Virus record (IMG/VR): IMGVR_UViG_2923318301_000004
Direction: 5' to 3' (one strand)
Source: a virus
Taxonomy: Duplodnaviria; Heunggongvirae; Uroviricota; Caudoviricetes
DNA: 24,630 nucleotides
Shown: piece by piece, positions 1-24,630 of the stretch
Position numbering within the stretch: the first letter of the stretch is position 1
How the letters are laid out: every line of letters begins with the position of its first letter
The notes under the pieces: model-generated
Databases searched by the model: none
The model's input: only the letters and a program-made list of their open reading frames with translations
What the model was told of the DNA's origin: nothing
Program-made: the position numbers and the translations under genes

Positions 1-143
1 ATGAATATACTATTTACGGAATCATCACCGAATATAGGTGGTCAGGAATTACAGGCTGTTGCTCAAATGAAGGCCCTGAAGAAAATGGGGCATTCAGTTC
101 TGCTTGTCTGCAGGGAGAACAGCAAAATTGCTTTTGAAGCCAG
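1..143 (+). pseudogene. 5' fragment (about 48 codons) of a gene, possibly a family-1 glycosyltransferase, cut off by IS1
   Basis: ATG at position 1 opens a frame (MNILFTESSPNIGGQELQAVAQMKALKKMGHSVLLVCRENSKIAFEAR) that runs straight into the IS1 terminal repeat at 144; the N-terminal pattern resembles GT4-type glycosyltransferases, but this is weak pattern recognition only. Confidence 0.3.
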
Positions 144-158
144 GGTAATGACTCCAAC

Positions 159-662
159 TTATTGATAGTGTTTTATGTTCAGATAATGCCCGATGACTTT
201 GTCATGCAGCTCCACCGATTTTGAGAACGACAGCGACTTCCGTCCCAGCCGTGCCAGGTGCTGCCTCAGATTCAGGTTATGCCGCTCAATTCGCTGCGTA
301 TATCGCTTGCTGATTACGTGCAGCTTTCCCTTCAGGCGGGATTCATACAGCGGCCAGCCATCCGTCATCCATATCACCACGTCAAAGGGTGACAGCAGGC
401 TCATAAGACGCCCCAGCGTCGCCATAGTGCGTTCACCGAATACGTGCGCAACAACCGTCTTCCGGAGCCTGTCATACGCGTAAAACAGCCAGCGCTGGCG
501 CGATTTAGCCCCGACGTATCCCCACTGTTCGTCCATTTCCGCGCAGACGATGACGTCACTGCCCGGCTGTATGCGCGAGGTTACCGACTGCGGCCTGAGT
601 TTTTTAAATGGCGGAAAATCGTGTTGAGGCCAACGCCCATAATGCGGGCGGTTGCCCGGCAT
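159..662 (-). CDS. insB: IS1 InsB (transposase C-terminal frame)
   Basis: 167-aa [28 protein letters not shown]... recognised as IS1 InsB; overlaps insA in the -1 frame as in canonical IS1. Confidence 0.9.
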
Positions 663-856
663 CCAACGCCATTCATGGCCATATCAATGATTTTCTGGTG
701 CGTACCGGGTTGAGAAGCGGTGTAAGTGAACTGCAGTTGCCATGTTTTACGGCAGTGAGAGCAGAGATAGCGCTGATGTCCGGCGGTGCTTTTGCCGTTA
801 CGCACCACCCCGTCAGTAGCTGAACAGGAGGGACAGCTGATAGAAACAGAAGCCAC
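581..856 (-). CDS. insA: IS1 InsA (zinc-finger/HTH regulator, N-terminal part of the InsAB' transposase)
   Basis: 91-aa [43 protein letters not shown]... with CxxC...CxxC zinc finger; recognised as IS1 InsA. Confidence 0.9.
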
Positions 857-1188
857 TGGAGCACCTCAAAAACACCATCATACACTAAATCAGTAAGTTG
901 GCAGCATCACCCACCAATGGATGCTTGCATTGCCAGCGCGGACAATAAAACGATTGCCCGACAAATGAACAAAACAGTGGAAATTTTGGTGGGGCCACAT
1001 CCGGAACAGTATGTCTGGGTTTTAAAATTGTTAAAAACACGCAAATCAAACGAAGCGGACCCGTACCCTTGAAATTATAAAGTACAAGTATTTCCACTAG
1101 TTGTTTGTAAGCGTACAGCCTGAACCGTCTGGTCAGAATCTGACGAATTAGACAAAGTGGTGTCCACCAAATAAGTAGTGGGAACCAA

Positions 1189-2435
1189 TGAGGTAGCCTG
1201 AGTTTAACGGACACTCCTTCCTGAAATAGAATGGCATCAGAAGGAGCTAATAATGAGCAGAAAAACCCAACGTTACTCTAAAGAGTTCAAAGCCGAAGCT
1301 GTCAGAACGGTTCTTGAAAATCAACTTTCGATCAGTGAAGGCGCTTCCCGATTATCTCTTCCTGAAGGCACTTTAGGACAATGGGTTACCGCCGCCAGAA
1401 AAGGGCTCGGTACTCCTGGTTCCCGCACGGTGGCTGAACTGGAATCTGAAATTCTGCAACTGCGTAAGGCGTTAAATGAAGCTCGCCTTGAGCGAGATAT
1501 ATTAAATTGCACAGGAGTCGCTGAAAAATACGCGTTAATCGAACAATGGCGACAACAATTTCCCATTGAAGCGATGTGTCAGGTATTTGGTGTATCCAGG
1601 AGCGGTTATTACAACTGGGTACAGCATGAACCCTCAGACAGAAAACAAAGTGATGAGCGGCTAAAACTGGAGATTAAGGTGGCACATATCCGCACTCGCG
1701 AAACATATGGAACCCGGCGGCTCCAGACGGAGCTGGCAGAGAATGGCATCATCGTTGGTCGTGACCGACTGGCACGTCTTCGTAAGGAGCTAAGGCTACG
1801 CTGTAAGCAGAAACGCAAGTTCAGAGCGACTACGAACTCGAACCACAATCTGCCAGTTGCGCCAAATCTGCTGAACCAGACGTTCGCTCCTACAGCACCA
1901 AATCAGGTCTGGGTGGCGGACCTGACGTATGTTGCCACACAGGAGGGATGGTTGTACCTCGCTGGCATCAAAGATGTTTATACGTGCGAAATTGTCGGCT
2001 ACGCCATGGGAGAGCGCATGACAAAAGAGCTGACAGGTAAAGCCCTGTTTATGGCGCTCAGGAGCCAGCGCCCACCTGCCGGGCTAATCCACCACTCTGA
2101 TCGAGGTTCACAGTACTGCGCATACGATTACCGGGTCATACAGGAGCAGTTTGGTCTGAAAACATCAATGTCGCGTAAAGGTAACTGTTACGACAACGCT
2201 CCGATGGAAAGCTTCTGGGGAACGCTGAAAAATGAGAGCCTGAGCCACTATCGTTTTAATAACCGGGATGAAGCCATCTCAGTAATACGGGAATACATTG
2301 AGATTTTCTACAATCGTCAGCGTCGTCACTCTCGTCTGGGGAATATCTCCCCGGCAGCCTTCAGGGAAAAATATCATCAGATGGCTGCTTAAAAAAAGAA
2401 CAAATGGTAGTGTCCGCTATTGCCAGTACACCTCA
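1189..2435 (+). mobile_element. IS3-family insertion sequence, IS600-like
   Basis: Left end TGAGGTAGCCTGAGTTTAACGGACAC and an imperfectly inverted right end ...GTGTCCGCTATTGCCAGTACACCTCA; encodes an IS600-like transposase. End coordinates are approximate (about +/-5 bp); flanks do not show a clean duplication. Confidence 0.7.
1253..2392 (+). CDS. IS3-family (IS600-like) transposase, OrfA and OrfB fused in one frame
   Basis: 379-aa ORF; N-terminus MSRKTQRYSKEFKAEAVRTVLENQLSISEGASRLSLPEGTLGQWV (HTH/leucine-zipper OrfA) joined in frame to a DDE integrase domain (WVADLTY...HHSDRGSQY...NCYDNAPMESFW). No A6G slippery site is present at the junction. Confidence 0.85.
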   Translation: MSRKTQRYSKEFKAEAVRTVLENQLSISEGASRLSLPEGTLGQWVTAARKGLGTPGSRTVAELESEILQLRKALNEARLERDILNCTGVAEKYALIEQWRQQFPIEAMCQVFGVSRSGYYNWVQHEPSDRKQSDERLKLEIKVAHIRTRETYGTRRLQTELAENGIIVGRDRLARLRKELRLRCKQKRKFRATTNSNHNLPVAPNLLNQTFAPTAPNQVWVADLTYVATQEGWLYLAGIKDVYTCEIVGYAMGERMTKELTGKALFMALRSQRPPAGLIHHSDRGSQYCAYDYRVIQEQFGLKTSMSRKGNCYDNAPMESFWGTLKNESLSHYRFNNRDEAISVIREYIEIFYNRQRRHSRLGNISPAAFREKYHQMAA

Positions 2436-2539
2436 ACATTCCACCATGCATTACGATTAACGCCGCATAGCCAGTTGAACTTTGCTACTTTGTGAGAGGT
2501 AGTACCTTCTATCCAGTGCGAATTTAATTAATGGAATAA

Positions 2540-4543
2540 ATGATTATGAGTGAAAATGATACAATCCCAAAGAAGTCTACAAGTCAGATTAACAAAGCGG
2601 TATTCTTTACATCTGCTTTGCTAATTTTCCTTCTTGTCGCCTTTGCCGCCGTATTCCCGGATGTCGCCGACAAAAATTTTAAACTACTTCAGCAACAAAT
2701 CTTCACGAATGCCAGCTGGTTCTACATCCTTGCTGTGGCCCTGATTTTACTGAGTGTCACGTTCCTTGGACTCTCACGCTACGGTGATATCAAGCTGGGC
2801 CCGGACCATGCGCAGCCTGATTTCAGCTACCACTCCTGGTTTGCGATGCTTTTTTCGGCAGGGATGGGGATCGGCCTGATGTTCTTTGGCGTTGCCGAAC
2901 CTGTAATGCATTATCTTTCGCCACCCGTTGGCACTCCAGAAACCGTTGCGGCAGCTAAGGAAGCAATGCGTCTGACCTTTTTCCACTGGGGACTGCACGC
3001 ATGGGCAATTTATGCCATTGTGGCGCTGATTCTGGCGTTCTTCAGTTACCGTCACGGTCTGCCTTTAACTCTGCGCTCCGCACTCTATCCCATTATTGGC
3101 GATCGCATATACGGACCTGTAGGACATGCGGTTGATATTTTCGCTGTTATAGGCACGGTCTTTGGCGTTGCGACATCACTGGGTTACGGTGTTTTGCAGG
3201 TGAATGCCGGTTTGAACCATCTTTTCGGGGTGCCCATCAATGAAACGGTGCAGGTAATTCTGATCGTGGTCATCACGGGGTTAGCGACGATTTCAGTGGT
3301 GTCCGGTCTGGATAAGGGAATACGTATCCTGTCTGAACTCAATCTGGGTCTGGCTTTGTTGCTCCTGGCGCTGGTCCTGTGTCTGGGACCAACCGTGCTT
3401 CTGCTGAAGTCATTTGTGGAAAATACGGGCGGTTATCTTTCGGAACTGGTGAGTAAAACGTTCAACCTTTACGCGTATGAGCCCAAGTCGAGCAACTGGC
3501 TGGGGGGCTGGACATTACTGTACTGGGGATGGTGGCTTTCATGGTCGCCGTTTGTGGGGATGTTCATCGCACGGGTCTCCCGCGGGCGAACCATTCGCGA
3601 GTTTGTCACCGGCGTGCTGTTTGTTCCCGCGGGTTTTACGCTAATGTGGATGACGGTGTTTGGTAACAGCGCGATCTATCTCATTATGAACCAGGGGGCC
3701 ACAGACCTCGCCAATACTGTTCAGCAGGATGTGGCGCTGGCCCTGTTTAATTTCCTGGAGCATTTCCCGTTCTCTTCTGTGCTGTCATTCATTGCAATGG
3801 CGATGGTCATCGTCTTCTTTGTAACGTCTGCTGATTCGGGGGCAATGGTTGTGGATACTCTGGCATCAGGTGGAGTGGCAAACACACCCGTCTGGCAGCG
3901 AATATTCTGGGCCTCGCTCATGGGCATTGTTGCAATTGCGCTTCTCCTTGCCGGAGGGCTAAGTGCGCTGCAAACGGTGACAATAGCGAGTGCATTGCCC
4001 TTCTCAGTGATCTTACTAATATCTATATACGGACTTTTAAAAGCTTTGCGCCGGGATTTGACCAAGCGTGAAAGCCTGAGCATGGCGACAATTGCTCCTA
4101 CGGCTGCACGTAACCCAATTCCTTGGCAGAGAAGGTTACGCAATATCGCGTATCTGCCGAAGCGATCTCTTGTGAAACGTTTTATGGACGACGTTATCCA
4201 GCCTGCCATGACGCTGGTTCAGGAGGAACTGAACAAGCAGGGGACGATAAGCCACATTAGTGATGCAGTCGACGATCGTATTCGTCTTGAAGTCGATTTG
4301 GGCAACGAGCTGAATTTTATATATGAAGTGAGGCTTCGCGGGTATATCTCACCGACCTTCGCGCTCGCCGCAATGGATAATGATGAGCAGCAGACTGAAC
4401 AACATCGATATTATCGCGCTGAGGTTTATCTCAAAGAAGGCGGTCAAAATTATGATGTGATGGGCTGGAACCAGGAACAGCTGATTAATGACATACTGGA
4501 CCAGTACGAAAAACACCTGCACTTCCTGCACCTGGTTCGTTAA
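2540..4543 (+). CDS. BCCT-family (betaine/carnitine/choline) transporter, BetT-like with a long C-terminal cytoplasmic extension
   Basis: 667-aa ORF with many hydrophobic segments and BCCT signature stretches (WTLLYWGWWLSWSPFVGMFIARVSRGRTIREF; SADSGAMVVD); overall collinear with E. coli BetT as I recall it, including the roughly 170-aa hydrophilic tail. Confidence 0.85.
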   Translation: MIMSENDTIPKKSTSQINKAVFFTSALLIFLLVAFAAVFPDVADKNFKLLQQQIFTNASWFYILAVALILLSVTFLGLSRYGDIKLGPDHAQPDFSYHSWFAMLFSAGMGIGLMFFGVAEPVMHYLSPPVGTPETVAAAKEAMRLTFFHWGLHAWAIYAIVALILAFFSYRHGLPLTLRSALYPIIGDRIYGPVGHAVDIFAVIGTVFGVATSLGYGVLQVNAGLNHLFGVPINETVQVILIVVITGLATISVVSGLDKGIRILSELNLGLALLLLALVLCLGPTVLLLKSFVENTGGYLSELVSKTFNLYAYEPKSSNWLGGWTLLYWGWWLSWSPFVGMFIARVSRGRTIREFVTGVLFVPAGFTLMWMTVFGNSAIYLIMNQGATDLANTVQQDVALALFNFLEHFPFSSVLSFIAMAMVIVFFVTSADSGAMVVDTLASGGVANTPVWQRIFWASLMGIVAIALLLAGGLSALQTVTIASALPFSVILLISIYGLLKALRRDLTKRESLSMATIAPTAARNPIPWQRRLRNIAYLPKRSLVKRFMDDVIQPAMTLVQEELNKQGTISHISDAVDDRIRLEVDLGNELNFIYEVRLRGYISPTFALAAMDNDEQQTEQHRYYRAEVYLKEGGQNYDVMGWNQEQLINDILDQYEKHLHFLHLVR

Positions 4544-4605
4544 TAGCAACATGCCGTCCTGGGGGCGGCAATTATTATCCCGGCCGCAATATGAGGGAAT
4601 GCAGA

Positions 4606-5883
4606 ATGATTTCACGCTGGAAATGGATGCTGAAGCAGACAATTAAAAAACTATGGTTCAGGGCAACGTTATTCGCAATTGTCGCGATAATAACGGCCCT
4701 TTTATCAATTCTTTTTAAATCAATGATACCTGAGTCGGTTTCCGTGAAGGTTGGTGCGGAAGCAGTCGATAACATTCTGAACATACTGGCATCGAGTATG
4801 CTGGCAGTGACCACATTTTCGCTGAGTATCATGGTCACAGCCTACGGTTCAGCCACTACTAATGTGACTCCCAGAGCTACGCGTTTAGTTGTTGAAGACG
4901 TCACCACACAAAATGTACTGGCCACCTTCATCGGTTCTTTTCTCTTCAGTCTGGTAGGGATTATTGCCCTCAATATGGGAGCTTATGGAGAAAGGGGGAG
5001 AGTCATTTTATTCATTGTCACACTGGTTGTCATTGCCTTAATCCTCATCACATTGCTTCGCTGGATACAGCATTTGACCTCTCTGGGGAGGGTTGGTGAG
5101 ACAACGGCACAAGTAGAACAGGCGGCCATCGAAACATTTATTGCGAGAGCAAGAAATCCCTGTCTCGGTGGATATCCATGGCTTGAGAACAATGAACAGC
5201 CGAAAGGAACGGTTGCAGTTTATCCGAAGAAGATTGGCTATGTTGAATATATTGATATGGTGAAACTTAGCAAGCTGCTGACCAATGATCCCCGTCATGT
5301 ATACCTCGTGGCGCAGCCAGGCAGTTTCATACATCCGTCCATGCCAGTTTTGTACCTGAGTCAGGGCCAGGAGTCGTCAATCAACACCGATTTACTTGAG
5401 ACGATTATTGTCTCGGATGCACGTTCATTTGCTCAGGATCCTCGATTTTGTCTTAGCGTCATGGCCGAAATAGCCTGCCGGGCCCTTTCCCCTGCAGTGA
5501 ACGATCCTGGAACCGCCATTGATGTCATTGGCAGAGGTGTTCGTATACTTTCCACTTACGCGCAGAATAAATCTGATGAAATAGAAGTGAAATATCCTTC
5601 AGTACATGTTGCACCACTTCAGAATAACGATCTACTGGAAGACTTTTTCTCACCTGTCGCGCGCGATGGTGCCAGTATGAGGGAGATTCAGATAAGAGTC
5701 CTTAAAGGACTGTCGATGCTGAGTAAAGGTTGGCCTGAGATATTTGCTGAAGCCGCACATACCCTGGCATTTGAAACATTAGAGCATGCAACTCGTGCTG
5801 ACCATATAGATTCTGATAGATATCTAATAAAATCAACTTATTATAATTTATTTAGTGGCGAATATTCTAATAAAAAAACATAG
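4606..5883 (+). CDS. Membrane protein, DUF2254-like (function unknown)
   Basis: ORF with N-terminal transmembrane segments and a soluble C-terminal domain. Start placed at ATG 4606 (MISRWKW...) because GAGGGA lies 7 nt upstream; the six-frame track starts 15 nt earlier at 4591. The DUF2254 assignment is from memory of the family and is uncertain. Confidence 0.55.
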   Translation: MISRWKWMLKQTIKKLWFRATLFAIVAIITALLSILFKSMIPESVSVKVGAEAVDNILNILASSMLAVTTFSLSIMVTAYGSATTNVTPRATRLVVEDVTTQNVLATFIGSFLFSLVGIIALNMGAYGERGRVILFIVTLVVIALILITLLRWIQHLTSLGRVGETTAQVEQAAIETFIARARNPCLGGYPWLENNEQPKGTVAVYPKKIGYVEYIDMVKLSKLLTNDPRHVYLVAQPGSFIHPSMPVLYLSQGQESSINTDLLETIIVSDARSFAQDPRFCLSVMAEIACRALSPAVNDPGTAIDVIGRGVRILSTYAQNKSDEIEVKYPSVHVAPLQNNDLLEDFFSPVARDGASMREIQIRVLKGLSMLSKGWPEIFAEAAHTLAFETLEHATRADHIDSDRYLIKSTYYNLFSGEYSNKKT

Positions 5884-6162
5884 CTGCAGAGCAAGCAATT
5901 CGGTTGTTGGCAAGTCAAGGGCAAAGCATTCGCGTGAGAATGGGCGTATGCTTTGTGCCAAAAGCAAACGTTGCTAATTCTGCACTGTTCAGCGATGGCG
6001 CAGTAGAGACAGGCACTGCCACTGTCCAGTCGGCAAAAGCGAACACTTTGCCACTGCGGGGATAAACTGATTGAAGCTCTCGCGCAAAATCACTTATTCT
6101 TTTGCGTTAATAAAATGTAGGAGATGGGTCATTGATCCTACCCACGTAATATGGACACAGGC

Positions 6163-7029
6163 CTAAGCGAGGTTCTTGTTTTCAAATTGTTCCGGACTGA
6201 GGCCGCCACACCAACTGTGCCGCCGCCACCGATTGTAATCACATTCGATATAATTAAACACCGTTGCCCGCATTATTTCCCGGCTGATAAAGTGTTCTCC
6301 ATGGATACATTCCACTTTCAGCGAATGAAAGAAGCTTTCCACGCAGGCATTATCGTAGCAGCAACCTTTTGCGCTCATACTTCCACGCAGATTATGCCGC
6401 TTCAGTTGCGCCTGATAATCTGCTGAACAGTACTGGCCTCCACGGTCCGTGTGAACGATAACGTTCCGGGGCCTCTTACGCCGCCACAGCGCCATCTGCA
6501 GGGCATCGCAGGCCAGTTGCGCCGTCATGCGTGGCGACATTGACCAGCCAATAACGGCACGTGACCACAGGTCAATGACCACTGCCAGATACAGCCAGCC
6601 TTCATCTGTACGTAAGTACGTGATGTCTCCTGCCCACTTCTGGTTCGGGCCACTGGCGTAAAAATCCTGCTCCAACAGATTTTCTGACACAGGCAGGCCG
6701 TGTGCGCGGTAGCTGACCGGGCTGAACTTCCGGGAGGCCTTTGCCCTCAGTCCCTGACGGCGCAGGCTTGCCGCCACGGTTTTTACGTTAAAGGGGTAAC
6801 CCTGAGCACGCAGTTCATCCGTCAGGCGTGGGGCACCGTAACGCTGTTTTGACCGGGTAAAAGCCGCGAGGACAACGCTGTCGCAGTGTTGGCGGAACTG
6901 CTGACGCGTGCTTATCCTTGTCCGCCGCTGACACCACGTATACCAGCCGCTGCGGGCCACCCGGAGCACGCGGCACATTGCTTTGATGCTGAACTCAGCC
7001 TGATGTTTTTCAATAAAGACATACTTCAT
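6163..7029 (-). CDS. insF: IS3 OrfB (InsF) DDE transposase
   Basis: 288-aa [35 protein letters not shown]...; DDE motif region WAGDITY...HTDRGGQY...[12 protein letters not shown]. Confidence 0.9.
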
Positions 7030-7325
7030 TTCAGGCGCTTCGCGAAGTATGTCGCGGCCTTTTGGAGGATAGCCAGCTCTTCATCCCGTTCTGCCAGCTG
7101 GCGTTTGAGACGTGCAATCTCGGTAGACATCTCCAGTTCACGTTCAGAAGACGTCTGCTGATTTTGCTGTTTACTGCGCCAGTTGTAGAGTTGTGATTCA
7201 TACAGGCTGAGTTCACGGGCTGCGGCAGTAACACCGATGCGTTCAGCAAGCTTCAGGGCTTCACTGCGAAATTCAGGCGAATGCTGTTTACGGGGTTTTT
7301 TACTGGTTGATACTGTTTTTGTCAT
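7026..7325 (-). CDS. insE: IS3 OrfA (InsE)
   Basis: [54 protein letters not shown]...; start taken at the internal Met (MTKTV) rather than the ORF-track Met three codons upstream; overlaps insF by 4 nt (frameshift window). Confidence 0.88.
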
Positions 7326-7391
7326 GTGAGTCACCTCTGACTGAGAGTTTACTCACTTAGCCGCGTGTCCACTATTGCTGGGTAAGATCAC

Positions 7392-8451
<1,060 letters not shown>

Positions 8452-8455
<4 letters not shown>

Positions 8456-8869
8456 TGCCACTGCTGGATAAGCTGCGTGAGCAGTACGGGGTCGGACCGC
8501 TATGCAGCGAACTGCATATTGCCCCGTCAACGTATTACCACTGTCAGCAACAGCGACATCATCCGGATAAACGCAGTGCCCGTGCGCAGCGCGATGACTG
8601 GCTGAAGAAAGAGATACAGCGCGTATACGATGAAAATCACAAGGTATACGGTGTGCGTAAAGTCTGGCGTCAGTTGTTACGGGAAGGTATCAGAGTGGCC
8701 AGATGCACTGTGGCACGTCTCATGGCGGTTATGGGACTTGCCGGTGTTCTCCGGGGTAAAAAGGTCCGTACGACCATCAGCCGGAAAGCCGTTGCCGCAG
8801 GCGACCGCGTAAACCGTCAGTTCGTGGCAGAACGACCTGACCAGCTGTGGGTGGCTGATTTTACTTACG
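8452..8869 (+). pseudogene. IS629 OrfB transposase, 5' exon (interrupted by group II intron)
   Basis: [34 protein letters not shown]...QLWVADFTY then diverges at the intron 5' end (GTGTG at 8870). Confidence 0.8.
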
Positions 8870-9540
8870 GTGTGCCCGGAGTTCAGGGCGGGCATGGATG
8901 CTTAAATGAACCGCGAGTCTGTCTGGAATATTGAGCCGGTAACTCACGATGAGAAACCCAACAATCCCACCGGGTGTGACGGTGGAGAACCTGAGCGGCA
9001 GTGACCTGCGGCATGCCCGCAGGGTGATGTAACCCGCTGACAACGGGGATTGAGGCGAGATCACTAAGCCGAGATGATCCTCAAGGTTAAGTACTGAAAG
9101 GCTGAAGAACATGAACCCGTTAATCCGCCTCTGTGGGTTGAAAACGTCACCACGGCCTACGTGATCTGACAGGCCGTGCAGGAGGAACTGGCAGTGATAC
9201 GTAAGCACTGCCGGTCGAAGGTGTTTTGACATGTATGCGAAACACCGGGGCAGCAGCGTCTATCACGCTTGCGTTGCTGACTTCTGCCAACTTGCGGCAA
9301 GCAAGGATAAAGAGTGCGACGGGCAGCCTCCTCAGTATGCCTGAGTCCAGGCAGGTAAACCGGGGAAGGTCAGCGACGGATGTTAAGGGGGCATGGCTCC
9401 GATGACGCGCTGGCTGGCGGAGCTTCCGTAGTAGTCCGCGATGGGGAAAGCCCATTACATGGCGAAGGGAAGCAGTTTGAATGTGTTTGCGACGTGAATT
9501 AACTGACCTAACGAGGTGAAGACCTTTGATAATCAGCGAA

Positions 9541-11049
9541 ATGCAACGCAAGCTTGCCACATGGGCAGTCACCGATCCGTCCCTACGGATTCAACGGCTG
9601 CTGCGTCTGATAACACAACCAGAATGGCTGGCTGAAGCGGCGCGGATCACGCTTTCATCAAAGGGGGCCCATACCCCCGGCGTTGATGGCGTGAACAAAA
9701 CAATGCTACAGGCCAGACTGGCTGTTGAGCTGCAAATCCTCAGGGATGAATTACTCTCAGGCCACTACCAGCCCTTGCCCGCCAGACGGGTTTACATCCC
9801 TAAAAGCAACGGCAAACTGCGACCACTGGGTATCCCCGCGTTGCGGGATCGTATTGTTCAGCGGGCCATGCTGATGGCGATGGAGCCGATATGGGAGAGT
9901 GATTTTCATACGCTCTCATATGGCTTCCGGCCTGAGCGCAGTGTCCACCACGCGATCCGCACGGTGAAATTACAGCTCACAGACTGTGGTGAAACCCGGG
10001 GACGCTGGGTGATTGAAGGCGACCTGTCCAGTTACTTCGACACCGTACATCATCGACTGCTGATGAAGGCTGTACGCCGCAGGATCAGTGACGCACGTTT
10101 CATGACTCTGCTGTGGAAAACCATCAAGGCGGGACATATCGATGTCGGTCTCTTTCGGGCGGCCAGTGAAGGTGTGCCACAGGGCGGTGTTATATCGCCG
10201 CTATTATCGAACATCATGCTGAATGAGTTCGATCAATACCTGCATGAGCGCTACCTGAGCGGGAAAGCCAGAAAAGATCGGTGGTACTGGAATAACAGTA
10301 TCCAACGGGGCCGAAGTACGGCGGTCAGAGAAAACTGGCAGTGGAAACCCGCGGTGGCGTACTGCCGCTATGCCGATGATTTTGTCCTCATCGTCAAAGG
10401 CACCAAAGCACAGGCGGAAGCCATCAGGGAGGAGTGTCGGGGTGTGCTCGAAGGCAGTCTGAAACTCAGGCTGAACATGGATAAGACTAAAATCACCCAT
10501 GTTAATGACGGCTTTATCTTTCTGGGGCACAGGATCATTCGCAAACGCAGTCGTTATGGCGAGATGCGAGTGGTCTCAACGATCCCGCAGGAGAAAGCCA
10601 GAAACTTCGCCGCATCGCTGACAGCACTGTTATCAGGCAACTACAGTGAAAGCAAAGTCGATATGGCTGAACAACTCAACCGAAAACTGAAAGGCTGGGC
10701 CATGTTCTATCAGTTCGTTGATTTTAAGGCCAAAGTCTTCAGTTATATCGACCGTGTCGTGTTCTGGAAGCTGGCTCACTGGCTGGCCCGCAAATACCGT
10801 ACAGGTATCGCTTCCCTGATGAGGTGGTGGTGTAAATCACCGAAACCGGGTCAGAGCAAAACGTGGGTTTTATTTGGTAAAACCAATCACGGCAAGCTCA
10901 GCGGCGAAATACTGTACCGGTTGGTGGGGCAAGGCAAGAAGCTGTTCCGCTGGCGGCTACCCGAAGGTAATCCCTATCTGAGGACGGAGACCAGAAACAC
11001 GTATACATCGCGCTTTACAGAAGTGGCAATGGCGTTCGCCAGCATTTAA
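9541..11049 (+). CDS. Group II intron-encoded protein (reverse transcriptase/maturase)
   Basis: RT motifs in order (RPLGIPALRDRIVQ; SYGFRPERS; YCRYADDFVLIV) followed by a maturase (X) domain; start assigned to the first ATG (MQRKLATW...) rather than the TTG at 9526 used by the ORF track. Confidence 0.85.
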   Translation: MQRKLATWAVTDPSLRIQRLLRLITQPEWLAEAARITLSSKGAHTPGVDGVNKTMLQARLAVELQILRDELLSGHYQPLPARRVYIPKSNGKLRPLGIPALRDRIVQRAMLMAMEPIWESDFHTLSYGFRPERSVHHAIRTVKLQLTDCGETRGRWVIEGDLSSYFDTVHHRLLMKAVRRRISDARFMTLLWKTIKAGHIDVGLFRAASEGVPQGGVISPLLSNIMLNEFDQYLHERYLSGKARKDRWYWNNSIQRGRSTAVRENWQWKPAVAYCRYADDFVLIVKGTKAQAEAIREECRGVLEGSLKLRLNMDKTKITHVNDGFIFLGHRIIRKRSRYGEMRVVSTIPQEKARNFAASLTALLSGNYSESKVDMAEQLNRKLKGWAMFYQFVDFKAKVFSYIDRVVFWKLAHWLARKYRTGIASLMRWWCKSPKPGQSKTWVLFGKTNHGKLSGEILYRLVGQGKKLFRWRLPEGNPYLRTETRNTYTSRFTEVAMAFASI

Positions 11050-11053
11050 ATGG

Positions 11054-11087
11054 AGAGCCGGATGCGCTGAAAGGTGCACGTCCGGTT
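11054..11087 (+). ncRNA. Group II intron domain V (catalytic hairpin)
   Basis: GAGCCGGATGCGCTGAAAGGTGCACGTCCGGTTC: about 34 nt, AGC triad near the 5' end, 2-nt bulge, GAAA tetraloop, immediately after the IEP stop codon and about 50 nt from the intron 3' end. Confidence 0.65.
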
Positions 11088-11111
11088 CGGGGAGGAGAGG
11101 CAGGGAAATAG

Positions 11112-11612
<501 letters not shown>

Positions 11613-11654
11613 GTTCACAGATAAAACACTCTCCAGGAAACCCGGGGCGGTTCA

Positions 11655-12792
11655 CTCATCTGCCGCTCTACCGCATCCCTCGACCATAATCCCGACTCAA
11701 TCAACGAACTACAAGCCATCGTCCTGAAGCCATGCCCACAAACCTCGACCTTCGTGTCATACCCCATTACGCGCAAAGCCTTGTTCACCGTATTCTCACT
11801 CATCGGCTTACGTGGATCGTGATCGCCCACAAAAATCAGCTCTCAATTTCCGCTCATGCTTTTGATCTTTTCCAAAATACTTAGGGCCTGCCGCGACAAA
11901 GGTACAAGGTGTGGTGTCCGCATCTTCGAGCCACGCTGAGAATGCTTGACTCCTTCCAGTTGCTCACGCTCACCTGGGATTGTCCACATAGCCGTTTCAA
12001 AATCTACTTCTGACCAGCGGGCAAAATGCAGCTCGCTCGAACGGATGAAAACCAATAAAGTGAGTTCAACCGCCAGCCGAGTTAACGGTCTGCCAGAATA
12101 GTGATCTATGCGATGAAGTAATTCAGGTATACGGTTCAGTTCAAGAGCTGCACGGTGCTGTCTTTTCGCCGTAGCAACCGCACCTGCAATCTCTTGCGCG
12201 GGGTTGTAGTCGATTAAGCCGCTCTGAACGGCAAAGCGCATAATCGCGGTAGTACGCTGCTGTAAACGGGCGGCAACTTCGAGCCGCCCGGATGACTCGA
12301 CTGCTTTAATGGGTACAAGAAGATCCCGCGTCTTCAGTTCCGCAATGTTCCGCTTACCGATAGCAGTAAAGAGATTATCCTCCAGACTTTTCAAAACACG
12401 AGCGCTATGCGATGCCGACCACTTCTGATTGCTGGCGTGCCAGTCTCTGGCGACTACTTCAACGTTATCGCCTCTTGTTCCTGTTCTACCTTAACAGCTT
12501 TCTTGTTTTCACTGGGATCGACACCATTAGCTAAAAGCTTACGAGCCTCATCCCGGCGTGCCCTGGCATCCGCCAACGACACTTCGGGGTATTTCCCCAA
12601 TGCCAGCATCTTCTCTTTACCGCCAAAGCGATAACGTAGCCGCCAGTATTTGGAGCCGTTAGGGTGAACCAGCAAAACCATGCCTTCACCGTCGGTCAGC
12701 TTATAGGCTTTTGCTTCAGGCTTAGCCGAACGAACCTTCACATCACTCAGAGCCATGATGAGTATCCTTTCAAGGGTTCTGTGTGGGTACAA
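11655..12792 (-). pseudogene. P4-type tyrosine integrase pseudogene (frameshifted, C-terminus removed by IS629)
   Basis: Three consecutive minus-strand ORF pieces (12454-12792 N-terminus MALSDVKVRSAKPEAKAYKLTDGEGMVLLVHPNGSKYWRLRYRF...; 11843-12394; 11615-11830) together cover a P4-like integrase but in different frames; the last piece abuts the IS629 end. Confidence 0.8.
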
Positions 12793-12954
12793 ACATTATC
12801 GAACCGGGAAATACCCGCAGTTGTACCCGCATCAGTAAGTTGATGTAGATTGAATCAGGTTGACTTAGGTTGAGTGAAAAAGCGAGGAAAGCCTTGCGGA
12901 TACTGGATTTTAGGCACAAAAAAAGACGTCCGTTGACGTCTATTGATGTTCCGA

Positions 12955-12976
12955 TGGTGCGAAGGCCGGAATAGAA
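12955..12976 (-). other. Degenerate tRNA-Leu (leuX) 3'-end-like sequence; candidate att remnant of a P4-like element
   Basis: Minus strand reads TTCTATTCCGGCCTTCGCACCA, close to the 3' end of leuX as I recall it (TTCGAGTCCGGCCTTCGGCACCA); lies about 160 bp upstream of the integrase pseudogene, as in tRNA-int junctions. Confidence 0.4.
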
Positions 12977-13210
12977 TAACTATATAACTCATTGAACATG
13001 ATGATAAAAATTTTATAGCTTATGACTTGTGCCCCATTTTGTGCCCCCAACAAAATCTTATTGTTGCTAACTAGCACAATAAATGAATTAGCAAGATAGA
13101 GTTGCCTAGTTAGGTTCCGTCTTACAGAGCCTAACCAGAACAACCAAACCTCTGAACCAACCTTGCGCAAGCTAGATAAAGTCATGCTGATTTATTAGGA
13201 CAACAAGCTA

Positions 13211-14143
13211 TTAAATTTCATATTTTGAAATTTCGCTGATTACATCATCCCCATATTTCTTAATCATGGAGGCAAAGAATTTATGTTCAATAAATTTCGC
13301 ATAGCCTAATTCTCCTTTAAGGGTTAGAATTTCTTTCTCAGATAAAACCCCACACACATAATAATGTATTTTACTTCTTAAAAGACGCTTTCTATCACGA
13401 CCTAAAGACAAATAACCATCAGTCGTAATAGTTACACCAGTTACATGTCTATTAAACTTCCTTGAGGTAAAAACTGTTTTCTCATGGTTTATTTTAATAT
13501 TCCTAAGATTTACTACGTTAAGAACTTCCCTTACTAACTTAGGAACATCAAATAAAGCTCCTTTGACTTTGGTGCTAAACGTAAGATCATCAGCATACCT
13601 TGAGTAGGTAATACCCAAATCCTTGCATCTTTTCGATATTTCCTCATCGAAGAAATACATTACTGTATTTGAAATAATGGGAGAAGAAGGTGCTCCAACA
13701 CTTAGGCGTAACGGGCTATTTCTTCTTAACTTCCAGAAGAAAAGATTTTTAAGAACAAAGATATCAGTATCAGTTAGTTCAACGCCATAATCTTTTAAGA
13801 CAGATAAAAGATTATGGGGTTTGATACTCATAAAAAAGTTTTTAAAATCCATTTTAAGCAAATAATCATTATTACAATGCATTAACGCATTAGATCTAAT
13901 ACTTTTATCGGCTTCATAAGCGAAAGCATTTTCATGAACTTTCAAATTAGCCAACATATGATTGATTACTACCTTCTGTAAGGCTTTAACTTGCCTAGCT
14001 GGTTGTGCAATTAATCTATATCCATTACCATTTCTTTTGGCGATAGGATAAATTTTATATCTGCGTGGAATAGTAACAATATACCTTTTAGCCTCTTCTT
14101 CGCTAAGAAAAAGACCTTTTGAAATATAACTTAGCAACTCCAT
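13211..14143 (-). CDS. Retron-type reverse transcriptase
   Basis: About 310 aa, RT domain only (no maturase or endonuclease); motifs SNALMH (NAxxH), FKNFF, VGAPSSP, YSRYADDLTFS (YADD) and NRHVTGVTI (retron VTG); start ATG lies 1 nt after the upstream effector stop (TAGaATG); collinear with Ec86 RT as I recall it. Confidence 0.85.
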   Translation of the reverse strand: MELLSYISKGLFLSEEEAKRYIVTIPRRYKIYPIAKRNGNGYRLIAQPARQVKALQKVVINHMLANLKVHENAFAYEADKSIRSNALMHCNNDYLLKMDFKNFFMSIKPHNLLSVLKDYGVELTDTDIFVLKNLFFWKLRRNSPLRLSVGAPSSPIISNTVMYFFDEEISKRCKDLGITYSRYADDLTFSTKVKGALFDVPKLVREVLNVVNLRNIKINHEKTVFTSRKFNRHVTGVTITTDGYLSLGRDRKRLLRSKIHYYVCGVLSEKEILTLKGELGYAKFIEHKFFASMIKKYGDDVISEISKYEI

Positions 14144-14144
14144 T

Positions 14145-15131
14145 CTAAGCCCCTCCACGCACGATATTGATTTGATTTAGAGCATTTTTCCTTTTTTTTG
14201 CAGTCTCGTCCATATCTTTAGCATCCATACTTAAGTAAGATTGTCGGATTGCAACCTTAATATTCATAGAATCCTTTATTTTACCACTAGCACTGATACC
14301 AAATTTAAGTTTACTCTCTCTATGCCCTCGGGAATAGAAGTAGTCTGTACCACTGTAAGATAATGATGAGGTTAATTTCATCTTTTCAAGCAAATAAAGT
14401 AAACGAGTTATTATTTTTTGTGGCACATCTATATCCATACAGTATAGTGCCCACTCTATTTCGCTTTTCTTGATTGGTTCTGATAAAAGGATTATTTCGT
14501 AAATCAATATAGCTAGGTGCCCAGTATTTTCAGGGTTATATCGCTCCGTTTTTTTTACACGTTTTAATCTAGAATGAATATCATGGTAGATAAGCTCAAC
14601 CTCATCATATTTCATACGATCCGATTTTGGCCATGGATAAACTGATACTGAGGCCTCATCTATTTTTTTAAGATACTCCAAAGGGCCTAAATATATAAAA
14701 GAAGATCTAGCAGGAATATTTTTTCGTTCATTTCCCTCAATCTCCTCAAATGGTGCGACTACATGCAATTTTTGAGCTAGAGACTTCCTATTAACAAATA
14801 ATCCAAGCTCAACTAACGAACCTGCACTTTCTAAACAGATAACAACTAATGTTGAAATATTTGCAATATCATCTTCAAAGCTCATTAGATCTGAATATGC
14901 CCCCTCTCTGAAGTAGTCATGGAAGTTCTCAGCTAAAATAAGAGAATCTGACAATTCAGGTTTGTGGCCTGCTACATAAGTAAATATGTGGTCTCGTACA
15001 CTCATTGGAGTGGAATTTATCGGCCCACCACAAACAAAAATAATAGGAGGCATGAACTGAACAGTGAAATTTGAATATTTCAAATCTCCAAACTGCTCTT
15101 GTAATGCATTCATATATGCAGAATCACTCAC
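14145..15131 (-). CDS. Retron effector, putative nucleoside 2-deoxyribosyltransferase-like (NDT) domain plus C-terminal putative DNA-binding domain
   Basis: 328-aa ORF between the structured non-coding region and the RT; N-terminal region PPIIFVCGGPI...ICLESAGSLVELGLF resembles the Rossmann-like NDT fold with a candidate catalytic Glu; likely GTG start at 15131 with AGGGGGT as RBS (alternative ATG at 15113). AT-rich codon usage like the RT. Confidence 0.6.
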   Translation of the reverse strand: MSDSAYMNALQEQFGDLKYSNFTVQFMPPIIFVCGGPINSTPMSVRDHIFTYVAGHKPELSDSLILAENFHDYFREGAYSDLMSFEDDIANISTLVVICLESAGSLVELGLFVNRKSLAQKLHVVAPFEEIEGNERKNIPARSSFIYLGPLEYLKKIDEASVSVYPWPKSDRMKYDEVELIYHDIHSRLKRVKKTERYNPENTGHLAILIYEIILLSEPIKKSEIEWALYCMDIDVPQKIITRLLYLLEKMKLTSSLSYSGTDYFYSRGHRESKLKFGISASGKIKDSMNIKVAIRQSYLSMDAKDMDETAKKRKNALNQINIVRGGA

Positions 15132-15139
15132 CCTTGTGA

Positions 15140-15420
15140 CCCCCTACTCCAAAAGAAAAGGTGGCTAACCAGCCACCTTCGACCCCTTTACCTAAAGGAT
15201 GCGCTTTAGACTTTCAGCAAGATCCTGAATGGAACGCAGTGGCATGAAGGATCTTGCTGAAAGTGCTAAAGCGCAACCCTAAATGTCCACAATAAATTAG
15301 TGTCTGGCGAAACGCCCGACAAGGATAAACCTGTTATCCCGCGCGTAAAGGTAGGGTTAGGATAGCAAAAGATGCGAGATTTTCAATAAGTAAGCGTACT
15401 GGCTGCCAGCAACCACCTAA
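15140..15420 (-). ncRNA. Candidate retron ncRNA (msr-msd) upstream of the effector/RT operon
   Basis: Non-coding, structure-rich stretch immediately 5' of the effector: long imperfect hairpin 15201-15274 (GCGCTTTAG.CTTTCAGCAAGATCC / GGATCTTGCTGAAAG..CTAAAGCGC), a candidate msd stem; second hairpin 15159-15180. Exact ends and a1/a2 repeats not resolved by eye. Confidence 0.45.
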
Positions 15421-15700
15421 ACCATTGACATTTAAACAAAAATAAATCTAACAATTGAAAGCAATACCTTATTGAATACAGCATTCTTATATCTCTCTTG
15501 ATATCGCAACATCACAATTATCACCGTTAGTGCGGGCAGCCCCGCACGCCTGCCCGCTTCGCTTAACAGACTGGTTTTCATGCACCTCATTAATCGTCTC
15601 AGAAGCCAGCACACAAGGGTTTTCTCGTCAAAAATGGTGCATAAGACTCATGCGTTTTCATGCGCCATAGACATGCACTCATGCGCTCTCATGTCAGCCA

Positions 15701-15739
15701 GGAAAAGGGGGTAAAAAATCCCGGTACTGGACCGGGATT
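15701..15739 (-). terminator. Rho-independent terminator after the sid-psu-ogr/delta genes
   Basis: Perfect 9-bp stem AATCCCGGT / ACCGGGATT with 5-nt loop (15717-15739), followed on the minus strand by a T-rich tract (TTTTACCCCCTTTTTCC); located 20 bp after the ogr/delta stop. Confidence 0.55.
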
Positions 15740-15758
15740 ACGTGGGCGTTCTTTCTAA

Positions 15759-16040
15759 TCAGACAGGAATCTGCTGACGGCTTGACAGTTTTGACGCGGA
15801 GCCATAGCGATTGAGCGTTTTCTGTTGTTTTTCCGGGGATTGTGCTTTGTCTGATAGCTGTTCATTGCGCCGGGGTTTCATGATTATCTTATCCACACTC
15901 TCCAGTGCCGTAAATGTGCAGGAACATTCCAGATTCTGGCACTGATACCACGAGCGTTTAACTGACGGAGCTTCATAGGCTGCTGTTCTGGCGTGTGCAA
16001 CTGTACCGCATTCCGGACATTTAAGTGCCATTAATATCAC
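15759..16040 (-). CDS. ogr: Ogr/Delta-family zinc-finger late-gene transcriptional activator
   Basis: ALKCPECGTVAHARTAAYEAPSVKRSWYQCQNLECSCTFTALESVDKIIMKP has the CxxC-(22)-CxxxxC pattern and spacing of P2 Ogr/P4 Delta; start may be the internal Met at 16031. Confidence 0.8.
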   Translation of the reverse strand: MILMALKCPECGTVAHARTAAYEAPSVKRSWYQCQNLECSCTFTALESVDKIIMKPRRNEQLSDKAQSPEKQQKTLNRYGSASKLSSRQQIPV

Positions 16041-16588
16041 TCCTGTATATCGTTAATGTCATTCAGGCGTTGCTGAAAACGCAGATGTTGTGCCGGGGTG
16101 TAAGAACCCTGGCAATCACGAATCATCCCGGGGTCAGGCATCAAACCGGATTCATCCAGGATCTCACGATAATCCCCGGCAATTTCAGGCGGTGTTATTG
16201 CCAGCTGGCGAACCAGAGCACTGCGTAATATACGGGACGCAACGTCAACCCCTCCGCGCCCCTTCAGGAACGGAGCCAGTGCAGATGTCAGGGCTGCCCC
16301 ATTCGCCTGCATAAAATTGCTGAGAGCGGCTTCTGTGCAGGCCTCCATCAGTAAATGCTGCGAGTAAATGCATTCGCGCGCAGCACAGTTAATTTGCCAT
16401 TTCAGCACATCCAGACGTTCCCGCAGTAATTCGAGCTGTCGGGCATAATCTGCTGGTTTTTCTGTGGCAGCGAGGAGAGATGTTATCTGTTGTTCAACGG
16501 CTTTTCGGCTCTCATTATGTCCGGCCCACAGAATACGGGCATTCCGAAAACTGGTAAGTGCCTGGTCAGGCGTGCCTCGGGCCGTCAT
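16037..16588 (-). CDS. psu: Psu-like protein (P4 polarity suppression / capsid decoration)
   Basis: 183 aa; segments LELLRERLDVLKWQINCAARECIYSQHLL, FMQANGAALTSALAPFL and YTPAQHLRF resemble P4 Psu as I recall it; start overlaps the sid stop. Confidence 0.65.
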   Translation of the reverse strand: MTARGTPDQALTSFRNARILWAGHNESRKAVEQQITSLLAATEKPADYARQLELLRERLDVLKWQINCAARECIYSQHLLMEACTEAALSNFMQANGAALTSALAPFLKGRGGVDVASRILRSALVRQLAITPPEIAGDYREILDESGLMPDPGMIRDCQGSYTPAQHLRFQQRLNDINDIQE

Positions 16589-17328
16589 ACTGCTTTCTCC
16601 TTCTCAGCAAGTTCCTGACGAACCTTAATTTTATGCATAGCTGCCGGAGAGAGTTGATTACTGAAATCCAGACGCGCCGCATAATCCGGGGCAACTCCCG
16701 CCAGTTTAAACACCGGGTCCTGCTCAGGCATCGCATCGTTAGCCAGAGCCGGTCTGGTGATATGTTTATGAATAAAGTCTTTCAGCACTGTGTCCGGGTC
16801 ATTAACTGAATTCACCACACCCACAACGGCACTGGCTTCCCGGCCCATTGTGGATTTAAGCAGGCTCAGCGTCTGAATAAGCGCTTTTCCATGCGACTGC
16901 ATAAAATCCTCCCAGATTTGTTTTGCGCGAATATCCACAAGAATGTTATGCGCGTGGATATACTTTCCGGCTAATTCTGCAGCTTTCTGCGGCAAAAGTG
17001 CATTTTCGCTTTCCTGAGCCGCCAGCAGCTCATCAAAATCCTCAAGCGTTTCTCGTCCCAGCGCAATTTCCGTGCGCAGTTTTTTCATTTCCTTTGAGAC
17101 CACGCCCTGACTTTCACGAAACAGCGTGCGCCACTCCTCATTCAGTGTGTTCGTCGTGGCTTCCATTTCAGCGCGACGCTGGCGGATTGTCGCAATATTA
17201 TCCGCTGCCGCTTTCTGCTGACGACGTGCTTCAAGCCATGCGTTTCTGGCTGTGTTCATGGTTTCCAGTGCCCGCTGCGTTACAGCCGGAAAAGTGGAAA
17301 GGTTGTTATTCACTGCGGTGTTGTTCAT
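16585..17328 (-). CDS. sid: Sid-like protein (P4 capsid size determination external scaffold)
   Basis: 247 aa, strongly helical and charged; EWRTLFRESQGVVSKEMKKLR and position directly upstream of psu match P4 Sid as I recall it. Family call rests mainly on gene context. Confidence 0.55.
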   Translation of the reverse strand: MNNTAVNNNLSTFPAVTQRALETMNTARNAWLEARRQQKAAADNIATIRQRRAEMEATTNTLNEEWRTLFRESQGVVSKEMKKLRTEIALGRETLEDFDELLAAQESENALLPQKAAELAGKYIHAHNILVDIRAKQIWEDFMQSHGKALIQTLSLLKSTMGREASAVVGVVNSVNDPDTVLKDFIHKHITRPALANDAMPEQDPVFKLAGVAPDYAARLDFSNQLSPAAMHKIKVRQELAEKEKAV

Positions 17329-17506
17329 GACTTCTCCTGTCGGGTTGGTTCGTTACGTCAATTGTGTCGTGGCTGACACAAGCACACTATCGGTGCTCAG
17401 TGTGTGGTGGCTGGCACAACGGACGCTTGCGGTTATTCAGACGTGGCTATGAAAGCCAGCCAGATAAAAATGCCCTCTGTTTCAGTCTGCTTTATGTCCC
17501 TGATGC

Positions 17507-17694
17507 GGTGGAACAGGTGAAACATGTGTTACAGCTTTGTTTTATAAGGCATTTATATACACTGCACCGGTGGAACATCGCGGGTAACAAGGTGGAACAG
17601 CGGATTGGCTGGCGTTACATCTGTTCCACCTCACTATTTCAGAAGGTGGAACAGGTTCAGCCCTGTAAAATACGGTTGTTCCACCTGTTTCACC
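17507..17694. repeat. Iteron cluster: 8 copies of TGTTCCACC / GGTGGAACA (two are TGTTTCACC variants) in both orientations
   Basis: Copies at 17507, 17516, 17569, 17591, 17622, 17646, 17677, 17686; in the non-coding gap between the alpha-like primase gene and sid; closely resembles the TGTTCACC octamers of P4 ori/crr that are bound by alpha. Confidence 0.6.
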
Positions 17695-17728
17695 TGTTAC
17701 CCTTAATAAATAAGACTCACGCAAAGCC

Positions 17729-20401
17729 TTAACCCGGCACCTCGCTGTTGAAGACATAGAGCCTGCGGGGATTCATCTCTGGCGGGCGAATGGTTGTCTG
17801 GAGTTTGCCATCAGTGGAGGGCAGCAGGTATCCACGATCTGCGCACAGACGCGCCACCTTGCGCGGGTCAAATCCCCTGCAGATTTCTTTCCAGCCGGAC
17901 GGCATGACATAGAACGTAGTGACAGCTTCCGTGCCCTGCGCGGTACTGCCTTTCTCCACCCTGCGCCAGCCCACCATATTGCCGGGGCGGTTGCGCTCGT
18001 CATACCAGTCTGCAAAGCGGCTGTACTGATTCGCGGTAAAGAAACTGCGAACCTGCTCCAGTGCGGCGATATCTTCCTGATTGGCGGTGTGCCCGCGATC
18101 TTTCAGCCATGCGTTCAGGCAGACGCGGGTTGCCCGCAGTGCTTCACCCTCAGGCCAGCCGGTGATACCCAGACGGGTTGCCAGTTCACCTGCCATCGCC
18201 ACCAGAGCAAAGCGGTTCACAGCCCGGCCCACCTGATTGCCTGCATCTTTCGGAGTCAGGGCGGCAGCATATTCCTTCATCAGCGATTTTGCCTGTGCCG
18301 TTAGTCCGTTAAGATCAGCGGTCAGTGCTTTCAGCCACTCCCGGAACGGCGAACCGTAGTAGCAGGACGTGGCCCATTCAAGATGCTCTGCCAGAGCCTT
18401 GCCGCTGTCGAAGCCGTGCAGCTCCTCAAAAACGCCAAACTTCCCGGAATCGCTGGGGATCTGGATCATCCTGACTTCCATCCCGGCAAAAGTACGCTCA
18501 CCGGCCTTTGCCGCATGTTCGGTCAGAGACAACTCGCCAGTTGAAAAGAACAACAGGCGCCAATGCTTACGGGTACGCAGCTCACCGTCCGTACCGGCAC
18601 GGCCCTTGCCCTGACCGTTTGCCAGCATGTAGGCGATATTGCCTGCCTCGCGTCCGTCAACTTCCCGGATCTCATCAAGCATCATGGCGGCATCGTTGCG
18701 GCGGCTGGCGCATCCCTCCAGCGCGTTGCCGGTGGCCCGCCATGTCTGCCAGTAGTCAGGCCCGCCGCAGACGGAGGTTGCCGCTTTCATGGTGGTGGTC
18801 TTACCGTCTGTCGATTCCCCTTTGAGGTGGTAGCCGCCGCCGTCCATACCAACCAGCCGTAACAGTGGTGCAGCAAAGGCCAGGCTGACAGCAAATGCCA
18901 CGCGGGAGTTGCCGGTACAGTAGCGGGATACATGCTCCCGCCATTCCTCTGTTGTGCCCGACACGCGGAAATCACGCCCCTGCACGGAAGTGGTCTGGAG
19001 AATGACACCCTCTGCACCTTCACCGCTGACCTCATCCTGCAGGACGTAAACCTGACCATGCCAGCCAGTACGACTGACGCAGGTCACGCGGCGTTCCGGT
19101 TTACACAGTGAGATATATTCCATCAGGCGTGCGCGTGCCTCACCGGTGGTGCTGATATAAGACAGCCCGTTAACCAGCAATACCCGGCGCAGTTCCTCAC
19201 CACTGCCGCTCAGCATTTCCATCGGCATCGCCCAGCGGCGACACTCACCCCACGTATCTTCCCATTCCAGCAGTCGTCCGAAGTTACCGCCATCGGCATC
19301 GCAGGTGATTGCCGTCACGCGCAGCGGGCTGCATATTTTGACGTTCTGGATCTCCGTCTCACCGTTGCGCTGTACCTGCTTTTCATACCAGAGATATTCC
19401 TGGGTAAGACGGAACCCGTGCGGCAGTTGCGTGCGGCCCTCCCCGCACAGCACCAGACCGTTACGAAAGGCTTCACGGGCGCGGGTAATACCGTGCTCCC
19501 GATGGAAGTCATTCCAGTCGGCCTTAATCTCTCCCGGTGGCAGCGTCATCCAGCCGCCAACAGCTTTTGCCGCCCGTTCAGCAAAGGCTCTGCCGGGATT
19601 CTCACCCCCGTCCTGAAAATCGTTATCACCGGCGATGATAATTTTTACCTCAGGCCAGCGTGCCCGCAGCGACTGCGCCACATTGGGCAGGTTGCCCGCA
19701 GATATGGCAGCCACTACGCATCCGGCAGTGAGCTGACTTACCGTCAGCGCCGTAGCGTAACCTTCGGTAATCACCACCTGTACCGGTGGTTCAGACGGTA
19801 ACGGGCTGAGCGACACAAACGCGCCTTTCATCGTGCTGCCGGGCAGTATGCTTTTTTCACCCGTCGGGGCGATAAGCTGTGCACCAGTCACGGCTCCGGT
19901 GTTGGTCGTGAGTGGTAACAGCAGGGAACCGGCAGGAAAATCCTTACCGCTGATATGCTGCACGCTTCCGGTCAGAGAGGCCGGGTATCCGGCGAACCCT
20001 TTTCCTGTCAGATAGGCGCTTTCTCCCGTGTGGCTCTCTTTCATCAGCGCCGCCACGGTAAGACCCATGTCGCGTTTAGGGGCTTTTTTTCTGGCAGGCT
20101 TAACAGGCAGTTCCTGCACATCCGGCACATTAAGCACCTGCGCCACCTCCTGCGCAGCCTTTCTGACGCTGTAACCGGTTACGAGCTTAACCAGATCCAG
20201 ACCGTCACCATTGCCACACTGGCTGCAGATCCACGTCCCGCGCCCGTCAAGGTCATCAAGGCGAAAACGATCCTTGCCCCCACATTTCGGGCAGGGACCG
20301 TGCCTGCCGTTTTCAGGTACATCAATACGCAGCATCTGGAGAATAACGGGCCATTTCCCCCGTGCGGCGGCTGAAATCTGCGTAACCGTCTGTATTGTCA
20401 T
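17729..20401 (-). CDS. P4 alpha-like primase-helicase (zinc-binding N-terminus, TOPRIM primase, C-terminal P-loop helicase)
   Basis: 890 aa; CPKCGGKDRFRLDD...WICSQCG zinc ribbon; TOPRIM-like VVITEGYATALT...IIAGDNDFQDGGENPG; Walker A GESTDGKTT. Confidence 0.85.
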   Translation of the reverse strand: MTIQTVTQISAAARGKWPVILQMLRIDVPENGRHGPCPKCGGKDRFRLDDLDGRGTWICSQCGNGDGLDLVKLVTGYSVRKAAQEVAQVLNVPDVQELPVKPARKKAPKRDMGLTVAALMKESHTGESAYLTGKGFAGYPASLTGSVQHISGKDFPAGSLLLPLTTNTGAVTGAQLIAPTGEKSILPGSTMKGAFVSLSPLPSEPPVQVVITEGYATALTVSQLTAGCVVAAISAGNLPNVAQSLRARWPEVKIIIAGDNDFQDGGENPGRAFAERAAKAVGGWMTLPPGEIKADWNDFHREHGITRAREAFRNGLVLCGEGRTQLPHGFRLTQEYLWYEKQVQRNGETEIQNVKICSPLRVTAITCDADGGNFGRLLEWEDTWGECRRWAMPMEMLSGSGEELRRVLLVNGLSYISTTGEARARLMEYISLCKPERRVTCVSRTGWHGQVYVLQDEVSGEGAEGVILQTTSVQGRDFRVSGTTEEWREHVSRYCTGNSRVAFAVSLAFAAPLLRLVGMDGGGYHLKGESTDGKTTTMKAATSVCGGPDYWQTWRATGNALEGCASRRNDAAMMLDEIREVDGREAGNIAYMLANGQGKGRAGTDGELRTRKHWRLLFFSTGELSLTEHAAKAGERTFAGMEVRMIQIPSDSGKFGVFEELHGFDSGKALAEHLEWATSCYYGSPFREWLKALTADLNGLTAQAKSLMKEYAAALTPKDAGNQVGRAVNRFALVAMAGELATRLGITGWPEGEALRATRVCLNAWLKDRGHTANQEDIAALEQVRSFFTANQYSRFADWYDERNRPGNMVGWRRVEKGSTAQGTEAVTTFYVMPSGWKEICRGFDPRKVARLCADRGYLLPSTDGKLQTTIRPPEMNPRRLYVFNSEVPG

Positions 20402-20781
20402 ACTTCCCCCTGATACAACGTCACACCGGTACTGCAGAAGTCATCAAAGGCCGCCGGAAGCGTGCGGTACATCTCCGCCATCACTTCACAGCCGCGCGCG
20501 GTCAGTACCGGCGGCGCGGTCAGCAGTGACGGCTCCAGCATGTCAGTCAGCAGTGCCAGCGCGGCAGCGGCGCCCTGTGCTTCGCCGTACTCGTTAATCA
20601 GTACGCACTCGATATGCAGCGCAATGGCCATTTCAATACGCTCCACCGTCAGGCTGTGCGGACCATACTGATCACTGCCAGTTTCGTTCAGCATTTTCTG
20701 CCGCCATGCTGAAGCAATAGCCCGCCGGTAAAGCGCGGTGGTCATTTCTGCCGGGAAAATGGAAACCTGCGGCTGGTTCAT
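20398..20781 (-). CDS. Hypothetical protein (P4-like left-operon gene preceding alpha)
   Basis: 127-aa ORF whose stop overlaps the alpha start (ATGA); position corresponds to the epsilon/orf151 region of P4; no motif recognised. Confidence 0.45.
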   Translation of the reverse strand: MNQPQVSIFPAEMTTALYRRAIASAWRQKMLNETGSDQYGPHSLTVERIEMAIALHIECVLINEYGEAQGAAAALALLTDMLEPSLLTAPPVLTARGCEVMAEMYRTLPAAFDDFCSTGVTLYQGEV

Positions 20782-21062
20782 CTGGCACCTCCTTCAATCA
20801 GTGCGCAGCTGTGTGCAATATCCGTCAAATCTGCCAGCAGGTACTCCATCAGCGCGGCGACACCATGCGCACAGCCAGCGTCCAGTGCTCCGGCCTGAGA
20901 CGGGTATTCAGAAAAGAGAAGCTGGAGCATGTCGCAGGCATTTCTTGCGCGGGTCAGTTTTCCGAAACTGTCCTCTGACAACCCATAGGCAAAAGCACCG
21001 GTATTGTGTTTTTCAGGCAAAGTGTGGCCCTGAGCACCGTTGTGCCCGTTTGAAATATTCAT
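20778..21062 (-). CDS. Hypothetical protein
   Basis: 94-aa ORF, 4-nt overlap with the downstream ORF (translational coupling); no motif recognised. Confidence 0.4.
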   Translation of the reverse strand: MNISNGHNGAQGHTLPEKHNTGAFAYGLSEDSFGKLTRARNACDMLQLLFSEYPSQAGALDAGCAHGVAALMEYLLADLTDIAHSCALIEGGAR

Positions 21063-21093
21063 CGTGGATTACTCCGTTTTCAGCGGTATTTTG

Positions 21094-21453
21094 TCAGAGA
21101 AACTTTGAATAGTGACCGTCGTCAGGCTCAGCAGAACGCCGTATGCTACGCTCCCGCCAGCGGATAAATAGCACAGACGGATGCAGTGTCAGCGGGCCGG
21201 AACCACTACCGCCAGCAGGAGCTGGTGCAGGCTTCAAGAGCGGTACATCAAACAGGCGCGTATACCGCTGTTCAAACCATGCCAGAGGGCAGGAAGAAAG
21301 CTGGTTGTCGCTGTCATGACGTATCAGCACTTCACAGCTGAATTCAGGATTAACCAGCGCCACAGAGGGCGAGGCTTCTATTAATCGGATAATCGTGACC
21401 GTCCAGCCACGTTCATGCTGCCAGCGTTCGCCGGGGTGCGGATAATTACGCAT
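21094..21453 (-). CDS. Hypothetical protein
   Basis: Start taken at ATG 21453 (MRNYPHPGERW...), which overlaps the stop of the upstream small ORF (ATGCGTAA); the ORF track begins 10 codons earlier. Confidence 0.4.
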   Translation of the reverse strand: MRNYPHPGERWQHERGWTVTIIRLIEASPSVALVNPEFSCEVLIRHDSDNQLSSCPLAWFEQRYTRLFDVPLLKPAPAPAGGSGSGPLTLHPSVLFIRWRERSIRRSAEPDDGHYSKFL

Positions 21454-21622
21454 GTTCACCTCCGCAGGGAATGCGCCCGGCAAAGCTCAGTACATAGTCC
21501 GGGGCAAGTCTGCGCCGCGCTGACCGCTCGTTATCTGCGGTGATCCTTAACATCACAGGACGGGCATTGCGTTGACTGCGGTTGATCGCCGCAAATAACC
21601 AGGTACACTTCTGTTTAGCCAT
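21446..21622 (-). CDS. Hypothetical small protein (58 aa), first gene of the alpha operon
   Basis: ATG at 21622 preceded by GAGGTAACGAAG; this frame is the 3' part of a longer 244-aa ORF on the track that I consider spurious upstream of this start. Confidence 0.4.
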   Translation of the reverse strand: MAKQKCTWLFAAINRSQRNARPVMLRITADNERSARRRLAPDYVLSFAGRIPCGGEHA

Positions 21623-21695
21623 CTTCGTTACCTCATTTAGCGGATTGGTCAGAAGCCCGGTTAGTGTTGCTGCACTGTCGGGCTTCGCACTCACA

Positions 21696-21793
21696 AGGTG
21701 AATCGCACCTTTAATTTTAAAGCTACCCTTAAGTGAATCGCACTTCAAGCTTTTTATTATCATTTTTTTTGCATATACTGAATCGCACCTAAC
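21696..21793. promoter_or_regulatory. Divergent promoter region with three copies of the near-palindromic motif (G)TGAATCGCAC(C)
   Basis: TGAATCGCAC at 21699, 21734 and 21779; the third copy sits between a TATACT -10-like hexamer (21774-21779) and the RBS of the plus-strand small gene. Confidence 0.45.
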
Positions 21794-21809
21794 GCGAGGA
21801 GATCCAGTA

Positions 21810-21995
21810 ATGGCAACGAGTTCAACTAACAACAAGTCGCAGCAACTTAATGCTCGTTTCCCACATGATGTAGTTGCAGAATTAGAAAGCAACCTTGAAG
21901 ATGGAGAAACGAAAGCGCAATTCATTGTTACGGCTGTAAAAGGCGAGATTAAACGCCGACAGCGCAGGAAAAATAAGCCAGAGCAAGGTAGTTGA
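21810..21995 (+). CDS. Small putative DNA-binding regulator (61 aa), divergent from the alpha operon
   Basis: ATG with AGGAGA RBS 7 nt upstream; basic C-terminal tail (KGEIKRRQRRKNK); possible ribbon-helix-helix. Function inferred only from size, charge and position. Confidence 0.45.
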   Translation: MATSSTNNKSQQLNARFPHDVVAELESNLEDGETKAQFIVTAVKGEIKRRQRRKNKPEQGS

Positions 21996-22057
21996 ATAGA
22001 GAAGCCAACAGACGTTCTCTCTGTTTCCATGTTAATTTCAGTAAGCGACAATATTTT

Positions 22058-22091
22058 TAAGCCCACAAATTCATTATGTCGGGCTTTTTTA
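22058..22091 (+). terminator. Putative intrinsic terminator after the 61-aa gene
   Basis: AAGCCC...(16-nt loop)...GGGCTT followed by TTTTATT; the loop is long, so this is tentative. Confidence 0.35.
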
Positions 22092-22322
22092 TTAGTGATT
22101 TTCATATCGCTCACCACGAGAGGCATATATTTGCTCTTGAATCCAGTGATCCACTTCGCTTTCAACAAATGAAATTGCACGAGTTCCTATTTTCACCGGA
22201 CGGGGAAATGTATTGTTTGCAAGCTGTTTGTAAAGCCATGCCTTGCTACGCTGAACGCGTCTTAAGACCTCTTTTGCTGAGATAAGAGTCTGATTATCTG
22301 AAAAGCTGTTTGCATATTCCAT
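22092..22322 (-). CDS. alpA: AlpA/Vis-family phage regulatory protein (excisionase-like winged HTH)
   Basis: MEYANSFSDNQTLISAKEVLRRVQRSKAWLYKQLANNTFPRPVKIGTRAISFVESEVDHWIQEQ matches the AlpA/P4 Vis pattern; start placed at ATG 22322 (GGAGT RBS 8 nt upstream) rather than the track's 22367. Confidence 0.7.
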   Translation of the reverse strand: MEYANSFSDNQTLISAKEVLRRVQRSKAWLYKQLANNTFPRPVKIGTRAISFVESEVDHWIQEQIYASRGERYENH

Positions 22323-22699
22323 CTTGTTACTCCGTGTTCTACTTAAGTTCACGGTGACTTTAAACACTGGGAAAAAGTGATTCTAGTGATAATGGAATCT
22401 ATTAAGACAAATATTGATTCTATTGAAAAACAATAATCTCCACTGAAAAAAGAAGTAATATTCATATGAAAGAACACGGAGAGAAGGAAATGCACAAAAA
22501 AAAACAAAATCAATAGAATTCATATGGATAGGATGGAAAATCAAAAAATCATATGTCAAAAGGTATTATTGCATTTTAACGATTCATATTACCTAGGAAT
22601 TAGCACAGTATTACACCATATTACATCGTATTACCCCCTATAGCCCGTTAGAGCCTCTTGTGGCCCTTCTATTGAGAGATAGCCAGAAAATTAATAAAT

Positions 22700-23338
22700 T
22701 TACTCTCCGTATTTTATAATGTCTTTCCCAAGCTTTATTTTCTTATAAAACGTAGCTTTTTTAACCCCTTTCATTAGAATCTCATTCTCATTACAAAAAG
22801 AAACAATATCATTATATATAACACTATTATCGCTATAACTTACCTTTCCATGTCTCTTAAGCAATTCAATTAGTAAATAAATTAATTTACAACTATAATT
22901 ATCCTCATCATCTTTTCTGTACTGCCCTCTACCATTACTCCTTAATTTTTTACCAACTTCATATAATTCACTTCCTCCTAACGTCATTAGAATATCACTC
23001 CAATCTTTATTTTTTACCTGTTGTCGTAATGCGTTCTCAATTCTCTCCTTAATCTCCACAGGTACAATACCTTCCCTCTGAAAGATATAAGCGGCAGTTA
23101 ATAATAAGTTCGCCTCCACTTTTTGCGTGGCGGATACGTTTTTATATTCATTAATTAATTGTAGATTTCTGGTTATTGCCTTTCTTAATCTAATAACCTC
23201 TTTTAATTGAACCTCAGTCAATTCATCATTTTCGGTATCATAGTCAAAACCATTCATAGCAAGCGCCACTTCGTGTGGCGTTATGTAAGTTAACCTATTA
23301 AAATAAAACAAATTATTATCAAATTGAGTATTATTCAT
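22700..23338 (-). CDS. Hypothetical protein, AT-rich orphan gene between int and alpA
   Basis: 212-aa ORF with markedly AT-rich, Lys/Asn/Ile/Tyr-rich composition unlike the flanking integrase and P4 core genes; no family recognised. Confidence 0.6.
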   Translation of the reverse strand: MNNTQFDNNLFYFNRLTYITPHEVALAMNGFDYDTENDELTEVQLKEVIRLRKAITRNLQLINEYKNVSATQKVEANLLLTAAYIFQREGIVPVEIKERIENALRQQVKNKDWSDILMTLGGSELYEVGKKLRSNGRGQYRKDDEDNYSCKLIYLLIELLKRHGKVSYSDNSVIYNDIVSFCNENEILMKGVKKATFYKKIKLGKDIIKYGE

Positions 23339-23367
23339 TTAAATCTCTCCGCAGCCCCCAATGGTAA

Positions 23368-24630
23368 TTATTTTCCATGCATACGCGCAAAATCATATGG
23401 TGTGACAGATCCATTCTTATTAGCATCAATATAATCAGCCCACCACTGCAGCATTAATCTTCTTTCTTCAAGATATTCGGAAGTATGCATATATGAACCT
23501 TTCACATTTTTTCGTTCAACGTGGCTTAACTGTCTTTCAATGGCATCATCATTCCATAGTTTCGACTCACTTAGCGCACCACGCGCCATAGTTCTAAACC
23601 CATGACCACATACTTCAGTTTTCGTATCATATCCCATTACACGTAAGGCGTTATTTACTGTATTTTCACTCATTACTTTTTTAGGATCATGATCGCTGGG
23701 AAATATAACCTCACCTTTACCACTCAAGGCATGTAAACGTTTAAAAATATCAAATGCTTGTTTGCTAAGCGGAACAATATGTTCAGTTTTCATCTTCATC
23801 CCACGCTCAGAGTGTTTTACGCCGGGAATAGGCTTACGAATTCCGGGTATTGTCCACTCGCTTCGTTCAAAGTTAACCTCACTCCAGCGAGCAAAACGCA
23901 TCTCACTTGAACGTATAAATGTGAGTAGCGTTAATTCAACGGCAAGCCGTGTCATTAGTCGCCCTTTATAGCGTGATAGTCTTTCAAGAAGCTCAGGGAT
24001 TCTTTTTGGGGGTAGTGCTGGGTGGTGGGTTGCTTTAACGCTTAAAAGCGCTCCAGCCATATCGCATGCAGGATTTGATTCAAGGAGGTCATTCTGCACA
24101 CCAAAACGCATAATTGCGGTTACGCGCTGCATCAGTCGCTGCGCGACATCATGTTTACCCGCCGTATCGACAGCTTTGATTGGATTGAGAAGCTGGCTGG
24201 TTCTCAACGTTCTGGCATCGATTTGACCTATCGAGGGGAAAATATACTGCTCAAGTGTCAGCAGAACACGACGGCTATGATCTTCGCTCCAAGTAAGGTT
24301 ACTTGCGTGCCATTGCCTTGCGATAGTTTCAAATAAATATGCCCCCTCAATTTCAGCTTGTGCCCCCTTTTGCTCAGCTTTGGGGTCAATACCCTGAGAC
24401 AACAATTTCTTTGCTGCATCGCGCTTACCCCGCGCTTCAGCCAAAGTGACCGTCGGGTATACACCAAAAGCGAGTCGATCTTCCTTTTTGTCAGAGGGGC
24501 GGCGATATTTCATGCGCCAGTACTTAGAACCTTTAGGGGAGACCTCAAGATACAAACCGCCTCCATCAGCCATTTTATAAGCTTTCTCTTTCGGCTTTGC
24601 GGTCTCTATCTGGCGAGCGTTGAGTTTCAT
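23368..24630 (-). CDS. int: P4-type tyrosine integrase (intact, 420 aa); start codon at the window edge
   Basis: N-terminal AKPKEKAYKMADGGGLYLEVSPKGSKYWRMKYR... and C-terminal catalytic region (HGFRTMARGAL...; ...YMHTSEYLEERR) typical of the P4/IntA family. Confidence 0.9.
   Translation of the reverse strand: MKLNARQIETAKPKEKAYKMADGGGLYLEVSPKGSKYWRMKYRRPSDKKEDRLAFGVYPTVTLAEARGKRDAAKKLLSQGIDPKAEQKGAQAEIEGAYLFETIARQWHASNLTWSEDHSRRVLLTLEQYIFPSIGQIDARTLRTSQLLNPIKAVDTAGKHDVAQRLMQRVTAIMRFGVQNDLLESNPACDMAGALLSVKATHHPALPPKRIPELLERLSRYKGRLMTRLAVELTLLTFIRSSEMRFARWSEVNFERSEWTIPGIRKPIPGVKHSERGMKMKTEHIVPLSKQAFDIFKRLHALSGKGEVIFPSDHDPKKVMSENTVNNALRVMGYDTKTEVCGHGFRTMARGALSESKLWNDDAIERQLSHVERKNVKGSYMHTSEYLEERRLMLQWWADYIDANKNGSVTPYDFARMHGK

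Follow-up and report, generated by a model that had tools for sequence, protein, structure and literature searches.

The window, i.e., the 24,630-nucleotide stretch of DNA analyzed here, contains the 5′ part of an AcuR-type TetR gene (acuR′) lying between two insertion sequences, with a complete IS3 element on its upstream side and a remnant of IS100 (IS21 family) on its 3′ side. The gene sits in a mosaic E. coli genomic island. In related genomes, the gene order is a shf-like deacetylase gene, capU, virK, lpxM, an IS3-family element, a BCCT transporter gene, a DUF2254 gene, and acuR, the last of which is followed by IS debris adjoining a degraded integrase gene and tRNA-Leu. The succession from BCCT transporter to DUF2254 membrane protein to acuR is found in the window (2540-5883) as well as in L002 (2847-7376), a locus that carries a full-length acuR gene. 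This arrangement appears to be what is left of a cluster for uptake and detoxification of the acrylate/DMSP type. No adjacent acuI was found in L002, and because only two short alcohol dehydrogenase fragments follow its acuR gene, the whole acrylate-type cluster looks decayed in E. coli. The features around the insertion are as follows.

5884-6129, + strand: native acuR upstream region, from the DUF2254 stop codon to the insertion, with weak promoter-like hexamers (lenient scan)
6120-6124, + strand: native Shine-Dalgarno sequence GGAGA, now 1,261 bp further from the start codon
6130-6132: left CAT of the target-site duplication, read from the sequence
6133-7390, − strand: complete IS3 (1258 bp), with its right end (IRR) at 6133 and its left end (IRL) at 7390
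6133-6171: IRR of IS3, inverted repeat pair with IRL (39 nt, 72% complementary)
6163-7029, − strand: orfB (insF, 288 aa), catalytic transposase part
6214-6209 (TTGGTG) and 6189-6184 (CAATTT), − strand: published outward promoter hexamers, located in the window
7026-7325, − strand: orfA (insE, 99 aa), from the ORF list, coordinates transferred from K-12 insE1
7352-7390: IRL of IS3, directly adjoining the acuR′ start codon
7391-7393: right CAT of the target-site duplication, whose A and T open the start codon
7392-7595, + strand: acuR′, the first 68 codons of an AcuR-type TetR gene of 218 codons, which make up its helix-turn-helix part (base-by-base comparison with L002 acuR)
7595-8026, − strand: IS100 remnant, with an intact terminus at 7595/7596 and its other side lost
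7596-7610, + strand: IS100-supplied tail of four foreign codons and a stop, closing a 72-aa ORF
7661-8026, − strand: 3′ part of istB, within the IS100 remnant

The remainder of the window is also rich in mobile DNA. At its beginning, an IS1 (about 144-910) parts the opening 143 nt of capU (1-143 of the window, corresponding to 321-463 of L001, the record of strain STO_Bone1B) from sequence that starts at position 3212 of L001. About 2.7 kb present in related genomes, comprising the rest of capU, virK, and lpxM/msbB2, is missing here, which looks like an IS1-associated deletion. Beyond the IS100 remnant, an IS629-type element (8075-11660) is split by a group II intron; its orfA lies at 8129-8455 and its ALIL frameshift pseudoknot at 8410-8526 (Rfam, 120 bits), while the intron comprises a reverse transcriptase/maturase gene (9526-11049) and domain V/VI (11053-11139). 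Strain AR435 carries a second, inverted copy of this IS629-type/intron arrangement. Further along, the − strand encodes a retron St85-type defense pair (13211-15131), made up of a reverse transcriptase (13211-14158; 333.8 bits, cut-off 235) and its effector (14145-15131; 223.7 bits, cut-off 100). The end of the window is occupied, also on the − strand, by a P4-like or satellite-like integrative element (16037-24630) with an integrase-domain protein (23368-24630; 270.7 bits, under the model cut-off of 434), an Icd-like cell-division inhibitor domain (21446-22180), and an 890-aa helicase-like protein (17729-20401); several of its ORFs had no family match. ARAGORN detected no tRNA gene in the window.

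Identity and insertion site of the IS3 element

A target-site duplication of 3 bp is typical of IS3. The element of the window is 100% identical to E. coli K-12 MG1655 IS3A across the 1255 bp retained in the K-12 copy, and PGAP, the NCBI annotation pipeline for genomes, labels the corresponding place in a related record (L003) as [quoted passage not shown] The element ends in imperfect terminal inverted repeats, with 5′-TG...CA-3′ ends running from TGATCC... to ...GATCA. The product of orfA matches the N-terminal part of the NCBIfam model transpos_IS3, and that of orfB reaches 339 bits against the same model (cut-off 160). The two frames overlap at CCAAAAGG, within which an A-AAA-G motif read from the sequence constitutes a putative −1 frameshift site. 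Together, the sequence identity, the length of about 1258 bp, the terminal repeats, the two-ORF layout, and the 3-bp duplication identify the element as IS3 itself, complete and apparently intact. Compared to the IS3 copies of K-12 (IS3A-E; insE/insF), the type element of the IS3 family, it has an equal 1258-bp length, the same orfA/orfB layout and −1 frameshift site, and shared 39-nt imperfect terminal repeats and 3-bp duplication, leaving the insertion site as the sole difference.

The first-pass annotation of this DNA had proposed an IS3 insertion accompanied by a CAT duplication at the start codon of a TetR-family gene. The triplet CAT is indeed present on both flanks, with the junctions reading ...AAATGTAGGAGATGGGT-CAT / TGATCCTACCCACG ... 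GCTGGGTAAGATCA / CAT-GACAGGCG..., and removal of IS3 and one CAT joins the flanks into ...GGAGATGGGTCATGACAGG..., the reconstructed empty site. In STO_Bone1B, window positions 6000-6132 and 7394-7500 form one exact string that carries a single CAT. A 638-nt query made from the joined flanks recovered the uninterrupted acuR start region, covered to at least 80% in one piece, in 686 of 5,426 complete E. coli genomes, the match in STO_Bone1B being 100% identical. The uninterrupted orthologous locus that had been named as a check thus exists, with the predicted start codon and upstream sequence. Because the exact empty site exists, we accepted a simple insertion with target duplication.

The acuR′ ATG occupies positions 7392-7394 and consists of A and T from the right CAT followed by the next G. 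The earlier statement that the insertion lies exactly at the start codon holds in that the ATG and the coding sequence behind it are left intact, but IS3 itself ends one base (C 7391) before the ATG. Reading CAT as the complement of ATG is irrelevant, as the start codon merely shares its first two bases with the final two of the duplicated triplet. We also considered whether the target was chosen through likeness to the IS3 ends and rejected this idea: the left flank TGGGTCA shares only TGGGT with the IS3 end, which by eye appears chance-like.

Start codon and native signals of acuR

The full-length ortholog in L002 scored 263.8 bits against NF051457, the NCBIfam equivalog model for the acrylate regulator AcuR, and thus passes its cut-off of 247; a full-length gene is also available from strain WP7-S17-ESBL-04, for example. 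Residue 5 of this protein aligns to profile position 2, and the proposed ATG therefore fits as the true start. The CDS annotated by PGAP begins with this ATG in the 72-aa truncated allele (L001, 8432-8650) as well as in the 218-aa full-length gene (L002, 6432-7088). An in-frame TTG located 60 nt further upstream in the empty site was rejected as a start since it has no Shine-Dalgarno sequence, PGAP picks the ATG, and the alignment to the AcuR profile starts with residue 5.

The joined flanks were correctly described at the outset as a GGAGA ribosome-binding site followed by the ATG of the TetR gene. In the empty site, the native sequence AUGUAGGAGA pairs with the anti-Shine-Dalgarno at −7.3 kcal/mol with a 6-nt spacing, which ranks within the top 4% of random 20-mers drawn from the window. 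The displacement of this site and of the upstream region, estimated at about 1.26 kb, is precisely 1,261 bp. A strict scan of the native upstream region found no promoter there, and its role as the promoter region of acuR is presumptive.

This region contains a perfect 7-nt inverted repeat, CGCAAAA-n10-TTTTGCG (6083-6106), 25 to 48 nt ahead of the native start of acuR, where it overlaps the weak promoter-like hexamers TTGAAG (6071) and TATTCT (6095). In Rhodobacter, the AcuR operator is the inverted repeat TAATAGAC-n6-GTCTATTA (PMC3017554). This operator was not found upstream of E. coli acuR, where the best match reached 9 of 16 positions. CGCAAAA-n10-TTTTGCG could be a candidate local TetR-type operator, unlike that of Rhodobacter AcuR. 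The two genes also differ in their translation signals, the E. coli gene having a good Shine-Dalgarno sequence whereas the Rhodobacter gene is leaderless. Closer to DUF2254, about 40 nt after its stop codon, lies a 12-nt inverted repeat, CAAAGCATTCGC-n10-GCGTATGCTTTG (5922-5955, coordinates transferred from L001 8223-8256), which is 92% complementary, has no T tract, and could represent either a hairpin at the end of a transcript or a repeat element. An Rfam scan of the whole window returned no known RNA element between 5884 and 7700.

Truncation of acuR by IS100

TetR proteins require their C-terminal domain for dimerization and ligand binding. With the exception of one mismatch at 7572, the gene of the window is identical to L002 acuR up to position 7595 (codon 68 of 218), beyond which the two sequences diverge completely. 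Independent IS100 copies in unrelated records start matching exactly at this same position, so that a true IS100 end abuts codon 68, and the 3′ truncation by an IS21-like remnant recognized earlier is borne out. The IstB sequence of the remnant scored 187.5 bits against a whole-protein cut-off of 300 and spans profile positions 161-252 of 253, i.e., the C-terminal part only; PGAP annotates it as "IS100kyp family helper ATPase IstB, incomplete." The IS100 remnant is therefore a fragment and not a functional element.

While the full-length E. coli ortholog passes the AcuR cut-off, the window keeps only 68 of the 218 codons, and its 72-aa product scored 88.5 bits against the cut-off of 247, as a fragment. 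The helix-turn-helix domain is present (residues 5-68, equivalent to AcuR profile positions 2-65); homology stops at codon 68, and the C-terminal ligand-binding/dimerization domain is absent. A BLAST comparison of L002 with the window found none of the remaining acuR sequence elsewhere in it. In RefSeq, the 72-aa product (WP_000145481.1) is annotated as a normal "TetR/AcrR family transcriptional regulator" and not as a pseudogene.

Allele distribution and probable order of the insertions

We then counted the different alleles among the 5,426 complete E. coli genomes. The IS3 left junction is present in 276 genomes, the right junction in 193, and IS3, acuR′, and IS100 are found in one piece in 189, meaning that the allele with IS3 is carried by roughly 190 to 280 genomes of the set, with AR435, M217, and WCHEC005237 among the strains bearing it. 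A gene truncated by IS100 with an uninterrupted start and without IS3 occurs in 40 genomes, and IS3 beside an acuR gene continuing past codon 68 in 0 of the 5,426. Since truncated alleles without IS3 exist and IS3 next to a full-length acuR does not, IS3 most likely struck a gene that was already dead. On the parsimony of these counts, we infer that the order was most likely IS100 first and IS3 second. The listed IS3-bearing genomes match the junction queries at 100% identity, and these identical junctions suggest one insertion event followed by inheritance by descent.

The same IS3 copy was involved in later deletion or recombination in about 80 genomes, as seen from the 276 left versus 193 right junctions. 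In strain 503025 (L004, 7339-7400), for instance, the IS3 left end is intact, but the place of CAT-acuR′ is taken by TTT, an IS1 fragment, and amino-acid antiporter/decarboxylase genes.

The main alternative is the reverse order, in which IS3 first disabled a working full-length acuR by cutting it off from its promoter and Shine-Dalgarno sequence, with truncation by IS100 coming later. Silenced genes decay freely, which makes a later IS100 insertion plausible, and the alleles bearing IS3 (189 to 276 genomes) outnumber the truncated alleles without it. Nonetheless, IS3 accompanies a full-length acuR in none of the genomes, and each of the 40 perfect empty sites would need a precise excision of IS3 together with one CAT, or recombination. 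Although the 40 genomes could in principle stem from precise IS3 excision, we regard the reverse order as quite unlikely. The proposal that the insertion silences the gene consequently stands in part: the start codon was parted from its ribosome-binding site and upstream region, but a working gene was probably not silenced, the target most likely being a 68-codon stump already.

Possible expression of the truncated gene

Charlier et al. (1982) reportedly described IS3 as a mobile promoter that activated argE. The first-pass annotation had left room for rescue of the TetR gene by an IS3 outward promoter. Of the two ends of the element, it is the left one (IRL, upstream of orfA) that adjoins acuR′, and the gene is divergent from the transposase genes. 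An outward-facing promoter, P3R, has been assigned to the right end of IS3 (PMC8860574), and PMC12095673 credits Charlier et al. 1982 with the outward promoter hexamers TTGGTG/CAATTT. In the window, the P3R hexamers read out of the IS3 right end toward lower coordinates, away from acuR′. Compared to IS3 acting as a mobile promoter through P3R, the element and the hexamers are thus the same, while the orientation is wrong for activation. Rescue is therefore unlikely, the known promoter being at the opposite end and pointing away from the gene. The hexamers point instead at the 3′ end of DUF2254 (stop at 5883), so that transcripts leaving IS3 on this side would run antisense to the DUF2254 and BCCT transporter genes; production of such antisense RNA from P3R is a remote possibility.

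We also examined the IS3 left end for other signals. In a previous study, 150-bp segments of the left and right IS3 ends were picked as having no detectable promoter activity in a reporter assay, and single mutations readily created promoters in them (PMC12095673). Between 5850 and 7700, a strict sigma-70 scan gave no hit on the + strand; on the − strand it picked up only two, both within IS3, and shuffled sequences yielded at least as many. A lenient hexamer scan gave only matches of 7 to 8 out of 12 positions, with 8/12 pairs on the + strand in the IS3 left end (7287-7348). Given these weak hexamer pairs, low-level read-out from the left end is possible. As for translation, a new Shine-Dalgarno sequence supplied by the IS3 end was rejected since the 20 nt before the ATG pair with the anti-Shine-Dalgarno at −3.7 kcal/mol at best, which 23% of random 20-mers match or exceed and which is hence no better than chance. 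Fusion of acuR′ to an IS3 reading frame was likewise rejected, as an in-frame TAA lies 9 nt upstream of the start inside IS3. Taking these observations together, we infer that the stump is most likely silent.

It is nevertheless conceivable that the 72-aa stump is still expressed from an IS3 promoter, possibly from a leaderless or nearly leaderless mRNA, and that the resulting small helix-turn-helix peptide has residual activity. The ATG and 68 native codons are intact, PGAP still calls the 72-aa CDS, and the weak 8/12 pairs in the left end have the appropriate strand. In addition, Rhodobacter sphaeroides acuR is translated from a leaderless mRNA (PMC3017554), and single mutations easily give IS3 ends a promoter (PMC12095673). 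However, IS3 has its known outward promoter at the other end, the wild-type left end has no detectable promoter activity (PMC12095673), and the Shine-Dalgarno match at the junction is at chance level. From general knowledge of the TetR family, the missing C-terminal domain would deprive such a peptide of dimerization and ligand binding. We consider an expressed stump highly unlikely. More remote still is a specific form of it, in which the IS3 left end or a mutation would give rise to a leaderless-type mRNA encoding a 72-aa helix-turn-helix peptide that binds the candidate operator at 6083-6106.

Discussion

Very probably, the locus reflects routine IS3 transposition into an already dead genomic-island gene, with an unexpressed stump and an allele inherited by descent. 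According to this scenario, IS100 would have inserted at codon 68 of the 218 codons of acuR and the distal part of the gene would have been lost, with the helix-turn-helix part remaining. Later, IS3 would have transposed in its customary way, through a staggered cut of 3 bp at C-A-T that overlaps the A and T of the start codon; its left end lies against the ATG, and the transposase genes read away from acuR′. The stump retains its ATG, has lost its Shine-Dalgarno sequence along with the whole upstream region, now 1,261 bp away, and most likely yields neither transcript nor protein. The allele would then have been passed on by descent. A chance CAT match, which by itself has a likelihood of 1 in 64, combined with the arrival of IS3 through recombination or deletion, such as the rearrangement of the same IS3 copy in L004 (left end flanked by TTT and unrelated genes) might bring to mind, is already refuted, because excising IS3 and one CAT restores base for base a sequence found in hundreds of genomes, and this empty site settles the question.

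The preferred reading of a routine transposition into a dead gene can be set against classical promoter-proximal or polar IS insertions. In both, the element separates the translation signals from the start codon without altering the coding sequence. In contrast to the classical promoter-proximal mutations, the target here was most likely a truncated pseudogene beforehand, a phenotype is improbable, and the duplicated triplet overlaps the start codon.

The allele itself is ordinary and already known, being present with both features annotated in roughly 190 to 280 public complete genomes, and the new point here is the probable order of events, IS100 and then IS3. A change in phenotype is not expected, given that the target was most likely a pseudogene already and that nothing lies downstream in the acuR′ transcription unit. 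The IS3/CAT junction can serve as a marker for a set of E. coli genomes (left side in 276, right side in 193). The locus also provides a clean case of layered IS decay in a genomic island, with IS100 followed by IS3 beside IS629, a group II intron, and IS1. Finally, the 72-aa CDS annotated as a "TetR/AcrR family transcriptional regulator" in many RefSeq genomes is a gene fragment and not a regulator.

Follow-up and report, generated by a model that had tools for sequence, protein, structure and literature searches.

The right-hand part of the window (the whole 24,630-nt stretch of DNA that was analyzed) carries a P4-like satellite, whose genes and parts given below all lie on the minus strand. 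The integrase is intact (23368..24630; Pfam Arm-DNA-bind_3, Phage_int_M and Phage_integrase) and shares 72% identity with P4 Int over 410 aa; comparison with the genome of Escherichia coli M217 shows that the integrase start codon reaches the end of the window, its A being the final base. Regulatory genes separate the integrase from the alpha primase (17729-20401; Pfam Zn_Ribbon_Prim, Toprim_3 and DUF927), which is followed by a sid-like gene (16585-17328; weak Pfam Psu match), psu (16037-16588; Pfam Psu) and delta (15759-16040; Pfam Ogr_Delta), i.e. the P4-like core set of int, alpha primase, psu, delta and sid(-like) is present in full. Only int aligns to P4 DNA, the rest of the satellite showing no detectable similarity to it. 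A P2/P4-type cos site was not found within the window, as judged from searches for the 19-nt P4 cos end (up to three mismatches allowed) and from a blastn comparison with the P4 cos region; the satellite may have a divergent cos site.

The cargo next to delta is a retron. Its non-coding RNA region (15145..15352) was recognized by two Rfam matches, both below the gathering score: msr (RF00170) at 15286-15352, with 42.2 bits and an E value of 2.6e-5, and STnc400, a Salmonella sRNA family, at 15145-15281, with 55.4 bits. Judged from its position directly beside msr, STnc400 is probably the msd part of St85-type retrons. The effector gene (14145..15131; RefSeq 'retron St85 family effector protein') has no Pfam match, and the reverse transcriptase gene (13211..14158; Pfam RVT_1; RefSeq 'retron St85 family RNA-directed DNA polymerase') is the last gene of the satellite. 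The assignment to the St85 family thus combines RVT_1 and the RefSeq names of the two proteins with sub-threshold msr and STnc400 matches. Beyond the stop codon of the reverse transcriptase, a non-coding stretch of 240 bp (12971..13210) leads to a 22-mer resembling the 3' end of leuX, which is the subject of this analysis.

On the other side of the 22-mer lies an older, degraded island. Its P4-family integrase is a pseudogene (11618..12756, minus strand), the 3' end of which is cut by an IS3-family element according to the RefSeq annotation of M217; the pieces of its reading frame match Pfam Arm-DNA-bind_3, Phage_int_M and, partially, Phage_integrase. The pseudogene begins 199 nt past the 22-mer, and the same core-to-int distance is found in other genera. 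Insertions are numerous farther to the left. A group II intron of ~2.26 kb resides inside an IS3-family element (8869-11131; ltrA at 9526-11049, Rfam Intron_gpII at 11053-11139), and an ALIL pseudoknot is found at 8410-8526. Strain N385 has the same IS without the intron and M217 has two intron/IS copies, the M217 segment that matches positions 911-11141 being in inverted orientation. Next to a remnant lpxM-like acyltransferase gene lies an IS1 copy (143-911) with 100% identity to IS1B of N385, a strain in which that IS1 borders a resistance region (catA1, OXA-1, aadA1 and a class 1 integron).

Sequence and genomic context of the leuX-like 22-mer

A sequence-only reading of this region had quoted, for the interval 12940-12980, a string said to resemble the 3' end of leuX. 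The string is present letter for letter on the minus strand from 12976 to 12955 (TTCTATTCCGGCCTTCGCACCA, 22 bases; TGGTGCGAAGGCCGGAATAGAA on the plus strand). As a reference we used leuX of M217 (locus L001, 32396-32480), an 85-nt gene with anticodon CAA whose 3' end reads ...GGTTCGAGTCCGGCCTTCGGCACCA. When this gene was aligned with both strands of the window, the best local alignment fell at 12955-12976, where the last 23 nt of leuX match at 20 of 23 positions, on the same strand as leuX and as far as the terminal CCA, in keeping with what the reading had claimed. The true 3' end, TTCGAGTCCGGCCTTCGGCACCA, is represented in the window by TTCTATTCCGGCCTTC-GCACCA, with two substitutions and one deletion: both substitutions are G to T changes in the T-loop part, and the lost base is a G of the acceptor-stem GG.

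The alignment alone is weak evidence, marginally above chance: its score of 29 compares with 23.9 +/- 2.0, and a largest value of 30, for 60 mononucleotide shuffles, i.e. an excess of ~2.5 SD. The 11-mer TCCGGCCTTCG has a single exact occurrence in the window, and none of 100 shuffles contains it. An ungapped pattern search of the whole window with the 23-nt leuX end and up to three mismatches gave no match, because of the indel in the copy, and a scan at the Rfam gathering threshold gave none at 12955-12976. No tRNA gene was predicted by ARAGORN over the whole window, so that the leuX-like stretch is no more than a gene fragment. Comparative and positional evidence, and not the alignment score, gives the copy its significance. 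Note that an 81-aa open reading frame (12940-13185, minus strand) runs across the 22-mer and part of the adjoining non-coding stretch; similar frames over the corresponding arms of P4-type elements are labelled 'integrase' or 'hypothetical protein' in RefSeq (P4p05 in the P4 record), and frames over P4-type attachment sites are probably spurious gene calls.

The window is E. coli DNA. The region from 12400 to 13500 is 100% identical to ~150 complete E. coli genomes, whose annotation gives an integrase pseudogene on one flank and a 'retron St85 family' reverse transcriptase on the other, and the exact junction is carried by ~150-155 E. coli genomes. The P' arm of the satellite, its leuX-proximal P arm or both are matched in 204 genomes, the median number of places per genome being two. 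An intact leuX with anticodon CAA lies 165 bp past the integrase in M217 (99.94% identity to positions 8842-24630), in the same orientation as the copy. This is the repeat that the sequence-only reading had expected next to the intact integrase, 165 bp past the right end of the window; that the source genome has it too we infer from genomes nearly identical to the window, M217 among them. From the 3' end of leuX to the partial copy, the element spans 11,857 bp.

Three kinds of genome delimit the junction. Firstly, in Res13-Lact-PER04-33 (L002), which has no satellite, the intact leuX is joined straight to TCGGAACATC... (the sequence right after leuX being also given as TCGGAACATCAATAGACGTCAACGGACGTCTTTTTTT...), the terminator and the integrase pseudogene. 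This genome is 99.9% identical to the window up to position 12970, where the identity stops, the 12971..13210 stretch being missing; the unoccupied site of a related strain thus breaks at 12970, as for a precise insertion. Secondly, the right flank of the window recurs in JP538 and N385 beside other P4-like satellites (cargo: SIR2/ATPase and 'ABC-three-component'), and the identity of these genomes to the window also ends at 12970; their junctions read ...TGCGAGTCCGGCCTTC-GCACCA|TCGGAAC..., with TGCGAG on the left. Thirdly, the same satellite with the same TTCTATTCCGGCCTTCGCACCA is found in 19SZHZ803Rt (L005) and in an IMG/VR contig (L008) against another right flank, namely the native leuX terminator region. 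Together, these comparisons place the breakpoint inside 16 nt (12955..12970, minus strand; TCCGGCCTTCGCACCA) that are common to all distal junctions compared: TTCTAT belongs to the satellite, and everything rightward from CACCA is older DNA.

The sequences on either side are organized like P4 attachment-site arms. In P4, the 20-bp attP core (GAGTCCGGCCTTCGGCACCA) is a perfect match to leuX (NC_001609/X05947 annotation), the annotated P' repeats GTGGGGGCACAA and AAGGGGGCATAT (L004, 4174-4151) lie 53 bp from the core, and the P side has, upstream of int, a pair of direct repeats and an inverted one. The satellite has two tandem arm-type repeats, TTGGGGGCACAA and AATGGGGCACAA (13027..13050, minus strand), at the same 53-bp distance from the core-equivalent position and, in M217, a P arm with TTGGGGGCATAA, TCGGGGGCATGT and the inverted TGTGCCCCCAAA just upstream of int. 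Arm-type repeats thus flank the core as they do in P4. The stretch between the 22-mer and the pseudogene (12757..12954, minus strand) contains the direct repeats ATGCGGGTACAA and CTGCGGGTATTT (12832-12809, minus strand) and the inverted repeat TGTGGGTACAAA (12782-12793, plus strand), which form a different family with the same layout, that of the P arm of P4. These repeat families identify a satellite P' arm (12971..13210) on one side of the 22-mer and the P arm of the older island on the other. The latter also contains a hairpin, AGACGTCAACGGACGTCT, followed by TTTTTTT (12924..12941, minus strand), a terminator that starts 13 nt past the CCA and that directly follows the intact leuX in the satellite-free strain.

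Could the 22-mer be a chance resemblance to a tRNA end, or a leuX fragment brought in by an unrelated, e.g. IS-mediated, rearrangement and unconnected with the end of the satellite? The modest alignment score and the proximity of IS elements and a group II intron speak in its favor. However, the genomes with an empty site, with other occupants and with another flank all break at this very core, the arm repeats stand at exactly the P4 spacing, and no IS end is found at the junction; we consider the probability of such an origin negligible. The 22-mer is very probably the distal junction, attR (P'-core-B'), of a retron-bearing P4-like satellite of ~11.9 kb inserted at leuX, as judged from these sequence comparisons. 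The view that it is the right-hand junction of the retron element is borne out by the loss of identity of the satellite-free strain at 12970. It is likewise supported that the 22-mer was formerly the leuX-proximal junction of the older P4-family island, since the 199-bp spacer holds the arm-type repeats of that island and the leuX terminator; the sequence-only reading had proposed this too.

We propose that a P4-family tyrosine integrase recombined the attP of the satellite with the last ~20 nt of leuX, which would have left a full-length leuX next to the integrase, beyond the right end of the window, and a partial copy at the far end of the satellite. The left part of the copy (TTCTAT instead of TTCGAG) would come from the satellite's own attP. 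The leuX gene would have been already occupied by the older island, whose integrase is now a pseudogene, so that the partial copy is directly bordered by DNA of that island, first the P arm with the former leuX terminator and then the pseudogene. The satellite and the older, IS-riddled island together make the locus a tandem island array, and the feature at 12955..12976 is an ordinary attachment junction of an established kind that had not been annotated.

Distribution of the single-G deletion

The copy at 12955..12976 is not a perfect repeat: the two junctions do not share a perfect 20-bp core of the kind annotated for P4. The two kinds of difference are distributed differently. The TAT-for-GAG substitutions are specific to this type of satellite. 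Among the distal junctions with the single-G deletion are those of the JP538/N385 type, that of an unrelated ET896 island and that of the true P4 prophage carried by RM14723; in ET896 (L010), the deleted copy is directly followed by a P4-like P arm. The P' arm and core of P4 have matches in 254 E. coli genomes, and 38 of 40 evenly sampled matches are at least one base shorter than the P4 attP. The deletion was confirmed in one P4-type prophage (L013), and the two full-length matches (L011 and L012) both have GG; these three prophages are 2-7% diverged and so do not demonstrate a recent conversion.

Outside E. coli, an exact-pattern scan of one genome per species, which could detect the deleted form only, gave at least 120 matches, nearly all in Enterobacterales. 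The genera among the matches listed include Erwinia, Pantoea, Serratia, Yersinia, Proteus, Photorhabdus, Xenorhabdus, Pectobacterium, Salmonella and others and, among the same matches, the deleted copies adjoin at least six tandem arm-repeat families and have species-specific right flanks. A metagenome scan that was neutral in this respect, being anchored downstream of the P4-type arm repeat and accepting G or GG, gave 109 deleted copies and 10 with GG; the additional sites in the metagenome contigs included no more than two substitution variants.

The gene itself has GG in 5,423 of 5,426 E. coli genomes, and so has the attP of P4. Displaced copies with GG also occur at leuX beside islands that are not of the P4 type: NCTC9080 (L007, 20015-20072) and the IncHI1B plasmid of strain S30 (L259, 5760-5801) both carry the 42-nt copy CCGTAGAAATACGTGCCGGTTCGAGTCCGGCCTTCGGCACCA, one such junction having been captured on a plasmid together with an adjacent P4-family integrase and a BREX system. 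Full-length leuX genes with the single-G deletion are found in E. coli 702/18, BS-04 and O111:H21 15A (L014, L015 and L016, at 15001-15084 in each) and in Pantoea eucrina (L077). In these genes, which RefSeq labels tRNA-Leu, the acceptor stem is broken and no satellite lies alongside; they look like products of excision from a deletion-carrying junction.

The sequence-only reading had called the copy degenerate. It is indeed imperfect, but the random decay that the word implies does not hold, since the substitutions go with this type of element and the loss of the G recurs throughout the family. We tentatively propose, at somewhat less than even confidence, that the single-G deletion is not decay but a systematic signature of the family, present at ~92-95% of P4-family distal junctions at leuX across Enterobacterales, with one of the two consequences set out below: a hostage-type hold on leuX or a shifted position of strand exchange.

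Origin of the missing G

A documented island of this kind is PAI II536 of uropathogenic E. coli 536, which is bordered by 18-bp direct repeats at leuX (PMC3202238, PMC9686529). Like the element in the window, it is a P4-family integrase island with an imperfect distal copy of leuX and an identity that ends at the same G run; unlike the satellite, it is a 100-kb pathogenicity island with another arm-repeat family, TGTTGGTAT, and its distal copy has lost GC, not G. We found this copy, GTTCGAGTCCGGCCTTCG-ACCA, at 22399-22413 of the corresponding locus (L258), followed by the native leuX terminator, and it matches the published 18-bp repeat. The GC that this repeat lacks accounts for the incomplete leuX that remains once PAI II536 has been excised (PMC3202238).

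If the window copy was once a perfect leuX repeat, it would have acquired three private mutations since. Displaced tRNA fragments are free of selection, and the copy in E. coli 536 can be read as further decayed. Such random decay is nevertheless very unlikely: satellites of this type carry one and the same 22-mer whichever of three right flanks they abut, TAT for GAG is specific to the element type, the deletion occurs beside at least six unrelated arm-repeat families in many genera, the neutral scan favored it over GG by 109 to 10, and the extra sites showed two substitution variants only.

On the exact position of strand exchange and on the origin of the missing G we infer what follows from the distribution of the deleted copies and from published experiments. 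The missing G may be encoded in attP, whose core would read ...TCCGGCCTTCGCACCA, with strand exchange within GCACCA, beyond the right end of the G run; leuX would then keep its GG, and the distal copy would inherit the single G of the element. Under this hypothesis a conservative recombinase keeps the G count and no recurrent mutation is required. It accommodates the observation that the deletion tracks the P' flank whatever the right flank, even where the latter is a P arm next to which GG must have stood at the time it bordered leuX (ET896 L010, L024, L119 and L254). The P' arms of the JP538 and P4 types occur with three to four right flanks and nearly always with the deletion. On the other hand, the left block of such an attP would be one base out of register with attB, and the Islander study puts the crossover of this class at the T-/acceptor-stem junction (PMC4383910). 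A circular PAI II536 whose excision has truncated leuX restores the complete gene on integration (PMC3202238), which implies an exchange to the left of the damage. Full-length leuX genes with the deletion in three E. coli genomes and one Pantoea genome also go against this hypothesis, as does the GG of phage P4, the sole free attP to hand. All in all, we regard an attP-encoded deletion as possible but rather doubtful.

That last comparison rests on P4 because it provided the only free attP in the phage collection. No free circular or attP form of the satellite was found in the E. coli genomes, phage records and contig collections searched. Synthetic attP sequences (P' arm, core and P arm) of the window satellite and of the JP538 type were joined in none of 5,426 E. 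coli genomes; the sole near-match, in ET896, proved to be the tandem junction where another island meets a P4-like satellite. Plasmid matches to the integrase were captured chromosomal fragments or other types of islands, not free satellites, and none of the 240 contigs retrieved had the terminal overlaps that mark a circular element.

Alternatively, the G would be lost after integration, in a recurrent and site-specific manner, e.g. by faulty cleavage and religation by the integrase at GG. Exchange would then occur at the T-/acceptor-stem junction, the standard position for the crossover, attP would have GG, as P4 does, and the deletion would arise at attR. It would persist by blocking excision, or by making excision leave a defective leuX, and nearly all long-resident elements would consequently show it. 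The GG of the P4 attP and the published experiments on PAI II536 favor this scheme, as excision leaves leuX incomplete and re-integration of the circle restores it, and so does the distal copy of strain 536, which equals the published 18-bp repeat. It is likewise favored by the rare deleted leuX genes that lack an adjoining satellite (three E. coli genomes) and resemble an excision product, and is consistent with the occurrence of GG and deleted P4-type elements on the same right flank (L012 versus L013) and with the frequency of unoccupied leuX genes that have GG and the native terminator (~10% of genomes). Its difficulties are that the same 1-nt deletion must recur in very many independent lineages and genera while almost no other mutations appear in the copies, and that the mechanism is hypothetical. 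We hold a loss after integration to be plausible, at a confidence that falls a little short of even.

The GG in the displaced copies of the non-P4-type islands (L007 and L259) is equally compatible with an attP-encoded deletion and with a loss after integration. The further idea that the deleted form is an old allele of the chromosome, passed on together with the native flank, is contradicted by the ~10% of E. coli genomes in which an unoccupied leuX combines GG with the native terminator.

Relation to known systems and consequences

The satellite has its target, the leuX 3' end, and the arm-repeat motif GGGGGCA(C/T)A in common with phage P4, whose attachment sites at leuX were reportedly described by Pierson and Kahn in 1987. 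It differs from P4 in its core, P4 having GG in a perfect 20-bp match and the window copy having TAT for GAG and a single G, and in the placement of its variable 'hotspot' cargo, which lies beside attR and not beside int. The satellite has the gene order int, regulators, alpha, sid-like, psu, delta, retron, attR, unlike P4, JP538 and N385, in which int is followed by cargo, then psu/delta/sid, and so forth as far as alpha and attR. The retronphage phiR73, for its part, integrates at selC.

Retrons are found as cargo in the variable hotspot of P4-like satellites, between psu/delta and int (Rousset et al. 2022, PMC9122126). The window prophage is alike in having a retron as cargo; its cargo is, however, split from int by the att site and adjoins the integrase pseudogene of the neighboring island, a placement by which a search for cargo 'between psu and int' could be led astray. 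According to the Islander principle, a regenerated tRNA gene and a displaced 3' fragment mark the ends of an island, and tandem arrays are common (PMC4383910). The window is a textbook instance of such tandem islands at a tRNA gene, with no essential difference.

The junction itself is expected biology; it sets the exact outer boundary of a retron-carrying satellite present in ~150 clinical E. coli genomes. The most interesting residue of the analysis is the single-G deletion found throughout the family. If the deletion arises after integration, at or near the cleavage site, excision would be blocked or would leave leuX defective; should this be true, satellites and islands would be locked in place, with the host tRNA practically as their hostage. 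Alternatively, the accepted attP core and strand-exchange position of the P4 family would be off, the exchange taking place in GCACCA. The deletion may bear on whether defence-carrying satellites and pathogenicity islands still excise cleanly, and on whether leuX is damaged when they are lost, as documented for PAI II536.

Follow-up and report, generated by a model that had tools for sequence, protein, structure and literature searches.

Positions 12955-24630 of a 24,630-nucleotide stretch of viral DNA (IMG/VR record IMGVR_UViG_2923318301_000004; the whole stretch is called the window here) had been read from the letters as a P4-like satellite with codirectional genes, which raises the question of what this element is and where its layout comes from. 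We conclude that it is very probably an 11,840-bp P4-family phage satellite, integrated at the E. coli leuX tRNA gene and carrying a retron; the functions given to its parts below are those predicted from homology and anatomy. The element covers window positions 12955-24630 plus about 180 bp past the window end, and is bounded by tRNA-Leu (leuX) on one side and by a 16/17 att remnant on the other. Gene content and order were checked against the PGAP annotation of 100%-identical genomes and by profile searches, and agreed with the sequence-only reading. On the minus strand, the order is int, orf212, alpA, the Icd-like gene, two small ORFs, the Cnr/DUF5375 gene and the primase-helicase gene, followed by eight iterons, Psid, sid, psu, delta, a terminator, a cos-like site, the retron and attR. 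The claim that every gene lies on this strand held for most of them, the exception being a YlcI/YnfO gene (21810-21995) that PGAP places on the plus strand. The att remnant and the integration and control genes are as follows:

12955..12971, minus strand: attR remnant, a copy of the leuX 3' end (TCCGGCCTTCG-CACCA) with a 1-nt deletion
23368..24630, minus strand: int, intact P4-type tyrosine integrase (Pfam Arm-DNA-bind_3, Phage_int_M, Phage_integrase)
22700..23338, minus strand: orf212 (phrog_30524, 9.6e-109), kept beside int throughout the lineage
22092..22322, minus strand: alpA/vis-type regulator/excisionase (Pfam Phage_AlpA, 1.1e-11)
21810..21995, plus strand: YlcI/YnfO-family small gene (PGAP; NCBIfam 2.8e-18; phrog_949 1.7e-23)
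21699..21790, no strand assigned: three 12-nt direct repeats (TGAATCGCACCT) in the divergent control region

The placement of a P4-family satellite at leuX was upheld, since both the tRNA and the att copy were found. A tRNA next to the intact integrase was looked for past the window, and tRNA-Leu is present 165 bp beyond its end in the PGAP annotation of identical genomes. The attR remnant was compared by sequence reading with the leuX 3' end (TCCGGCCTTCGGCACCA) and the P4 attP core (GAGTCCGGCCTTCGGCACCA), and a fuzzy search placed attL 11,840 bp from attR, the two copies differing by the 1-nt deletion. Since the identical deletion flanks other satellites, we regard it as a feature of the site, not as decay of the element. 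The leuX site and the att core are the same as those of P4 (NC_001609), and the integrase is 72% identical to P4 Int. AlpA falls in phrog_66 and phrog_2790, the families holding P4 Vis; unlike at P4 PLL, no exact activator dyad was found upstream of alpA. Homologues of orf212 (23-31% identity) come after int in Yersinia, Xenorhabdus and Proteus loci, and the YlcI/YnfO gene is the sole plus-strand gene within the element.

The replication module comprises the following features:

21446..21622, minus strand: Icd-like small protein (phrog_1743, phrog_6928)
21094..21453, minus strand: hyp119, in a phrog of no assigned function
20778..21062, minus strand: hyp94, in a phrog of no assigned function
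20398..20781, minus strand: DUF5375/Cnr homologue (Pfam DUF5375, 8e-14; phrog_5991)
17729..20401, minus strand: alpha' primase-helicase (Pfam Zn_Ribbon_Prim, Toprim_3 and DUF927, the last at 1.9e-90)
17507..17694, no strand assigned: putative replication origin with 8 iterons (TGTTCCACC), 6 exact and 2 with one mismatch

Homology to P4 extends through much of this module. The Icd-like protein matches the C terminus of the P4 "cI" ORF (56% identity to its residues 87-131), and the DUF5375 protein shares phrog_5991 with P4 orf106 (Cnr), with 40% identity by tblastn. The two small proteins, hyp94 and hyp119, belong to phrog_14861 and phrog_30862, outside the phrog families containing P4 epsilon or orf151, and their order is kept in Pantoea, Yersinia and other genera. 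Homology and phrog family searches detected no homologue in the element of epsilon, which serves in helper derepression, or of orf151, both of which P4 carries. The gene called alpha in the sequence-only reading deserves that name for its primase half, the remainder being a SaPI Rep-type DUF927 helicase. It aligns to P4 alpha solely over residues 1-316 (38% identity), and its residues 415-643 match the SaPI Rep structures 8tch and 5dgk, whereas P4 alpha carries the Pfam domains D5_N, DUF5906 and Pox_D5 in place of DUF927. The nearest relatives of the helicase part are replicases of the small satellites phiAH14b, vB_Pae_U10 and PT1028. By its domains, alpha' is thus predicted to be a chimera, a P4-alpha-like Zn-ribbon and Toprim primase followed by a SaPI Rep-type DUF927 helicase, in which DUF927 replaces both the helicase and the DNA-binding half of P4 alpha.

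The iterons claimed between alpha and sid were confirmed as eight copies, a match count that none of 100 shuffles reached. They occur in both orientations on either side of an AT-rich stretch and form the only such cluster in the window; the second iteron cluster of P4 (crr) has no counterpart here. The iteron TGTTCCACC resembles the P4 type-1 iteron TGTTCACC and, as in P4, the cluster lies just upstream of Psid. Pairing of alpha' with these iterons is assumed, since Pfam finds no P4 DNA-binding domain in alpha', although the iteron is P4-like.

Downstream of the origin lies the late cassette:

17363..17418, minus strand: Psid-like late promoter, two TGT-N12-ACA dyads 38 bp apart
16585..17328, minus strand: sid, homologue of the external scaffold for capsid size determination (phrog_6165, 8.7e-93)
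16037..16588, minus strand: psu, polarity suppression/capsid decoration protein (Pfam Psu, 1e-44)
15759..16040, minus strand: delta, single-domain Ogr/Delta zinc-finger late activator of 90-93 aa (Pfam Ogr_Delta, 1e-15)
15713..15739, minus strand: intrinsic terminator after delta, AATCCCGG-7 nt-CCGGGATT followed by a T-run

Profile searches placed both sid and psu in the P4 families, as the sequence-only reading had claimed. P4 Sid also belongs to phrog_6165 (6.3e-116), and BLASTP aligned the sid product with it across 226 aa (1e-12). The psu product belongs to phrog_6366, the P4 Psu family (4.2e-70), and is 30% identical to P4 Psu, while the single-domain delta matches each half of the 166-aa P4 delta. 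Measured from the sid ATG, the dyad centres of the promoter are 43.5 and 81.5 nt upstream, the same geometry as in P4 (dyads at 9493-9510 and 9531-9548, sid ATG at 9583); in a relative with canonical gene order the dyads are present, shifted by 2 nt. The sid operon therefore appears to keep its own P4-type delta/Ogr-dependent promoter, so that the collinear arrangement need not amount to a single operon. The terminator was found by sequence reading and was not among the sites listed by the consensus scan; its hairpin is kept in relatives. Neither the Psid dyads (17363-17418) nor the cos region (15532-15586) had been mentioned in the sequence-only reading.

Past the terminator lie a cos-like site and the retron:

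15532..15586, minus strand: cos-like packaging site, GGTGCATGAAAACC ... AAGCGGGCA followed by the 19-mer GGCGTGCGGGGCTGCCCGC (15550-15532)
15145..15355, minus strand: retron ncRNA, with msr at 15286-15352 and the msd hairpin at 15145-15281
14145..15131, minus strand: retron effector, NDT-like, STM3845/RcaT family (NCBIfam STM3845_fam)
13211..14158, minus strand: retron reverse transcriptase, St85 family, type II-A (NCBIfam retron_St85_RT)

The cos-like block aligns with the cos-left regions of P2, P4, Fels-2 and RE-2010, and is kept base by base in six satellites, ending exactly at the 19-mer, beyond which the cargo differs. The 19-mer itself differs from the cos of P2, P4, 186 and Fels-2; searches found it in satellites only and in no phage record. 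As in P4, cos is followed by a slot for non-essential or defence genes. The slot from cos to attR is the family's defence hotspot, which in P4-like satellites was located between psu and int (Rousset et al. 2022, PMC9122126). Likewise, variable anti-phage cargo adjoins cos in those satellites, and a retron is a known cargo type; here, however, the slot lies between delta/cos and attR, with int at the opposite prophage end.

The retron is predicted to be a complete one of the St85/Sen2 family (type II-A), with msr-msd RNA, effector and RT in the order of Retron-Sen2 (St85). The RT (NCBIfam retron_St85_RT, 333.8 bits, cut-off 235; PADLOC RT_II-A, 7.9e-121; Pfam RVT_1) and the NDT-like effector (NCBIfam STM3845_fam, 223.7 bits, cut-off 100; PADLOC NDT_II-A, 1.8e-87) both score above the St85-family cut-offs. 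In the ncRNA fold, a1 pairs with a2 to close a structure that contains two hairpins in msr and one long hairpin in msd (z=-8.2); the RNA matches Rfam msr (E=9.5e-5) and, in its msd hairpin, STnc400 (E=1.4e-8), both under the gathering scores. Retron-carrying satellites such as retronphage phiR73 are known already; the retron of the present element is of the St85 family (type II-A), and it differs from Retron-Sen2 in residing on an E. coli satellite and in these lower Rfam scores.

Comparison with the P4 map bore out the claim that the modules are collinear where those of P4 are divergent. The two share homologues of AlpA/Vis, the Icd-like ORF, Cnr, the alpha primase domain, Sid, Psu and delta, and genomes of about 11.6-11.8 kb. 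In P4, however, the sid operon is divergent from the alpha operon and placed between int and vis, with the order sid-delta-psu; here sid-psu-delta follows alpha' codirectionally, and the hotspot occupies the att-distal end. The claimed position of psu before ogr/delta was thus correct. This swap was already known from 20% of P4-like satellites (PMC8628076), a class to which canonical E. coli satellites from O157:H7 (L003) and at ssrA (L004) belong. The sid-psu-delta-terminator-cos cassette shares 92.5% DNA identity with that of the O157:H7 satellite, and in both canonical satellites the cos block stops at the identical 19-mer, with defence cargo starting directly after cos. In contrast to the present element, those satellites retain the P4 order (int, hotspot, delta/psu/sid reversed, then alpA to alpha) and a 777-aa P4-type alpha with D5_N, DUF5906 and Pox_D5.

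These features suggest a life cycle in which the P4-type integrase would insert the element into the leuX 3' end and AlpA/Vis would help excision and activation. Replication would depend on a translationally coupled operon (the Icd-like gene, the two small ORFs, the Cnr homologue and alpha'), with alpha' presumably acting on the eight iterons immediately downstream of its own gene. The sid-psu-delta genes would form a separate late transcription unit, codirectional with alpha'. Because the dyads keep the P4 distances, this unit would be expected to respond to Ogr from a P2-like helper or to delta made by the element itself. Sid would then reduce the size of the helper capsid. Psu would act both as a decoration protein of that capsid and as an inhibitor of Rho, and the late genes of the helper would be trans-activated by delta. 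Cutting of the cos-like site directly after delta by the helper terminase would allow a genome of about 11.8 kb to be packaged, and the type II-A retron may protect the host via abortive infection through its NDT-like toxin.

The DNA on the far side of attR raises a further point:

11618..12756, minus strand: second P4-family integrase, a pseudogene belonging to an old adjacent island, not to the satellite
8129..11617, plus strand: IS629 split by a group II intron (ltrA at 9526-11049); its right end truncates the second integrase

As claimed, a second P4-type integrase that is frameshifted and cut by IS629 lies beyond attR; the frameshift is near residue 97, there is an internal stop, and the cut is at about residue 377 (PGAP name of the IS: "IS3-like element IS629 family transposase"; Rfam ALIL pseudoknot and Intron_gpII, NCBIfam group_II_RT_mat). 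It is 59% identical to the intact integrase and 58% to P4 Int, and PGAP calls it a pseudogene. The sequence-only reading took it as a sign of two former P4-like satellites arranged in tandem at one tRNA site, of which the distal one has since decayed; its decay and its correct orientation after an att copy would fit that view. We consider this highly improbable and did not retain the tandem claim: past the integrase pseudogene no homologue of alpha, sid, psu, delta, alpA or cos was found, the region holding IS629 with its group II intron, copies of IS100, IS3 and IS1, a BCCT transporter, a DUF2254 protein and an lpxM fragment. Non-satellite tRNA islands often carry P4-family integrases. Moreover, the integrase-plus-attR stretch (window 11618-12975) was found over at least 80% of its length in 660 genomes, and strain MSB1_4I carries it behind another satellite, a P4-like one of canonical type, which argues for an old leuX island ahead of which different satellites have inserted. 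Improbable too, if somewhat less so, is that the satellite itself is a cryptic immobile remnant retained solely as a retron carrier. The divergent cos core without a phage match, the attR deletion and the missing epsilon would fit such decay, but every ORF of the element is intact, with translational coupling, six satellites share the conserved cos block as far as the start of their cargo, and the attR deletion flanks other satellites as well. Relatives also occupy several att sites with varying integrases and cargo, and alpha' is 98% identical between several genera.

A possible but still unlikely origin is a PICI-type island, with int, alpA, pri/rep and ori collinear, that captured a P4 sid-psu-delta-cos cassette and so became an inter-family chimera. 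The SaPI Rep-like helicase and its satellite relatives, the collinear int-alpA-replication order and the iteron origin immediately 3' of the replicase gene all recall the SaPI/PICI Pri-Rep module, and only the sid-psu-delta-cos cassette is common to the canonical P4-like satellites. Here, however, a single protein combines the helicase with a primase of the P4-alpha type; the hijack module is P4-type, and Pfam and phrog searches detected no PICI packaging/interference genes (terS, ppi, rpp). Since the helicase is surrounded by P4-type genes (integrase, AlpA, the Icd-like gene, the Cnr homologue and the primase half of alpha' itself), those PICI packaging/interference genes were not detected and the iteron is P4-like, a domain swap in a P4-type backbone needs fewer steps.

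The P4-family satellite described here has many relatives. At least 80% of the contiguous alpha'-sid-psu-delta block was present in 322 of 5,426 complete E. coli genomes. The collinear layout was also seen both at argW and at a third site, where the integrases differ and the cargo is an AAA-ATPase set, DRT3 or one hypothetical gene. The order recurs in Pseudocitrobacter, Pantoea, Citrobacter, Enterobacter, Yersinia and Shigella, and the elements measure 11.8-13.0 kb, a length suited to a P4-size capsid. Modular recombination offers the best account of this layout, the cassette sharing 92.5% DNA identity with the one in satellites of canonical order. The junction between the cassette and alpha' sits at the iteron cluster, which suggests rearrangement at iteron-bearing ori/crr regions, together with exchange of the int module. 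Far from being unique, the collinear layout marks a distinct, widespread and mobile sub-lineage of the P4 family, with the order att, int, orf212, alpA, early/replication operon, ori, Psid-sid-psu-delta, cos, defence hotspot and att.

The element at leuX is a P4-family satellite. It belongs to a rearranged sub-lineage that lacks epsilon and has a DUF927 replicase, and it carries a St85-family retron. Its sequence (12955-24630) recurs with 100% identity in the chromosomes of many clinical E. coli strains, and at least 80% of it was present in 155 of 5,426 complete E. coli genomes. A sequence-only reading had called for a tRNA gene or an att site next to the intact integrase, and both were found. 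Indeed, in strain M217 a tRNA-Leu gene beside ahr (leuX) lies 165 bp past this integrase (int1) at the window end; its 3' end, TCCGGCCTTCGGCACCA, is the P4 attP core, and a copy with a 1-nt deletion lies at 12955-12971 (attR). Since the leuX 3' end and this copy bound the element, it measures 11,840 bp, which is the size of P4. The same deletion (TCCGGCCTTCG-CACCA) was observed in the attR behind three different satellites (window 12955-12971; comparison loci L005, 4375-4391, and L062, 8303-8319). Being common to all three, it is a feature of the site or old island junction and does not reflect the decay of a single element. Immediately beyond attR, on the upstream side of a second integrase, a perfect 7-bp hairpin with a T-run behind it (12924-12941) resembles a terminator.

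PGAP annotation and our own profile searches (Pfam, PHROG, NCBIfam, PADLOC) agreed on the gene calls of the element.

Genes of the element (window coordinates, strand, assignment)
23368-24630, minus: int, 72% identical to P4 Int, with three integrase Pfam domains
22700-23338, minus: orf212, phrog_30524, no assigned function
22092-22322, minus: AlpA/Vis, Pfam Phage_AlpA (1.1e-11), same PHROGs as P4 Vis
21810-21995, plus: YlcI/YnfO, NCBIfam (2.8e-18)
21446-21622, minus: Icd-like ORF, phrog_1743 and phrog_6928
20778-21453, minus: two ORFs with no assigned function, phrog_14861 and phrog_30862
20398-20781, minus: DUF5375/Cnr homologue, Pfam DUF5375
17729-20401, minus: alpha' primase-helicase, with Zn-ribbon, Toprim and DUF927
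16585-17328, minus: Sid, phrog_6165 as P4 Sid, BLASTP 1e-12
16037-16588, minus: Psu, Pfam Psu (1e-44), phrog_6366
15759-16040, minus: delta, single domain, Ogr_Delta (1e-15)
14145-15131, minus: retron effector, NCBIfam STM3845_fam
13211-14158, minus: retron RT, NCBIfam retron_St85_RT

The sid- and psu-like ORFs of the sequence-only reading thus held up in profile searches, Sid falling into the P4 Sid family phrog_6165 and Psu matching Pfam Psu (1e-44) and phrog_6366. Its statement that all element genes are on the minus strand has to be corrected for YlcI/YnfO (21810-21995), which is on the plus strand. Start/stop overlaps couple the Icd-like ORF to hyp119, hyp94 to Cnr and alpha', and sid to psu (and delta). 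P4 epsilon (ash), which serves helper derepression, gave neither a tblastn nor a Pfam match, the small ORFs of the element belonging to other PHROGs, and P4 orf151 had no counterpart among the element's proteins. Without epsilon, the element would count as a "Type B" variant in the published P4-like scheme, which uses the core set of Moura de Sousa and Rocha (2021). The hijack genes of the element are sid, psu and delta; the packaging and interference genes of PICIs (terS, ppi, rpp and capsid genes) had no Pfam or PHROG match among its proteins.

We then compared the gene order with that of P4. The P4 record reads int (-), attP, crr, alpha (-) ... vis (-), ori, sid (+), delta (+), psu (+), cos, gop/beta/cII, which agrees with the P4 map given in the sequence-only reading (divergent operons, sid-delta-psu). 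The element is instead ordered int-alpA-alpha'-sid-psu-delta, co-directionally. This also differs from int-psu-delta-sid-alpA-epsilon-alpha, the order found in 77% of complete P4-like elements (PMC8628076). That psu precedes delta is in itself a known common variant, because this swap makes up 20% of complete P4-like elements, other exceptions being rare (PMC8628076). The collinear order is not among the exceptions listed in the available published text of that study. Compared with canonical P4-like satellites, the element has its entire ori-Psid-sid-psu-delta-cos-hotspot block placed after alpha' and running in the same direction, while int lies at the opposite end; the replicase is a second difference. 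The sid-psu-delta-cos DNA of canonical-order satellites was 92.5% (in O157:H7) and ~85% (at ssrA) identical to that of the element. Homology to this cassette begins inside the 5' end of sid, at ~17241, and the upstream promoter and origin are not shared. A "distant" blastn search with 8 kb of element DNA against 50,697 phage records returned no match, so that a DNA-level comparison with P4 was impossible and proteins and profiles were used. Our literature search found no paper with both DUF927 and P4-like satellites, and neither the collinear architecture nor the helicase swap is explicitly described in the available main texts of the P4-like surveys. P4-like sub-families or variants lacking core genes have been acknowledged (PMC10085698), and atypical arrangements of core genes have been mentioned (PMC13586616).

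The replicase departs from P4 in its second half. P4 alpha and canonical alpha proteins contain Zn-ribbon, Toprim, D5_N, DUF5906 and Pox_D5 domains, whereas Pfam assigned Zn-ribbon, Toprim and DUF927 to alpha'. Its alignment with P4 alpha was limited to residues 1-316, the primase half (38% identity). The helicase and DNA-binding half belongs to another family, DUF927 replacing D5_N, DUF5906 and Pox_D5. Residues 415-643 match SaPI Rep structures, the structural match being that of the helicase, and the nearest phage-database relatives of the DUF927 half are replicases of other small satellite-like elements. The element also shares with Gram-negative PICIs the collinear int-alpA-pri/rep order and an origin beside rep. 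Eight TGTTCCACC iterons (six exact, two with one mismatch) lie in both orientations at 17507-17694, directly 3' of alpha' between its stop codon and sid, and flank an AT-rich stretch; this count was reached in 0 of 100 shuffles, and there was no other cluster in the window. They are nearly identical to the P4 type-1 iteron TGTTCACC, yet Pfam detected no P4 Pox_D5 DNA-binding domain in alpha'.

Control of the late genes appears to be conserved. Two TGT-N12-ACA dyads (17363-17380 and 17401-17418) have their centres 43.5 and 81.5 nt upstream of the start codon (ATG) of sid. Both dyads recur in P4 Psid, where their distances from sid are exactly these, and in a canonical relative they are present with a 2-nt shift. 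Since the P4 Psid dyads are retained, the sid operon, though co-directional with and placed after alpha', is predicted to be a separate, delta/Ogr-dependent late unit. A hairpin terminator (15713-15739) lies 3' of delta. Unlike P4 PLL, the region upstream of alpA (22323-22699) contained no exact TGT-N12-ACA dyad. This AT-rich gap of 377 bp is rich in short direct and inverted repeats: the computed repeat list holds pairs I3 and I6-I9, and TGTAATA, absent from that list, was read by eye three times at ~22610-22640. Three 12-nt direct repeats, TGAATCGCACCT, spaced by 35 and 45 bp, were observed at 21699-21790, in the divergent gap between plus-strand YlcI/YnfO and the Icd-like/alpha' operon; in relatives this position is taken by other small plus-strand ORFs (L006, 13147-13320; L007, 14038-14232). 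The repeat region may serve as an operator or in control by antisense RNA.

The feature list of the sequence-only reading lacked a cos site, and we also detected no match to the 19-nt cos of P2/P4 in the window when up to 3 mismatches were allowed. The reading that the element has no cos was dropped after flank homology to canonical satellites and to Fels-2/RE-2010 revealed a putative cos region at 15532-15586. Indeed, ~180 bp after the terminator (about 15532-15712) are conserved with canonical satellites, and 55 bp of these (15532-15586) align with the cos-left regions of P2, P4, Fels-2 and RE-2010 (GGTGCATGAAAACC ... AAGCGGGCA-GGCGTG ...). The matching sequence of the two Fels-2-type phages is located between the genes for gpA and the portal protein, the cos position of the P2 family. 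In six satellites, conservation stops exactly after a 19-mer, beyond which the cargo differs; here this 19-mer is GGCGTGCGGGGCTGCCCGC (15550-15532). It differs from P2/P4 cos and resembles the P2/Fels-2 cos minus 1+6 bases. In IMG/VR, searched with two patterns, it occurred in satellites only, and no helper with the same 19-mer was returned. The 19-mer ending the cos block was common to satellites of both architectures (window 15532-15550; L003-L007), and no phage record matched it.

The slot for defence cargo adjoins cos in both the collinear and the canonical architecture and corresponds to the defence hotspot of P4-like satellites (Rousset et al., PMC9122126), which lies beside int; the element's slot lies beside attR. 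The retron that had been noticed there was confirmed, with RT, effector and msr-msd RNA of type II-A (St85/Sen2) all detected. The RT scored 333.8 bits against an NCBIfam cut-off of 235 (PADLOC RT_II-A), and the adjoining NDT-like effector 223.7 bits against a cut-off of 100 for STM3845_fam (PADLOC NDT_II-A). The RNA at 15145-15355, upstream of effector and RT, matched Rfam msr (E 9.5e-5) and STnc400 (E 1.4e-8), neither match reaching its gathering score, and it folds into a long msd hairpin with a1/a2 closure (z=-8.2). On these profile matches, the cargo is assigned to the St85 family of retrons.

A second integrase, a pseudogene (11618-12756), lies beyond attR. It is of the P4 family and 59% identical to int1. 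As had been read from the sequence, it is frameshifted (near residue 97) and cut by IS629; it also has an internal stop and is truncated at ~residue 377. PGAP names the left part of the truncating IS, in a 99.9%-identical genome, "IS3-like element IS629 family transposase", and an IS3-family HMM and the ALIL frameshift pseudoknot matched as well. The IS (8129-11617) is split by a group II intron, and its right end cuts the integrase.

Features within IS629 (window coordinates)
9526-11049: ltrA of the group II intron
11053-11139: Intron_gpII (Rfam)
8410-8526: ALIL frameshift pseudoknot (Rfam)

Two P4-like elements had been proposed to have sat in tandem at this site. The tandem arrangement stands, but the second element could not be recognized as a satellite: none of alpha, sid, psu, delta, alpA and cos was found in 1-11617, and only IS copies and island genes lie beyond the second integrase and IS629. 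We also considered that this integrase might be the satellite's own, as the canonical int-hotspot-psu order would have it, and rejected the idea: its orientation is away from the retron and does not converge on psu, and the att remnant lies in between. In strain MSB1_4I the same pseudo-integrase was found at leuX behind a canonical P4-like satellite, and at least 80% of the 1.36 kb comprising it and attR (11618-12975) was found in 660 genomes. Its region is an old leuX island, and satellites whose integrases are specific for leuX have inserted between this island and the tRNA. The observation as a whole was confirmed with small corrections, and its interpretation supported in part. Left of the second integrase, the island varies among otherwise identical strains (window 1-8100 versus L001 1-9100): M217 has shf-capU-virK-lpxM and an inverted BCCT/DUF2254 segment, and the window, like strain 961, an lpxM fragment, IS1, IS3 and an IS100 fragment. 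The sequences point to IS-mediated deletion and inversion.

The collinear order could have been a strain-specific rearrangement or a mis-assembly, which was rejected in view of its presence in hundreds of independent complete genomes and in other genera. At least 80% of the contiguous alpha'-sid-psu-delta block was found in 322 of 5,426 E. coli genomes. The order also occurs at leuX with AAA-ATPase cargo, at argW with another gene and at a third site with DRT3; at argW and the third site the integrases and the int-adjacent ORF are different. Three delimited elements measured 11.8, 12.7 and 13.0 kb. Further collinear relatives were found in Pseudocitrobacter, Pantoea, Citrobacter, Enterobacter, Yersinia (alpha' 73% identical) and Shigella; many of these have no Psu. 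The layout is therefore that of a lineage and not an accident. In many collinear relatives outside E. coli, delta comes directly after sid and psu is missing (L023-L027, L040, L042, L044), and in L026 and L043 delta lies ahead of a distant Sid-like gene. Three loci from Proteus, Morganella and Pantoea leporis (L033, L039, L045) have alpha' homologues 63-65% identical, with the integrase downstream on the opposite strand; L039 and L045 have a P4 cII-like gene in between. No sid, psu or delta was found in the three by tblastn, and they may represent a further architecture.

As to how the layout arose, P4 has iterons just upstream of Psid (ori) and just downstream of alpha (crr), and the single cluster of the element fills both positions. 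Inversion or recombination between iteron-bearing regions would have made alpha and sid co-directional, and the present order would have been completed by exchanging or flipping the int-att module; integrase exchange is reported to be frequent in the P4-like family (PMC8628076). It is possible, though on balance we doubt it, that collinear elements are a separate, old and widespread lineage born of exchange between satellite families, which would combine a P4-type early region with a SaPI/PICI-type Rep helicase and adjacent origin, exchange its sid-psu-delta-cos cassette with canonical backbones, and have a cos core unlike that of any sequenced helper. If so, the absence of this core from sequenced helpers would mean that a group of helpers has gone unrecognised or that the terminase requirement is relaxed.

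Nothing is out of the ordinary in the element itself, in its retron cargo or in the tandem arrangement of the island. P4-like satellites have been described as extremely conserved in gene order, and surveys delimit the elements (int to alpha) and the hotspot ("between psu and int") accordingly. The lineage described here, present in ~6% of the complete genomes of E. coli as well as in several further genera, breaks that order, with att-distal defence cargo, no epsilon and a replaced helicase, and order-based tools can mis-delimit or mis-type such elements. The lineage also shows independent recombination of two units, the capsid-hijack/cos cassette and the replication module, and it offers a natural test of whether P4-type late control works downstream of a replication operon and of which helper recognises the variant cos.

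Follow-up and report, generated by a model that had tools for sequence, protein, structure and literature searches.

The low-GC module between the ogr/delta gene and an att remnant of a P4-like satellite raises two questions: whether it is a retron and, if so, whether it is one already known. In the window (the whole stretch of DNA analyzed, 24,630 nucleotides), the minus strand from 13211 to 15400 carries a three-part unit composed of a promoter with a structured non-coding RNA (ncRNA), a 328-aa effector and a 310-aa reverse transcriptase (RT), and this entire unit, including its promoter, falls inside positions 13211–15420 (Table 1). The GC content drops to 0.33–0.36 across 13001–15000 from ~0.50 in the flanks. 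The module is very probably Retron-Eco9 or a nearly identical retron, of type II-A1 and the St85/Sen2 family, in the variable cargo slot of the satellite beside a cos-like site.

Table 1. Features of the retron and of the satellite that carries it, in window coordinates.
Feature	Position	Strand	Details
attR	12955..13048	-	P4-type arm repeats GGGGGCACAAAATGGGGCACAAG (13048-13026) and core remnant
Retron RT	13211..14143	-	310 aa from ATG; Pfam RVT_1 1.5e-27; PGAP WP_000422112.1
Effector (rcaT)	14145..15131	-	328 aa, GTG start at 15131
Intrinsic-terminator hairpin	15150..15180	-	AAGGUGGCU-GGUU-AGCCACCUU then UUCUUUU; between a2 and effector start codon
msd template	15185..15285	-	74-nt near-perfect hairpin (15274-15201), then a2 GUAAAGG (15191-15185)
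msr	15286..15352	-	a1 CCUUUAC (15351-15345), predicted branching G 15344, two stem-loops
Sigma-70-type promoter	15359..15386	-	-35 TTGAAA (15386-15381), extended -10 TGcTATCCT (15367-15359)
cos-like site	15530..15559	-	AAGCGGGCA/GGCGTGCGGGGCTGCCCGCAC; between delta terminator and retron promoter
ogr/delta	15759-16040	-	Pfam Ogr_Delta
psu	16037-16588	-	Pfam Psu
sid-like gene	16585-17328	-	Supported by Pfam; PGAP annotation of identical region, strain M217
Alpha primase	17729-20401	-	Pfam Zn_Ribbon_Prim/Toprim_3/DUF927
AlpA	22092-22322		Pfam Phage_AlpA
P4-type integrase	23368-24630		Adjoins tRNA-Leu

The RT motifs named in the first-pass annotation (NAxxH, VTG and YADD) are all present when read directly from the translation, as NALMH (N85–H89), VTG (234–236) and YADD (183–186), with N85, A86, H89, Y183–D186, T235 and G236 unchanged in all 26 homologues compared. 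Retron models gave the best matches, led by PADLOC RT_II-A (401 bits, 7.9e-121) and with NCBIfam retron_St85_RT (NF038233) at 333.8 bits over a cutoff of 235. The effector stop and RT start are separated by a single nucleotide, as had been noted: TAG (14147–14145), a (14144) and ATG (14143–14141).

The middle gene, flanked by ncRNA and RT, encodes an NDT_II-A/STM3845-family protein (PADLOC NDT_II-A, 1.8e-87; NCBIfam STM3845_fam above its curated cutoff). Its predicted structure (pLDDT 88.8) combines an NDT-like N-terminal domain, which bears out the fold that had been proposed for this protein, with a winged-helix C-terminal domain, and the model matches the Retron-Eco1 effector, NDT-superfamily enzymes and winged-helix regulators. 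The predicted catalytic glutamate (E108 in 328-aa numbering) aligns with E106 of Eco1 and is invariant in 67 homologues. An alternative start, the ATG at 15113, would yield a 322-aa form.

Profile matches place the retron in subtype II-A1, the subtype of Sen2, Ec73 and Vc81, with an RT of clade 1, the clade shared with type I-A; the retron is not of the Ec86 subtype II-A3. The gene order had previously been described as Sen2/Ec86-type (type II-A); type II-A and the Sen2 subtype stand on the PADLOC and NCBIfam matches, but the Ec86 half does not, and the remark that RT and effector are far from identical to Ec86 was apt, as both are distant relatives (E 1e-30 and 2e-6). The likeness to Retron-Eco1 (Ec86) resides in the effector, through the fold (Foldseek E 4e-11, probability 1.00) and a common ESxGSxxELG active-site motif, at an identity of 18–20% in structural alignment; the solved Eco1 structures include a filament with ADP-ribosylated effector and the inactive E106A mutant. 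The RT clade and the ncRNA of Eco1 are different, and its msDNA is of the branched type. Retron-Eco3 (Ec73) is likewise type II-A1, has its effector between msr-msd and RT and is carried by the P4-like retronphage phiR73, which made it a candidate, but the present RT is only 31% identical to that of Ec73 (RT73_ECOLX) and the candidate was rejected. Further, phiR73 integrates at selC and the present element at tRNA-Leu.

The structured non-coding region that had been noticed upstream of the effector folds far better than shuffled sequence (z = -6.27) and is conserved from promoter to terminator across ten related loci, with its structure kept and compensatory changes present. The promoter matches the consensus at 9/12 positions with a TG ahead of the -10, and predicts a transcription start at ~15352; all ten loci keep the TTGA of the -35 and a TGnTAnnCT -10, while conservation is lost ahead of the -35 and again in the stretch from the -10 to a1. 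In the msr, the stem of stem-loop 1 (15340–15322) is kept among relatives with a variable loop, and stem-loop 2, GUCGGGCG-UUU-CGCCAGAC (15320–15302), is invariant. The Rfam msr model (RF00170) matches over its full length (1–69) with E 2.8e-6, its 42.2 bits falling short of the gathering score (52), and STnc400 (RF02058) matches over its full length at 15145–15281, also below gathering (55.4 bits, E 4.3e-10). The msd hairpin contains a GATC duplex, has a folding energy of -42.9 kcal/mol and shows five pairs changed on both sides across relatives; Rfam miRNA-family matches to it were set aside as generic long-hairpin matches far below threshold. The branching G is predicted at 15344 from alignment with the Sen2-type ncRNA. 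A minimum free energy pairing of AACCCUA (15357–15351) with UAGGGUU, upstream of the msd hairpin, was rejected in favor of a1/a2 (CCUUUAC/GUAAAGG) because AACCCUA is not conserved in relatives. With just 7 bp that hardly vary, the a1/a2 pairing itself gains little support from covariation. Over the ncRNA structure, 92.6% of cells are paired, compared to 31–50% with the partners slid, and nine pairs have changes on both sides, a number reached in 0 of 500 shuffles. The terminator hairpin has ten pairs, four with compensatory changes among relatives.

Sen2 (St85, S. Typhimurium, II-A1) has the same architecture and HMM families and was represented here by an E. coli locus (L095) whose proteins cluster at 90% with those of S. 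Typhimurium. The two retrons share the promoter, a1 and the G, the msd hairpin with its GATC duplex, a2 and, after a2, an equivalent terminator hairpin with a T-run; stem-loop 2 differs by one base, the msd hairpin is longer in the present retron (an 11-nt insertion in the alignment) and the predicted msDNA begins with CTAAA instead of CTAGA. The msDNA of Sen2 is Exo VII-processed and unbranched, the type expected for the present retron. The Sen2-type copy adjoins mnmE beside a frameshifted integrase and is not in a P4-like satellite.

It is this comparison with Sen2 that ties the retron to Retron-Eco9, described from E. coli NILS-16 (Bobonis et al., bioRxiv 10.1101/2020.06.22.160168 and.160242; see also Palka et al. 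2022, PMC8989520). Published identities of Eco9 to Sen2 are 49% for the RT, 43% for RcaT, 58% for the msd and 85% for the msr; measured against the Sen2-type locus, the present retron gives 49% for the RT, 43% for the effector, 59% for the msd and, for the msr, 78% when alignment columns are counted or 84% relative to the shorter sequence, with msr boundaries that may differ from those behind the published figure. Additionally, RcaT-Eco9 is phosphorylated at serines 155, 181, 254 and 292 (T7 kinase study, PMC13645617), and all four residues are serine in the present effector when numbered from the 322-aa form (none is in 328-aa numbering), an agreement with a chance of ~1e-4 at a serine fraction of ~10%. 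Because the RT and effector identities to Sen2 and all four serine positions equal the published values, the retron is almost certainly Retron-Eco9, as judged from its published descriptors. The order msr-msd, rcaT, RT and an effector composed of NDT and DNA-binding domains are common to both. The effector start is flagged as a discrepancy (328 aa from the GTG in PGAP, 322 aa implied by the published numbering); nothing else was found to differ in the descriptors compared. The earlier suggestion of an uncharacterised member is not supported, as PGAP already labels the same 2.7 kb "retron St85 family" in about 155 complete E. coli genomes and the published Eco9 descriptors are matched.

That the module is instead a distinct, unnamed II-A1 retron, with the architecture and mechanism of Sen2 and Eco9, is an unlikely but not negligible reading. 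Another allele or a close paralogue could give the same percentages, since Eco9 was matched through descriptors; the 90% effector cluster contains several alleles, with a 90%-identical Klebsiella form just outside it, and related retrons with 64–78% RT identity occur in many Enterobacterales. Against this stand the exact 49% and 43% agreement, the four serines and a search of 5,426 complete E. coli genomes for distant DNA matches, which returned 156 near-full copies; the remaining matches were short, divergent fragments, one of them in the Sen2-type locus. A further reading is decay, in that the locus might be a non-functional remnant in an immobilised satellite. The attR core has a 1-nt deletion, the neighboring, degenerate integrase is interrupted by an IS3, and the effector is truncated or split in some relatives (L085, L091). 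However, both open reading frames are full length with all catalytic motifs intact, the promoter, ncRNA and terminator fit the conserved consensus and the 2.7-kb stretch is 100% identical among the genomes listed, such that a decayed remnant is very improbable and the retron is, on its sequence, complete and intact.

Misassignment of the RT is a concern of a different kind. A genuine group II intron does occur in the window (ltrA at ~9541–11049; Rfam Intron_gpII at 11053–11139), but it is a separate element within an IS3, 2 kb from the retron. On the retron RT, the group II model (group_II_RT_mat) scores 45 bits against a cutoff of 300, Drt2 38 and Drt3a 32, as opposed to 334 on the St85 retron model, and the RT has NAxxH and VTG; we find it scarcely credible that a group II intron, DGR or Abi/DRT RT has been mistaken for a retron, and the RT falls where it had been predicted to. 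In favor of a type I-A retron (Septu-like, with ATPase and HNH) or a stand-alone RT cassette, the RT_I-A HMM scores nearly as high as RT_II-A (1.1e-112) and the nearest solved RT structures are type I-A (9n69, 4e-84; Ec78 and Ec83, ~1e-66). A Salmonella locus among the listed RT-profile matches (L078), considered as Sen2 and rejected, is itself type I-A by the 541-aa ATPase that follows its RT. Yet types I-A and II-A1 have RT clade 1 and an ncRNA type in common (Mestre 2020), which accounts for the similarity, and the locus has no ATPase or HNH gene but an NDT_II-A/STM3845-family gene in the middle, leaving this alternative a negligible chance. The Eco9-type II-A1 assignment is retained below.

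The host element is an 11.8-kb P4-like satellite at tRNA-Leu, with all of the P4-like core genes present (int, alpA/vis, alpha primase, sid, psu and delta) and two Pfam Psu matches in its backbone, and the retron occupies its variable cargo slot near the cos-like site. PGAP annotation of the identical region of strain M217 also supports this backbone. The att remnant had been correctly recognized downstream of the RT: its core, TCCGGCCTTCG-CACCA (12970–12955), lies ~55 nt beyond the arm repeats and equals the tRNA-Leu 3′ end minus one G, and the locus contains no other exact match of at least 12 nt to the tRNA region. By direct comparison, using the intact tRNA-Leu/attL of strain M217, the attL and attR arm repeats closely resemble P4 attP. 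The cos-like site shares 12 of 13 positions with AAGCGGGCGGGCG, the cos junction of P4, a match that is weak and not significant alone (E 1.2), and it fits the pattern GGCG..CGGGG..GCAC seen in the 19-nt cohesive end of P2/P4; its designation as cos-like is argued from position. The degenerate integrase at 11615–12792 was considered as the satellite's own, as where int abuts the RT in relatives, and rejected because it runs in the same direction as the RT, comes after the tRNA-Leu core remnant and has different arm repeats of its own (GCGGGTA, not GGGGCA). The arrangement is therefore that of a tandem leuX island.

The variable locus of P4 (the gop-beta-cII position) carries many defense systems, including retrons (Rousset et al. 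2022, PMC9122126), and the earlier placement of the present module in a psu-to-int hotspot was correct: both elements have the slot beside cos (a cos-like site here), flanked by psu/delta on one side and the att/int module on the other. The geometry differs in that the P4 slot is between cos and the int 3′ end, whereas here int lies beyond attP and the retron abuts attR when integrated.

While the anatomy comes from the present analysis, the steps of the proposed mechanism are drawn from the Eco9, Sen2 and Eco1 literature or inferred. The conserved promoter would transcribe the msr-msd RNA, with most transcripts probably ending at the conserved terminator and read-through yielding the rcaT-RT mRNA. 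The RT would bind the msr stem-loops, prime on the 2′-OH of the predicted branching G and copy the msd hairpin, and RNase H1 and Exo VII may process the product to an unbranched hairpin msDNA, as reported for Eco9. The RT-msDNA complex would then bind and silence RcaT until phage functions that modify or degrade msDNA release it, reported to be RecE for Eco9 and Dam, acting on the GATC duplex, for Sen2. The glycosidase-type active site (E108) of freed RcaT would arrest the cell and abort the infection. [quoted passage not shown] The T7 kinase study (PMC13645617) adds that Eco9 also protects against T7, a defense lost when RcaT is phosphorylated by the T7 kinase, and describes the biochemical target of RcaT as unclear.

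The position of the retron invites a further idea, that Eco9-type retrons are co-adapted passengers of P4-like satellites with activity tied to the satellite life cycle, which we consider improbable and offer as speculation. Most of the related loci examined have the retron immediately downstream of ogr/delta and facing the same way; in the window, ogr/delta closes the sid-psu-delta late operon, the cos-like site comes next, and the covarying intrinsic terminator stands between the ncRNA and rcaT-RT. With that terminator and the late-operon position, the proportion of ncRNA to toxin and RT could shift during P2 infection, through helper-phage activation of late transcription combined with read-through or Psu-type antitermination.

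An RT-profile scan of genome contigs returned, among the matches listed, only relatives of 50% identity or less, and the closer relatives were taken from contigs encoding homologous proteins. A megablast of the phage collection gave no match, and literature queries with the msd and msr sequence strings and the WP and UniProt accessions gave none either. The family, the mechanism, the sequence itself and the carriage of retrons by P4-like satellites have all been published; the retron is not new, and the locus matters little as a find, though it has modest practical use. It supplies base-level coordinates for the promoter, a1/a2, branching G, msd and terminator. It also shows the experimentally used Retron-Eco9 in its natural setting, a leuX P4-like satellite found widely among clinical E. 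coli isolates, where the retron fills the cargo slot close to the cos-like site.

The retron is a minus-strand module of ncRNA (msr-msd), effector and RT (see table), and the three-part, low-GC arrangement described in the first-pass annotation is supported by the ORF listing, by the TAG-a-ATG effector/RT junction read from the sequence, by base composition (GC of 0.33-0.36 across 13001-15000 versus ~0.50 on either side) and by the RT motifs NALMH, YADD and VTG, whose residues do not vary among 26 aligned homologues. The start of the effector is ambiguous: the GTG at 15131 (328 aa, PGAP) follows a G-rich stretch and is kept as GTG or TTG in relatives, whereas the ATG at 15113 (322 aa) agrees with 322-aa database entries and with published residue numbers for RcaT-Eco9, the toxin-like effector of the E. 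coli NILS-16 retron.

Features of the retron and of neighbouring elements
Feature	Position	Strand	Remarks
IS3-family element interrupted by group II intron	8150-11612		truncates neighbouring integrase
Rfam ALIL frameshift pseudoknot	8410-8526		part of IS3/group II intron evidence
ltrA	~9541-11049		group II intron inside IS3
Rfam Intron_gpII domain	11053-11139		group II intron inside IS3
Degenerate tyrosine integrase	11615-12792	minus	frameshifts, internal stop; begins ~160 nt past tRNA-Leu core remnant
RT ORF	ATG at 14143, ends 13211	minus	310 aa from ATG (ORF listing)
Effector ORF	14145-15131	minus	328 aa, GTG start (ORF listing)
Terminator hairpin	15180-15150	minus	between a2 and effector start
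a2 inverted repeat	15191-15185	minus	GUAAAGG
msd hairpin	15274-15201	minus	74 nt
msr stem-loops (two)		minus	second, GUCGGGCG-UUU-CGCCAGAC, invariant (alignment)
Predicted branching G	15344	minus	
a1 inverted repeat	15351-15345	minus	CCUUUAC
Sigma-70 promoter	-35 15386-15381; extended -10 15367-15359	minus	-35 TTGAAA; consensus scan and alignment
Sen2-type retron of E. coli MFDS1019527	2436-4620 of that locus (L095)		adjoins mnmE-yidC, beside frameshifted integrase

Pfam places the RT in RVT_1 only and finds no domain in the effector. Among PADLOC models, RT_II-A is the best match of the RT (7.9e-121), with RT_I-A a close second (1.1e-112), and the effector matches NDT_II-A (1.8e-87). In NCBIfam, the RT scores 333.8 bits against retron_St85_RT (cutoff 235) and stays far short of cutoff on group II intron models and on Drt models, which argues for the retron RT first proposed, and the effector scores 223.7 bits against STM3845_fam (cutoff 100), in line with its suggested NDT-like character. 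The nearest solved structures of the RT are type I-A retron RTs (4e-84 to ~1e-66), with the Ec86 RT distant (1e-30), and the sole solved match of the effector is the Ec86 effector (2e-6), with which it has an ESxGSxxELG motif in common. This combination of an I-A-like RT and a distant Ec86 match agrees with the description of type II-A1 (Sen2, Vc81, Ec73) by Mestre et al., in which that type and type I-A have the same RT clade, clade 1, and the same ncRNA type; Ec86 itself is type II-A3. Thus the original reading of a Sen2/Ec86-type II-A retron is correct as to the retron and its type, and the subtype is II-A1 rather than that of Ec86.

An AlphaFold2 model of the effector, built with a 67-sequence alignment (pLDDT 88.8, pTM 0.88), has significant Foldseek matches in the PDB only to the Retron-Eco1 effector (8qbk, 8qbl, 7xjg; E 4e-11 to 9e-11, probability 1.00), and the predicted structure bears out the proposed NDT-like fold. 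Effector residue E108 is invariant in the 67-sequence alignment and corresponds to E106 of Eco1, which is mutated in the Eco1 structure with an inactive effector. In two relatives (L091 of Proteus, 2011-2999, and L085, 2124-2999) the effector is split (205 aa and 73 aa) or called N-terminally shorter (291 aa) and the RT is intact, which suggests that the toxin may occasionally be lost.

The 286 nt 5' of the effector have a folding z of -6.27. This region was aligned with those of nine related loci (RT identity 57-76%) from Enterobacter, Phytobacter, Pantoea, Salmonella, Providencia, Morganella, Proteus, Pectobacterium and Yersinia, and conservation begins exactly at the sigma-70 promoter and extends to the terminator just before the start codon. 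In the proposed structure, 92.6% of cells are paired, versus 31-50% with partners slid, and nine pairs changed on both sides (five in the msd hairpin, four in the terminator), a count reached by none of 500 shuffles. A permissive Rfam scan gave full-length, sub-threshold matches to msr RF00170 (15286-15352; 42 bits, E 2.8e-6) and to STnc400 RF02058 (15145-15281; 55 bits, E 4.3e-10), the latter covering msd through terminator. This sRNA family appears to be the msd and terminator of this St85/Sen2 retron family, and transcripts ending at the terminator fit its extent. The intrinsic terminator, with its compensatory changes in relatives, is also found after the Sen2-type ncRNA.

The suggestion that this may be an uncharacterised member does not stand: the locus is already known. 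The 2.7 kb retron region, which PGAP labels "retron St85 family", is 100% identical among the genomes listed; 156 complete E. coli genomes out of 5,426 contain 80% or more of its length, and contigs encoding the RT protein number at least 1,000. Ec73 was ruled out, its RT being only 31% identical. A distant DNA search of E. coli genomes found one other relative, L095 at mnmE (E. coli MFDS1019527, NZ_CP169309), taken as Sen2-type because the 90% clusters to which its proteins belong consist mostly of Salmonella enterica sequences, serovar Typhimurium among them. Against L095 the identities of the window's retron are 49% (RT), 43% (effector), 59% (msd) and 78-84% (msr); those published for Retron-Eco9 against Sen2 are 49%, 43%, 58% and 85% (Bobonis et al., bioRxiv 10.1101/2020.06.22.160168 and.160242), equal for the two proteins and near for msd and msr. 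A study of the T7 kinase names Ser155, Ser181, Ser254 and Ser292 of RcaT-Eco9 (PMC13645617), and numbering from the ATG at 15113 places serine at all four positions, versus none in the 328-aa numbering. Based on these identities and serine positions, the retron is very probably Retron-Eco9 or a near-identical allele, as matched through the published descriptors of Eco9.

Of the satellite's genes, Ogr_Delta, Psu, a Sid-like member of the Psu family, alpha primase and AlpA are borne out by Pfam. In strain M217, sequence 99.94% identical to the window from 8842 onwards runs into a P4-type integrase adjoining tRNA-Leu. The arm repeats 3' of the RT (GGGGGCACAAAATGGGGCACAAG), followed ~55 nt on by TCCGGCCTTCG-CACCA, reproduce the arm and core layout of P4 attP. 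This attR core (12955-12970, minus) lacks one G of the tRNA-Leu 3' end (TCCGGCCTTCGGCACCA), and excision of the satellite might be impaired. The stretch from the delta terminator to the retron promoter contains a cos-like sequence that agrees with the P4 cos junction in 12 of 13 bases, a weak match alone. Given this flanking att and cos-like layout, the retron appears, on the circular map, to fill the slot next to cos that separates psu/delta from att-int, as the first-pass annotation had placed it; this slot is the P4 defence hotspot, in which retrons have been found (Rousset et al., PMC9122126). The int/att module is arranged differently here than on the map of P4 itself, and most relatives of the retron likewise lie between ogr/delta and an integrase.

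The degenerate integrase is cut by IS3 and has its own arm-type repeats (TGCGGGTACAACTGCGGGTAT, inverted TGTACCCACA) that differ from those of the satellite, which indicates that it is part of an older leuX island in tandem with the satellite. The window is rearranged 5' of IS3 (1-8841) relative to M217, with 911-5140 corresponding to 4230-1 of the M217 locus in reverse, suggesting a putative IS-mediated inversion between the two strains. A 212-aa ORF (22700-23338, minus, GC ~0.30-0.35) separates alpA from the integrase of the satellite; searches with Pfam and PADLOC gave no match to it, and it matches only phrog_30524, a family without assigned function. Variable cargo may thus have a second slot here.

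The anatomy described here comes from this analysis, and the functional steps are drawn from the Eco9, Sen2 and Eco1 literature. [quoted passage not shown] Eco9 produces unbranched RT-DNA and has a modest, RNase H1-dependent defence against T2 (Eco9 literature); it is triggered by RecE and blocked by RacC, and the Sen2 toxin is triggered by Dam via a GATC duplex in the msDNA (retron literature). Eco9 also defends against T7, except when the T7 kinase phosphorylates RcaT (PMC13645617). The terminator would probably yield an excess of ncRNA over rcaT-RT mRNA. The GATC duplex in the msd stem is perfectly paired in this E. coli allele, which could make the allele Dam-sensitive; in eight of the ten aligned sequences the pair at that position is broken, the 3' arm reading GAGC.

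Follow-up and report, generated by a model that had tools for sequence, protein, structure and literature searches.

The open reading frame from position 15131 to 14145 is, with a probability of about 0.8, the effector (toxin) gene in a type II-A1 retron that has all its parts and that a P4-like satellite prophage of E. coli carries as cargo in its psu-int hotspot. The window, by which we mean the whole 24,630-nt stretch of DNA that was analyzed, holds all retron features described below on its minus strand. Among type II-A1 (RcaT-type) retrons that reside in the P4 hotspot of E. coli lineages often met in the clinic, the locus makes a well-supported example. The effector gene, its start codon, its motif and the retron type are already recognized by defense-system and RefSeq models, and the RcaT family, the motif, the domain architecture and the catalytic glutamate have been published before. 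A pattern of start codons and terminator-like hairpins that runs through the family offers a modest lead.

Components and type of the retron

The effector gene (14145..15131, minus strand) encodes 328 amino acids and is assigned to the RcaT/STM3845 family of retron effectors by PADLOC, NCBIfam, RefSeq and its homologues. The PADLOC profile NDT_II-A matches residues 9–321 (1.8e-87). The NCBIfam equivalog model NF038232 (STM3845/RcaT) has a cut-off of 100 bits and reaches 223.7 (3.5e-66), with residues 21–299 covering positions 2–277 of the 277 in the model. All of the 226 homologues that were found carry PF28093 (STM3845) in the protein database. When the effector was scanned against Pfam, no family matched at E values up to 1; the Pfam copy that was scanned seemingly does not contain PF28093.

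The reverse transcriptase gene (13211..14143, 310 amino acids) has an ATG start at 14143, one nucleotide past the effector stop codon (TAG-A-ATG). The protein is recognized by Pfam (RVT_1, 1.5e-27), by NCBIfam (retron_St85_RT, 333.9 bits against a cut-off of 235) and by RefSeq (WP_000422112.1), and its best two PADLOC profiles are RT_II-A (7.9e-121) and RT_I-A (1.1e-112). The YADD sequence occupies residues 183–186, and the enzyme fits clade 1, which is common to types I-A and II-A1.

Upstream of the effector gene lies the retron ncRNA (msr-msd, 15185..15351), recognized by its fold z-score and by an RNAalifold consensus. It consists of a1 (15351–15345), two msr stem-loops, an msd hairpin of 74 nt (15274–15201) and a2 (15191–15185), and G15344 is the candidate branching G. 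The region folds far better than its shuffled versions (z = −7.5). In the consensus of seven loci, the window and six homologous ones, a1 pairs with a2, and compensatory changes are seen at ten pairs, most of which belong to the msd stem. No Rfam family matched the ncRNA. A consensus scan found a promoter-like site for the retron transcript at 15359..15386 (TTGAAA, 16 nt, TATCCT, with a TG before the −10), which we regard as a candidate promoter on the basis of this pattern match. E. coli N9 and Klebsiella have kept the −10 region and everything downstream of it; upstream of this region the sequence diverges.

Mestre et al. (2020) describe type II-A1 effectors as having an NDT-like N-terminus, distantly related to the nucleoside deoxyribosyltransferase (NDT) family, and a C-terminal DNA-binding domain; the type includes Sen2 (St85), Vch2 (Vc81) and Eco3 (Ec73). 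In the window, an NDT-like N-terminus and a C-terminal domain of DNA-binding type are joined in one polypeptide, and an adjacent msr-msd carries a1/a2 inverted repeats and the msd stem-loop. Judged by its sequence, the cassette is a type II-A1 retron with intact ncRNA, effector and reverse transcriptase. The preliminary description of this DNA had placed it in type II-A, which agrees with the PADLOC profiles for both proteins and with NCBIfam scores that are above the cut-off for both.

Translation start of the effector

Comparison of sequences gives good support to a start of effector translation at GTG 15131 (15129..15131). An in-frame TAG at 15146–15144, four codons 5' of this GTG, makes it the first possible start of the 328-codon reading frame and rules out a longer frame that begins further upstream. 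The same TAG overlaps a Shine-Dalgarno-like AGGGGGT (15139..15145), which is separated from the GTG by 8 nt and is kept in E. coli N9 and Klebsiella. Apart from GTG 15131, the only start candidate is an ATG six codons on (15111..15113), so that the GTG is the sole candidate 5' of the conserved Tyr6. Met27 was rejected as a start as well, this position being Ile, Thr, Ser or Leu in most homologues. RefSeq/PGAP uses the identical GTG for WP_223349259.1, the ‘retron St85 family effector protein’ of E. coli M217.

The start was compared across six distinct homologous loci, from Klebsiella, Dickeya, Providencia, Yersinia, Citrobacter and Rahnella, whose effectors are 63–90% identical to the window protein. 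All six have GTG or TTG at the aligned start codon. Codons 2–6 encode S-D-S/T-A-Y in five of them, with synonymous differences, and the Rahnella protein has a more diverged N-terminus (SDATYDSDY). The non-ATG start that was originally described agrees with RefSeq and is backed by the six homologous loci.

It is improbable that the true start is the ATG at codon 7, in which case the protein would have 322 residues and the GTG would merely have been picked by open reading frame logic. This ATG does occur in the window and its closest relatives (Klebsiella, Dickeya and Providencia), three close homologues (P0008, P0009 and P0013) have database entries that open with the codon-7 methionine, and the PADLOC profile match starts only at residue 9. 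However, the preservation of residues 2–6 (SD[ST]AY) through synonymous codon changes argues for translation of this segment. Position 6, which is 5' of the codon-7 ATG and falls in the first helix of the structural model (residues 4–14), is aromatic throughout the family and has a counterpart in the Eco1 effector. Instead of the codon-7 ATG, the homologue from Citrobacter has ACG and that from Yersinia CTG, so that both must start at TTG or GTG. Furthermore, a Shine-Dalgarno sequence is absent at normal distance from the codon-7 ATG, and many family members have their first in-frame ATG beyond a conserved strand, as described below for the whole family. We judge that the ATG at 15113 is not the main start, with GTG 15131 preferred, but minor initiation at this ATG may give a second, shorter product.

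Fold and predicted active site

An AlphaFold model of the effector, built on the alignment of homologues, has a pLDDT of 88.9 and a pTM of 0.89. According to this model, residues 1 to about 197 (14541..15131) form an N-terminal helix and an NDT-like, flavodoxin-like domain of N-glycosidase type. A predicted winged helix-turn-helix module follows at residues 203–267, approximately (14331..14525), with three helices and two strands, and after it come two long helices. The alignment and the model place the two C-terminal helices at residues 288–300 and 309–327 (14151..14270), with conserved Lys313, Arg314 and Ile321. The helix-rich, DNA-binding-like C-terminal part that had been anticipated from the sequence is thus recovered in the model as a winged helix with two further helices.

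Structure prediction and a Foldseek search, which had been proposed as a check, found the flavodoxin-like NDT fold. Among PDB entries the only significant Foldseek matches are Eco1 effector chains, which align over the full length (E values of 5e-10 to 2e-9), and after Eco1 come N-glycosidases of the NDT superfamily. The Ec86/Eco1 retron effector is also the sole solved relative that can be found by sequence, with 2e-6 for the single sequence and 9e-18 for a profile of 109 homologues. The same profile retrieved no NDT chain from the PDB at E values up to 10, and the Pfam scan gave no sequence match between the effector and the NDT family proper (PF05014 and PF15891). The model suggests that the likeness to bona fide NDT enzymes exists at the level of the fold only. 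The resemblance to NDTs that was proposed earlier holds for the fold and probably for the catalytic glutamate, but not for the sequence, where even the profile finds no match.

TIR and receiver domains match the effector fold about as well as NDTs do, which leaves the chemistry undecided by the fold alone. This similarity is what speaks for an N-terminal domain that is a TIR-like NADase or signaling domain, or a non-catalytic flavodoxin-like interaction module, rather than an NDT-type N-glycosidase. We consider this unlikely. In an alignment of 109 homologues that are 38–90% identical to the window protein, Glu101, Ser102, Gly104, Val107, Glu108 and Gly110 of the motif ESAGSLVELG (residues 101–110, 14802..14831) are invariant, and so are Arg46, Glu68, Asp72, Glu86 and Ser144. 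The motif aligns with ESPGSFTELG of the Eco1 effector, and Glu68, Asp72, Ser102, Glu108 and Ser144 align with Eco1 Glu65, Asp69, Ser100, Glu106 and Ser133. A preprint on Ec86 reports that Glu65, Ser100, Glu106 and Ser133 are conserved and that alanine substitutions impair defense. It also describes that Asp69 and Glu106 hold the base in the pocket and equates Glu106 with the catalytic Glu98 of the NDT from L. leichmannii (LlNDT).

The second glutamate of the motif, Glu108 (14810–14808), is the predicted catalytic residue. In PDB entry 8qbl, labeled ‘inactive effector (E106A)’, the glutamate that differs from the wild-type chain is the one aligned with Glu108. Millman et al. found that the Ec73 mutation E117Q, described as inactivating the catalytic site, abolishes defense, and Ec73 Glu117 is presumably the same glutamate as Glu108 here. 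A 2025 paper places Val106 of RcaT-Sen2 and Thr105 of Eco1 next to the active site, which fits Val107-Glu108 in the window protein. The NDT-like catalytic signature that had been noted in the sequence is supported by the correspondence of Glu108 with Eco1 Glu106 and by the invariance of the active-site residues. An NDT-type N-glycosidase remains the preferred assignment for the N-terminal domain.

Genomic context and distribution

The cassette sits between P4-type delta, psu, sid and alpha genes and a P4-type integrase gene, which is the arrangement of the psu-int hotspot. This hotspot of P4-like satellites is known to carry defense systems, retrons among them. The GC content of the cassette is 31–36% and that of the flanks about 50%. 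The psu-int arrangement is also found, with intact integrases, at the Citrobacter, Yersinia, Dickeya, Providencia and Rahnella loci. No tRNA gene marks an attachment site within the window, and the cassette has no match in the GenBank phage collection.

The 2.4-kb cassette is present at 99% identity or higher in 153 of 5,426 complete E. coli genomes. Apart from this retron and one variant of 94% identity, these genomes contain no DNA that is at least 85% identical to it. The variant occurs in E. coli N9 and has a reverse transcriptase with yet another accession.

The P4-type integrase of the window is a pseudogene with a frameshift and an internal stop, truncated by remnants of IS3 and by a group II intron. 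This decay of the carrier satellite might suggest that the cassette is a silent relic that is no longer expressed or functional in the strain, but such a reading is very unlikely: both open reading frames of the cassette are intact, all active-site residues of the effector are present, the pairing of the ncRNA is retained, the cassette is nearly unchanged in the 153 genomes, and with its integrase lost the element stays where it is, which has no bearing on the state of its cargo. An intact retron in a decayed satellite is the better description.

Weak effector starts and an upstream hairpin across the family

The use of a non-ATG start is a trait of the effector family. Start codons were counted in 37 loci, comprising the window, the six close loci and 30 species-representative genomes. 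TTG opens the effector gene in 15 of these loci, GTG in 11 and ATG in 11 (non-ATG in 26 of 37). At the same loci the reverse transcriptase starts with ATG in 33 of 34 cases and with a non-ATG codon once, and the difference between 11/37 and 33/34 ATG starts is significant (Fisher p = 1e-9). For E. coli K-12 genes in general, about 83% of the starts are ATG and about 3% are TTG. At most loci the chosen effector start is the only candidate between the upstream stop codon and the conserved aromatic residue. Moreover, 25 of the non-ATG loci are informative on this point, and in 18 of them no in-frame ATG occurs until codon 37 or later, past the strand with the invariant F-x-CGG motif (residues 32–38), which makes a non-ATG start obligatory there.

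After de-replication at 70% identity, 19 non-ATG and 8 ATG clusters remain, with at least six switches on the tree. Start-codon use depends on the clade, and a clade with an ‘MFE/MYE’ N-terminus uses ATG. Of ten loci from viral contigs, six or seven start with ATG and two or three do not; when these are included, about 28 of 46 effector starts are non-ATG.

A second element of the upstream region is a terminator-like hairpin between a2 and the ribosome-binding site of the effector (15151..15180), detected in a terminator scan. Its 10-bp stem is formed by GAAGGTGGCT and AGCCACCTTT around a GGTT loop. On the minus strand the hairpin proper spans 15180–15157, and TCTTTT comes next. By its pattern this is a putative intrinsic terminator; in the window taken alone, the scan found such sites to be no more numerous than in shuffled sequence. 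Since the hairpins of different loci do not come into register under MAFFT, each locus was scanned separately, with shuffled and coding controls. An equivalent hairpin, perfect and rich in GC, is present in 29 of the 37 family loci, usually with a T run behind it, and ends 13–56 nt 5' of the effector start. The stem sequences vary between loci, so it is the structure that is conserved and not the sequence. In 65% of the loci the 70 nt 5' of the effector start hold a perfect stem of 8 bp or more; shuffles do so in 2% of cases and coding windows in 6%. At the other end of the gene, the effector stop and the start of the reverse transcriptase overlap or abut in the family loci.

These features suggest that type II-A1 retrons could share an expression design, composed of a hairpin after the ncRNA, a weak effector start and an abutting reverse transcriptase gene with an ATG start, that keeps the toxin scarce relative to the antitoxin. 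We consider the odds for such a shared design to be about even. The start and hairpin pattern may have been selected to limit the dosage of the toxin. No description of this start-codon and terminator design was found in the literature searched.

Proposed mechanism and implications

By homology with characterized relatives, the effector at the window locus would be toxic, as extrapolated from Sen2 and Eco9, and would be neutralized by a complex of reverse transcriptase and msDNA. The mechanism should then include reverse transcription of the msd hairpin into msDNA, as described for Sen2 RcaT, Ec73 and Eco1. The complex formed by the reverse transcriptase and msDNA would bind the effector and hold it inactive. 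The effector could be released or activated, as in the relatives, when a phage factor modifies (methylates), degrades or binds the msDNA. Glu108 would then catalyze N-glycosidic cleavage of a substrate of nucleotide type; for Eco1 this is reported to be NAD+ or adenine nucleosides and nucleotides. The resulting growth arrest would abort the infection, again by analogy with the relatives.

The anatomy of the cassette suggests how the components might be balanced. A single promoter could give abundant ncRNA, and a leaky intrinsic terminator directly after a2 would limit read-through into the effector and reverse transcriptase genes. The weak GTG start would further lower translation of the toxin, and the abutting reverse transcriptase gene with its ATG start may be translationally coupled. 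With terminator, weak effector start and coupled reverse transcriptase acting together, the antitoxin components, ncRNA and reverse transcriptase, should never fall below the toxin.

If dosage is indeed controlled in this way, constructs in which the native 5' region is replaced, or in which the start codon is ‘repaired’ to ATG, may turn out to be toxic or misregulated. Annotation pipelines that prefer ATG would in that case truncate effectors, and the three database entries mentioned above that begin at the codon-7 methionine are of this form.

Comparison with known systems

Among the closest known systems is Sen2 RcaT (St85; STM3845) of Salmonella Typhimurium, a type II-A1 retron whose effector belongs to the same NF038232 family and the same subtype as the window effector. 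Its gene order, msrmsd-effector-RT, is that of the window, but the host and the msd differ. For Sen2, toxicity, neutralization by the reverse transcriptase-msDNA complex and phage triggers have been shown experimentally, and this neutralization of the effector, which makes the retron a tripartite toxin-antitoxin system, has also been shown for Eco9 and Eco1. According to the 2025 paper there is no experimental structure for any II-A1 effector.

Eco3 (Ec73), from retronphage phiR73 of E. coli, is likewise of type II-A1 and carried on a P4-like element. Its upstream gene encodes ribosyltransferase and DNA-binding domains, like the window effector, and the 74-nt msd hairpin of the window is similar in size to that of Ec73. 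Mutation of YADD in the reverse transcriptase abolishes Ec73 defense, as does E117Q. The window retron is related to Ec73 but is not Ec73. The two reverse transcriptases have different accessions (WP_137545672.1 for Ec73, WP_000422112.1 here), and the published residues Glu117 and Asp189/Asp190 contrast with Glu108 and Asp185/Asp186 in the window proteins. Neither window accession is listed in the supplement of the retron census, and the msd sequence of the window was not found in the text of the papers searched.

Eco1 (Ec86; PDB 7v9x, 7xjg, 8qbk and 8qbl) represents type II-A3 and has the same architecture of an NDT-like domain followed by a winged helix. In the Foldseek structural alignment its effector is 18% identical to that of the window, with a TM score of about 0.5, a value that suggests a different relative placement of the domains in the model. 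The Eco1 reverse transcriptase belongs to clade 9 and that of the window to clade 1, and the ncRNAs differ as well. Filament formation, a Dcm trigger and depletion of NAD+ or adenine derivatives are features described for Eco1 only. The Eco1 effector is reported to be a hydrolase of NAD+ or adenine derivatives and not a transferase, and its substrate is disputed, with NAD+ hydrolysis accompanied by ADP-ribosylation on one side and depletion of adenine derivatives (in a preprint) on the other.

The enzymes of the NDT superfamily, such as LlNDT (7m5h) and the CMP N-glycosidases MilB, BlsM and BcmB, are more remote and share no detectable sequence similarity with the window effector. Compared to these enzymes, the Eco1 relative reportedly has a larger pocket, with room for two ligands. 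The window effector further differs from the NDT enzymes in its fusion to a winged helix and, if the analogy with the characterized retrons holds, in being controlled by a reverse transcriptase-msDNA complex.

Effector start codons and expression of the retron genes

Weak start codons are characteristic of the RcaT/STM3845 effector family. In the window the effector start codon occupies 15129-15131, and the same site was compared in the homologous loci L002-L050. Initiation at a codon other than ATG was found in 26 of the 37 type II-A1 loci (the window and 36 family loci), with TTG in 15 and GTG in 11. For 18 of 25 loci with a non-ATG start there is no in-frame ATG ahead of the invariant F-x-CGG strand. 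ATG serves as the effector start in one clade, the members of which have MFE or MYE N-termini. For the adjoining reverse transcriptase (RT) gene, ATG is the initiation codon in 33 of 34 loci.

The effector stop codon and the RT start codon abut as TAG-A-ATG (14141-14147, minus strand), and in homologous loci the two genes overlap by 4 nt (ATGA) or by 1 nt. This abutting or overlapping arrangement of stop and start suggests that the RT is translationally coupled to the effector.

Upstream of the effector, a terminator-like hairpin (15151-15180, minus strand) lies between a2, the inverted repeat that forms the 3' end of the retron ncRNA, and the effector ribosome binding site. In 29 of the 37 loci the structure of this hairpin is kept while its sequence is not, and its frequency far exceeds that in shuffled and coding controls. 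In L004-L033 the hairpin precedes the effector start by 13-56 nt. No space remains for a promoter belonging to the effector itself, and this implies that expression of both the effector and the RT depends on read-through.

Genomic context of the retron

A P4-like satellite (15759-20401 and 11615-12792) carries the retron as cargo, and of this satellite the genes delta (15759-16040), psu (16037-16588), sid (16585-17328) and alpha primase (17729-20401) were recognized. The retron cassette (13000-15000) has a GC content of 31-36% and the satellite genes on its flanks one of about 50%, a difference that fits a horizontally acquired module. The satellite integrase adjoining the retron (11615-12792) is a pseudogene, truncated and split into three ORF fragments. 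It is abutted by IS3-family remnants within which a group II intron is nested (8410-8526 and 9526-11612). These comprise an ALIL frameshifting pseudoknot of an IS3-family remnant (8410-8526), the ltrA-type RT/maturase of the intron (9526-11049), its domain V/VI RNA (11053-11139) and an IS3-family transposase fragment (11166-11612). Related retrons occupy the equivalent satellite position in five other genera (Citrobacter, Yersinia, Dickeya, Providencia and Rahnella), and there the integrases are intact.

The cassette is also present outside P4-like satellites, since a Klebsiella quasipneumoniae locus (L006, NCQH01000005.1) with a 90% identical effector and a nearly identical ncRNA has no P4 genes within 3 kb. 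Its neighbours are proline-biosynthesis-type genes (AA_kinase/PUA and Aldedh) on one side and a MalT-like regulator on the other. The effector encoded by L041, a 22.7 kb IMG/VR viral contig (IMGVR_UViG_2711768076_000014), is 100% identical to the window protein, and the element has therefore already been catalogued as viral or satellite sequence.

Hydrophobic helix of the effector

Residues 203-215 of the effector (window 14487-14525) form a hydrophobic helix, GHLAILIYEIILL, which in the predicted model is the first helix of a winged-helix module, with pLDDT above 90. This helix probably accounts for the description of relatives as bitopic or 'inner membrane' proteins.

Follow-up and report, generated by a model that had tools for sequence, protein, structure and literature searches.

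[quoted passage not shown] It has been published for both that the reverse transcriptase (RT) copies the msd from the branching G and that RNase H removes the template, and that Exo VII trims four nucleotides off the 5′ end, so that unbranched msDNA is set free. Production of msDNA from msrmsd-Eco9 has been published, and needs both RNase H and Exo VII. The RT and the mature msDNA together form the antitoxin of RcaT. The published triggers act on the msDNA hairpin, namely Dam methylation of its GATC duplex (Sen2) and degradation by RecE (Sen2 and Eco9), while RacC blocks the toxin. Retron-Eco9 protects against T7, a phage whose kinase counteracts it (PMC13645617).

Identity of the retron

The window, by which we mean the whole 24,630-nt stretch of DNA that was analyzed (IMG/VR record IMGVR_UViG_2923318301_000004), carries a retron on its minus strand. 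We aligned to it the Eco9 primers listed in Supplementary Table 5 of Bobonis et al., and all seven map colinearly and in the right orientation between 15380 and 13165:

15380-15354, primer JB370, 'start of msr-Eco9'
15128-15101, primer JB368, rcaT start
15025-15053, primer JB390, +107 of rcaT
14140-14157, primer JB369, rcaT end
14143-14113, primer JB391, RT start
13211-13250, primer JB392, RT end
13165-13188, primer JB371, downstream flank

The primer text departs from the window only by dropped letters and one substitution, consistent with a machine-read PDF. Serines 155, 181, 254 and 292 of RcaT-Eco9 have been studied (PMC13645617), and all four positions are serine in the effector of the window when this is numbered from M7; at a serine content of 9.8% the probability of this by chance is about 1e-4. 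The operon order msrmsd-rcaT-rt is also that of Retron-Eco9, and nothing substantively different was detected. We take the retron of the window to be Retron-Eco9 or a nearly identical copy; the comparison is by short primers and serines, and a few SNPs are possible. What has been published on the production of msDNA from Eco9 applies to the window only by way of this identity. A literature search with the RT accession WP_000422112.1 and a 19-nt stretch of the msr found nothing.

We therefore regard it as close to certain that the segment 15386-15151 on the minus strand comprises the promoter, the msr-msd ncRNA gene and the trailing terminator of Retron-Eco9, a type II-A retron of the St85/Sen2 family lying in a defence hotspot within a P4-like satellite. 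The element is already known, having been published and experimentally characterized by others as a type II-A retron toxin/antitoxin defence system, and its description here has little weight as a discovery. The practical value is one of annotation. The ncRNA is left blank by RefSeq, and the Rfam msr and STnc400 models miss the Eco9 clade at their gathering thresholds. The coordinates given below for promoter, a1, branching G, stem-loops, msd, a2 and terminator make the ncRNA annotatable in about 3% of complete E. coli genomes.

Retron-Sen2 has the same type II-A msr-msd, NDT-like RcaT and RT, and the same ncRNA layout. Sen2-like loci share with the window the base of the msd stem (TTAGGGTTGCGC...GCGC.TCC.T.TAG), stem-loop 2 with its UUU loop, the TTATTG linker, a terminator after a2, and a GATC duplex in the msd stem. 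They differ in the a1/a2 repeats (CCTTTAC/GTAAAGG in the window and CTCTTTA/TAAAGAG in the Sen2-like loci), in stem-loop 1 and in the upper msd stem, with identities of about 76-78% in the msr, 65-71% in the msd and 49% in the RT. For three Sen2-like loci (L003, L006 and L008) the RT identity with the window is 48-49%; the published identities between Eco9 and Sen2 are 49% for the RT and 43% for RcaT.

Retron-Eco1 (Ec86) and Retron-Eco3 (Ec73) belong to the same type II-A class, with an RT and a St85-family NDT-like effector, the effector order having been compared for Ec73. The similarity to Ec86 is distant, with E = 1e-30 only for the RT, and E = 2e-6 for the effector whose structure has been solved in filament complexes (PDB). 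The a1/a2 repeats of Ec86 are 12 nt in length, and those of the window are shorter at 7 nt. Ec73 is likewise carried by a P4-like element, phiR73. This shared context, an RT of about 316 aa and a 9-bp stem with a 3-nt loop had led us to suspect Ec73 itself, but the flanks of its msd taken from published primers (TAGTATTTTAGCTATGCCCGTCGTT and ATCGACGTGCTCAAGTAGGTTT) are absent from the window, which rules it out.

The retron and its neighbors

The protein-coding genes of the retron, and those that place it in its context, are as follows.

14145-15131, minus strand, effector/toxin gene RcaT-Eco9 (NDT-like, St85-family), 328 aa from GTG or 322 aa from the ATG at 15113
13211-14143, minus strand, retron RT gene (RrtT/RT-Eco9), 310 aa (PADLOC RT_II-A, 7.9e-121; Pfam RVT_1)
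15759-16040, Ogr_Delta (Pfam), P4-like satellite gene upstream of the retron
16037-16588, Psu (Pfam), P4-like satellite gene upstream of the retron
17729-20401, Toprim/DUF927 primase (Pfam), P4-like satellite gene upstream of the retron
11843-12792, fragments of a broken P4-type integrase (Pfam), downstream of the retron

PADLOC matches the effector ORF to NDT_II-A (1.8e-87), and RefSeq names its product 'retron St85 family effector protein'. The RT corresponds to a RefSeq entry (WP_000422112.1, 'retron St85 family RNA-directed DNA polymerase'). Both proteins are annotated in RefSeq, where there is no annotation over the ncRNA region. The order on the minus strand is ncRNA (15352-15185), effector (15131-14145) and RT (14143-13211), so that the RT lies immediately downstream of the ncRNA on the same strand with an NDT-like effector between them; this is the type II-A layout. 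A preliminary description of the region had put two hairpins on the minus strand 5′ of the effector, and this is indeed where both lie with respect to the effector and RT ORFs alike.

Upstream of the retron the P4-like genes include in addition a Psu-related Sid-like gene. Downstream, the integrase that adjoins the retron is a pseudogene, frameshifted and truncated, and abutted by IS3 and group II intron sequences. The satellite has an intact integrase at its far end, and in strain M217 a tRNA-Leu lies just beyond that integrase. The arrangement of delta, retron and integrase is common to relatives. Cargo of the P4-like defence hotspot described by Rousset et al. (PMC9122126) is required to lie between psu/delta, next to cos, and the integrase, and this is the position of the retron. 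Thus, with P4-like genes upstream and a broken P4-type integrase downstream, the retron is located in the P4 defence hotspot. A 60-aa ORF at 15432-15614 has no family match in PADLOC or Pfam, and is treated as spurious.

How widely is the ncRNA region distributed? Of 5426 complete E. coli genomes, 156 have the 301-bp region, at one locus each, and in 154 of these it is at least 99% identical. A second 'place' per genome that appears in a sensitive search is the palindrome matching its own sequence on the opposite strand. Being single-copy, the region is neither a dispersed repeat nor a generic terminator. The preliminary description had noted that sharing of the long hairpin with unrelated loci would count against a retron; the hairpin is specific to this locus, and none was found at loci without a retron RT. 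In a phage collection there was no DNA match, and matches to the RT are of at most 43% identity.

The state of the adjoining integrase raises the question of whether the retron itself has decayed and is inactive in the source strain, given that its P4-like host element is degraded, with a frameshifted and truncated integrase and with IS and group II intron sequences inserted alongside. We consider this very unlikely. The RT and effector ORFs are intact, and the RT is identical to a RefSeq protein that at least 1000 contigs encode. The near-identity of the ncRNA region in the 154 genomes also argues against decay, the promoter, a1/a2, branching G and all the helices described below are intact, and the sequence matches the functional Eco9 constructs.

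Architecture of the ncRNA

The elements of the ncRNA, in the order in which they would be transcribed, are these.

15359-15386, minus strand, predicted sigma-70 promoter of the ncRNA, with -35 TTGAAA at 15386-15381, a 16-nt spacer and TG-extended -10 TATCCT at 15364-15359
15345-15351, minus strand, a1 inverted repeat CCTTTAC, pairing with a2
15344, minus strand, predicted branching (priming) G directly 3′ of a1, whose 2′-OH would prime reverse transcription
15322-15340, minus strand, msr stem-loop 1, GGGATAA / TTATCCT (MFE fold)
15301-15321, minus strand, msr stem-loop 2, TGTC-G-GGCG UUU CGCC-A-GACA (MFE fold)
15281-15300, minus strand, single-stranded linker of 20 nt with a near-invariant TTATTG at 15295-15290
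15193-15280, minus strand, msd template hairpin, comprising the stem 15280-15196 and the last template bases, with a bulged C and one GATC per arm
15185-15191, minus strand, a2 inverted repeat GTAAAGG, with G15192 just 5′ of it opposite the branching G
15151-15180, minus strand, intrinsic-terminator-like hairpin GAAGGTGGCT GGTT AGCCACCTTT followed by a T-run, 4 nt after a2

The starting point of the preliminary description was a 74-nt imperfect hairpin at 15201-15274, taken as a candidate msd stem-loop. The hairpin is real. As single-stranded DNA it folds with -28.6 kcal/mol, compared with -8.7 ± 2.0 kcal/mol for dinucleotide shuffles (z = -9.9; none of 200 shuffles as good), and a repeat search recovers its arms as 15210-15231/15243-15264 (22 nt, 91%) and 15197-15209/15266-15278 (13 nt, 92%). 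The stem reaches beyond the ends first noted, to 15280-15196/15193, and with this lower stem included the DNA fold of 15192-15283 has an energy of -32.2 kcal/mol (z = -9.9). At the RNA level, the whole minus-strand segment 15140-15420 folds with z = -6.0, and the unconstrained MFE fold of 15360-15149 is the canonical architecture of a retron ncRNA.

The 7-nt a1 and a2 form a perfect inverted repeat, and pair with each other in the unconstrained MFE fold. Their absence would have spoken against a retron in the preliminary description, which could place neither these repeats nor the branching G; both can now be placed, the repeats at 15351-15345/15191-15185 and the predicted branching G at G15344. 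Two other perfect 7-nt inverted repeats arise by chance in the same 381 nt. Since the helix is of 7 bp only, with chance repeats of equal length nearby, the assignment rests on position, conservation and covariation. The pairing is complete (100%) in 11 close relatives, with one double change from C-G to U-A (in Yersinia and Serratia) and one wobble. In a wider alignment of 72 rows made with a covariance model there are compensatory changes in all seven pairs, and 95.5% of cells are paired. We do not claim a longer a1/a2 helix, in which 15357-15355 would pair with 15184-15182 across a 3-nt bulge, as these extra 3 bp are 67% paired in relatives. The MFE fold of a longer RNA also pairs AACCCTA (15358-15352) with TAGGGTT (15281-15275). 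This is kept by only the two or three closest relatives, by means of wobbles, and lies mostly upstream of the predicted transcription start; we treat it as a chance pairing.

G15344 is predicted to be the branching G from its position. It is invariant in 11 of 11 close relatives, aligns to position 9 of Rfam msr and is unpaired in the MFE fold. In most loci of the covariance-model alignment, among them Sen2-like loci in which the msr starts ACTCTTTAGCG, a1 is followed by G.

The promoter is predicted from a scan with 9 of 12 matches plus the TG, and no other convincing promoter was found by the scan in the region. Its -10 block, T(T)G-N-TAT-N-CT, and -35 block, ATTGA, are kept in relatives. 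Transcription of the ncRNA is predicted to start at about 15352, right at a1.

Both msr stem-loops are well supported in the alignments. In stem-loop 1, 93% of cells are paired in the close relatives, and in the wide alignment each of the six pairs has compensatory changes. Stem-loop 2 is paired in 98.9% of cells in the close relatives, where a U-A to A-U swap is seen, and in 93% in the wide alignment, and it is here that the match to Rfam msr is best. For Ec86 and Ec73, the RT has been found to bind an 8-9-bp stem closed by a 3-base loop (PMC6868368). One of the conserved and covarying msr stem-loops of the window fits that description; this is stem-loop 2 with its UUU loop, the probable hairpin for recognition by the RT. 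In the linker that follows, TTATTG is invariant in the 11 close relatives and largely kept in distant loci. By analogy with Ec86 and St85, the linker is probably the region where the 3′ end of the msr and the 3′ end of the msDNA form a hybrid and where the RT terminates.

The msd stem contains six compensatory pairs in the close relatives, and in the wide alignment compensatory changes extend to every one of its 27 modelled pairs. Around the long hairpin a1/a2, G15344 and the msr stem-loops are all conserved and covarying, and the role first proposed for it, that of the msd stem-loop of a retron msr-msd, is supported.

Covariation in related loci

The close relatives are loci with RTs 56-78% identical to that of the window, fetched singly by exact-protein look-up, from Enterobacter, Phytobacter, Pantoea, Salmonella, Proteus, Providencia, Morganella, Pectobacterium, Yersinia and Serratia. 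We then aligned the stretch lying 5′ of each effector, giving 11 sequences. The -10 block, a1 and the G that follows it, both msr hairpins, TTATTG, the base of the msd stem and a2 are all kept. For the structure named above the paired fraction is 91.2% of cells, and in 16 pairs both sides have changed. None of 500 shuffles reaches the observed value, and in controls where the structure was slid along the alignment 34-52% of cells are paired.

A search of genome contigs for the RT gave only RTs of at most 51% identity. We built a covariance model from the close-relative sequences and searched 80 distant RT loci with it. In about 65 of the 80, which are St85-family retron loci, there is a full-length match (model positions 1-174) on the strand of the RT and upstream of the effector and RT, usually about 1-1.2 kb upstream of the latter, and the RTs of these loci are 34-51% identical to that of the window. 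The resulting wide alignment of 72 rows contains double changes in all 53 modelled pairs, with 91.5% of cells paired and a covariation score of 0.64 compared with 0.08-0.10 in slid controls; because the rows were fitted to the model the pair counts are inflated towards the structure, yet the margin is still very large.

The a1/a2 repeats occur in two dialects, ...CTTTAC-G with GTAAAG... and CTCTTTA-G with TAAAGAG. In each of them a1 is followed directly by a G, and another G immediately precedes a2 and faces the branch G. The Sen2-like loci use the second dialect; their msr starts ACTCTTTAGCGTTAG, in agreement with the published Sen2 msr primer.

Relationship to Rfam families

A covariance-model search for a known retron ncRNA, suggested in the preliminary description, yields two contiguous matches. 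In a permissive scan Rfam msr (RF00170) matches 15352-15286 on the minus strand with 42.2 bits, where the gathering threshold is 52 (E = 7e-6), and STnc400 (RF02058) matches 15281-15145 on the same strand with 55.4 bits, where the threshold is 80 (E = 1e-9). Thus neither family reaches its gathering threshold in the window. Other loci of the Eco9 clade are likewise sub-threshold, while in the three Sen2-like loci named above both families pass, head-to-tail; the models appear to be tuned to the Sen2 clade. The E-values and the contiguous tiling of the two matches still indicate homology.

RF02058 is typed as an sRNA gene in Rfam, which allows another reading of the region, that 15281-15145 encodes an independent trans-acting sRNA (the gammaproteobacterial STnc400) and not a template for reverse transcription. 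The terminator close to a2 would provide such an RNA with a discrete 3′ end. Yet in all the loci examined the STnc400 match begins 3-5 nt beyond that of msr, with a retron effector and RT downstream of it, and msDNA is known from published work to be made from msrmsd-Eco9. We therefore find an independent sRNA extremely improbable, although the RNA may have an extra regulatory role. The constant association with the msr, the effector and the RT instead shows what Rfam lists as the 'sRNA' STnc400 to be the msd-plus-terminator half of the St85-type retron ncRNAs, and it is as such that we read it in the window.

A terminator-like hairpin after a2

The second hairpin of the preliminary description, a 9-bp stem ahead of the effector, exists as a perfect inverted repeat (15158-15166/15171-15179), but the part given to it in the msr-msd does not stand. 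It lies after a2, outside the msr-msd, and by its sequence pattern it is an intrinsic-terminator-like element. A terminator scan defines it as 15180-15157, with 10 pairs of which 5 are G-C, a loop of 4 and the tail TCTTTT (z = -5.9), and this is the sole terminator-like site in the region. As a G+C-rich hairpin with a T-run directly after it, it fits the pattern of a Rho-independent terminator.

Six of its pairs show compensatory changes among the close relatives. Of the 14 best distant loci, 11 have a hairpin with a T-run that starts 0-5 nt after a2, and in a 12th it starts at 13 nt; the stem sequences of these hairpins are unrelated. Overall such an element follows a2 in 17 of 67 loci, the window included, compared with 3 of 67 control windows. 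The terminator probably makes the ncRNA the main transcript, with rcaT and rt expressed by read-through.

A terminator at this position also bears on whether the two hairpins might have nothing to do with a retron, and be generic terminators or dispersed palindromic (REP-like) elements situated in the interval from the P4 delta gene to the effector. It is true that the short hairpin fits the pattern of an intrinsic terminator, and long palindromes can end convergent or upstream transcripts. The long hairpin, however, is without a T-run, and its stem covaries; the msr, a1/a2 and branching G are kept even where the RTs are 34-51% identical; and in all 156 E. coli genomes that have it the region is single-copy and always accompanied by a St85-family effector and RT. 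A generic origin is so improbable as to be negligible, and we retain the reading of the long hairpin as msd and of the short one as the trailing terminator.

A model for the function of the locus

Taken with the published work on Sen2 and Eco9, this architecture suggests how the retron of the window would operate. Pairing of a1 (15351-15345) with a2 (15191-15185) would bring the 2′-OH of G15344 beside the 3′ end of the msd template. The RT (13211-14143) would recognize the msr stem-loops, prime from G15344 and copy the msd hairpin, starting at about 15193 and proceeding towards about 15285-15289, with RNase H stripping the template along the way. This would yield an msDNA of about 90-97 nt, folded as a long DNA hairpin, the 5′ end of which would be trimmed by Exo VII to give the mature msDNA, as published for Sen2 and Eco9. 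The complex of RT and msDNA would then act as the antitoxin, keeping the RcaT effector (14145-15131) inactive, and modification or degradation of the msDNA hairpin by phage functions would release the toxin, so that the infection is aborted. Most transcripts would probably end at the hairpin and T-run after a2, leaving the ncRNA in excess over the read-through mRNA of effector and RT.

The ends of the msDNA can be predicted from its relatives. In Ec86 the G located 5′ of a2 faces the branch G and stays uncopied, and by analogy the first templated base of the msDNA would be A15193 or G15192. From the layout of the Sen2 type, synthesis is expected to stop near 15285-15289. With these predicted ends the primary msDNA would be about 90-97 nt.

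The GATC site of the msd

The msd hairpin of the window carries a complete GATC/GATC Dam duplex site, at 15253-15250 and 15224-15221. At the same site nine of ten close relatives, and nine of the better-scoring distant loci, have GATC opposite GAGC, a conserved mismatch. This T/G switch recurs in both the Eco9-like and the Sen2-like clades. It might tune the methylation of the msDNA sensor by host or phage Dam, and hence the threshold at which the toxin is triggered; separately, the conserved terminator after a2 might work as an attenuator and so set how much ncRNA (antitoxin) is made relative to toxin/RT mRNA. We put forward these two suggestions tentatively, as rather unlikely.

A Dam site in the msd stem

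GATC is present on both arms of the stem of the msd, the long template hairpin, at 15253-15250 and 15224-15221 (minus strand), which would give the msDNA hairpin of the window retron a complete Dam duplex site. The Sen2-like retron loci L003 and L008 resemble the window in this respect, with a full GATC/GATC Dam site in the msd stem. In Sen2 the retron effector, the toxin RcaT, is triggered by Dam methylation of a GATC duplex site in the msd hairpin (Bobonis et al.). The 3′ arm is GAGC, not GATC, in nine of the ten close relatives and also in nine of the better-scoring distant loci (alignments A3 and A5). The GATC/GAGC combination thus generates a conserved mismatch within the site, with pair 113/152 unpaired in 10 of 11 sequences, and the GATC/GAGC switch is recurrent among relatives.

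STnc400 and the 3′ end of the non-coding RNA

The Rfam family RF02058, ‘STnc400’, is typed as a gammaproteobacterial sRNA. Tandem matches to the Rfam models of the msr (the preceding half of the ncRNA) and STnc400 occur in the window and in three Sen2-like loci:

15352-15145, minus strand: window
1821-2020: L003
1808-2000: L006
1804-2005: L008

In every locus examined, STnc400 starts 3-5 nt past the msr match, and a retron effector and RT lie downstream. In St85-type retrons, STnc400 corresponds to the msd hairpin, the 3′ inverted repeat a2 and the terminator that follows them. The Eco9 clade falls below the gathering thresholds of both models.

The trailing element is an intrinsic-terminator-like hairpin with a T-run:

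15180-15151, minus strand: window; equivalent position in L002-L014, L024, L059, L069 and L070

Most gammaproteobacterial members of the family have it, with a start 0-5 nt after a2, and it is largely absent, on the same criterion, from alphaproteobacterial, betaproteobacterial and acidobacterial members. The stem sequences are unrelated between loci, and thus it is the structure that is conserved rather than the sequence.

The effector start codon

Two starts compete for the effector:

15131, minus strand: GTG, giving 328 aa; used by RefSeq and the 2020 primer
15113, minus strand: ATG, giving 322 aa; fits the residue numbering of the 2026 Nature paper (PMC13645617)

The N-terminus (G/T)TG-AGT-GAT is conserved in relatives, so the upstream start is favoured on sequence grounds.

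Surroundings of the retron

The interval that separates the delta gene from the retron promoter contains GGCGTGCGGGGCTGCCCGCAC (~15550-15530, minus strand), with GCAGGCGGGTGCGGTGTAGTGC at the equivalent position in relatives. We take GGCGTGCGGGGCTGCCCGCAC to resemble the P2/P4 cos cohesive-end region. The P4 hotspot has been reported to adjoin cos (PMC9122126), and a cos-like sequence near the retron would agree with this. The cos-like sequence is overlapped by an ORF in the same interval that has no Pfam or PADLOC match and is probably not a gene:

15432-15614, minus strand: 60-aa ORF

Two integrase regions were found:

within 11618-12792, minus strand: P4-type integrase pseudogene adjoining the retron
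12454-12792, minus strand: its Arm-DNA-binding fragment
11843-12394, minus strand: its frameshifted, truncated core, abutting the IS3/intron block
23368-24630, minus strand: second integrase, intact, at the opposite end of the satellite

A tRNA-Leu lies just past the window end in strain M217, beside the intact integrase. Together, the pseudogene by the retron, the distant intact copy and the tRNA-Leu suggest a tandem or rearranged island.

The adjoining block is an IS3-family element interrupted by a group II intron (8151-11612, plus strand):

~8151-8868 and 11133-11612, plus strand: transposase fragments flanking the intron (M217 annotation)
8410-8526, plus strand: IS3 programmed-frameshift ALIL pseudoknot
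9526-11049, plus strand: ltrA RT/maturase of the intron
11053-11139, plus strand: Intron_gpII, Rfam match just 3′ of ltrA

The left third of the window (1-8841) is not colinear with M217, which has lpxM-virK-capU-deacetylase at the corresponding place. IS-mediated rearrangement is likely here, and the region contains:

159-662: IS1 transposase
1253-2392 and 6163-7029: IS3-family transposases
2540-4543: BCCT transporter
4591-5883: DUF2254 membrane protein

Follow-up and report, generated by a model that had tools for sequence, protein, structure and literature searches.

The cluster of short repeats at 17507-17702 of the window, the 24,630-nucleotide stretch of viral DNA that was analysed, is most likely the sole replication origin of a P4-like satellite. 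On the evidence of sequence comparison, we give a probability of about 0.8 to the reading that it is a single initiator-plus-origin module of the SaPI type, with no P4 ori/crr pair and with the sid promoter lying outside it. The initial annotation had proposed a replication origin or cis replication region of the P4 ori/crr kind; an origin, probably read by the primase-helicase encoded next to it, is supported, and a P4 ori/crr pair is not. The cluster is very probably an origin, and it coincides in position with two P4 landmarks at once, being directly 3' of the replication gene as crr is and directly ahead of Psid and sid as ori is. The case is built on direct observation of the anatomy of the cluster, the homologies of the neighbouring protein, the conservation of the layout, the concerted change of the repeats and their covariation with residues 846-890 of the protein.

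Read from the initiator gene towards sid, the region contains:
17729-20401, minus strand: initiator gene ("alpha-like"), 890 aa, with Zn-ribbon primase, Toprim, DUF927 AAA+ helicase and C-terminal domain
17732-17866, minus strand: codons for residues 846-890, the putative determinant of repeat specificity
17710-17721, minus strand: conserved left box CGTGAGTCTTAT, directly past the stop codon of the initiator gene
17569-17702: distal repeat block, on the initiator-gene side, with six exact and three degenerate copies
17686-17694 (plus), 17677-17685 (plus), 17645-17653 (minus), 17622-17630 (plus), 17591-17599 (minus) and 17569-17577 (minus): exact copies of the distal block
17695-17702, 17613-17621, 17582-17590 and 17525-17533: degenerate copies, placed by alignment with relatives
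17528-17564: AT-rich core of 37 bp between the proximal and distal blocks, the presumed DNA-unwinding element
17507-17533, minus strand: proximal repeat block, on the sid side, made of an exact tandem (17507-17515 and 17516-17524) and TGTAACAC
17455-17470, minus strand: conserved right box TTTTTATCTGGCTGGC, about 40 bp past the last repeat
16585-17328, minus strand: sid homologue of 247 aa, which opens the sid-psu-delta late operon

When both strands of the window were searched for TGTTYCACC, eight exact matches were obtained, every one within 17507-17694, three on the plus and five on the minus strand; six of them read TGTTCCACC and two TGTTTCACC. This exact search confirms the eight copies, on both strands of about 190 bp of non-coding DNA, that had been described from inspection. 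The exact copies span 188 bp. In dinucleotide-preserving shuffles of the window the motif is expected 0.34 times on average and at most twice, and 0 of 100 shuffles reached eight copies. With one mismatch allowed, just four extra matches appeared outside the cluster, scattered through the window at chance level, and therefore the window has no second cluster of this repeat; nor are there further copies of the cluster in the 24.4-kb RefSeq stretch that extends to tRNA-Leu. Alignment with relatives showed that four degenerate copies are in register with full copies of those relatives, bringing the array to about 12 sites. The repeats had been likened to the octamers of P4; their unit is instead a 9-mer, TGTTYCACC, one base longer than TGTTCACC. 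This octamer is absent from the cluster, its two copies in the window (11782 and 21453) being at chance level, and a full-text literature search for it returned unrelated primer sequences only.

The GC content of 17520-17559 is 0.25. Within the region, stability is lowest for the 30-mers that begin at 17528-17535, whose dG is -32.4 (regional mean -41.0, sd 3.0); this AT-rich trough belongs to the top 2.5% of the whole window, which makes it moderately extreme only. The core has at least two repeats on each side, with the immediately flanking copies in one orientation and opposed copies farther out. Counting degenerate copies, the first repeat is found 26-35 bp past the stop codon of the alpha-like gene, and the last one 179 bp before the sid ATG. 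The cluster lies in intergenic DNA, bounded by the stop of the alpha-like gene (17729) and the start of sid (17328), where the RefSeq annotation is empty, and relatives vary in the cluster region by indels of 1, 7 and 9 nt, which argues that it is non-coding.

The left box is invariant in a 7-sequence alignment that spans repeat types A, B and C, and its core TCTTAT(T)TTT was also found in the related loci L019, L023 and L025. The TCTGGCnGGC of the right box is likewise invariant across repeat types and occurs in the same three loci; it has a counterpart in P4, at 9462-9472, and another, CCTGGCTGGC, past the repeats of a distant plasmid homologue. The TGTAACAC element (17525-17533), which adjoins the proximal pair, is also constant across repeat types. 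One possibility is that the CTGGCTGGC box is a preferred start site of the primase. No Rfam family was detected in the cluster region; the sole Rfam matches of the window are an IS3 ALIL pseudoknot and a group II intron. There is no exact DnaA box in or beside the cluster, where one-mismatch matches occur at chance level. A promoter and terminator scan of 17250-17800, beyond whose reach Delta-dependent promoters lie, found nothing, and no intrinsic terminator was predicted after the initiator gene.

Many E. coli chromosomes carry the 400-bp intergenic region with 100% identity, and of 5,426 complete E. coli genomes 325 have it at an identity of at least 90%, with no annotation on it. A blastn search of 16500-20500 against phage records gave no match, and tblastn gave partial, distant matches only, the one to P4 being confined to the primase domain. 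According to the RefSeq annotation of one genome, the genes follow each other on one strand in the order tRNA-Leu, tyrosine integrase, small regulatory genes including an Icd-like one, a DUF5375 gene, the gene for a "TOPRIM and DUF927 domain-containing protein", the intergenic region, the sid homologue, psu, an ogr/Delta gene and a retron St85 pair. Pfam and pairwise comparison confirmed the Psu-family pair (sid and psu), Ogr_Delta and DUF5375. The sid homologue, labelled "septation initiation protein" in RefSeq, has a Pfam Psu-family match and is remotely similar to P4 Sid (24% identity, E=1e-12). As it carries psu, Ogr_Delta, DUF5375 and a remote Sid homologue, the element can be identified as a P4-like satellite prophage of E. 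coli, in which a defence hotspot follows delta. The P4-like gene set (integrase at tRNA-Leu, primase, sid/psu and Ogr_Delta) is accompanied by the dyads of an Ogr/Delta late promoter.

Both sid and the alpha-like gene occupy the minus strand and are thus co-directional, as had been noted. On this ground a late promoter for sid had been expected where the cluster lies; its elements are instead found beyond the last repeat, 90-150 bp past it:
17361-17418, minus strand: Psid-like late promoter, with two TGT-N12-ACA dyads and CACAAT
17401-17418 and 17363-17380, minus strand: TGT-N12-ACA dyads of the Delta/Ogr type, centres 38 bp apart
17361-17366, minus strand: CACAAT, a -10-like hexamer

Dyads of the form TGT-N12-ACA are the sites of the Ogr/Delta activators in the late promoters of P2 and P4. 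The P4 Psid equivalents are dyads at 9494-9511 and 9533-9550, followed by CACAATT; their spacing to the ATG is near-equal and the two Psid regions align. Since the dyads and the CACAAT match those of P4, the late promoter of sid can be recognised, and it is outside the cluster. Among related loci the dyads travel with sid/delta and the repeats with the initiator gene. The putative Psid-like promoter adjoins the probable origin and is not part of it, and the transcription start of sid is predicted near 17354-17355.

The protein encoded next to the cluster resembles P4 alpha in one portion only. Pfam finds Zn_Ribbon_Prim, Toprim_3 and DUF927 in it and nothing else, whereas P4 alpha has Zn_Ribbon_Prim, Toprim_3, D5_N, DUF5906 and Pox_D5. 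Similarity to P4 alpha covers residues 1-316, the Zn-ribbon primase and Toprim (38% identity, hhalign probability 100%), and by BLASTP and hhalign it stops at residue ~316-321; the C-terminal profile showed no similarity to residues 640-777 of P4 alpha (hhalign probability 0.2%). As the likeness is limited to the primase domain, the binding of TGTTCACC by P4 alpha, on which the initial annotation was founded, does not transfer to this protein by homology. In sequence searches the DUF927 part matched the SaPI Rep (8tch, E=8e-15) and the SCCmec Cch (5dgk, E=2e-13). The predicted model of the C-terminal region has a winged-helix-like fold, and its top structural matches in Foldseek are again SaPI Rep and SCCmec Cch, with about 13-15% sequence identity to the solved Reps. 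Further features of the 890-aa protein are:
residues 528-536: Walker A, GESTDGKTT, of the DUF927 AAA+ helicase
residues ~780-890: predicted C-terminal helical bundle and winged helix

Secondary structure prediction places a recognition helix at 846-855 and wing strands at 869-871 and 879-884. In an alignment of 17 sequences the catalytic motifs, namely the Zn-ribbon cysteines, the Toprim acidic residues, the Walker A and the Walker B MLDE, are invariant. From its domain composition the initiator is a hybrid, in which a P4 primase is joined to a helicase of the staphylococcal-island type and the P4 origin-binding domain is absent.

A database search showed that homologues of this protein, 57-100% identical, are widespread in Enterobacterales. 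We compared 55 loci, with one genome per species, of which 50 have an intact initiator homologue. Behind the initiator gene, 49 of the 50 carry 6-13 repeats in a like layout; de novo k-mer counting found in 46 of them 6-12 copies of an 8-9-mer, starting 25-50 bp past the stop codon and sharing the orientation order + + [+] - + + - - gap - -, in which the gap is AT-rich. Of the four exceptions, three have the cluster displaced to about 1.1 kb downstream and one is a pseudogene. Regardless of whether the next gene is sid, delta or an unrelated one, the cluster accompanies the initiator gene, and it is retained in L050 and L051, whose initiators have the DUF927 and C-terminal domains and no P4-type primase domain. 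The sequence of the repeat changes with the lineage, from GGTGGAACA in the window to GGTGTAACA, GGGGTAACA, cTGGTAACA, GTGGTAACA, GTGGATACA, CGGTTACA, GTAGTACA and GTGGGAACA, with about ten types in all; the motif of the window is limited to its closest relatives (at least 95% identity) and one distant locus, L051. A distant homologue (L059), a TOPRIM/DUF927 protein of 33% identity, is encoded together with an integrase in a circular E. coli plasmid record of 12,152 bp. There, three direct copies of GTTGGTTCA starting 25 bp past the stop codon, 42 AT-rich bp and three inverted copies form the textbook opposed arrangement around an AT-rich stretch. This record is circumstantial support for autonomy, its episomal state being taken from the deposited assembly alone. 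A second "plasmid", OX345456, with a 68%-identical homologue, was discarded as a linear 7-kb contig of a fragmented assembly.

According to the P4 record, crr (4291-4590) consists of two 120-bp repeats with type 1 octamers and lies past the alpha stop at 4636, with an annotated terminator, t-alpha, between alpha and crr; the type 1 octamers of ori are at 9310-9413, some 170 bp before the ATG of sid (9583). The binding of P4 alpha to ori and crr is known from this GenBank annotation and from general knowledge of the phage, and P4 replication needs ori and crr together. As the cluster of the window is in the exact place of P4 crr, directly 3' of the replication gene, it might be an auxiliary cis element like crr, with initiation at a separate origin elsewhere in the element. 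We consider this improbable. The cluster has an AT-rich core of its own and is also at the position of P4 ori, upstream of Psid. Moreover, neither the window nor the extended RefSeq stretch has a second cluster, nor have the 46 related loci within 5 kb on either side, each locus having one; an origin devoid of these repeats might nevertheless escape a comparison of sequences. In place of the P4 pair of ori and crr the element has a single cluster, which we take as the probable origin itself.

An equally improbable explanation is that the repeats serve purely as regulatory operators, either in autoregulation or copy control of the initiator or in control of read-through into sid-psu-delta or of their expression. 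The cluster does lie between two co-directional operons with no intrinsic terminator predicted after the initiator gene, and initiators that bind repeats commonly act also as repressors or "handcuff" their sites. However, it remains with the initiator gene where the next gene is not sid, the promoter elements of sid are outside it and match P4 Psid unaided, and repeats around an AT-rich core directly 3' of the gene of a self-loading helicase are a documented origin layout. A regulatory role may exist in addition to the function as an origin.

Different repeat types occur despite 94-98% protein identity in the pairs L019/L030, L019/L020, L023/L024 and L025/L028. Between the members of L019/L030, L025/L028 and L023/L024, elements that are 96-98% identical, all repeat copies are altered, and nucleotide alignments of L019/L030 and L025/L028 showed spacers, flanks and most of the gene to be near-identical. 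The coding differences of L019/L030 are concentrated in about 40 nt that correspond to residues ~860-871; at this end the two proteins differ at 8 residues. Between this hotspot and the first repeat there are about 85 nt of near-identical DNA, so that the hotspot and the repeats are not one recombination tract.

Substitutions were counted in 7 independent switch pairs and 15 independent same-type pairs, and windows of 45 residues were scanned. Residues 846-890 account for 45 of 392 in switch pairs and for 13 of 584 in same-type pairs (OR 5.7, p=3e-9); this segment was defined after inspection of the data, and the unbiased sliding scan agrees, the best of its 57 windows having p=4e-8 and the enrichment being limited to residues 826-890. 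Residue 870 is changed in 6 of the 7 switch pairs and in 1 of the 15 same-type pairs, and the affected positions coincide with the predicted recognition helix and wing. In mismatch profiles of the whole locus the repeat region is a hotspot in switch pairs only, whereas in same-type pairs it is highly conserved, better than the adjacent coding DNA.

Linkage may contribute to this covariation, the specificity residues being less than ~150 nt from the repeats. The only column that separates type A from type B in all lineages is position 282, and therefore there is no simple residue-to-base code; residue 870 varies within type A too (L004), and L051 has repeat type A yet different wing residues. 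The signal derives from the closer sister pairs and not from the clade of the window, in which a comparison of A with B (90% identity) revealed no enrichment at the C-terminus, owing to a general hypervariability of the first 200 residues. Taken with the structural model, these data indirectly support the view that the C-terminal winged helix recognises the repeats and sets the specificity of the origin.

It is less probable still that the repeats are bound by some other protein, encoded by the element or by its helper phage, such as the DUF5375 protein or an HTH regulator. P4 offers a precedent in Cnr, a small protein that modulates the binding of alpha, and some switch pairs also differ in a hypervariable patch that lies about 1 kb upstream of the initiator gene. 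Nevertheless, a link of this patch to switching was rejected, as it varies equally between elements of the same repeat type (L018/L044 and L013/L041); within the initiator, covariation with the repeat type is limited to the winged-helix end, and L050 and L051 retain the repeats in a different gene context. A functionless chance or selfish repeat can practically be dismissed, given the shuffles, the conservation of the layout across Enterobacterales at 57-100% protein identity, and a repeat region that exceeds the neighbouring coding DNA in conservation in same-type pairs.

For the origin read by its own initiator, the following mechanism can be proposed. The 890-aa protein, encoded immediately upstream, would be a fusion of primase, helicase and initiator. 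Its C-terminal winged-helix domain would bind the 9-bp repeats (GGTGRAACA), and the protein bound to about nine sites on one side and two or three on the other would melt the 37-bp AT-rich core that they flank. By analogy with SaPI Rep and PriRep5, the DUF927 AAA+ ring may load itself at the core to serve as replicative helicase, and the first primers for the host polymerase may be synthesised, as in P4 alpha, by the P4-type primase at the N-terminus. The initiator gene and its own origin directly 3' would form a module that moves and evolves as a unit, with the repeat sequence as its specificity type.

P4-like satellites have been reported in >30% of Enterobacterales genomes (PMC8628076). Their surveys handle "alpha" as one core gene. 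In the searchable literature on these satellites, origins, crr and iterons are unmentioned, papers on DUF927 deal with other subjects, and a search for reports of binding, melting or replication of this element found none. According to the present analysis, a large P4-like subgroup would have a helicase and an origin reader unlike those of P4 and of the staphylococcal-island kind, and its origin would be a single gene-tied cassette that comes in discrete specificity types. This connects the replication modules of Gram-negative and Gram-positive satellites and provides a testable map for studies of replication and incompatibility and for the engineering of P4-based delivery vectors. More tentatively, chimeric initiators with one-piece origins could exist in P4-like satellites as at least ten mutually exclusive specificity types, produced by concerted change of all the repeats and of a few residues in the wing (~860-871). 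If this is true, co-resident satellites would replicate without cross-talk, and the types would be a natural series for reading a protein-DNA recognition code. The finding extends known principles, and its mechanism is an expected one, not a new one.

The element and P4 are alike in the integrase at tRNA-Leu, DUF5375, sid, psu, delta and a Psid with two TGT-N12-ACA dyads, and the primase domains of alpha and of the window protein are homologous. The P4 repeat GGTGAACA resembles the window repeat GGTGGAACA, and both systems have an AT-rich spacer ahead of the proximal tandem repeat pair. In the window the replication gene and sid point the same way, whereas in P4 the two operons are divergent; this is why the one cluster occupies both the place of crr and that of ori, the latter about 170-180 bp ahead of the sid ATG. 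It is speculative, but a descent of the P4 ori and crr from a single cluster, divided in two as the replication operon changed its arrangement with respect to sid, would explain why one cluster is found at both P4 positions. Three features that define P4 ori/crr are missing from the cluster, namely the octamer, the origin-binding domain of alpha and the bipartite arrangement: the window initiator is devoid of the D5_N/DUF5906 SF3 helicase and the Pox_D5 origin-binding domain, and in P4 ori and crr are 4.5 kb apart, as opposed to one cluster here. The proximal repeat pair is also oriented oppositely with respect to sid in the two elements, and the annotated t-alpha of P4 has no predicted equivalent after the replication gene of the window.

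Iteron plasmids (Rep_3-type RepA, pi, TrfA) are similar to the window element in that short repeats bound by the initiator lie by an AT-rich unwinding element and their sequence sets the specificity of the replicon. However, iteron plasmids have DnaA boxes, in contrast to the cluster, which has no exact one, and their WH1-WH2 Rep recruits DnaB, whereas the predicted initiator of the window is itself the helicase-primase.

The closest parallel comes from the SaPIs. Their Rep is an initiator and a self-loading helicase whose C-terminal winged helix binds repeats, 6-12 in number and placed immediately 3' of rep around an AT-rich centre; the repeat sequences are lineage-specific, and PriRep5 is a fusion of primase and Rep (PMC9371898). 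SaPIs reside in Staphylococcus aureus, whereas the window element is an enterobacterial P4-like satellite of the kind that exploits P2-like helpers. Its primase, of the P4/DnaG type with Zn-ribbon and Toprim, is unlike that of SaPIs, its repeats are of 9 bp against 5-6 bp, and the blocks that flank the AT-rich core have the same orientation, as opposed to the opposed blocks of SaPIs. On the other hand, the helicase is homologous to SaPI Rep and SCCmec Cch, and a counterpart of the C-terminal winged helix that reads the SaPI origin is predicted in the window protein. Eight exact and four degenerate copies lie just past the stop codon, as repeats do in the 46 related loci, and the AT-rich core with repeats on both sides and the fusion of primase and helicase, as in PriRep5, are common to both systems.

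One residue that varies together with the repeat type lies in the predicted C-terminal wing of the alpha-like initiator, at position 866 within the conserved motif D-G-[K/R]-x-Q. Lysine occupies this position where the repeats are of type A, B or C, which have GGTG or GGGG in their 5' half, and arginine occupies it wherever they are TGGTAACA-like or of any other type, these pairings representing few independent events. The K/R difference tracks repeat type even in the 96%-identical Xenorhabdus pair L023/L024. The codon and the two short boxes that flank the repeat cluster are located in the window as follows:

17804-17806, codon of initiator residue 866, in the wing motif
17710-17721, left box CGTGAGTCTTAT, right after the initiator stop codon
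17455-17470, right box TTTnTCTGGCnGGC, about 40 bp past the last repeat

Both boxes are unchanged across repeat types. The second one is found again 3' of the P4 ori repeats (L002 9462-9472) and also past the repeats of the 33%-identical plasmid homologue (L059 6680-6691). As a guess, they might serve as a start site for the primase or be recognised by a host factor.

The initiator homologues of Brenneria (L050 4560-6701) and Serratia (L051 4599-6695) keep the DUF927 helicase and the C-terminal domain, and the P4-type Zn-ribbon/Toprim primase is absent from both. Despite this absence, repeats of type B are present in L050 and of type A in L051; thus, the primase domain looks like an exchangeable add-on. 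In three other loci, from Klebsiella spallanzanii (L039), Scandinavium (L047) and Apirhabdus (L056), the repeat cluster (10-13 copies of GTGGGAACA, at about 8700-9050) is not directly after the initiator gene, being located about 1.1 kb downstream, and this displacement implies an insertion that split the gene from the putative origin. A 66%-identical initiator of enterobacterial type, with repeats, was also observed in L017, a record titled Vagococcus sp. WN89Y, a Gram-positive genus; contamination or mislabelling of this assembly is likely.

A short patch that begins some 900-1300 bp before the initiator gene, corresponding roughly to window 21094-21483 and the DNA upstream of it, diverges sharply in L018/L044, L019/L030 and L025/L028, that is, between otherwise near-identical elements and irrespective of repeat type. 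This hypervariable patch may determine immunity or the interaction with the helper.

Elsewhere in the window, the following features were identified:

13211-15131, minus strand, retron St85-family reverse transcriptase and effector (RefSeq annotation)
about 11618-12756, frameshifted second tyrosine integrase
11053-11139, group II intron match RF00029 (Rfam)
9526-11049, ltrA, carried by the group II intron
8410-8526, ALIL frameshift pseudoknot RF01497, marking the IS3 gene (Rfam)

The retron pair adjoins delta directly, in the known defence hotspot of P4-like satellites, and the Rfam search gave no hit to a retron ncRNA family at the gathering threshold. At about 8150-11610 the group II intron interrupts an IS3-family transposase; since the frameshifted integrase adjoins this interrupted element, the arrangement suggests that islands in tandem, or decayed ones, lie beyond the satellite.

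The sid homologue (16585-17328) is named "septation initiation protein" in RefSeq, apparently a misreading of "Sid". Its product has a weak match to the Pfam Psu family and is a remote homologue of P4 Sid, with 24% identity.

Follow-up and report, generated by a model that had tools for sequence, protein, structure and literature searches.

The described immunity systems that resemble the locus analysed here include: (i) the immunity region of P4, in which the CI RNA and seqA are the immunity elements and control is exerted at termination, (ii) immI of P22, where Mnt and Arc regulate the ant operon, (iii) immI of P1 and P7 (c4 RNA, icd, ant), with the C4 antisense RNA as the controlling element of P1, and (iv) Stl of the SaPI/PICI elements, a satellite repressor that blocks the replication operon at divergent promoters. 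To our knowledge, P4, with its CI RNA, is the only one of the P4-like satellites and gram-negative PICIs whose silencing is understood in detail; gram-negative PICIs are described as devoid of an Stl-like repressor, and we know of no description of a PICI master repressor. According to the part of PMC10111431 that summarises Forti et al. 1999, P4 has a promoter inside eta that is constitutively active, Kil is a truncated form of Eta, and the translation of Eta permits read-through of the late transcript.

The window, a stretch of 24,630 nucleotides (IMG/VR record IMGVR_UViG_2923318301_000004) to which all positions below refer, is a P4-like satellite prophage of Escherichia coli that adjoins tRNA-Leu in strain M217. 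Its 1-kb switch region matches the chromosomes of numerous E. coli strains at 100% identity and was found in 332 of the 5426 complete genomes of this species, compared to 893 of the 5426 with the P4-type RNA region. The region includes three repeated sites and an adjacent gene for a 61-aa protein of the YlcI/YnfO family. The sites are read here, with a probability of roughly 75%, as operators of this protein, which would be an Arc/Mnt-like repressor that silences the replication operon.

The window carries the P4-like core set, comprising homologs of the integrase, alpA, alpha, sid, psu and delta (Pfam, NCBIfam), while no epsilon homolog was detected in the window. On the minus strand are the integrase (23368-24630, by annotation and Pfam/NCBIfam), a 212-aa ORF (22700-23338) and an AlpA/Vis-type regulator (22092-22322; Pfam PF05930, E = 1.1e-11), the last upstream of the switch and on the same strand as the alpha operon. 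The gene of the net-basic 61-aa protein (21810-21995) is on the plus strand, divergent from the alpha operon, and is followed by a hairpin and T-run (22059..22091, plus strand) that read from the sequence as its terminator. A generic terminator scan overlooked this hairpin because its loop is longer than 8 nt. The first gene of the alpha operon encodes an Icd-like protein of 58 aa (21446-21622, minus strand; NCBIfam NF033153, 84 bits), a homolog of P4 Kil that aligns over 46 aa with the C-terminus of P4 eta/kil at 54% identity (E = 8.5e-13). The remaining operon (17729..21456, minus strand) includes a 120-aa ORF, a 94-aa ORF, a DUF5375 protein (P4 orf106-like) and the alpha primase-helicase (17729-20401; 890 aa, TOPRIM/DUF927).

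This arrangement is like that of the P4 immunity region, as it has alpA/vis, an eta-like frame that covers the 3' end of alpA and ends as a Kil/Icd-like protein, small genes, a DUF5375/orf106-like gene and alpha; the gene order of P4 is vis/ORF88, the 'cI gene product' ORF, epsilon, ORF151, ORF106 (DUF5375) and alpha. Both elements also have an internal promoter (predicted, in the window) upstream of kil and a control element inside eta, the P4 arrangement being as outlined in the summary in PMC10111431. A likeness to P1/P7 immI is that translation of the operon under control starts with an Icd-like gene, with its expression as the control point. By contrast with P4, in which these genes are divergent, the sid-like, psu and delta genes of the window are located downstream of alpha; a retron St85 pair is also present. 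A late-promoter element (TGT-N12-ACA) was not found upstream of alpA and occurs instead upstream of the sid-like gene.

The RNA elements of P4 immunity were recovered from the P4 reference (NC_001609) with Rfam, the CI RNA as C4 at 8420-8507 (74.9 bits) and seqA as isrK at 8615-8692 (60.8 bits). Neither C4 nor isrK was detected in the window, whether at the gathering threshold or at permissive thresholds (E <= 1 to 10), nor was either detected by Rfam in 20 related loci. The sole Rfam match is weak (24.6 bits versus a cut-off of 61), SymR-like and on the strand opposite to the leader of the leftward transcript; it is attributed to the hairpin of that leader. Thus, unlike P4 and P1, the locus has no relative of C4 that Rfam detects, and unlike P4 it has an opposite-strand protein gene and three putative DNA operators, such that control would fall on promoter initiation rather than on termination. 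The initial annotation had suggested a protein-based switch where P4 uses an RNA (cI), and this suggestion is supported, since C4 and isrK are found in P4 and not here while the downstream genes are P4 homologs. The comparison supports the view that the switch would be a protein-operator variant of the P4 immunity region.

The three repeats reside in the 187 bp that separate the start of the Icd-like gene from the start of the small gene. A 10-mer, TGAATCGCAC, occurs at 21699, 21734 and 21779 (plus strand), at intervals of 35 and 45 bp, and can be extended in all three copies to the 12-mer TGAATCGCACYT, of the form TGAATCGCAC(C/T)T. The motif is found nowhere else in the 24.6-kb window. A triple 10-mer inside 100 nt, present once in the window, was present in 0 of 300 dinucleotide-preserving shuffles; thus, a chance origin of the cluster is excluded. 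The initial annotation described a near-palindromic 11-mer in three direct copies between the start of the alpha operon and a divergent 61-aa basic protein, the third copy overlapping the TATACT of the small gene. The three copies, their positions, their spacing, the flanking genes and the overlap with TATACT are as described, the positions given being those of the T of the 10-mer. Other parts of the description require adjustment: the exact 11-mer, GTGAATCGCAC, is found only at 21698-21708 and 21733-21743, whereas the third copy (21778-21788) reads CTGAATCGCAC with a first base, C, that differs from the other two, so that it is the 10-mer that is common to all; the repeats share one orientation in the window but can be inverted in relatives and are thus not strictly direct; and the region is not simply intergenic, as it lies inside the eta-like frame.

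When their flanks are considered, the repeats form three putative operators of unequal symmetry. O1 (21695..21711; AAGGTGAATCGCACCTT) is the most symmetric, a 17-bp palindrome (AAGGTG-AATCG-CACCTT, of the pattern WWGGTG-N5-CACCWW) around the core at 21698-21708; the operator of Mnt is likewise symmetric and 17 bp in length. O2 (21731..21745; AAGTGAATCGCACTT), with its core at 21733-21743, retains two flanking pairs of the symmetry. O3 (21778..21790; CTGAATCGCACCT) is the least symmetric and retains the right half, CACCT, alone, the left half being lost because it is occupied by the -10 element of the small gene. From this gradation an affinity order of O1 >= O2 > O3 is inferred, under which the operon would be tightly controlled, while the repressor would limit itself only when its level is higher. 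The intervals of 35 and 45 bp place the sites off a single face of the helix, and cooperative binding is not obvious.

The positions of the sites relative to two predicted, back-to-back promoters are consistent with repression. The leftward promoter, P_left (21720..21748, minus strand), is a consensus-level assignment with a -35 of TTGAAG (reverse complement of 21743-21748), a 17-nt spacer (TGCGATTCACTTAAGGG) and a -10 of TAGCTT (reverse complement of 21720-21725); the TTG of the -35, the 17-nt spacing and the TA...T of the -10 are kept in all 18 loci examined. The predicted promoter of the small gene, P_right (21751..21779, plus strand), has a -10 of TATACT (21774-21779) and a weak, T-rich -35 (21751-21756). 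Its -10 occurs as TATACT, TATAAT or CATAAT at a constant offset, with site 3 directly after it, in 16 of 18 loci. A generic promoter scan listed neither promoter, P_right being omitted because of its weak -35. O2 occupies the entire 17-nt spacer of P_left, O1 spans about +2 to +20 of this promoter and so lies over its start region, and O3 starts at the last base of the -10 of P_right and covers the predicted start region; in Xenorhabdus, site 1 directly adjoins the leftward -10. On the promoter assignments made here, the positions of all three sites are repressive. This layout agrees with the autoregulated repressor of the replication operon that was initially proposed, with O3 abutting the -10 of the small gene, O2 in the spacer of P_left and O1 over its start.

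Sites 1 and 3 are transcribed, and O1 can form a 6-bp hairpin; in addition, the flanks of O1 keep their inverted symmetry through A-T/T-A swaps. The repeats may accordingly be considered as RNA elements (a 5' hairpin, an antisense target or a terminator), or else as binding sites of a host factor. Such a role is given very little weight, as the hairpin flanks are missing from sites 2 and 3, no conserved T-run follows site 1, this site is found in both orientations, and a host factor would not be expected to change its specificity along with a protein of the satellite in the same host genera. A generic scan did mark O1 as terminator-like; the non-conserved T-run led to the rejection of O1 as an intrinsic terminator.

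Short repeats beside a replication operon are also reminiscent of the ori and crr iterons of P4, to which the alpha primase-helicase would bind, and the GGTGAA of the sites resembles GGTGAACA, the reverse complement of the P4 type-1 iteron TGTTCACC. The likeness does not extend further: eight exact copies of TGTTYCACC, in both orientations, are found at 17507-17694, directly after alpha, where P4 has crr, whereas no motif of the TGTTYCACC or TGTTCACC type is found at 21690-21800. Identical or class-matched sites are moreover present in islands that have other replicases, or none within the fetched flank, and the core of the sites follows the small protein and not the primase. The iteron reading is thus rejected, being the least credible of those considered.

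The protein that would bind the operators is the 61-aa protein. It is assigned to NCBIfam NF041551 (YlcI_YnfO_N) over residues 9-50 with 65.7 bits and E = 2.8e-18 (cut-off of 30 bits); the identical protein is annotated in RefSeq as YlcI/YnfO family, and one source names it a CopG-family regulator. The family is small: a search of 1.84 billion proteins gave 87 representatives at E <= 0.001, and at 90% identity there are 105 clusters, which all come from Enterobacterales. Pfam has no family for the protein (CB_ParB_C and PSK_trans_fac are matched below threshold only), Foldseek gave no match in the PDB, and a profile search of PDB sequences gave a single, irrelevant match. No described function of the YlcI/YnfO family, and nothing on the module analysed here, was found in the searchable literature. 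The K-12 members of the same NCBIfam family, YlcI (DLP12) and YnfO (Qin), are likewise of no described function; YlcI shares the strand-helix-turn-helix pattern (RNIRFPNQMIEQ...GSGNFSAW). Unlike the protein of the window, YlcI and YnfO are encoded beside the terminase (nohD) genes of lambdoid remnants and not beside a replication operon. They are distant relatives, as no homolog of the 61-aa protein was found by tblastn among 50,697 phage records.

Several lines, each weak alone, make a ribbon-helix-helix fold of the Arc/Mnt type probable. The AF2 model of the monomer (pLDDT 74) has helices at residues 19-30 and 35-54 and an extended N-terminus without a strand; the strand of this fold forms in the dimer only. 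A turn of the G-x-S/T/N type (D-G-E-T) is present between the helices. The predicted recognition strand is Q12-L-N-A-R-F17, within a strand motif, Q-x-N-x-R-(F/W)-P-x-(D/E)-V, that is shared with Arc. An hhalign comparison to Arc pairs QQLNARFPHDVV with PQFNLRWPREVL at P = 6e-4 but at a probability of 29%, which falls short of significant family membership by sequence and is a point of difference from P22 immI. To these lines is added the co-variation of residues 13-14 of the strand with the core of the sites.

As the small gene is antisense to a long open frame, it may be regarded as an artefact of that frame. This is rejected, as its frame has the highest synonymous fraction (79% of the codons with a single difference are synonymous), with 1921, 1540 and 4983 differences at codon positions 1, 2 and 3, respectively. 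The gene also has its own Shine-Dalgarno sequence, promoter and terminator, and encodes residues that co-vary with the sites.

The co-variation is apparent from 90 loci, of which 17 come from contigs of a set with one genome per species, 13 from look-ups of the exact protein and 60 from IMG/VR. The module occurs in at least 10 enterobacterial genera, and its sites are at -31, -76 and -111 (O3, O2 and O1) from the ATG of the small gene in nearly all loci, the position of O1 being kept in most. The same offsets are seen in Citrobacter, Morganella, Proteus, Dickeya, Pectobacterium, Xenorhabdus, Yersinia, Salmonella, Siccibacter, Cedecea and others. A lack of conservation in related elements had been named in advance as evidence against operators; what is observed across the 90 loci is conservation at fixed offsets. 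In eight representatives of one class (class A), drawn from different genera, the columns without variation are those of the sites, the promoter hexamers and the Shine-Dalgarno sequence; the remainder drifts. An inverted distal site (site 1) is found in Xenorhabdus, Cedecea, Salmonella, Siccibacter and some E. coli islands. Such an inversion fits a symmetric unit bound by a protein and speaks against a promoter element or an RNA motif of fixed orientation.

While the outer GTG...CAC of the sites is constant, the central 5 bp fall into classes that match residues 12-17 of the small protein. The strand QLNARF is accompanied by the core AATCG (60 loci), QKTARV or QKTARI by ACTTG, ACTCC or AAC(A/G)C (23 loci), TIAARV by TTGAA (5 loci), FMTARV by ATACA (1 locus) and QIGARF by AACCG (1 locus). 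No exception across the five classes is found among the 90 loci, although these are phylogenetically related and represent about five independent changes rather than 90, such that the clean partition overstates their independence. The operators proposed by the initial annotation are in this way supported by sequence comparison, in that the core co-varies with the recognition strand predicted for the small protein and with no other neighboring gene.

Where loci share exactly the AATCG core, the small protein is 72-100% identical, while the Icd-like protein is at most 43% identical or undetectable, AlpA is at most 56% identical or absent, and the N-terminus of the primase is at most 42% identical, absent or of a different family. 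The replicases that accompany the module vary, with a D5_N/Pox_D5 replicase in three loci (L022, L017 and L028) and a DnaG zinc-ribbon protein in another (L032). The module is also found in PICI-like islands that have AlpA, AntA/Bro and a primase of the D5 or DUF927 type. In Pectobacterium a DnaD-like gene is present, and the predicted leftward promoter would drive the icd-like gene and the integrase. The only constant partners of the module are the small gene and the Icd-like gene.

These comparisons bear on two other candidate proteins. The AlpA/Vis-type regulator, which may activate or repress the operon from the sites as Vis acts on the late promoters of P4, is encoded 100 bp past the small gene on the strand of the operon, and site 2 is near the -35, a position compatible with an activator. 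According to PMC8628076, AlpA is believed to have a regulatory role in P4-like satellites and gram-negative PICIs. Binding by AlpA is nonetheless considered very unlikely: its homologs are at most 56% identical or undetectable within the flank at loci with identical cores (e.g., Pectobacterium, where the neighbors are an integrase and a DnaD-like protein), the core classes follow the strand of the small protein, and a site that fills the spacer together with a site over the start is the layout of a repressor.

The Icd-like/Eta-like (Bro-network) protein is the other candidate, its gene being the other constant partner of the module and its matches in PHROGs (phrog_1743 and phrog_6928) being labelled 'transcriptional repressor'. 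The label, however, appears to derive from the old annotation, as 'cI gene product', of the ORF in which the CI RNA of P4 lies. The Icd-like protein is very different at loci with identical sites and more alike at loci with different sites: those of L019 and L021 are nearer to the protein of the window (52-53%) than is that of Pectobacterium (40-43%), yet their sites have another core. In L020, the Icd-like gene is lost while the sites and the small gene are retained. Binding by this protein is therefore assigned only a sliver of the probability. Among the neighboring genes, the core of the sites tracks the small protein only, and not AlpA, the Icd-like protein or the primase.

The eta-like long open frame (21446..22186, minus strand; 21446-22180 as the mechanical ORF) is antisense to the small gene, spans all three sites, the leader and both promoters, and ends in frame as the Icd-like protein. 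The frame extends into the 3' end of alpA, and ATGs in phase with it lie at 22126 and 22105, the second of them 13 nt before the stop codon of alpA (22092-22094). In P4, eta (8168-8812, minus strand) similarly overlaps vis, by 49 nt, contains seqA and the CI RNA, and ends as the 65-aa Kil. By analogy, P_left would correspond to PLE of P4. The T-run of the hairpin at 22059-22091 is on the plus strand only, so that alpA transcripts could pass it.

The openness of this frame is conserved. On the minus strand, the wobble-aligned frame antisense to the small gene is free of stops inside the gene in 17 of 18 loci (the probability of this, given the protein, is about 0.14-0.54 per locus), and codons before CAx end in A, G or C and never in T. 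Across the 190 nt of the operator and leader region, the same frame is free of stops in 17 of 19 loci, against a chance expectation of about 1-2% per locus, and the two remaining frames of the minus strand contain 1-12 stops in this region. Among distinct IMG/VR loci, 35 of 50 have the frame open from beyond the small gene into the Icd-like gene, again compared to about 1-2% expected. In one locus (L027), the eta-like frame is about 500 aa with an N-terminal Bro-N domain. As the antisense frame over the small gene is also constrained, the conservation of this sequence is partly shared by the two readings. The gene is in this respect unlike those of P22 immI, being nested antisense in another frame; a repressor gene antisense within a frame that must stay translatable would be an unusual case of overlapping constraints.

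Between the sites and the Icd-like gene, the leftward transcript would have a structured leader (21623..21694, minus strand), in which an interrupted hairpin of 13 bp (21652-21686) is followed first by UCU(A/G)ACCA, conserved and single-stranded, and then by a small hairpin that displays the Shine-Dalgarno sequence in its loop. Among 16 loci, 88% of the cells are paired, whereas sliding the partners gives 21-45%; both sides change in ten pairs, and the covariation score reaches 0.257 versus at most 0.093. The leader may control the translation of kil or the stability of the transcript and could thereby add a second, post-transcriptional layer of control.

Taken as a repressor with three operators, the 61-aa protein would act as follows. 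In the resident satellite, it would be made from its own promoter (-10 TATACT) and, when bound to O2 in the spacer and to O1 in the start region, would turn P_left off. The Kil/Icd-like protein and the alpha primase would then be silent, such that the satellite would neither replicate nor harm the cell. O3, which is probably the weakest site, abuts the -10 of the repressor gene and would allow the repressor to limit its own synthesis. The protein and its operators would take the place of the CI RNA and seqA of P4, inside an eta-like frame that is translationally linked to alpA. Read-through from alpA, being antisense to the repressor gene, would escape the block at the operators and oppose expression of the repressor, like the PLL transcripts of P4.

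This arrangement is like P22 immI in that a tiny, divergently encoded protein of ribbon-helix-helix type is paired with near-symmetric sites that overlap back-to-back promoters, and is unlike it in having three sites rather than one operator per protein and in that the putative target is an operon from Kil to the primase rather than an antirepressor. It is also like Stl of the SaPI/PICI elements, as a satellite repressor is predicted from the sequence to act at divergent promoters and block a replication operon, although the protein is of an unrelated family and much smaller. We know of no helper-encoded antirepressor for the family of the 61-aa protein.

The small protein may alternatively bind the sites in a role other than that of a maintenance repressor, be it a transient, Arc-like shut-off, an activator or an antidote to the Kil/Icd-like protein; Mnt, for example, activates its own promoter. 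Such a role is judged unlikely. The small gene, being monocistronic and divergent, has a promoter and a terminator to itself and is not co-transcribed with a toxin, and the positions in the spacer, in the start region and at the edge of the -10 are all repressive. The alternative also overlaps with the maintenance repressor preferred here, as silencing of kil and alpha is what immunity would amount to in this element.

A joint reading of these observations, to which somewhat less than even odds are given, is that a portable cassette, composed of an Arc-like repressor gene antisense in eta, three operators and back-to-back promoters, may replace CI/seqA immunity in a considerable share of the P4-like satellites and of the gram-negative PICI-like islands. 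Its specificity, of at least five types, would be determined by two residues of the strand; these types would then represent immunity groups, read-through from alpA with translation of Eta would flip the switch, and a first function would be provided for YlcI/YnfO in the y-ome of E. coli. The module is widespread, being found in 332 complete E. coli genomes versus 893 with the P4-type RNA and in many other Enterobacterales as well. If the 61-aa protein is the repressor of the resident state, it would define immunity groups among co-resident satellites and give a function to an uncharacterised protein family of E. coli. Operator mutants and repressor deletions would provide a direct handle to induce elements that carry defence systems, and the naturally matched pairs of strand and operator would be of use for the study or engineering of ribbon-helix-helix specificity.

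The Icd-like gene that heads the alpha operon is preceded by a conserved, structured leader on the minus strand (21623-21694). Compensatory changes are present in its hairpin at 21652-21686, and the remaining leader elements include a conserved UCU(A/G)ACCA and a small hairpin that presents the Shine-Dalgarno sequence. On the strand opposite to the leader, Rfam gives a weak, SymR-like match (24.6 bits), which is probably a reflection of the leader hairpin. The leader, together with the operators and the entire 61-aa gene (in antisense), lies within a long open frame on the minus strand (21446-22186), which is in frame with the Icd-like gene and extends into the 3' end of alpA. The openness of this frame in the related loci is far above chance, and the arrangement matches the nested eta/kil genes of P4.

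Certain related loci (L027 and L028/L029) encode the small protein as a 103-aa form with an extra C-terminal half (3001-3312); here the sites are of greater degeneracy and a fourth, inverted site resides at about -54 from the ATG. The YlcI of E. coli K-12 (580251-580445) is flanked by ybcW and the terminase gene nohD of prophage DLP12, a context quite unlike the satellite module. CATCTAC-type repeats are present upstream of this K-12 gene.

Rfam matches to the int-alpA RNA are noted in two other related loci (L005, 847-913; L003, 6057-6125), and none is detected in the window at the Rfam gathering threshold. Between the integrase and alpA of the window is a 212-aa ORF (22700-23338, minus strand) that has no Pfam or NCBIfam family and whose sole match is phrog_30524 (E = 1e-108), a PHROG of unknown function.

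The window also carries an IS3-family element (8129-11139) with an ALIL frameshift pseudoknot (8410-8526, 120 bits) and an inserted group II intron, which encodes the ltrA reverse transcriptase and has an intron domain match at 11053-11139. Beyond this element, at approximately 11843-12990, is a second, degraded integrase. The minus strand at 15145-15352, immediately upstream of the genes for the retron St85 effector and reverse transcriptase (13211-15131), has sub-threshold Rfam matches to retron msr (42.2 bits vs. 52) and STnc400 (55.4 vs. 80), and is probably the non-coding RNA of this retron.

Two TGT-N12-ACA dyads, TGTGTCGTGGCTGACACA (17363-17380) and TGTGTGGTGGCTGGCACA (17401-17418), are found just upstream of the sid-like gene. 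This motif is that of late promoters activated by Ogr/Delta; none is found upstream of the window's alpA. In the AT-rich region upstream of alpA, a GTAATA-type unit of 10 bp is repeated in tandem about 2.6 to 4 times (22601-22640; TRF consensus TATTACACCA). In P4, three 10-bp 'type 2' ori repeats, of different sequence, are arranged in tandem upstream of vis, the alpA homologue. Directly downstream of the alpha gene, TGTTYCACC occurs in eight exact copies in both orientations (17507-17694). Because these are near-copies of the type-1 iteron bound by P4 alpha (TGTTCACC), this stretch probably represents the satellite's crr/ori-type region.

What the first reader, a model, noticed from the sequence alone, without database searches (positions are those of the whole stretch)
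22368..23367. AT-rich orphan gene next to the integrase: a second accessory slot?
The 212-aa ORF (22700-23338) and the 330-bp region downstream of it are much more AT-rich than the integrase and P4 core genes, which suggests separate acquisition. The downstream region contains three TCATATG direct repeats (about 22465, 22522, 22551) and three tandem TATTACA/TATTACC units (22608-22636). The protein has no motif I recognise; its place between int and alpA makes it a candidate accessory (defence, anti-defence or abortive-infection) gene.
Basis: inference. Interest (0 to 1): 0.5.

Follow-up and report, generated by a model that had tools for sequence, protein, structure and literature searches.

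The report
Integrase-coupled unknown gene with alpA-promoter repeats
The AT-rich gene between the integrase and alpA of this E. coli phage satellite is a real, conserved gene of unknown fold; it always travels with four conserved DNA boxes in front of the satellite's master activator gene, so it is more likely a regulator of satellite induction than recently acquired defence cargo.

Summary
A 212-aa ORF (22700-23338, minus strand) and the non-coding stretch below it are about 31% G+C, against 45% for int and 54% for the satellite core. The TATTAC units are real and belong to a longer 10-bp-phased array. The TCATATG copies are at chance level and are not conserved.

The gene is under purifying selection (dN/dS about 0.15). 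It matches only phrog_30524. It has no Pfam, NCBIfam, PADLOC or PDB relative, although the AlphaFold model is confident (pLDDT 90.5).

It is not an orphan. Homologues at 24-100% identity sit directly after a P4-type integrase in P4-like satellites, a capsid-forming-PICI-like element and other viral contigs. Each is followed by a 275-590 bp AT-rich spacer holding 10-bp arrays and four TYRATRGAAT boxes in fixed register upstream of alpA.

Sibling satellites carry unrelated genes in the same slot (two unnamed families, DUF6387) and lack the boxes, even where the alpA allele is the same.

My best reading (about 0.4) is that the protein binds the boxes and gates alpA. Defence cargo remains a live rival (about 0.25). 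Nothing has been tested experimentally.

The parts
23368..24630 (-). int: P4-type tyrosine integrase (420 aa). Its start codon is at the window edge, next to tRNA-Leu in the identical E. coli record.
   Evidence: Pfam Arm-DNA-bind_3, Phage_int_M and Phage_integrase. Annotated context in NZ_AP019189. The N-terminus is near-identical to P4 Int.
22700..23338 (-). The 212-aa gene ('X'): all-alpha protein of unknown function, member of phrog_30524, starting 29 nt after the int stop codon.
22587..22668 (.). 10-bp-phased array of about eight units. Plus strand: TATTACCTAG .. TATTACACCA TATTACATCG TATTACCCCC TATAGCCCGT TAGAGCCTCT TGTGGCCCTT.
   Evidence: 0.1% of local shuffles. Period-10 arrays at the same position in 9 of 11 representative homologous loci.
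22447..22586 (.). AT-rich spacer. It holds the three TCATATG copies (22462, 22520, 22549) and one inverted exact copy of the box (TCAATAGAAT, 22510-22519, plus strand).
   Evidence: TCATATG is not significant locally and is not conserved.
22380..22446 (-). Four TYRATRGAAT boxes read on the minus strand: TCAGTGGAGA (22446-22437), TCAATAGAAT (22426-22417), TTAATAGATT (22405-22396), TCACTAGAAT (22389-22380). Spacing is 20, 21 and 16 bp. They lie 58-124 nt upstream of the alpA ATG.
   Evidence: (family D3). The boxes are in the same register in 8 of 9 aligned loci whose X proteins are 28-100% identical. They are present in all X loci and absent from non-X loci.
22336..22364 (-). Putative weak alpA promoter (inference only): TTTAAA, 17 nt, TAGAAC, immediately downstream of the boxes.
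   Evidence: Read from the sequence. Not reported by the consensus scan. The TTTA[AC]A hexamer is kept in L009.
22092..22322 (-). alpA: AlpA/Vis-family regulator (76 aa), the first gene downstream of the spacer.
   Evidence: PF05930, E 1e-11. Annotated at these bounds in RefSeq.

Best explanation
The 212-aa gene and the 377-bp spacer below it form one cassette within the integration/regulation zone of an AlpA-type phage satellite.

Proposed mechanism:
- The protein is made together with Int, from the int transcript. This is inferred from a 29-nt gap here and 4-nt or 1-nt overlaps in distant homologues.
- It binds the four conserved TYRATRGAAT boxes that sit just upstream of the weak alpA promoter.
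- By doing so it sets whether AlpA, the satellite's activator and excision factor, is expressed. It therefore gates induction of the satellite by its helper phage.
- The 10-bp-phased array next to the gene is a second protein-binding array. It is analogous to the cox-box array upstream of P4 P_LL/vis.

What is shown: the gene is real and conserved; its position is fixed; the cis-repeats co-occur with it; the slot is replaceable.

What is inferred: DNA binding, the target, and the direction of regulation (repressor or activator).
For: 1. The gene is under purifying selection: dN/dS 0.15-0.17 against the 91-93% alleles.

2. In every homologous locus examined the order is the same: a P4-type int, then X (gap -4 to +46 nt), then a 275-590 bp AT-rich spacer, then alpA. 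These loci have 24-100% protein identity and cover more than 11 distinct lineages. They include DUF927-primase P4-like satellites from Hafnia and Pantoea, a P4-alpha-type element and the cf-PICI-like phage record LR881103.

3. The four boxes keep sequence, spacing and distance to the alpA ATG while X falls to 28% identity. The degenerate motif is expected about 0.02 times per spacer by my own rough estimate, yet it occurs 1-3 times in tandem in every X locus.

4. The boxes and arrays follow X, not alpA or the core. L017 and L018 carry the same alpA allele as L015 (93% nt) but have DUF6387 in the slot, a spacer of about 95 bp and no boxes. L002 and L003 share the 98-100% identical core but have other slot genes and no boxes. 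P4 and CP4-57 have none.

5. The same int (97% aa) is joined to a 65%-identical X allele, with a sharp identity break at the int stop codon. X, the spacer and alpA diverge together.

6. The most conserved protein segments are basic: GRGxYRKxDE at a helical hairpin and G-x2-K-[ST]-T-F-Y-x-K in the C-terminal helix. The latter is reminiscent of resolvase/Hin-type recognition helices. pI is 8.3.

7. Published work leaves room for such a factor. In Gram-negative PICIs AlpA is an auto-activated activator, its expression depends on the helper, and no repressor is known (PMC6092414).
Against: - No recognised DNA-binding domain was found. Pfam hits to HTH families among family members are sub-threshold and no more numerous than chance.
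- A confident model has no significant match to any HTH protein or to anything else in the PDB.
- The boxes lie upstream of the presumed -35 hexamer. That suits an activator better than a simple repressor, and the promoter itself is only inferred.
- The box motif is almost invariant while X diverges to 24%. That would also fit a conserved host or helper protein as the binder.
- Sibling satellites function, presumably, with unrelated slot genes and no boxes. X is therefore not an indispensable core function.
- The co-occurrence counts are not phylogenetically independent.
Confidence: 0.4

Rival explanations
1. Accessory cargo in a second hotspot. The gene is a stand-alone defence, anti-defence, abortive-infection or interference factor expressed from the int transcript in the lysogen. 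The repeats belong to alpA regulation and are only linked to it by proximity.
For: - The slot holds at least four unrelated gene families in related satellites.
- The gene is as AT-rich as the retron hotspot.
- It evolves faster than int.
- The family is small and restricted to Enterobacterales: 41 representatives at 50% identity among 1.84 billion proteins.
- A small ORF at the same position in PICI EcCIMP1 was treated as a putative accessory gene (PMC11773190).
- Satellites are known carriers of defence genes (PMC13586616).
Against: - No PADLOC hit for this protein or for any alternative slot protein.
- The gene keeps its position over very deep divergence (24-28% identity) in satellites of the same architecture. 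That is unlike the rapid turnover in the retron hotspot.
- It never occurs away from int and alpA in more than 40 loci.
- The box array co-varies in presence with the gene rather than with alpA.
- Overlap of the start codon with the int stop codon is unusual for moron-type cargo.
Confidence: 0.25
2. Integrase partner. The protein works with Int, as an integration/excision cofactor or as a regulator of Int level or directionality. The boxes are bound by something else (AlpA, a helper protein or a host protein).
For: - The gene is always immediately 3' of int, often with ATGA or 1-nt overlaps that imply translational coupling.
- The unrelated slot genes (L002 ORF, DUF6387) also overlap the int stop codon.
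- A TTGGGGGCTG sequence resembling the P4 Int arm-type site TGGGGGCAT lies between int and the gene.
Against: - A nearly identical Int (97% aa) is paired with alleles only 65% identical. The recombination break falls exactly at the junction, so no tight co-evolution with Int is seen.
- The protein has no match to the excisionase families HTH_17 or PF05930 at threshold.
Confidence: 0.13
3. Replication or plasmid-maintenance module. The spacer is an origin-like region, as in P4 where ori lies directly upstream of vis. The protein would be an origin-associated or copy-control factor.
For: - The P4 ori, with three tandem 10-bp 'type 2' repeats and type-1 iterons, lies directly upstream of the alpA homologue vis.
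- The spacers of L026 and L015 contain P4 type-1-like iterons: TGTTCACC and TGTTCATC in 10-bp tandem.
- The layout of array, AT-rich stretch and boxes spaced about 21 bp apart resembles an iteron origin.
Against: - In this window the primase iterons (TGTTCCACC, eight copies) are found only downstream of the alpha gene at 17507-17694. None lies in the spacer.
- Siblings with a 99% identical primase lack both X and this spacer.
- There is no structural similarity to winged-helix Rep proteins.
- The P4 type-2 repeats match the cox-box consensus. That points to transcriptional activation by the helper rather than to replication (PMC3936717).
Confidence: 0.08
4. The boxes are nucleation sites for a conserved host nucleoid protein such as H-NS, which silences alpA. 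The gene is unrelated to them or acts as an anti-silencer.
For: - The region is 31% G+C in a roughly 50% G+C genome.
- Box variants such as TCGATAGATT (L029) resemble the published H-NS high-affinity motif TCGATAAATT. That motif is recalled from my own knowledge and was not looked up.
- The motif stays nearly invariant while X diverges.
Against: - A G is conserved in every box variant (..RGAAT).
- The fixed register and the palindromic third box (GGAATTCC or GATTCC) point to a sequence-specific dimeric factor.
- Equally AT-rich slots without X lack the boxes.
Confidence: 0.06

Closest known systems
Stl/Rpr master repressors of Gram-positive PICIs (SaPIs)
   Same: A gene next to int, highly variable between otherwise related islands, controlling the promoter that starts the island's cycle. 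It is expressed in the integrated state. Accessory genes can also sit between int and the regulator (PMC6092414).
   Different: Stl is transcribed divergently from the operon it represses and has a recognisable HTH. This gene is co-directional with alpA and has no detectable HTH or structural relative. Its boxes lie upstream of the -35 hexamer rather than over the promoter. No helper-protein ligand is known.
P4 P_LL / vis control region with cox boxes (P4 'ori type 2 repeats')
   Same: An array of direct repeats with 10-bp phasing lies upstream of the AlpA-family gene. In P4, the helper's Cox protein uses this array to switch on the satellite (PMC3936717).
   Different: The unit sequence here (TATTACA / TATAGCC) does not match the cox-box consensus TTAAA(G/C)NC(A/C). 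P4 has no homologue of the 212-aa gene and none of the TYRATRGAAT boxes. P4 int is not adjacent to vis.
Defence hotspots of P4-like satellites (between int and psu; minor ones near att)
   Same: A position between conserved core genes where unrelated AT-rich genes replace each other in sibling elements (PMC8628076; PMC13586616). The retron of this same element sits in such a hotspot.
   Different: This slot holds a single gene of unknown function, coupled to int. It keeps the same family across very deep divergence and has no match to any known defence protein. The int-alpA interval is not among the hotspots listed in those papers, as far as I read them.
DUF6387 (PF19924) proteins and EcCIMP1_002
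   Same: They occupy the same slot between int and alpA in E. coli PICIs and in a Klebsiella genomic island. Their function is also unknown.
   Different: No sequence or profile similarity to the 212-aa family. The DUF6387 slots have a spacer of only about 95 bp, without boxes or arrays.

Membership tests
phrog_30524 (PHROGs, unknown function) | Full-length match to the family HMM | tested here: met
   E 9.6e-109, residues 1-212 on profile positions 1-220.
Known anti-phage defence proteins (PADLOC-DB 2.0) | Match to any defence-system HMM | tested here: not met
   No hit at E up to 1 for the window protein, its 65% and 27% homologues, or the three alternative slot proteins. The neighbouring retron RT and NDT score 1e-121 and 2e-88 in the same search, so the library works on this element.
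Known anti-phage defence proteins (PADLOC-DB 2.0) | Protection against phage when expressed | not testable with these tools
   Needs a phage-challenge experiment.
Satellite accessory/defence hotspot | Unrelated genes at the same position in elements with the same core | tested here: met
   L002, L003, L017 and L018 compared with the window and L015.
Satellite accessory/defence hotspot | Rapid turnover: no long-term retention of one family at the site | tested here: not met
   The same family is retained at 24-93% identity in the same position across genera and satellite types.
Helix-turn-helix transcription regulators (including Stl-like repressors) | Recognisable DNA-binding domain by sequence or fold | tested here: inconclusive
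Helix-turn-helix transcription regulators (including Stl-like repressors) | Cognate repeated operator sites next to the gene, co-inherited with it | tested here: met
   Four boxes in fixed register in all X loci, and none in six non-X loci.
Helix-turn-helix transcription regulators (including Stl-like repressors) | Demonstrated binding to those sites and an effect on transcription | not testable with these tools
   Needs EMSA or footprinting and reporter assays.
AlpA/Vis/Xis excisionase family (PF05930, HTH_17) | Match to PF05930 or PF12728 | tested here: not met
   No hit for the window protein. One of 28 family members gave a sub-threshold PF05930 hit at E 0.024. The true alpA lies downstream at 22092-22322.
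Iteron-binding replication initiator with origin | The element's primase/initiator iterons lie in the adjacent non-coding region | tested here: not met
   TGTTCCACC iterons lie only at 17507-17694. The feature is met in the distant loci L026 and L015.
Iteron-binding replication initiator with origin | Winged-helix Rep fold | tested here: not met

The most novel reading that the evidence does not exclude
The 212-aa family is the missing helper-sensing switch of Gram-negative AlpA-type satellites. It would be a new-fold, box-binding regulator made together with Int. It would hold the alpA promoter in check, or license it, until a helper-phage protein acts on it. That makes it the functional counterpart of SaPI Stl. 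The unrelated genes in the same slot (DUF6387 and the L002 and L003 families) would be alternative sensors tuned to other helpers.
Probability: 0.2. Interest if true: 0.75.

Novelty: new variant of a known kind. Interest (0 to 1): 0.5.

Why it matters
How helper phages switch on alpA in Gram-negative PICIs and P4-like hybrids was described as unresolved, and whether a satellite repressor exists was called 'unclear' (PMC6092414). Later papers I read describe the 'integration zone' simply as int plus alpA (PMC10111431).

This work gives a concrete, testable candidate for that control step: a conserved gene coupled to int, which travels with a fixed four-box array at the alpA promoter and is replaced by unrelated genes in sibling satellites.

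If it is instead cargo, it defines a second, single-gene variable slot in these satellites. That slot holds at least four uncharacterised families, one of them with a confidently predicted fold that has no PDB relative.

Either way the slot deserves a systematic census. The element is common in clinical E. coli: 204 of 5426 complete genomes.

Tried and rejected
- **Homology between slot proteins.** I thought by eye that the C-termini of the three slot proteins (window, L002, L003) were homologous. hhalign did not support it: E 0.12-0.54, probability below 1%. DUF6387 is also unrelated.
- **TCATATG repeats as a functional element.** Rejected: 14% of local shuffles do as well, and the copies are not conserved.
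- **Boxes as Int arm-type sites.** Rejected: the P4 arm sites are TGGGGGCAT.
- **Boxes as AlpA autoregulatory sites.** Weakened: the same alpA allele occurs without them.
- **Spacer as the alpha-primase origin in this window.** Rejected: the iterons lie elsewhere.
- **Known RNA in the spacer.** None found. The only Rfam match is a sub-threshold symR-like hit outside it.
- **Consensus scans.** The sigma-70 and terminator scans gave no more sites than shuffles.
- **Similar DNA in the phage collection.** None by megablast.
- **P4-type cos site.** Not found by similarity.
- **Pseudogene or chance ORF.** Rejected by dN/dS and by conservation.
- **Source names.** Every family member is named 'hypothetical protein' by its source.

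Full report
**What the window is.** The right half of the window is a phage satellite in an E. coli chromosome. It is identical to NZ_AP019189 and integrated at tRNA-Leu. Reading the minus strand, the order is:
- int (24630-23368)
- the 212-aa ORF (23338-22700)
- a 377-bp spacer
- alpA (22322-22092)
- a YlcI/YnfO-like gene on the other strand
- an Icd-like gene and two hypothetical genes
- DUF5375 (the family of P4 ORF106)
- a Toprim+DUF927 primase (20401-17729)
- sid-like, psu and delta genes
- a St85-family (type II-A) retron, comprising NDT effector and RT (15131-13211)

The left part therefore has the int-alpA-icd-primase layout described for Gram-negative PICIs (PMC10111431). It is joined to a P4-type capsid-hijack module.

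**The observation.** The ORF, its position and the composition contrast are all as described. The ORF and the 332 bp below it are each 30.7% G+C. By comparison, int is 44.7%, the core 54% and the retron 33.6%.

The three TCATATG copies exist. However, 14% of local dinucleotide shuffles have some 7-mer present three times, and the copies are not conserved in close alleles.

The TATTACA/TATTACC units are significant: 0.1% of local shuffles show a comparable phased repeat. They are the middle of a run of about eight 10-bp units at 22587-22668.

**The gene is real, old and uncharacterised.** It matches phrog_30524 over its full length (E 1e-108, function unknown). It matches nothing in Pfam, NCBIfam, PADLOC or PDB sequences.

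The family is small and confined to Enterobacterales:
- 23 clusters at 90% identity
- 41 representatives at 50% identity among 1.84 billion proteins
- every member is named 'hypothetical' by its source

dN/dS against the 91-93% alleles is 0.15-0.17, compared with 0.04 for int. It is therefore a protein-coding gene under purifying selection that evolves about four times faster than its neighbour.

The best-conserved segments are:
- an N-terminal TPxEVALAxxG motif
- GRGxYRKxDE at the tip of a long helical hairpin
- a basic C-terminal helix, G-x2-K-[ST]-T-F-Y-x-K

**Comparative anatomy.** In E. coli, int, the ORF and alpA always occur together, in 204 of 5426 genomes.

About 130 further genomes carry a satellite whose icd-to-delta core is 98-100% identical. 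Similarity stops at window position 21662-21684, and a different ylcI-like/alpA/ORF/int block follows. These blocks use tRNA-Thr or tRNA-Arg integrases. Their ORFs between int and alpA are unrelated: 180 aa in L002 and 293 aa in L003 (hhalign).

Conversely, homologues of the 212-aa protein are found directly after a P4-type integrase in many other elements:
- 91-93% identity in Pseudocitrobacter (L006) and Enterobacter (L007)
- 65% in Izhakiella, Klebsiella indica, an Enterobacteriaceae MAG and (frameshifted, 58-67% over two segments) Apirhabdus; degraded copies also lie next to broken int genes in two Symbiopectobacterium genomes
- 45% in a metagenomic satellite
- 31-35% in IMG/VR contigs
- 24-28% in Hafnia and Pantoea satellites with the same DUF5375/DUF927/sid/delta architecture
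- 27% in LR881103, a 16.5-kb record with terminase, capsid and portal genes that resembles a capsid-forming PICI

The gap to the int stop codon ranges from -4 to +46 nt, and ATGA overlaps are common.

Izhakiella, K. indica and Apirhabdus have an integrase 97% identical to ours but an X allele only about 65% identical. Nucleotide identity falls from about 95% to about 62% exactly at the int stop codon. Synonymous sites in X are saturated while those in int are not. So int and X are separable modules. X, the spacer and alpA diverge together.

**The spacer is a conserved control region, not a 'downstream' region.** All X-family loci have a 275-590 bp spacer of 31-41% G+C. Two features recur.

First, period-10 tandem arrays begin a few tens of bases after the stop codon of X. 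In the close relatives and in Hafnia the unit has the flavour GGCTATAA or CTATAAGGGG. In L026 and L015 the arrays include TGTTCACC or TGTTCATC, the P4 type-1 iteron.

Second, four boxes with consensus TYRATRGAAT are spaced 20, 21 and 16 bp apart. The third is often palindromic (GGAATTCC or GATTCC). They lie 65-130 nt upstream of the alpA ATG. In an alignment of nine loci, eight keep the boxes in the same register, with X identity down to 28%.

In the window the boxes are at 22380-22446. An inverted exact copy lies at 22510-22519.

The boxes are absent from P4, CP4-57, L002 and L003. They are also absent from two PICIs (L017, L018) that share the alpA allele of L015 at 93% nucleotide identity. 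Those two carry DUF6387 in the slot and have a spacer of only about 95 bp. The repeats therefore follow the gene, not alpA and not the replication/hijack core.

The boxes are not Int arm-type sites, which in P4 read TGGGGGCAT. The primase iterons of this element (TGTTCCACC, eight copies) lie only downstream of the primase gene. Rfam finds no known RNA in the spacer.

**Mechanism.** The simplest reading treats gene and spacer as one cassette. The protein is co-expressed with Int and binds the four boxes in front of a weak alpA promoter. I infer that promoter as TTTAAA-17-TAGAAC at 22336-22364. Binding would control the activator that starts the satellite cycle.

Published work fits this. In Gram-negative PICIs AlpA is an auto-activated activator, its expression requires a helper phage by an unknown route, and no repressor is known (PMC6092414).

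The 10-bp array is architecturally like the cox-box array upstream of P4 P_LL/vis. In P4 the three 'ori type 2 repeats' (TGNCTTTAA) are the reverse complement of the cox-box consensus. They lie directly upstream of vis (PMC3936717). The unit sequence here is different.

Everything about binding and the direction of control is inferred. No DNA-binding domain could be demonstrated. I put this reading at about 0.4.

**Rivals.**
- **Cargo in a second variable slot (0.25).** For: at least four unrelated families occupy the slot, the gene is AT-rich and it evolves faster than int. Against: deep retention of one family, coupling to int, the co-travelling boxes, and the absence of any defence signature.
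- **An Int cofactor (0.13).** This fits the translational coupling. It does not fit the recombination break at the int/X junction.
- **An origin or copy-control role (0.08).** This fits P4's ori-vis geometry and the iterons in L026 and L015. It does not fit this window's iteron location, or the siblings with the same primase that lack the cassette.
- **H-NS-type nucleation sites (0.06).** These would explain the invariance of the boxes. They would not explain the conserved G or the fixed register.

**Comparison with what is known, and novelty.** The closest functional analogue is SaPI Stl. The closest cis-architecture is P4 P_LL with its cox boxes. The closest evolutionary pattern is the satellite defence hotspot. 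The finding is a member of none of these by the tests listed.

The papers I could search describe hotspots between int and psu and near att (PMC8628076, PMC13586616). They describe an 'integration zone' of int plus alpA (PMC10111431). One small ORF at this position was treated as possible cargo (PMC11773190). I found no description of this family or of the box array.

I rate the finding a new variant of a known kind. It is an uncharacterised protein family with no PDB fold relative, sitting in a recognisable functional zone. Interest is moderate (0.5). It would be higher if the regulator reading is confirmed.

Noticed in passing
window 17507-17694: Eight copies of TGTTCCACC (two of them TGTTTCACC) in both orientations, directly downstream of the Toprim+DUF927 primase gene. 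This is a one-base variant of the P4 type-1 iteron TGTTCACC and is probably the ori/crr of this element. L015, L017 and L018 have equivalent TGTTCA[CT]C clusters after their primase genes.
   Followed up: partly
window 21699-21789 (repeats start at 21699, 21734 and 21779): Three direct copies of (G)TGAATCGCAC in the divergent region between the Icd-like gene and the YlcI/YnfO-like gene. This may be an operator, or a seqA/B/C-like target of an RNA-based immunity system as in P4 and P1. A sub-threshold symR-like Rfam hit (E 0.078) lies just beside it at 21617-21689.
   Followed up: no
window 21662-21684: Recombination breakpoint shared by about 130 E. coli genomes. The core from icd to delta is 98-100% identical, but the whole ylcI/alpA/slot-gene/int block is swapped for ones that target tRNA-Thr or tRNA-Arg.
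   Followed up: yes
window 13211-15131: St85-family (PADLOC type II-A) retron: NDT effector (14145-15131) and reverse transcriptase (13211-14158), 33.6% G+C. It sits in the variable region after delta. Siblings carry an AAA ATPase plus S8 peptidase, or a 398-aa hypothetical gene, at that position.
   Followed up: partly
window 23354-23360, 24340-24367 and 13042-13049 (minus strand): TGGGGGC(A) sequences resembling the P4 Int arm-type repeat TGGGGGCAT. One lies between the int stop codon and the 212-aa gene, and two lie inside the 5' part of int (as in P4). One lies just beyond the retron RT and may mark the P' arm and right end of the satellite.
   Followed up: no
L002 8580-8858 (E. coli MS1266 satellite): The 180-aa slot gene of this sibling appears to be truncated. 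About 85 further codons continue in another frame up to 8580. They read like the C-terminus of the L003-type slot protein, but the similarity is by eye only and is not statistically supported.
   Followed up: partly
L015 7126-7340 (phage record LR881103): Very regular 10-bp tandem arrays between the X homologue and alpA: CATTCAACAG about four times, CACGTAACGA about four times, then TGTTCATCA about six times. This is a much cleaner version of the array in the window.
   Followed up: partly
window 9526-12756: Beyond the satellite lie a group II intron reverse transcriptase (ltrA), an IS3 fragment and a frameshifted second integrase (49-59% identical to the satellite int). The tRNA-Leu locus is therefore a composite of several mobile elements.
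   Followed up: no
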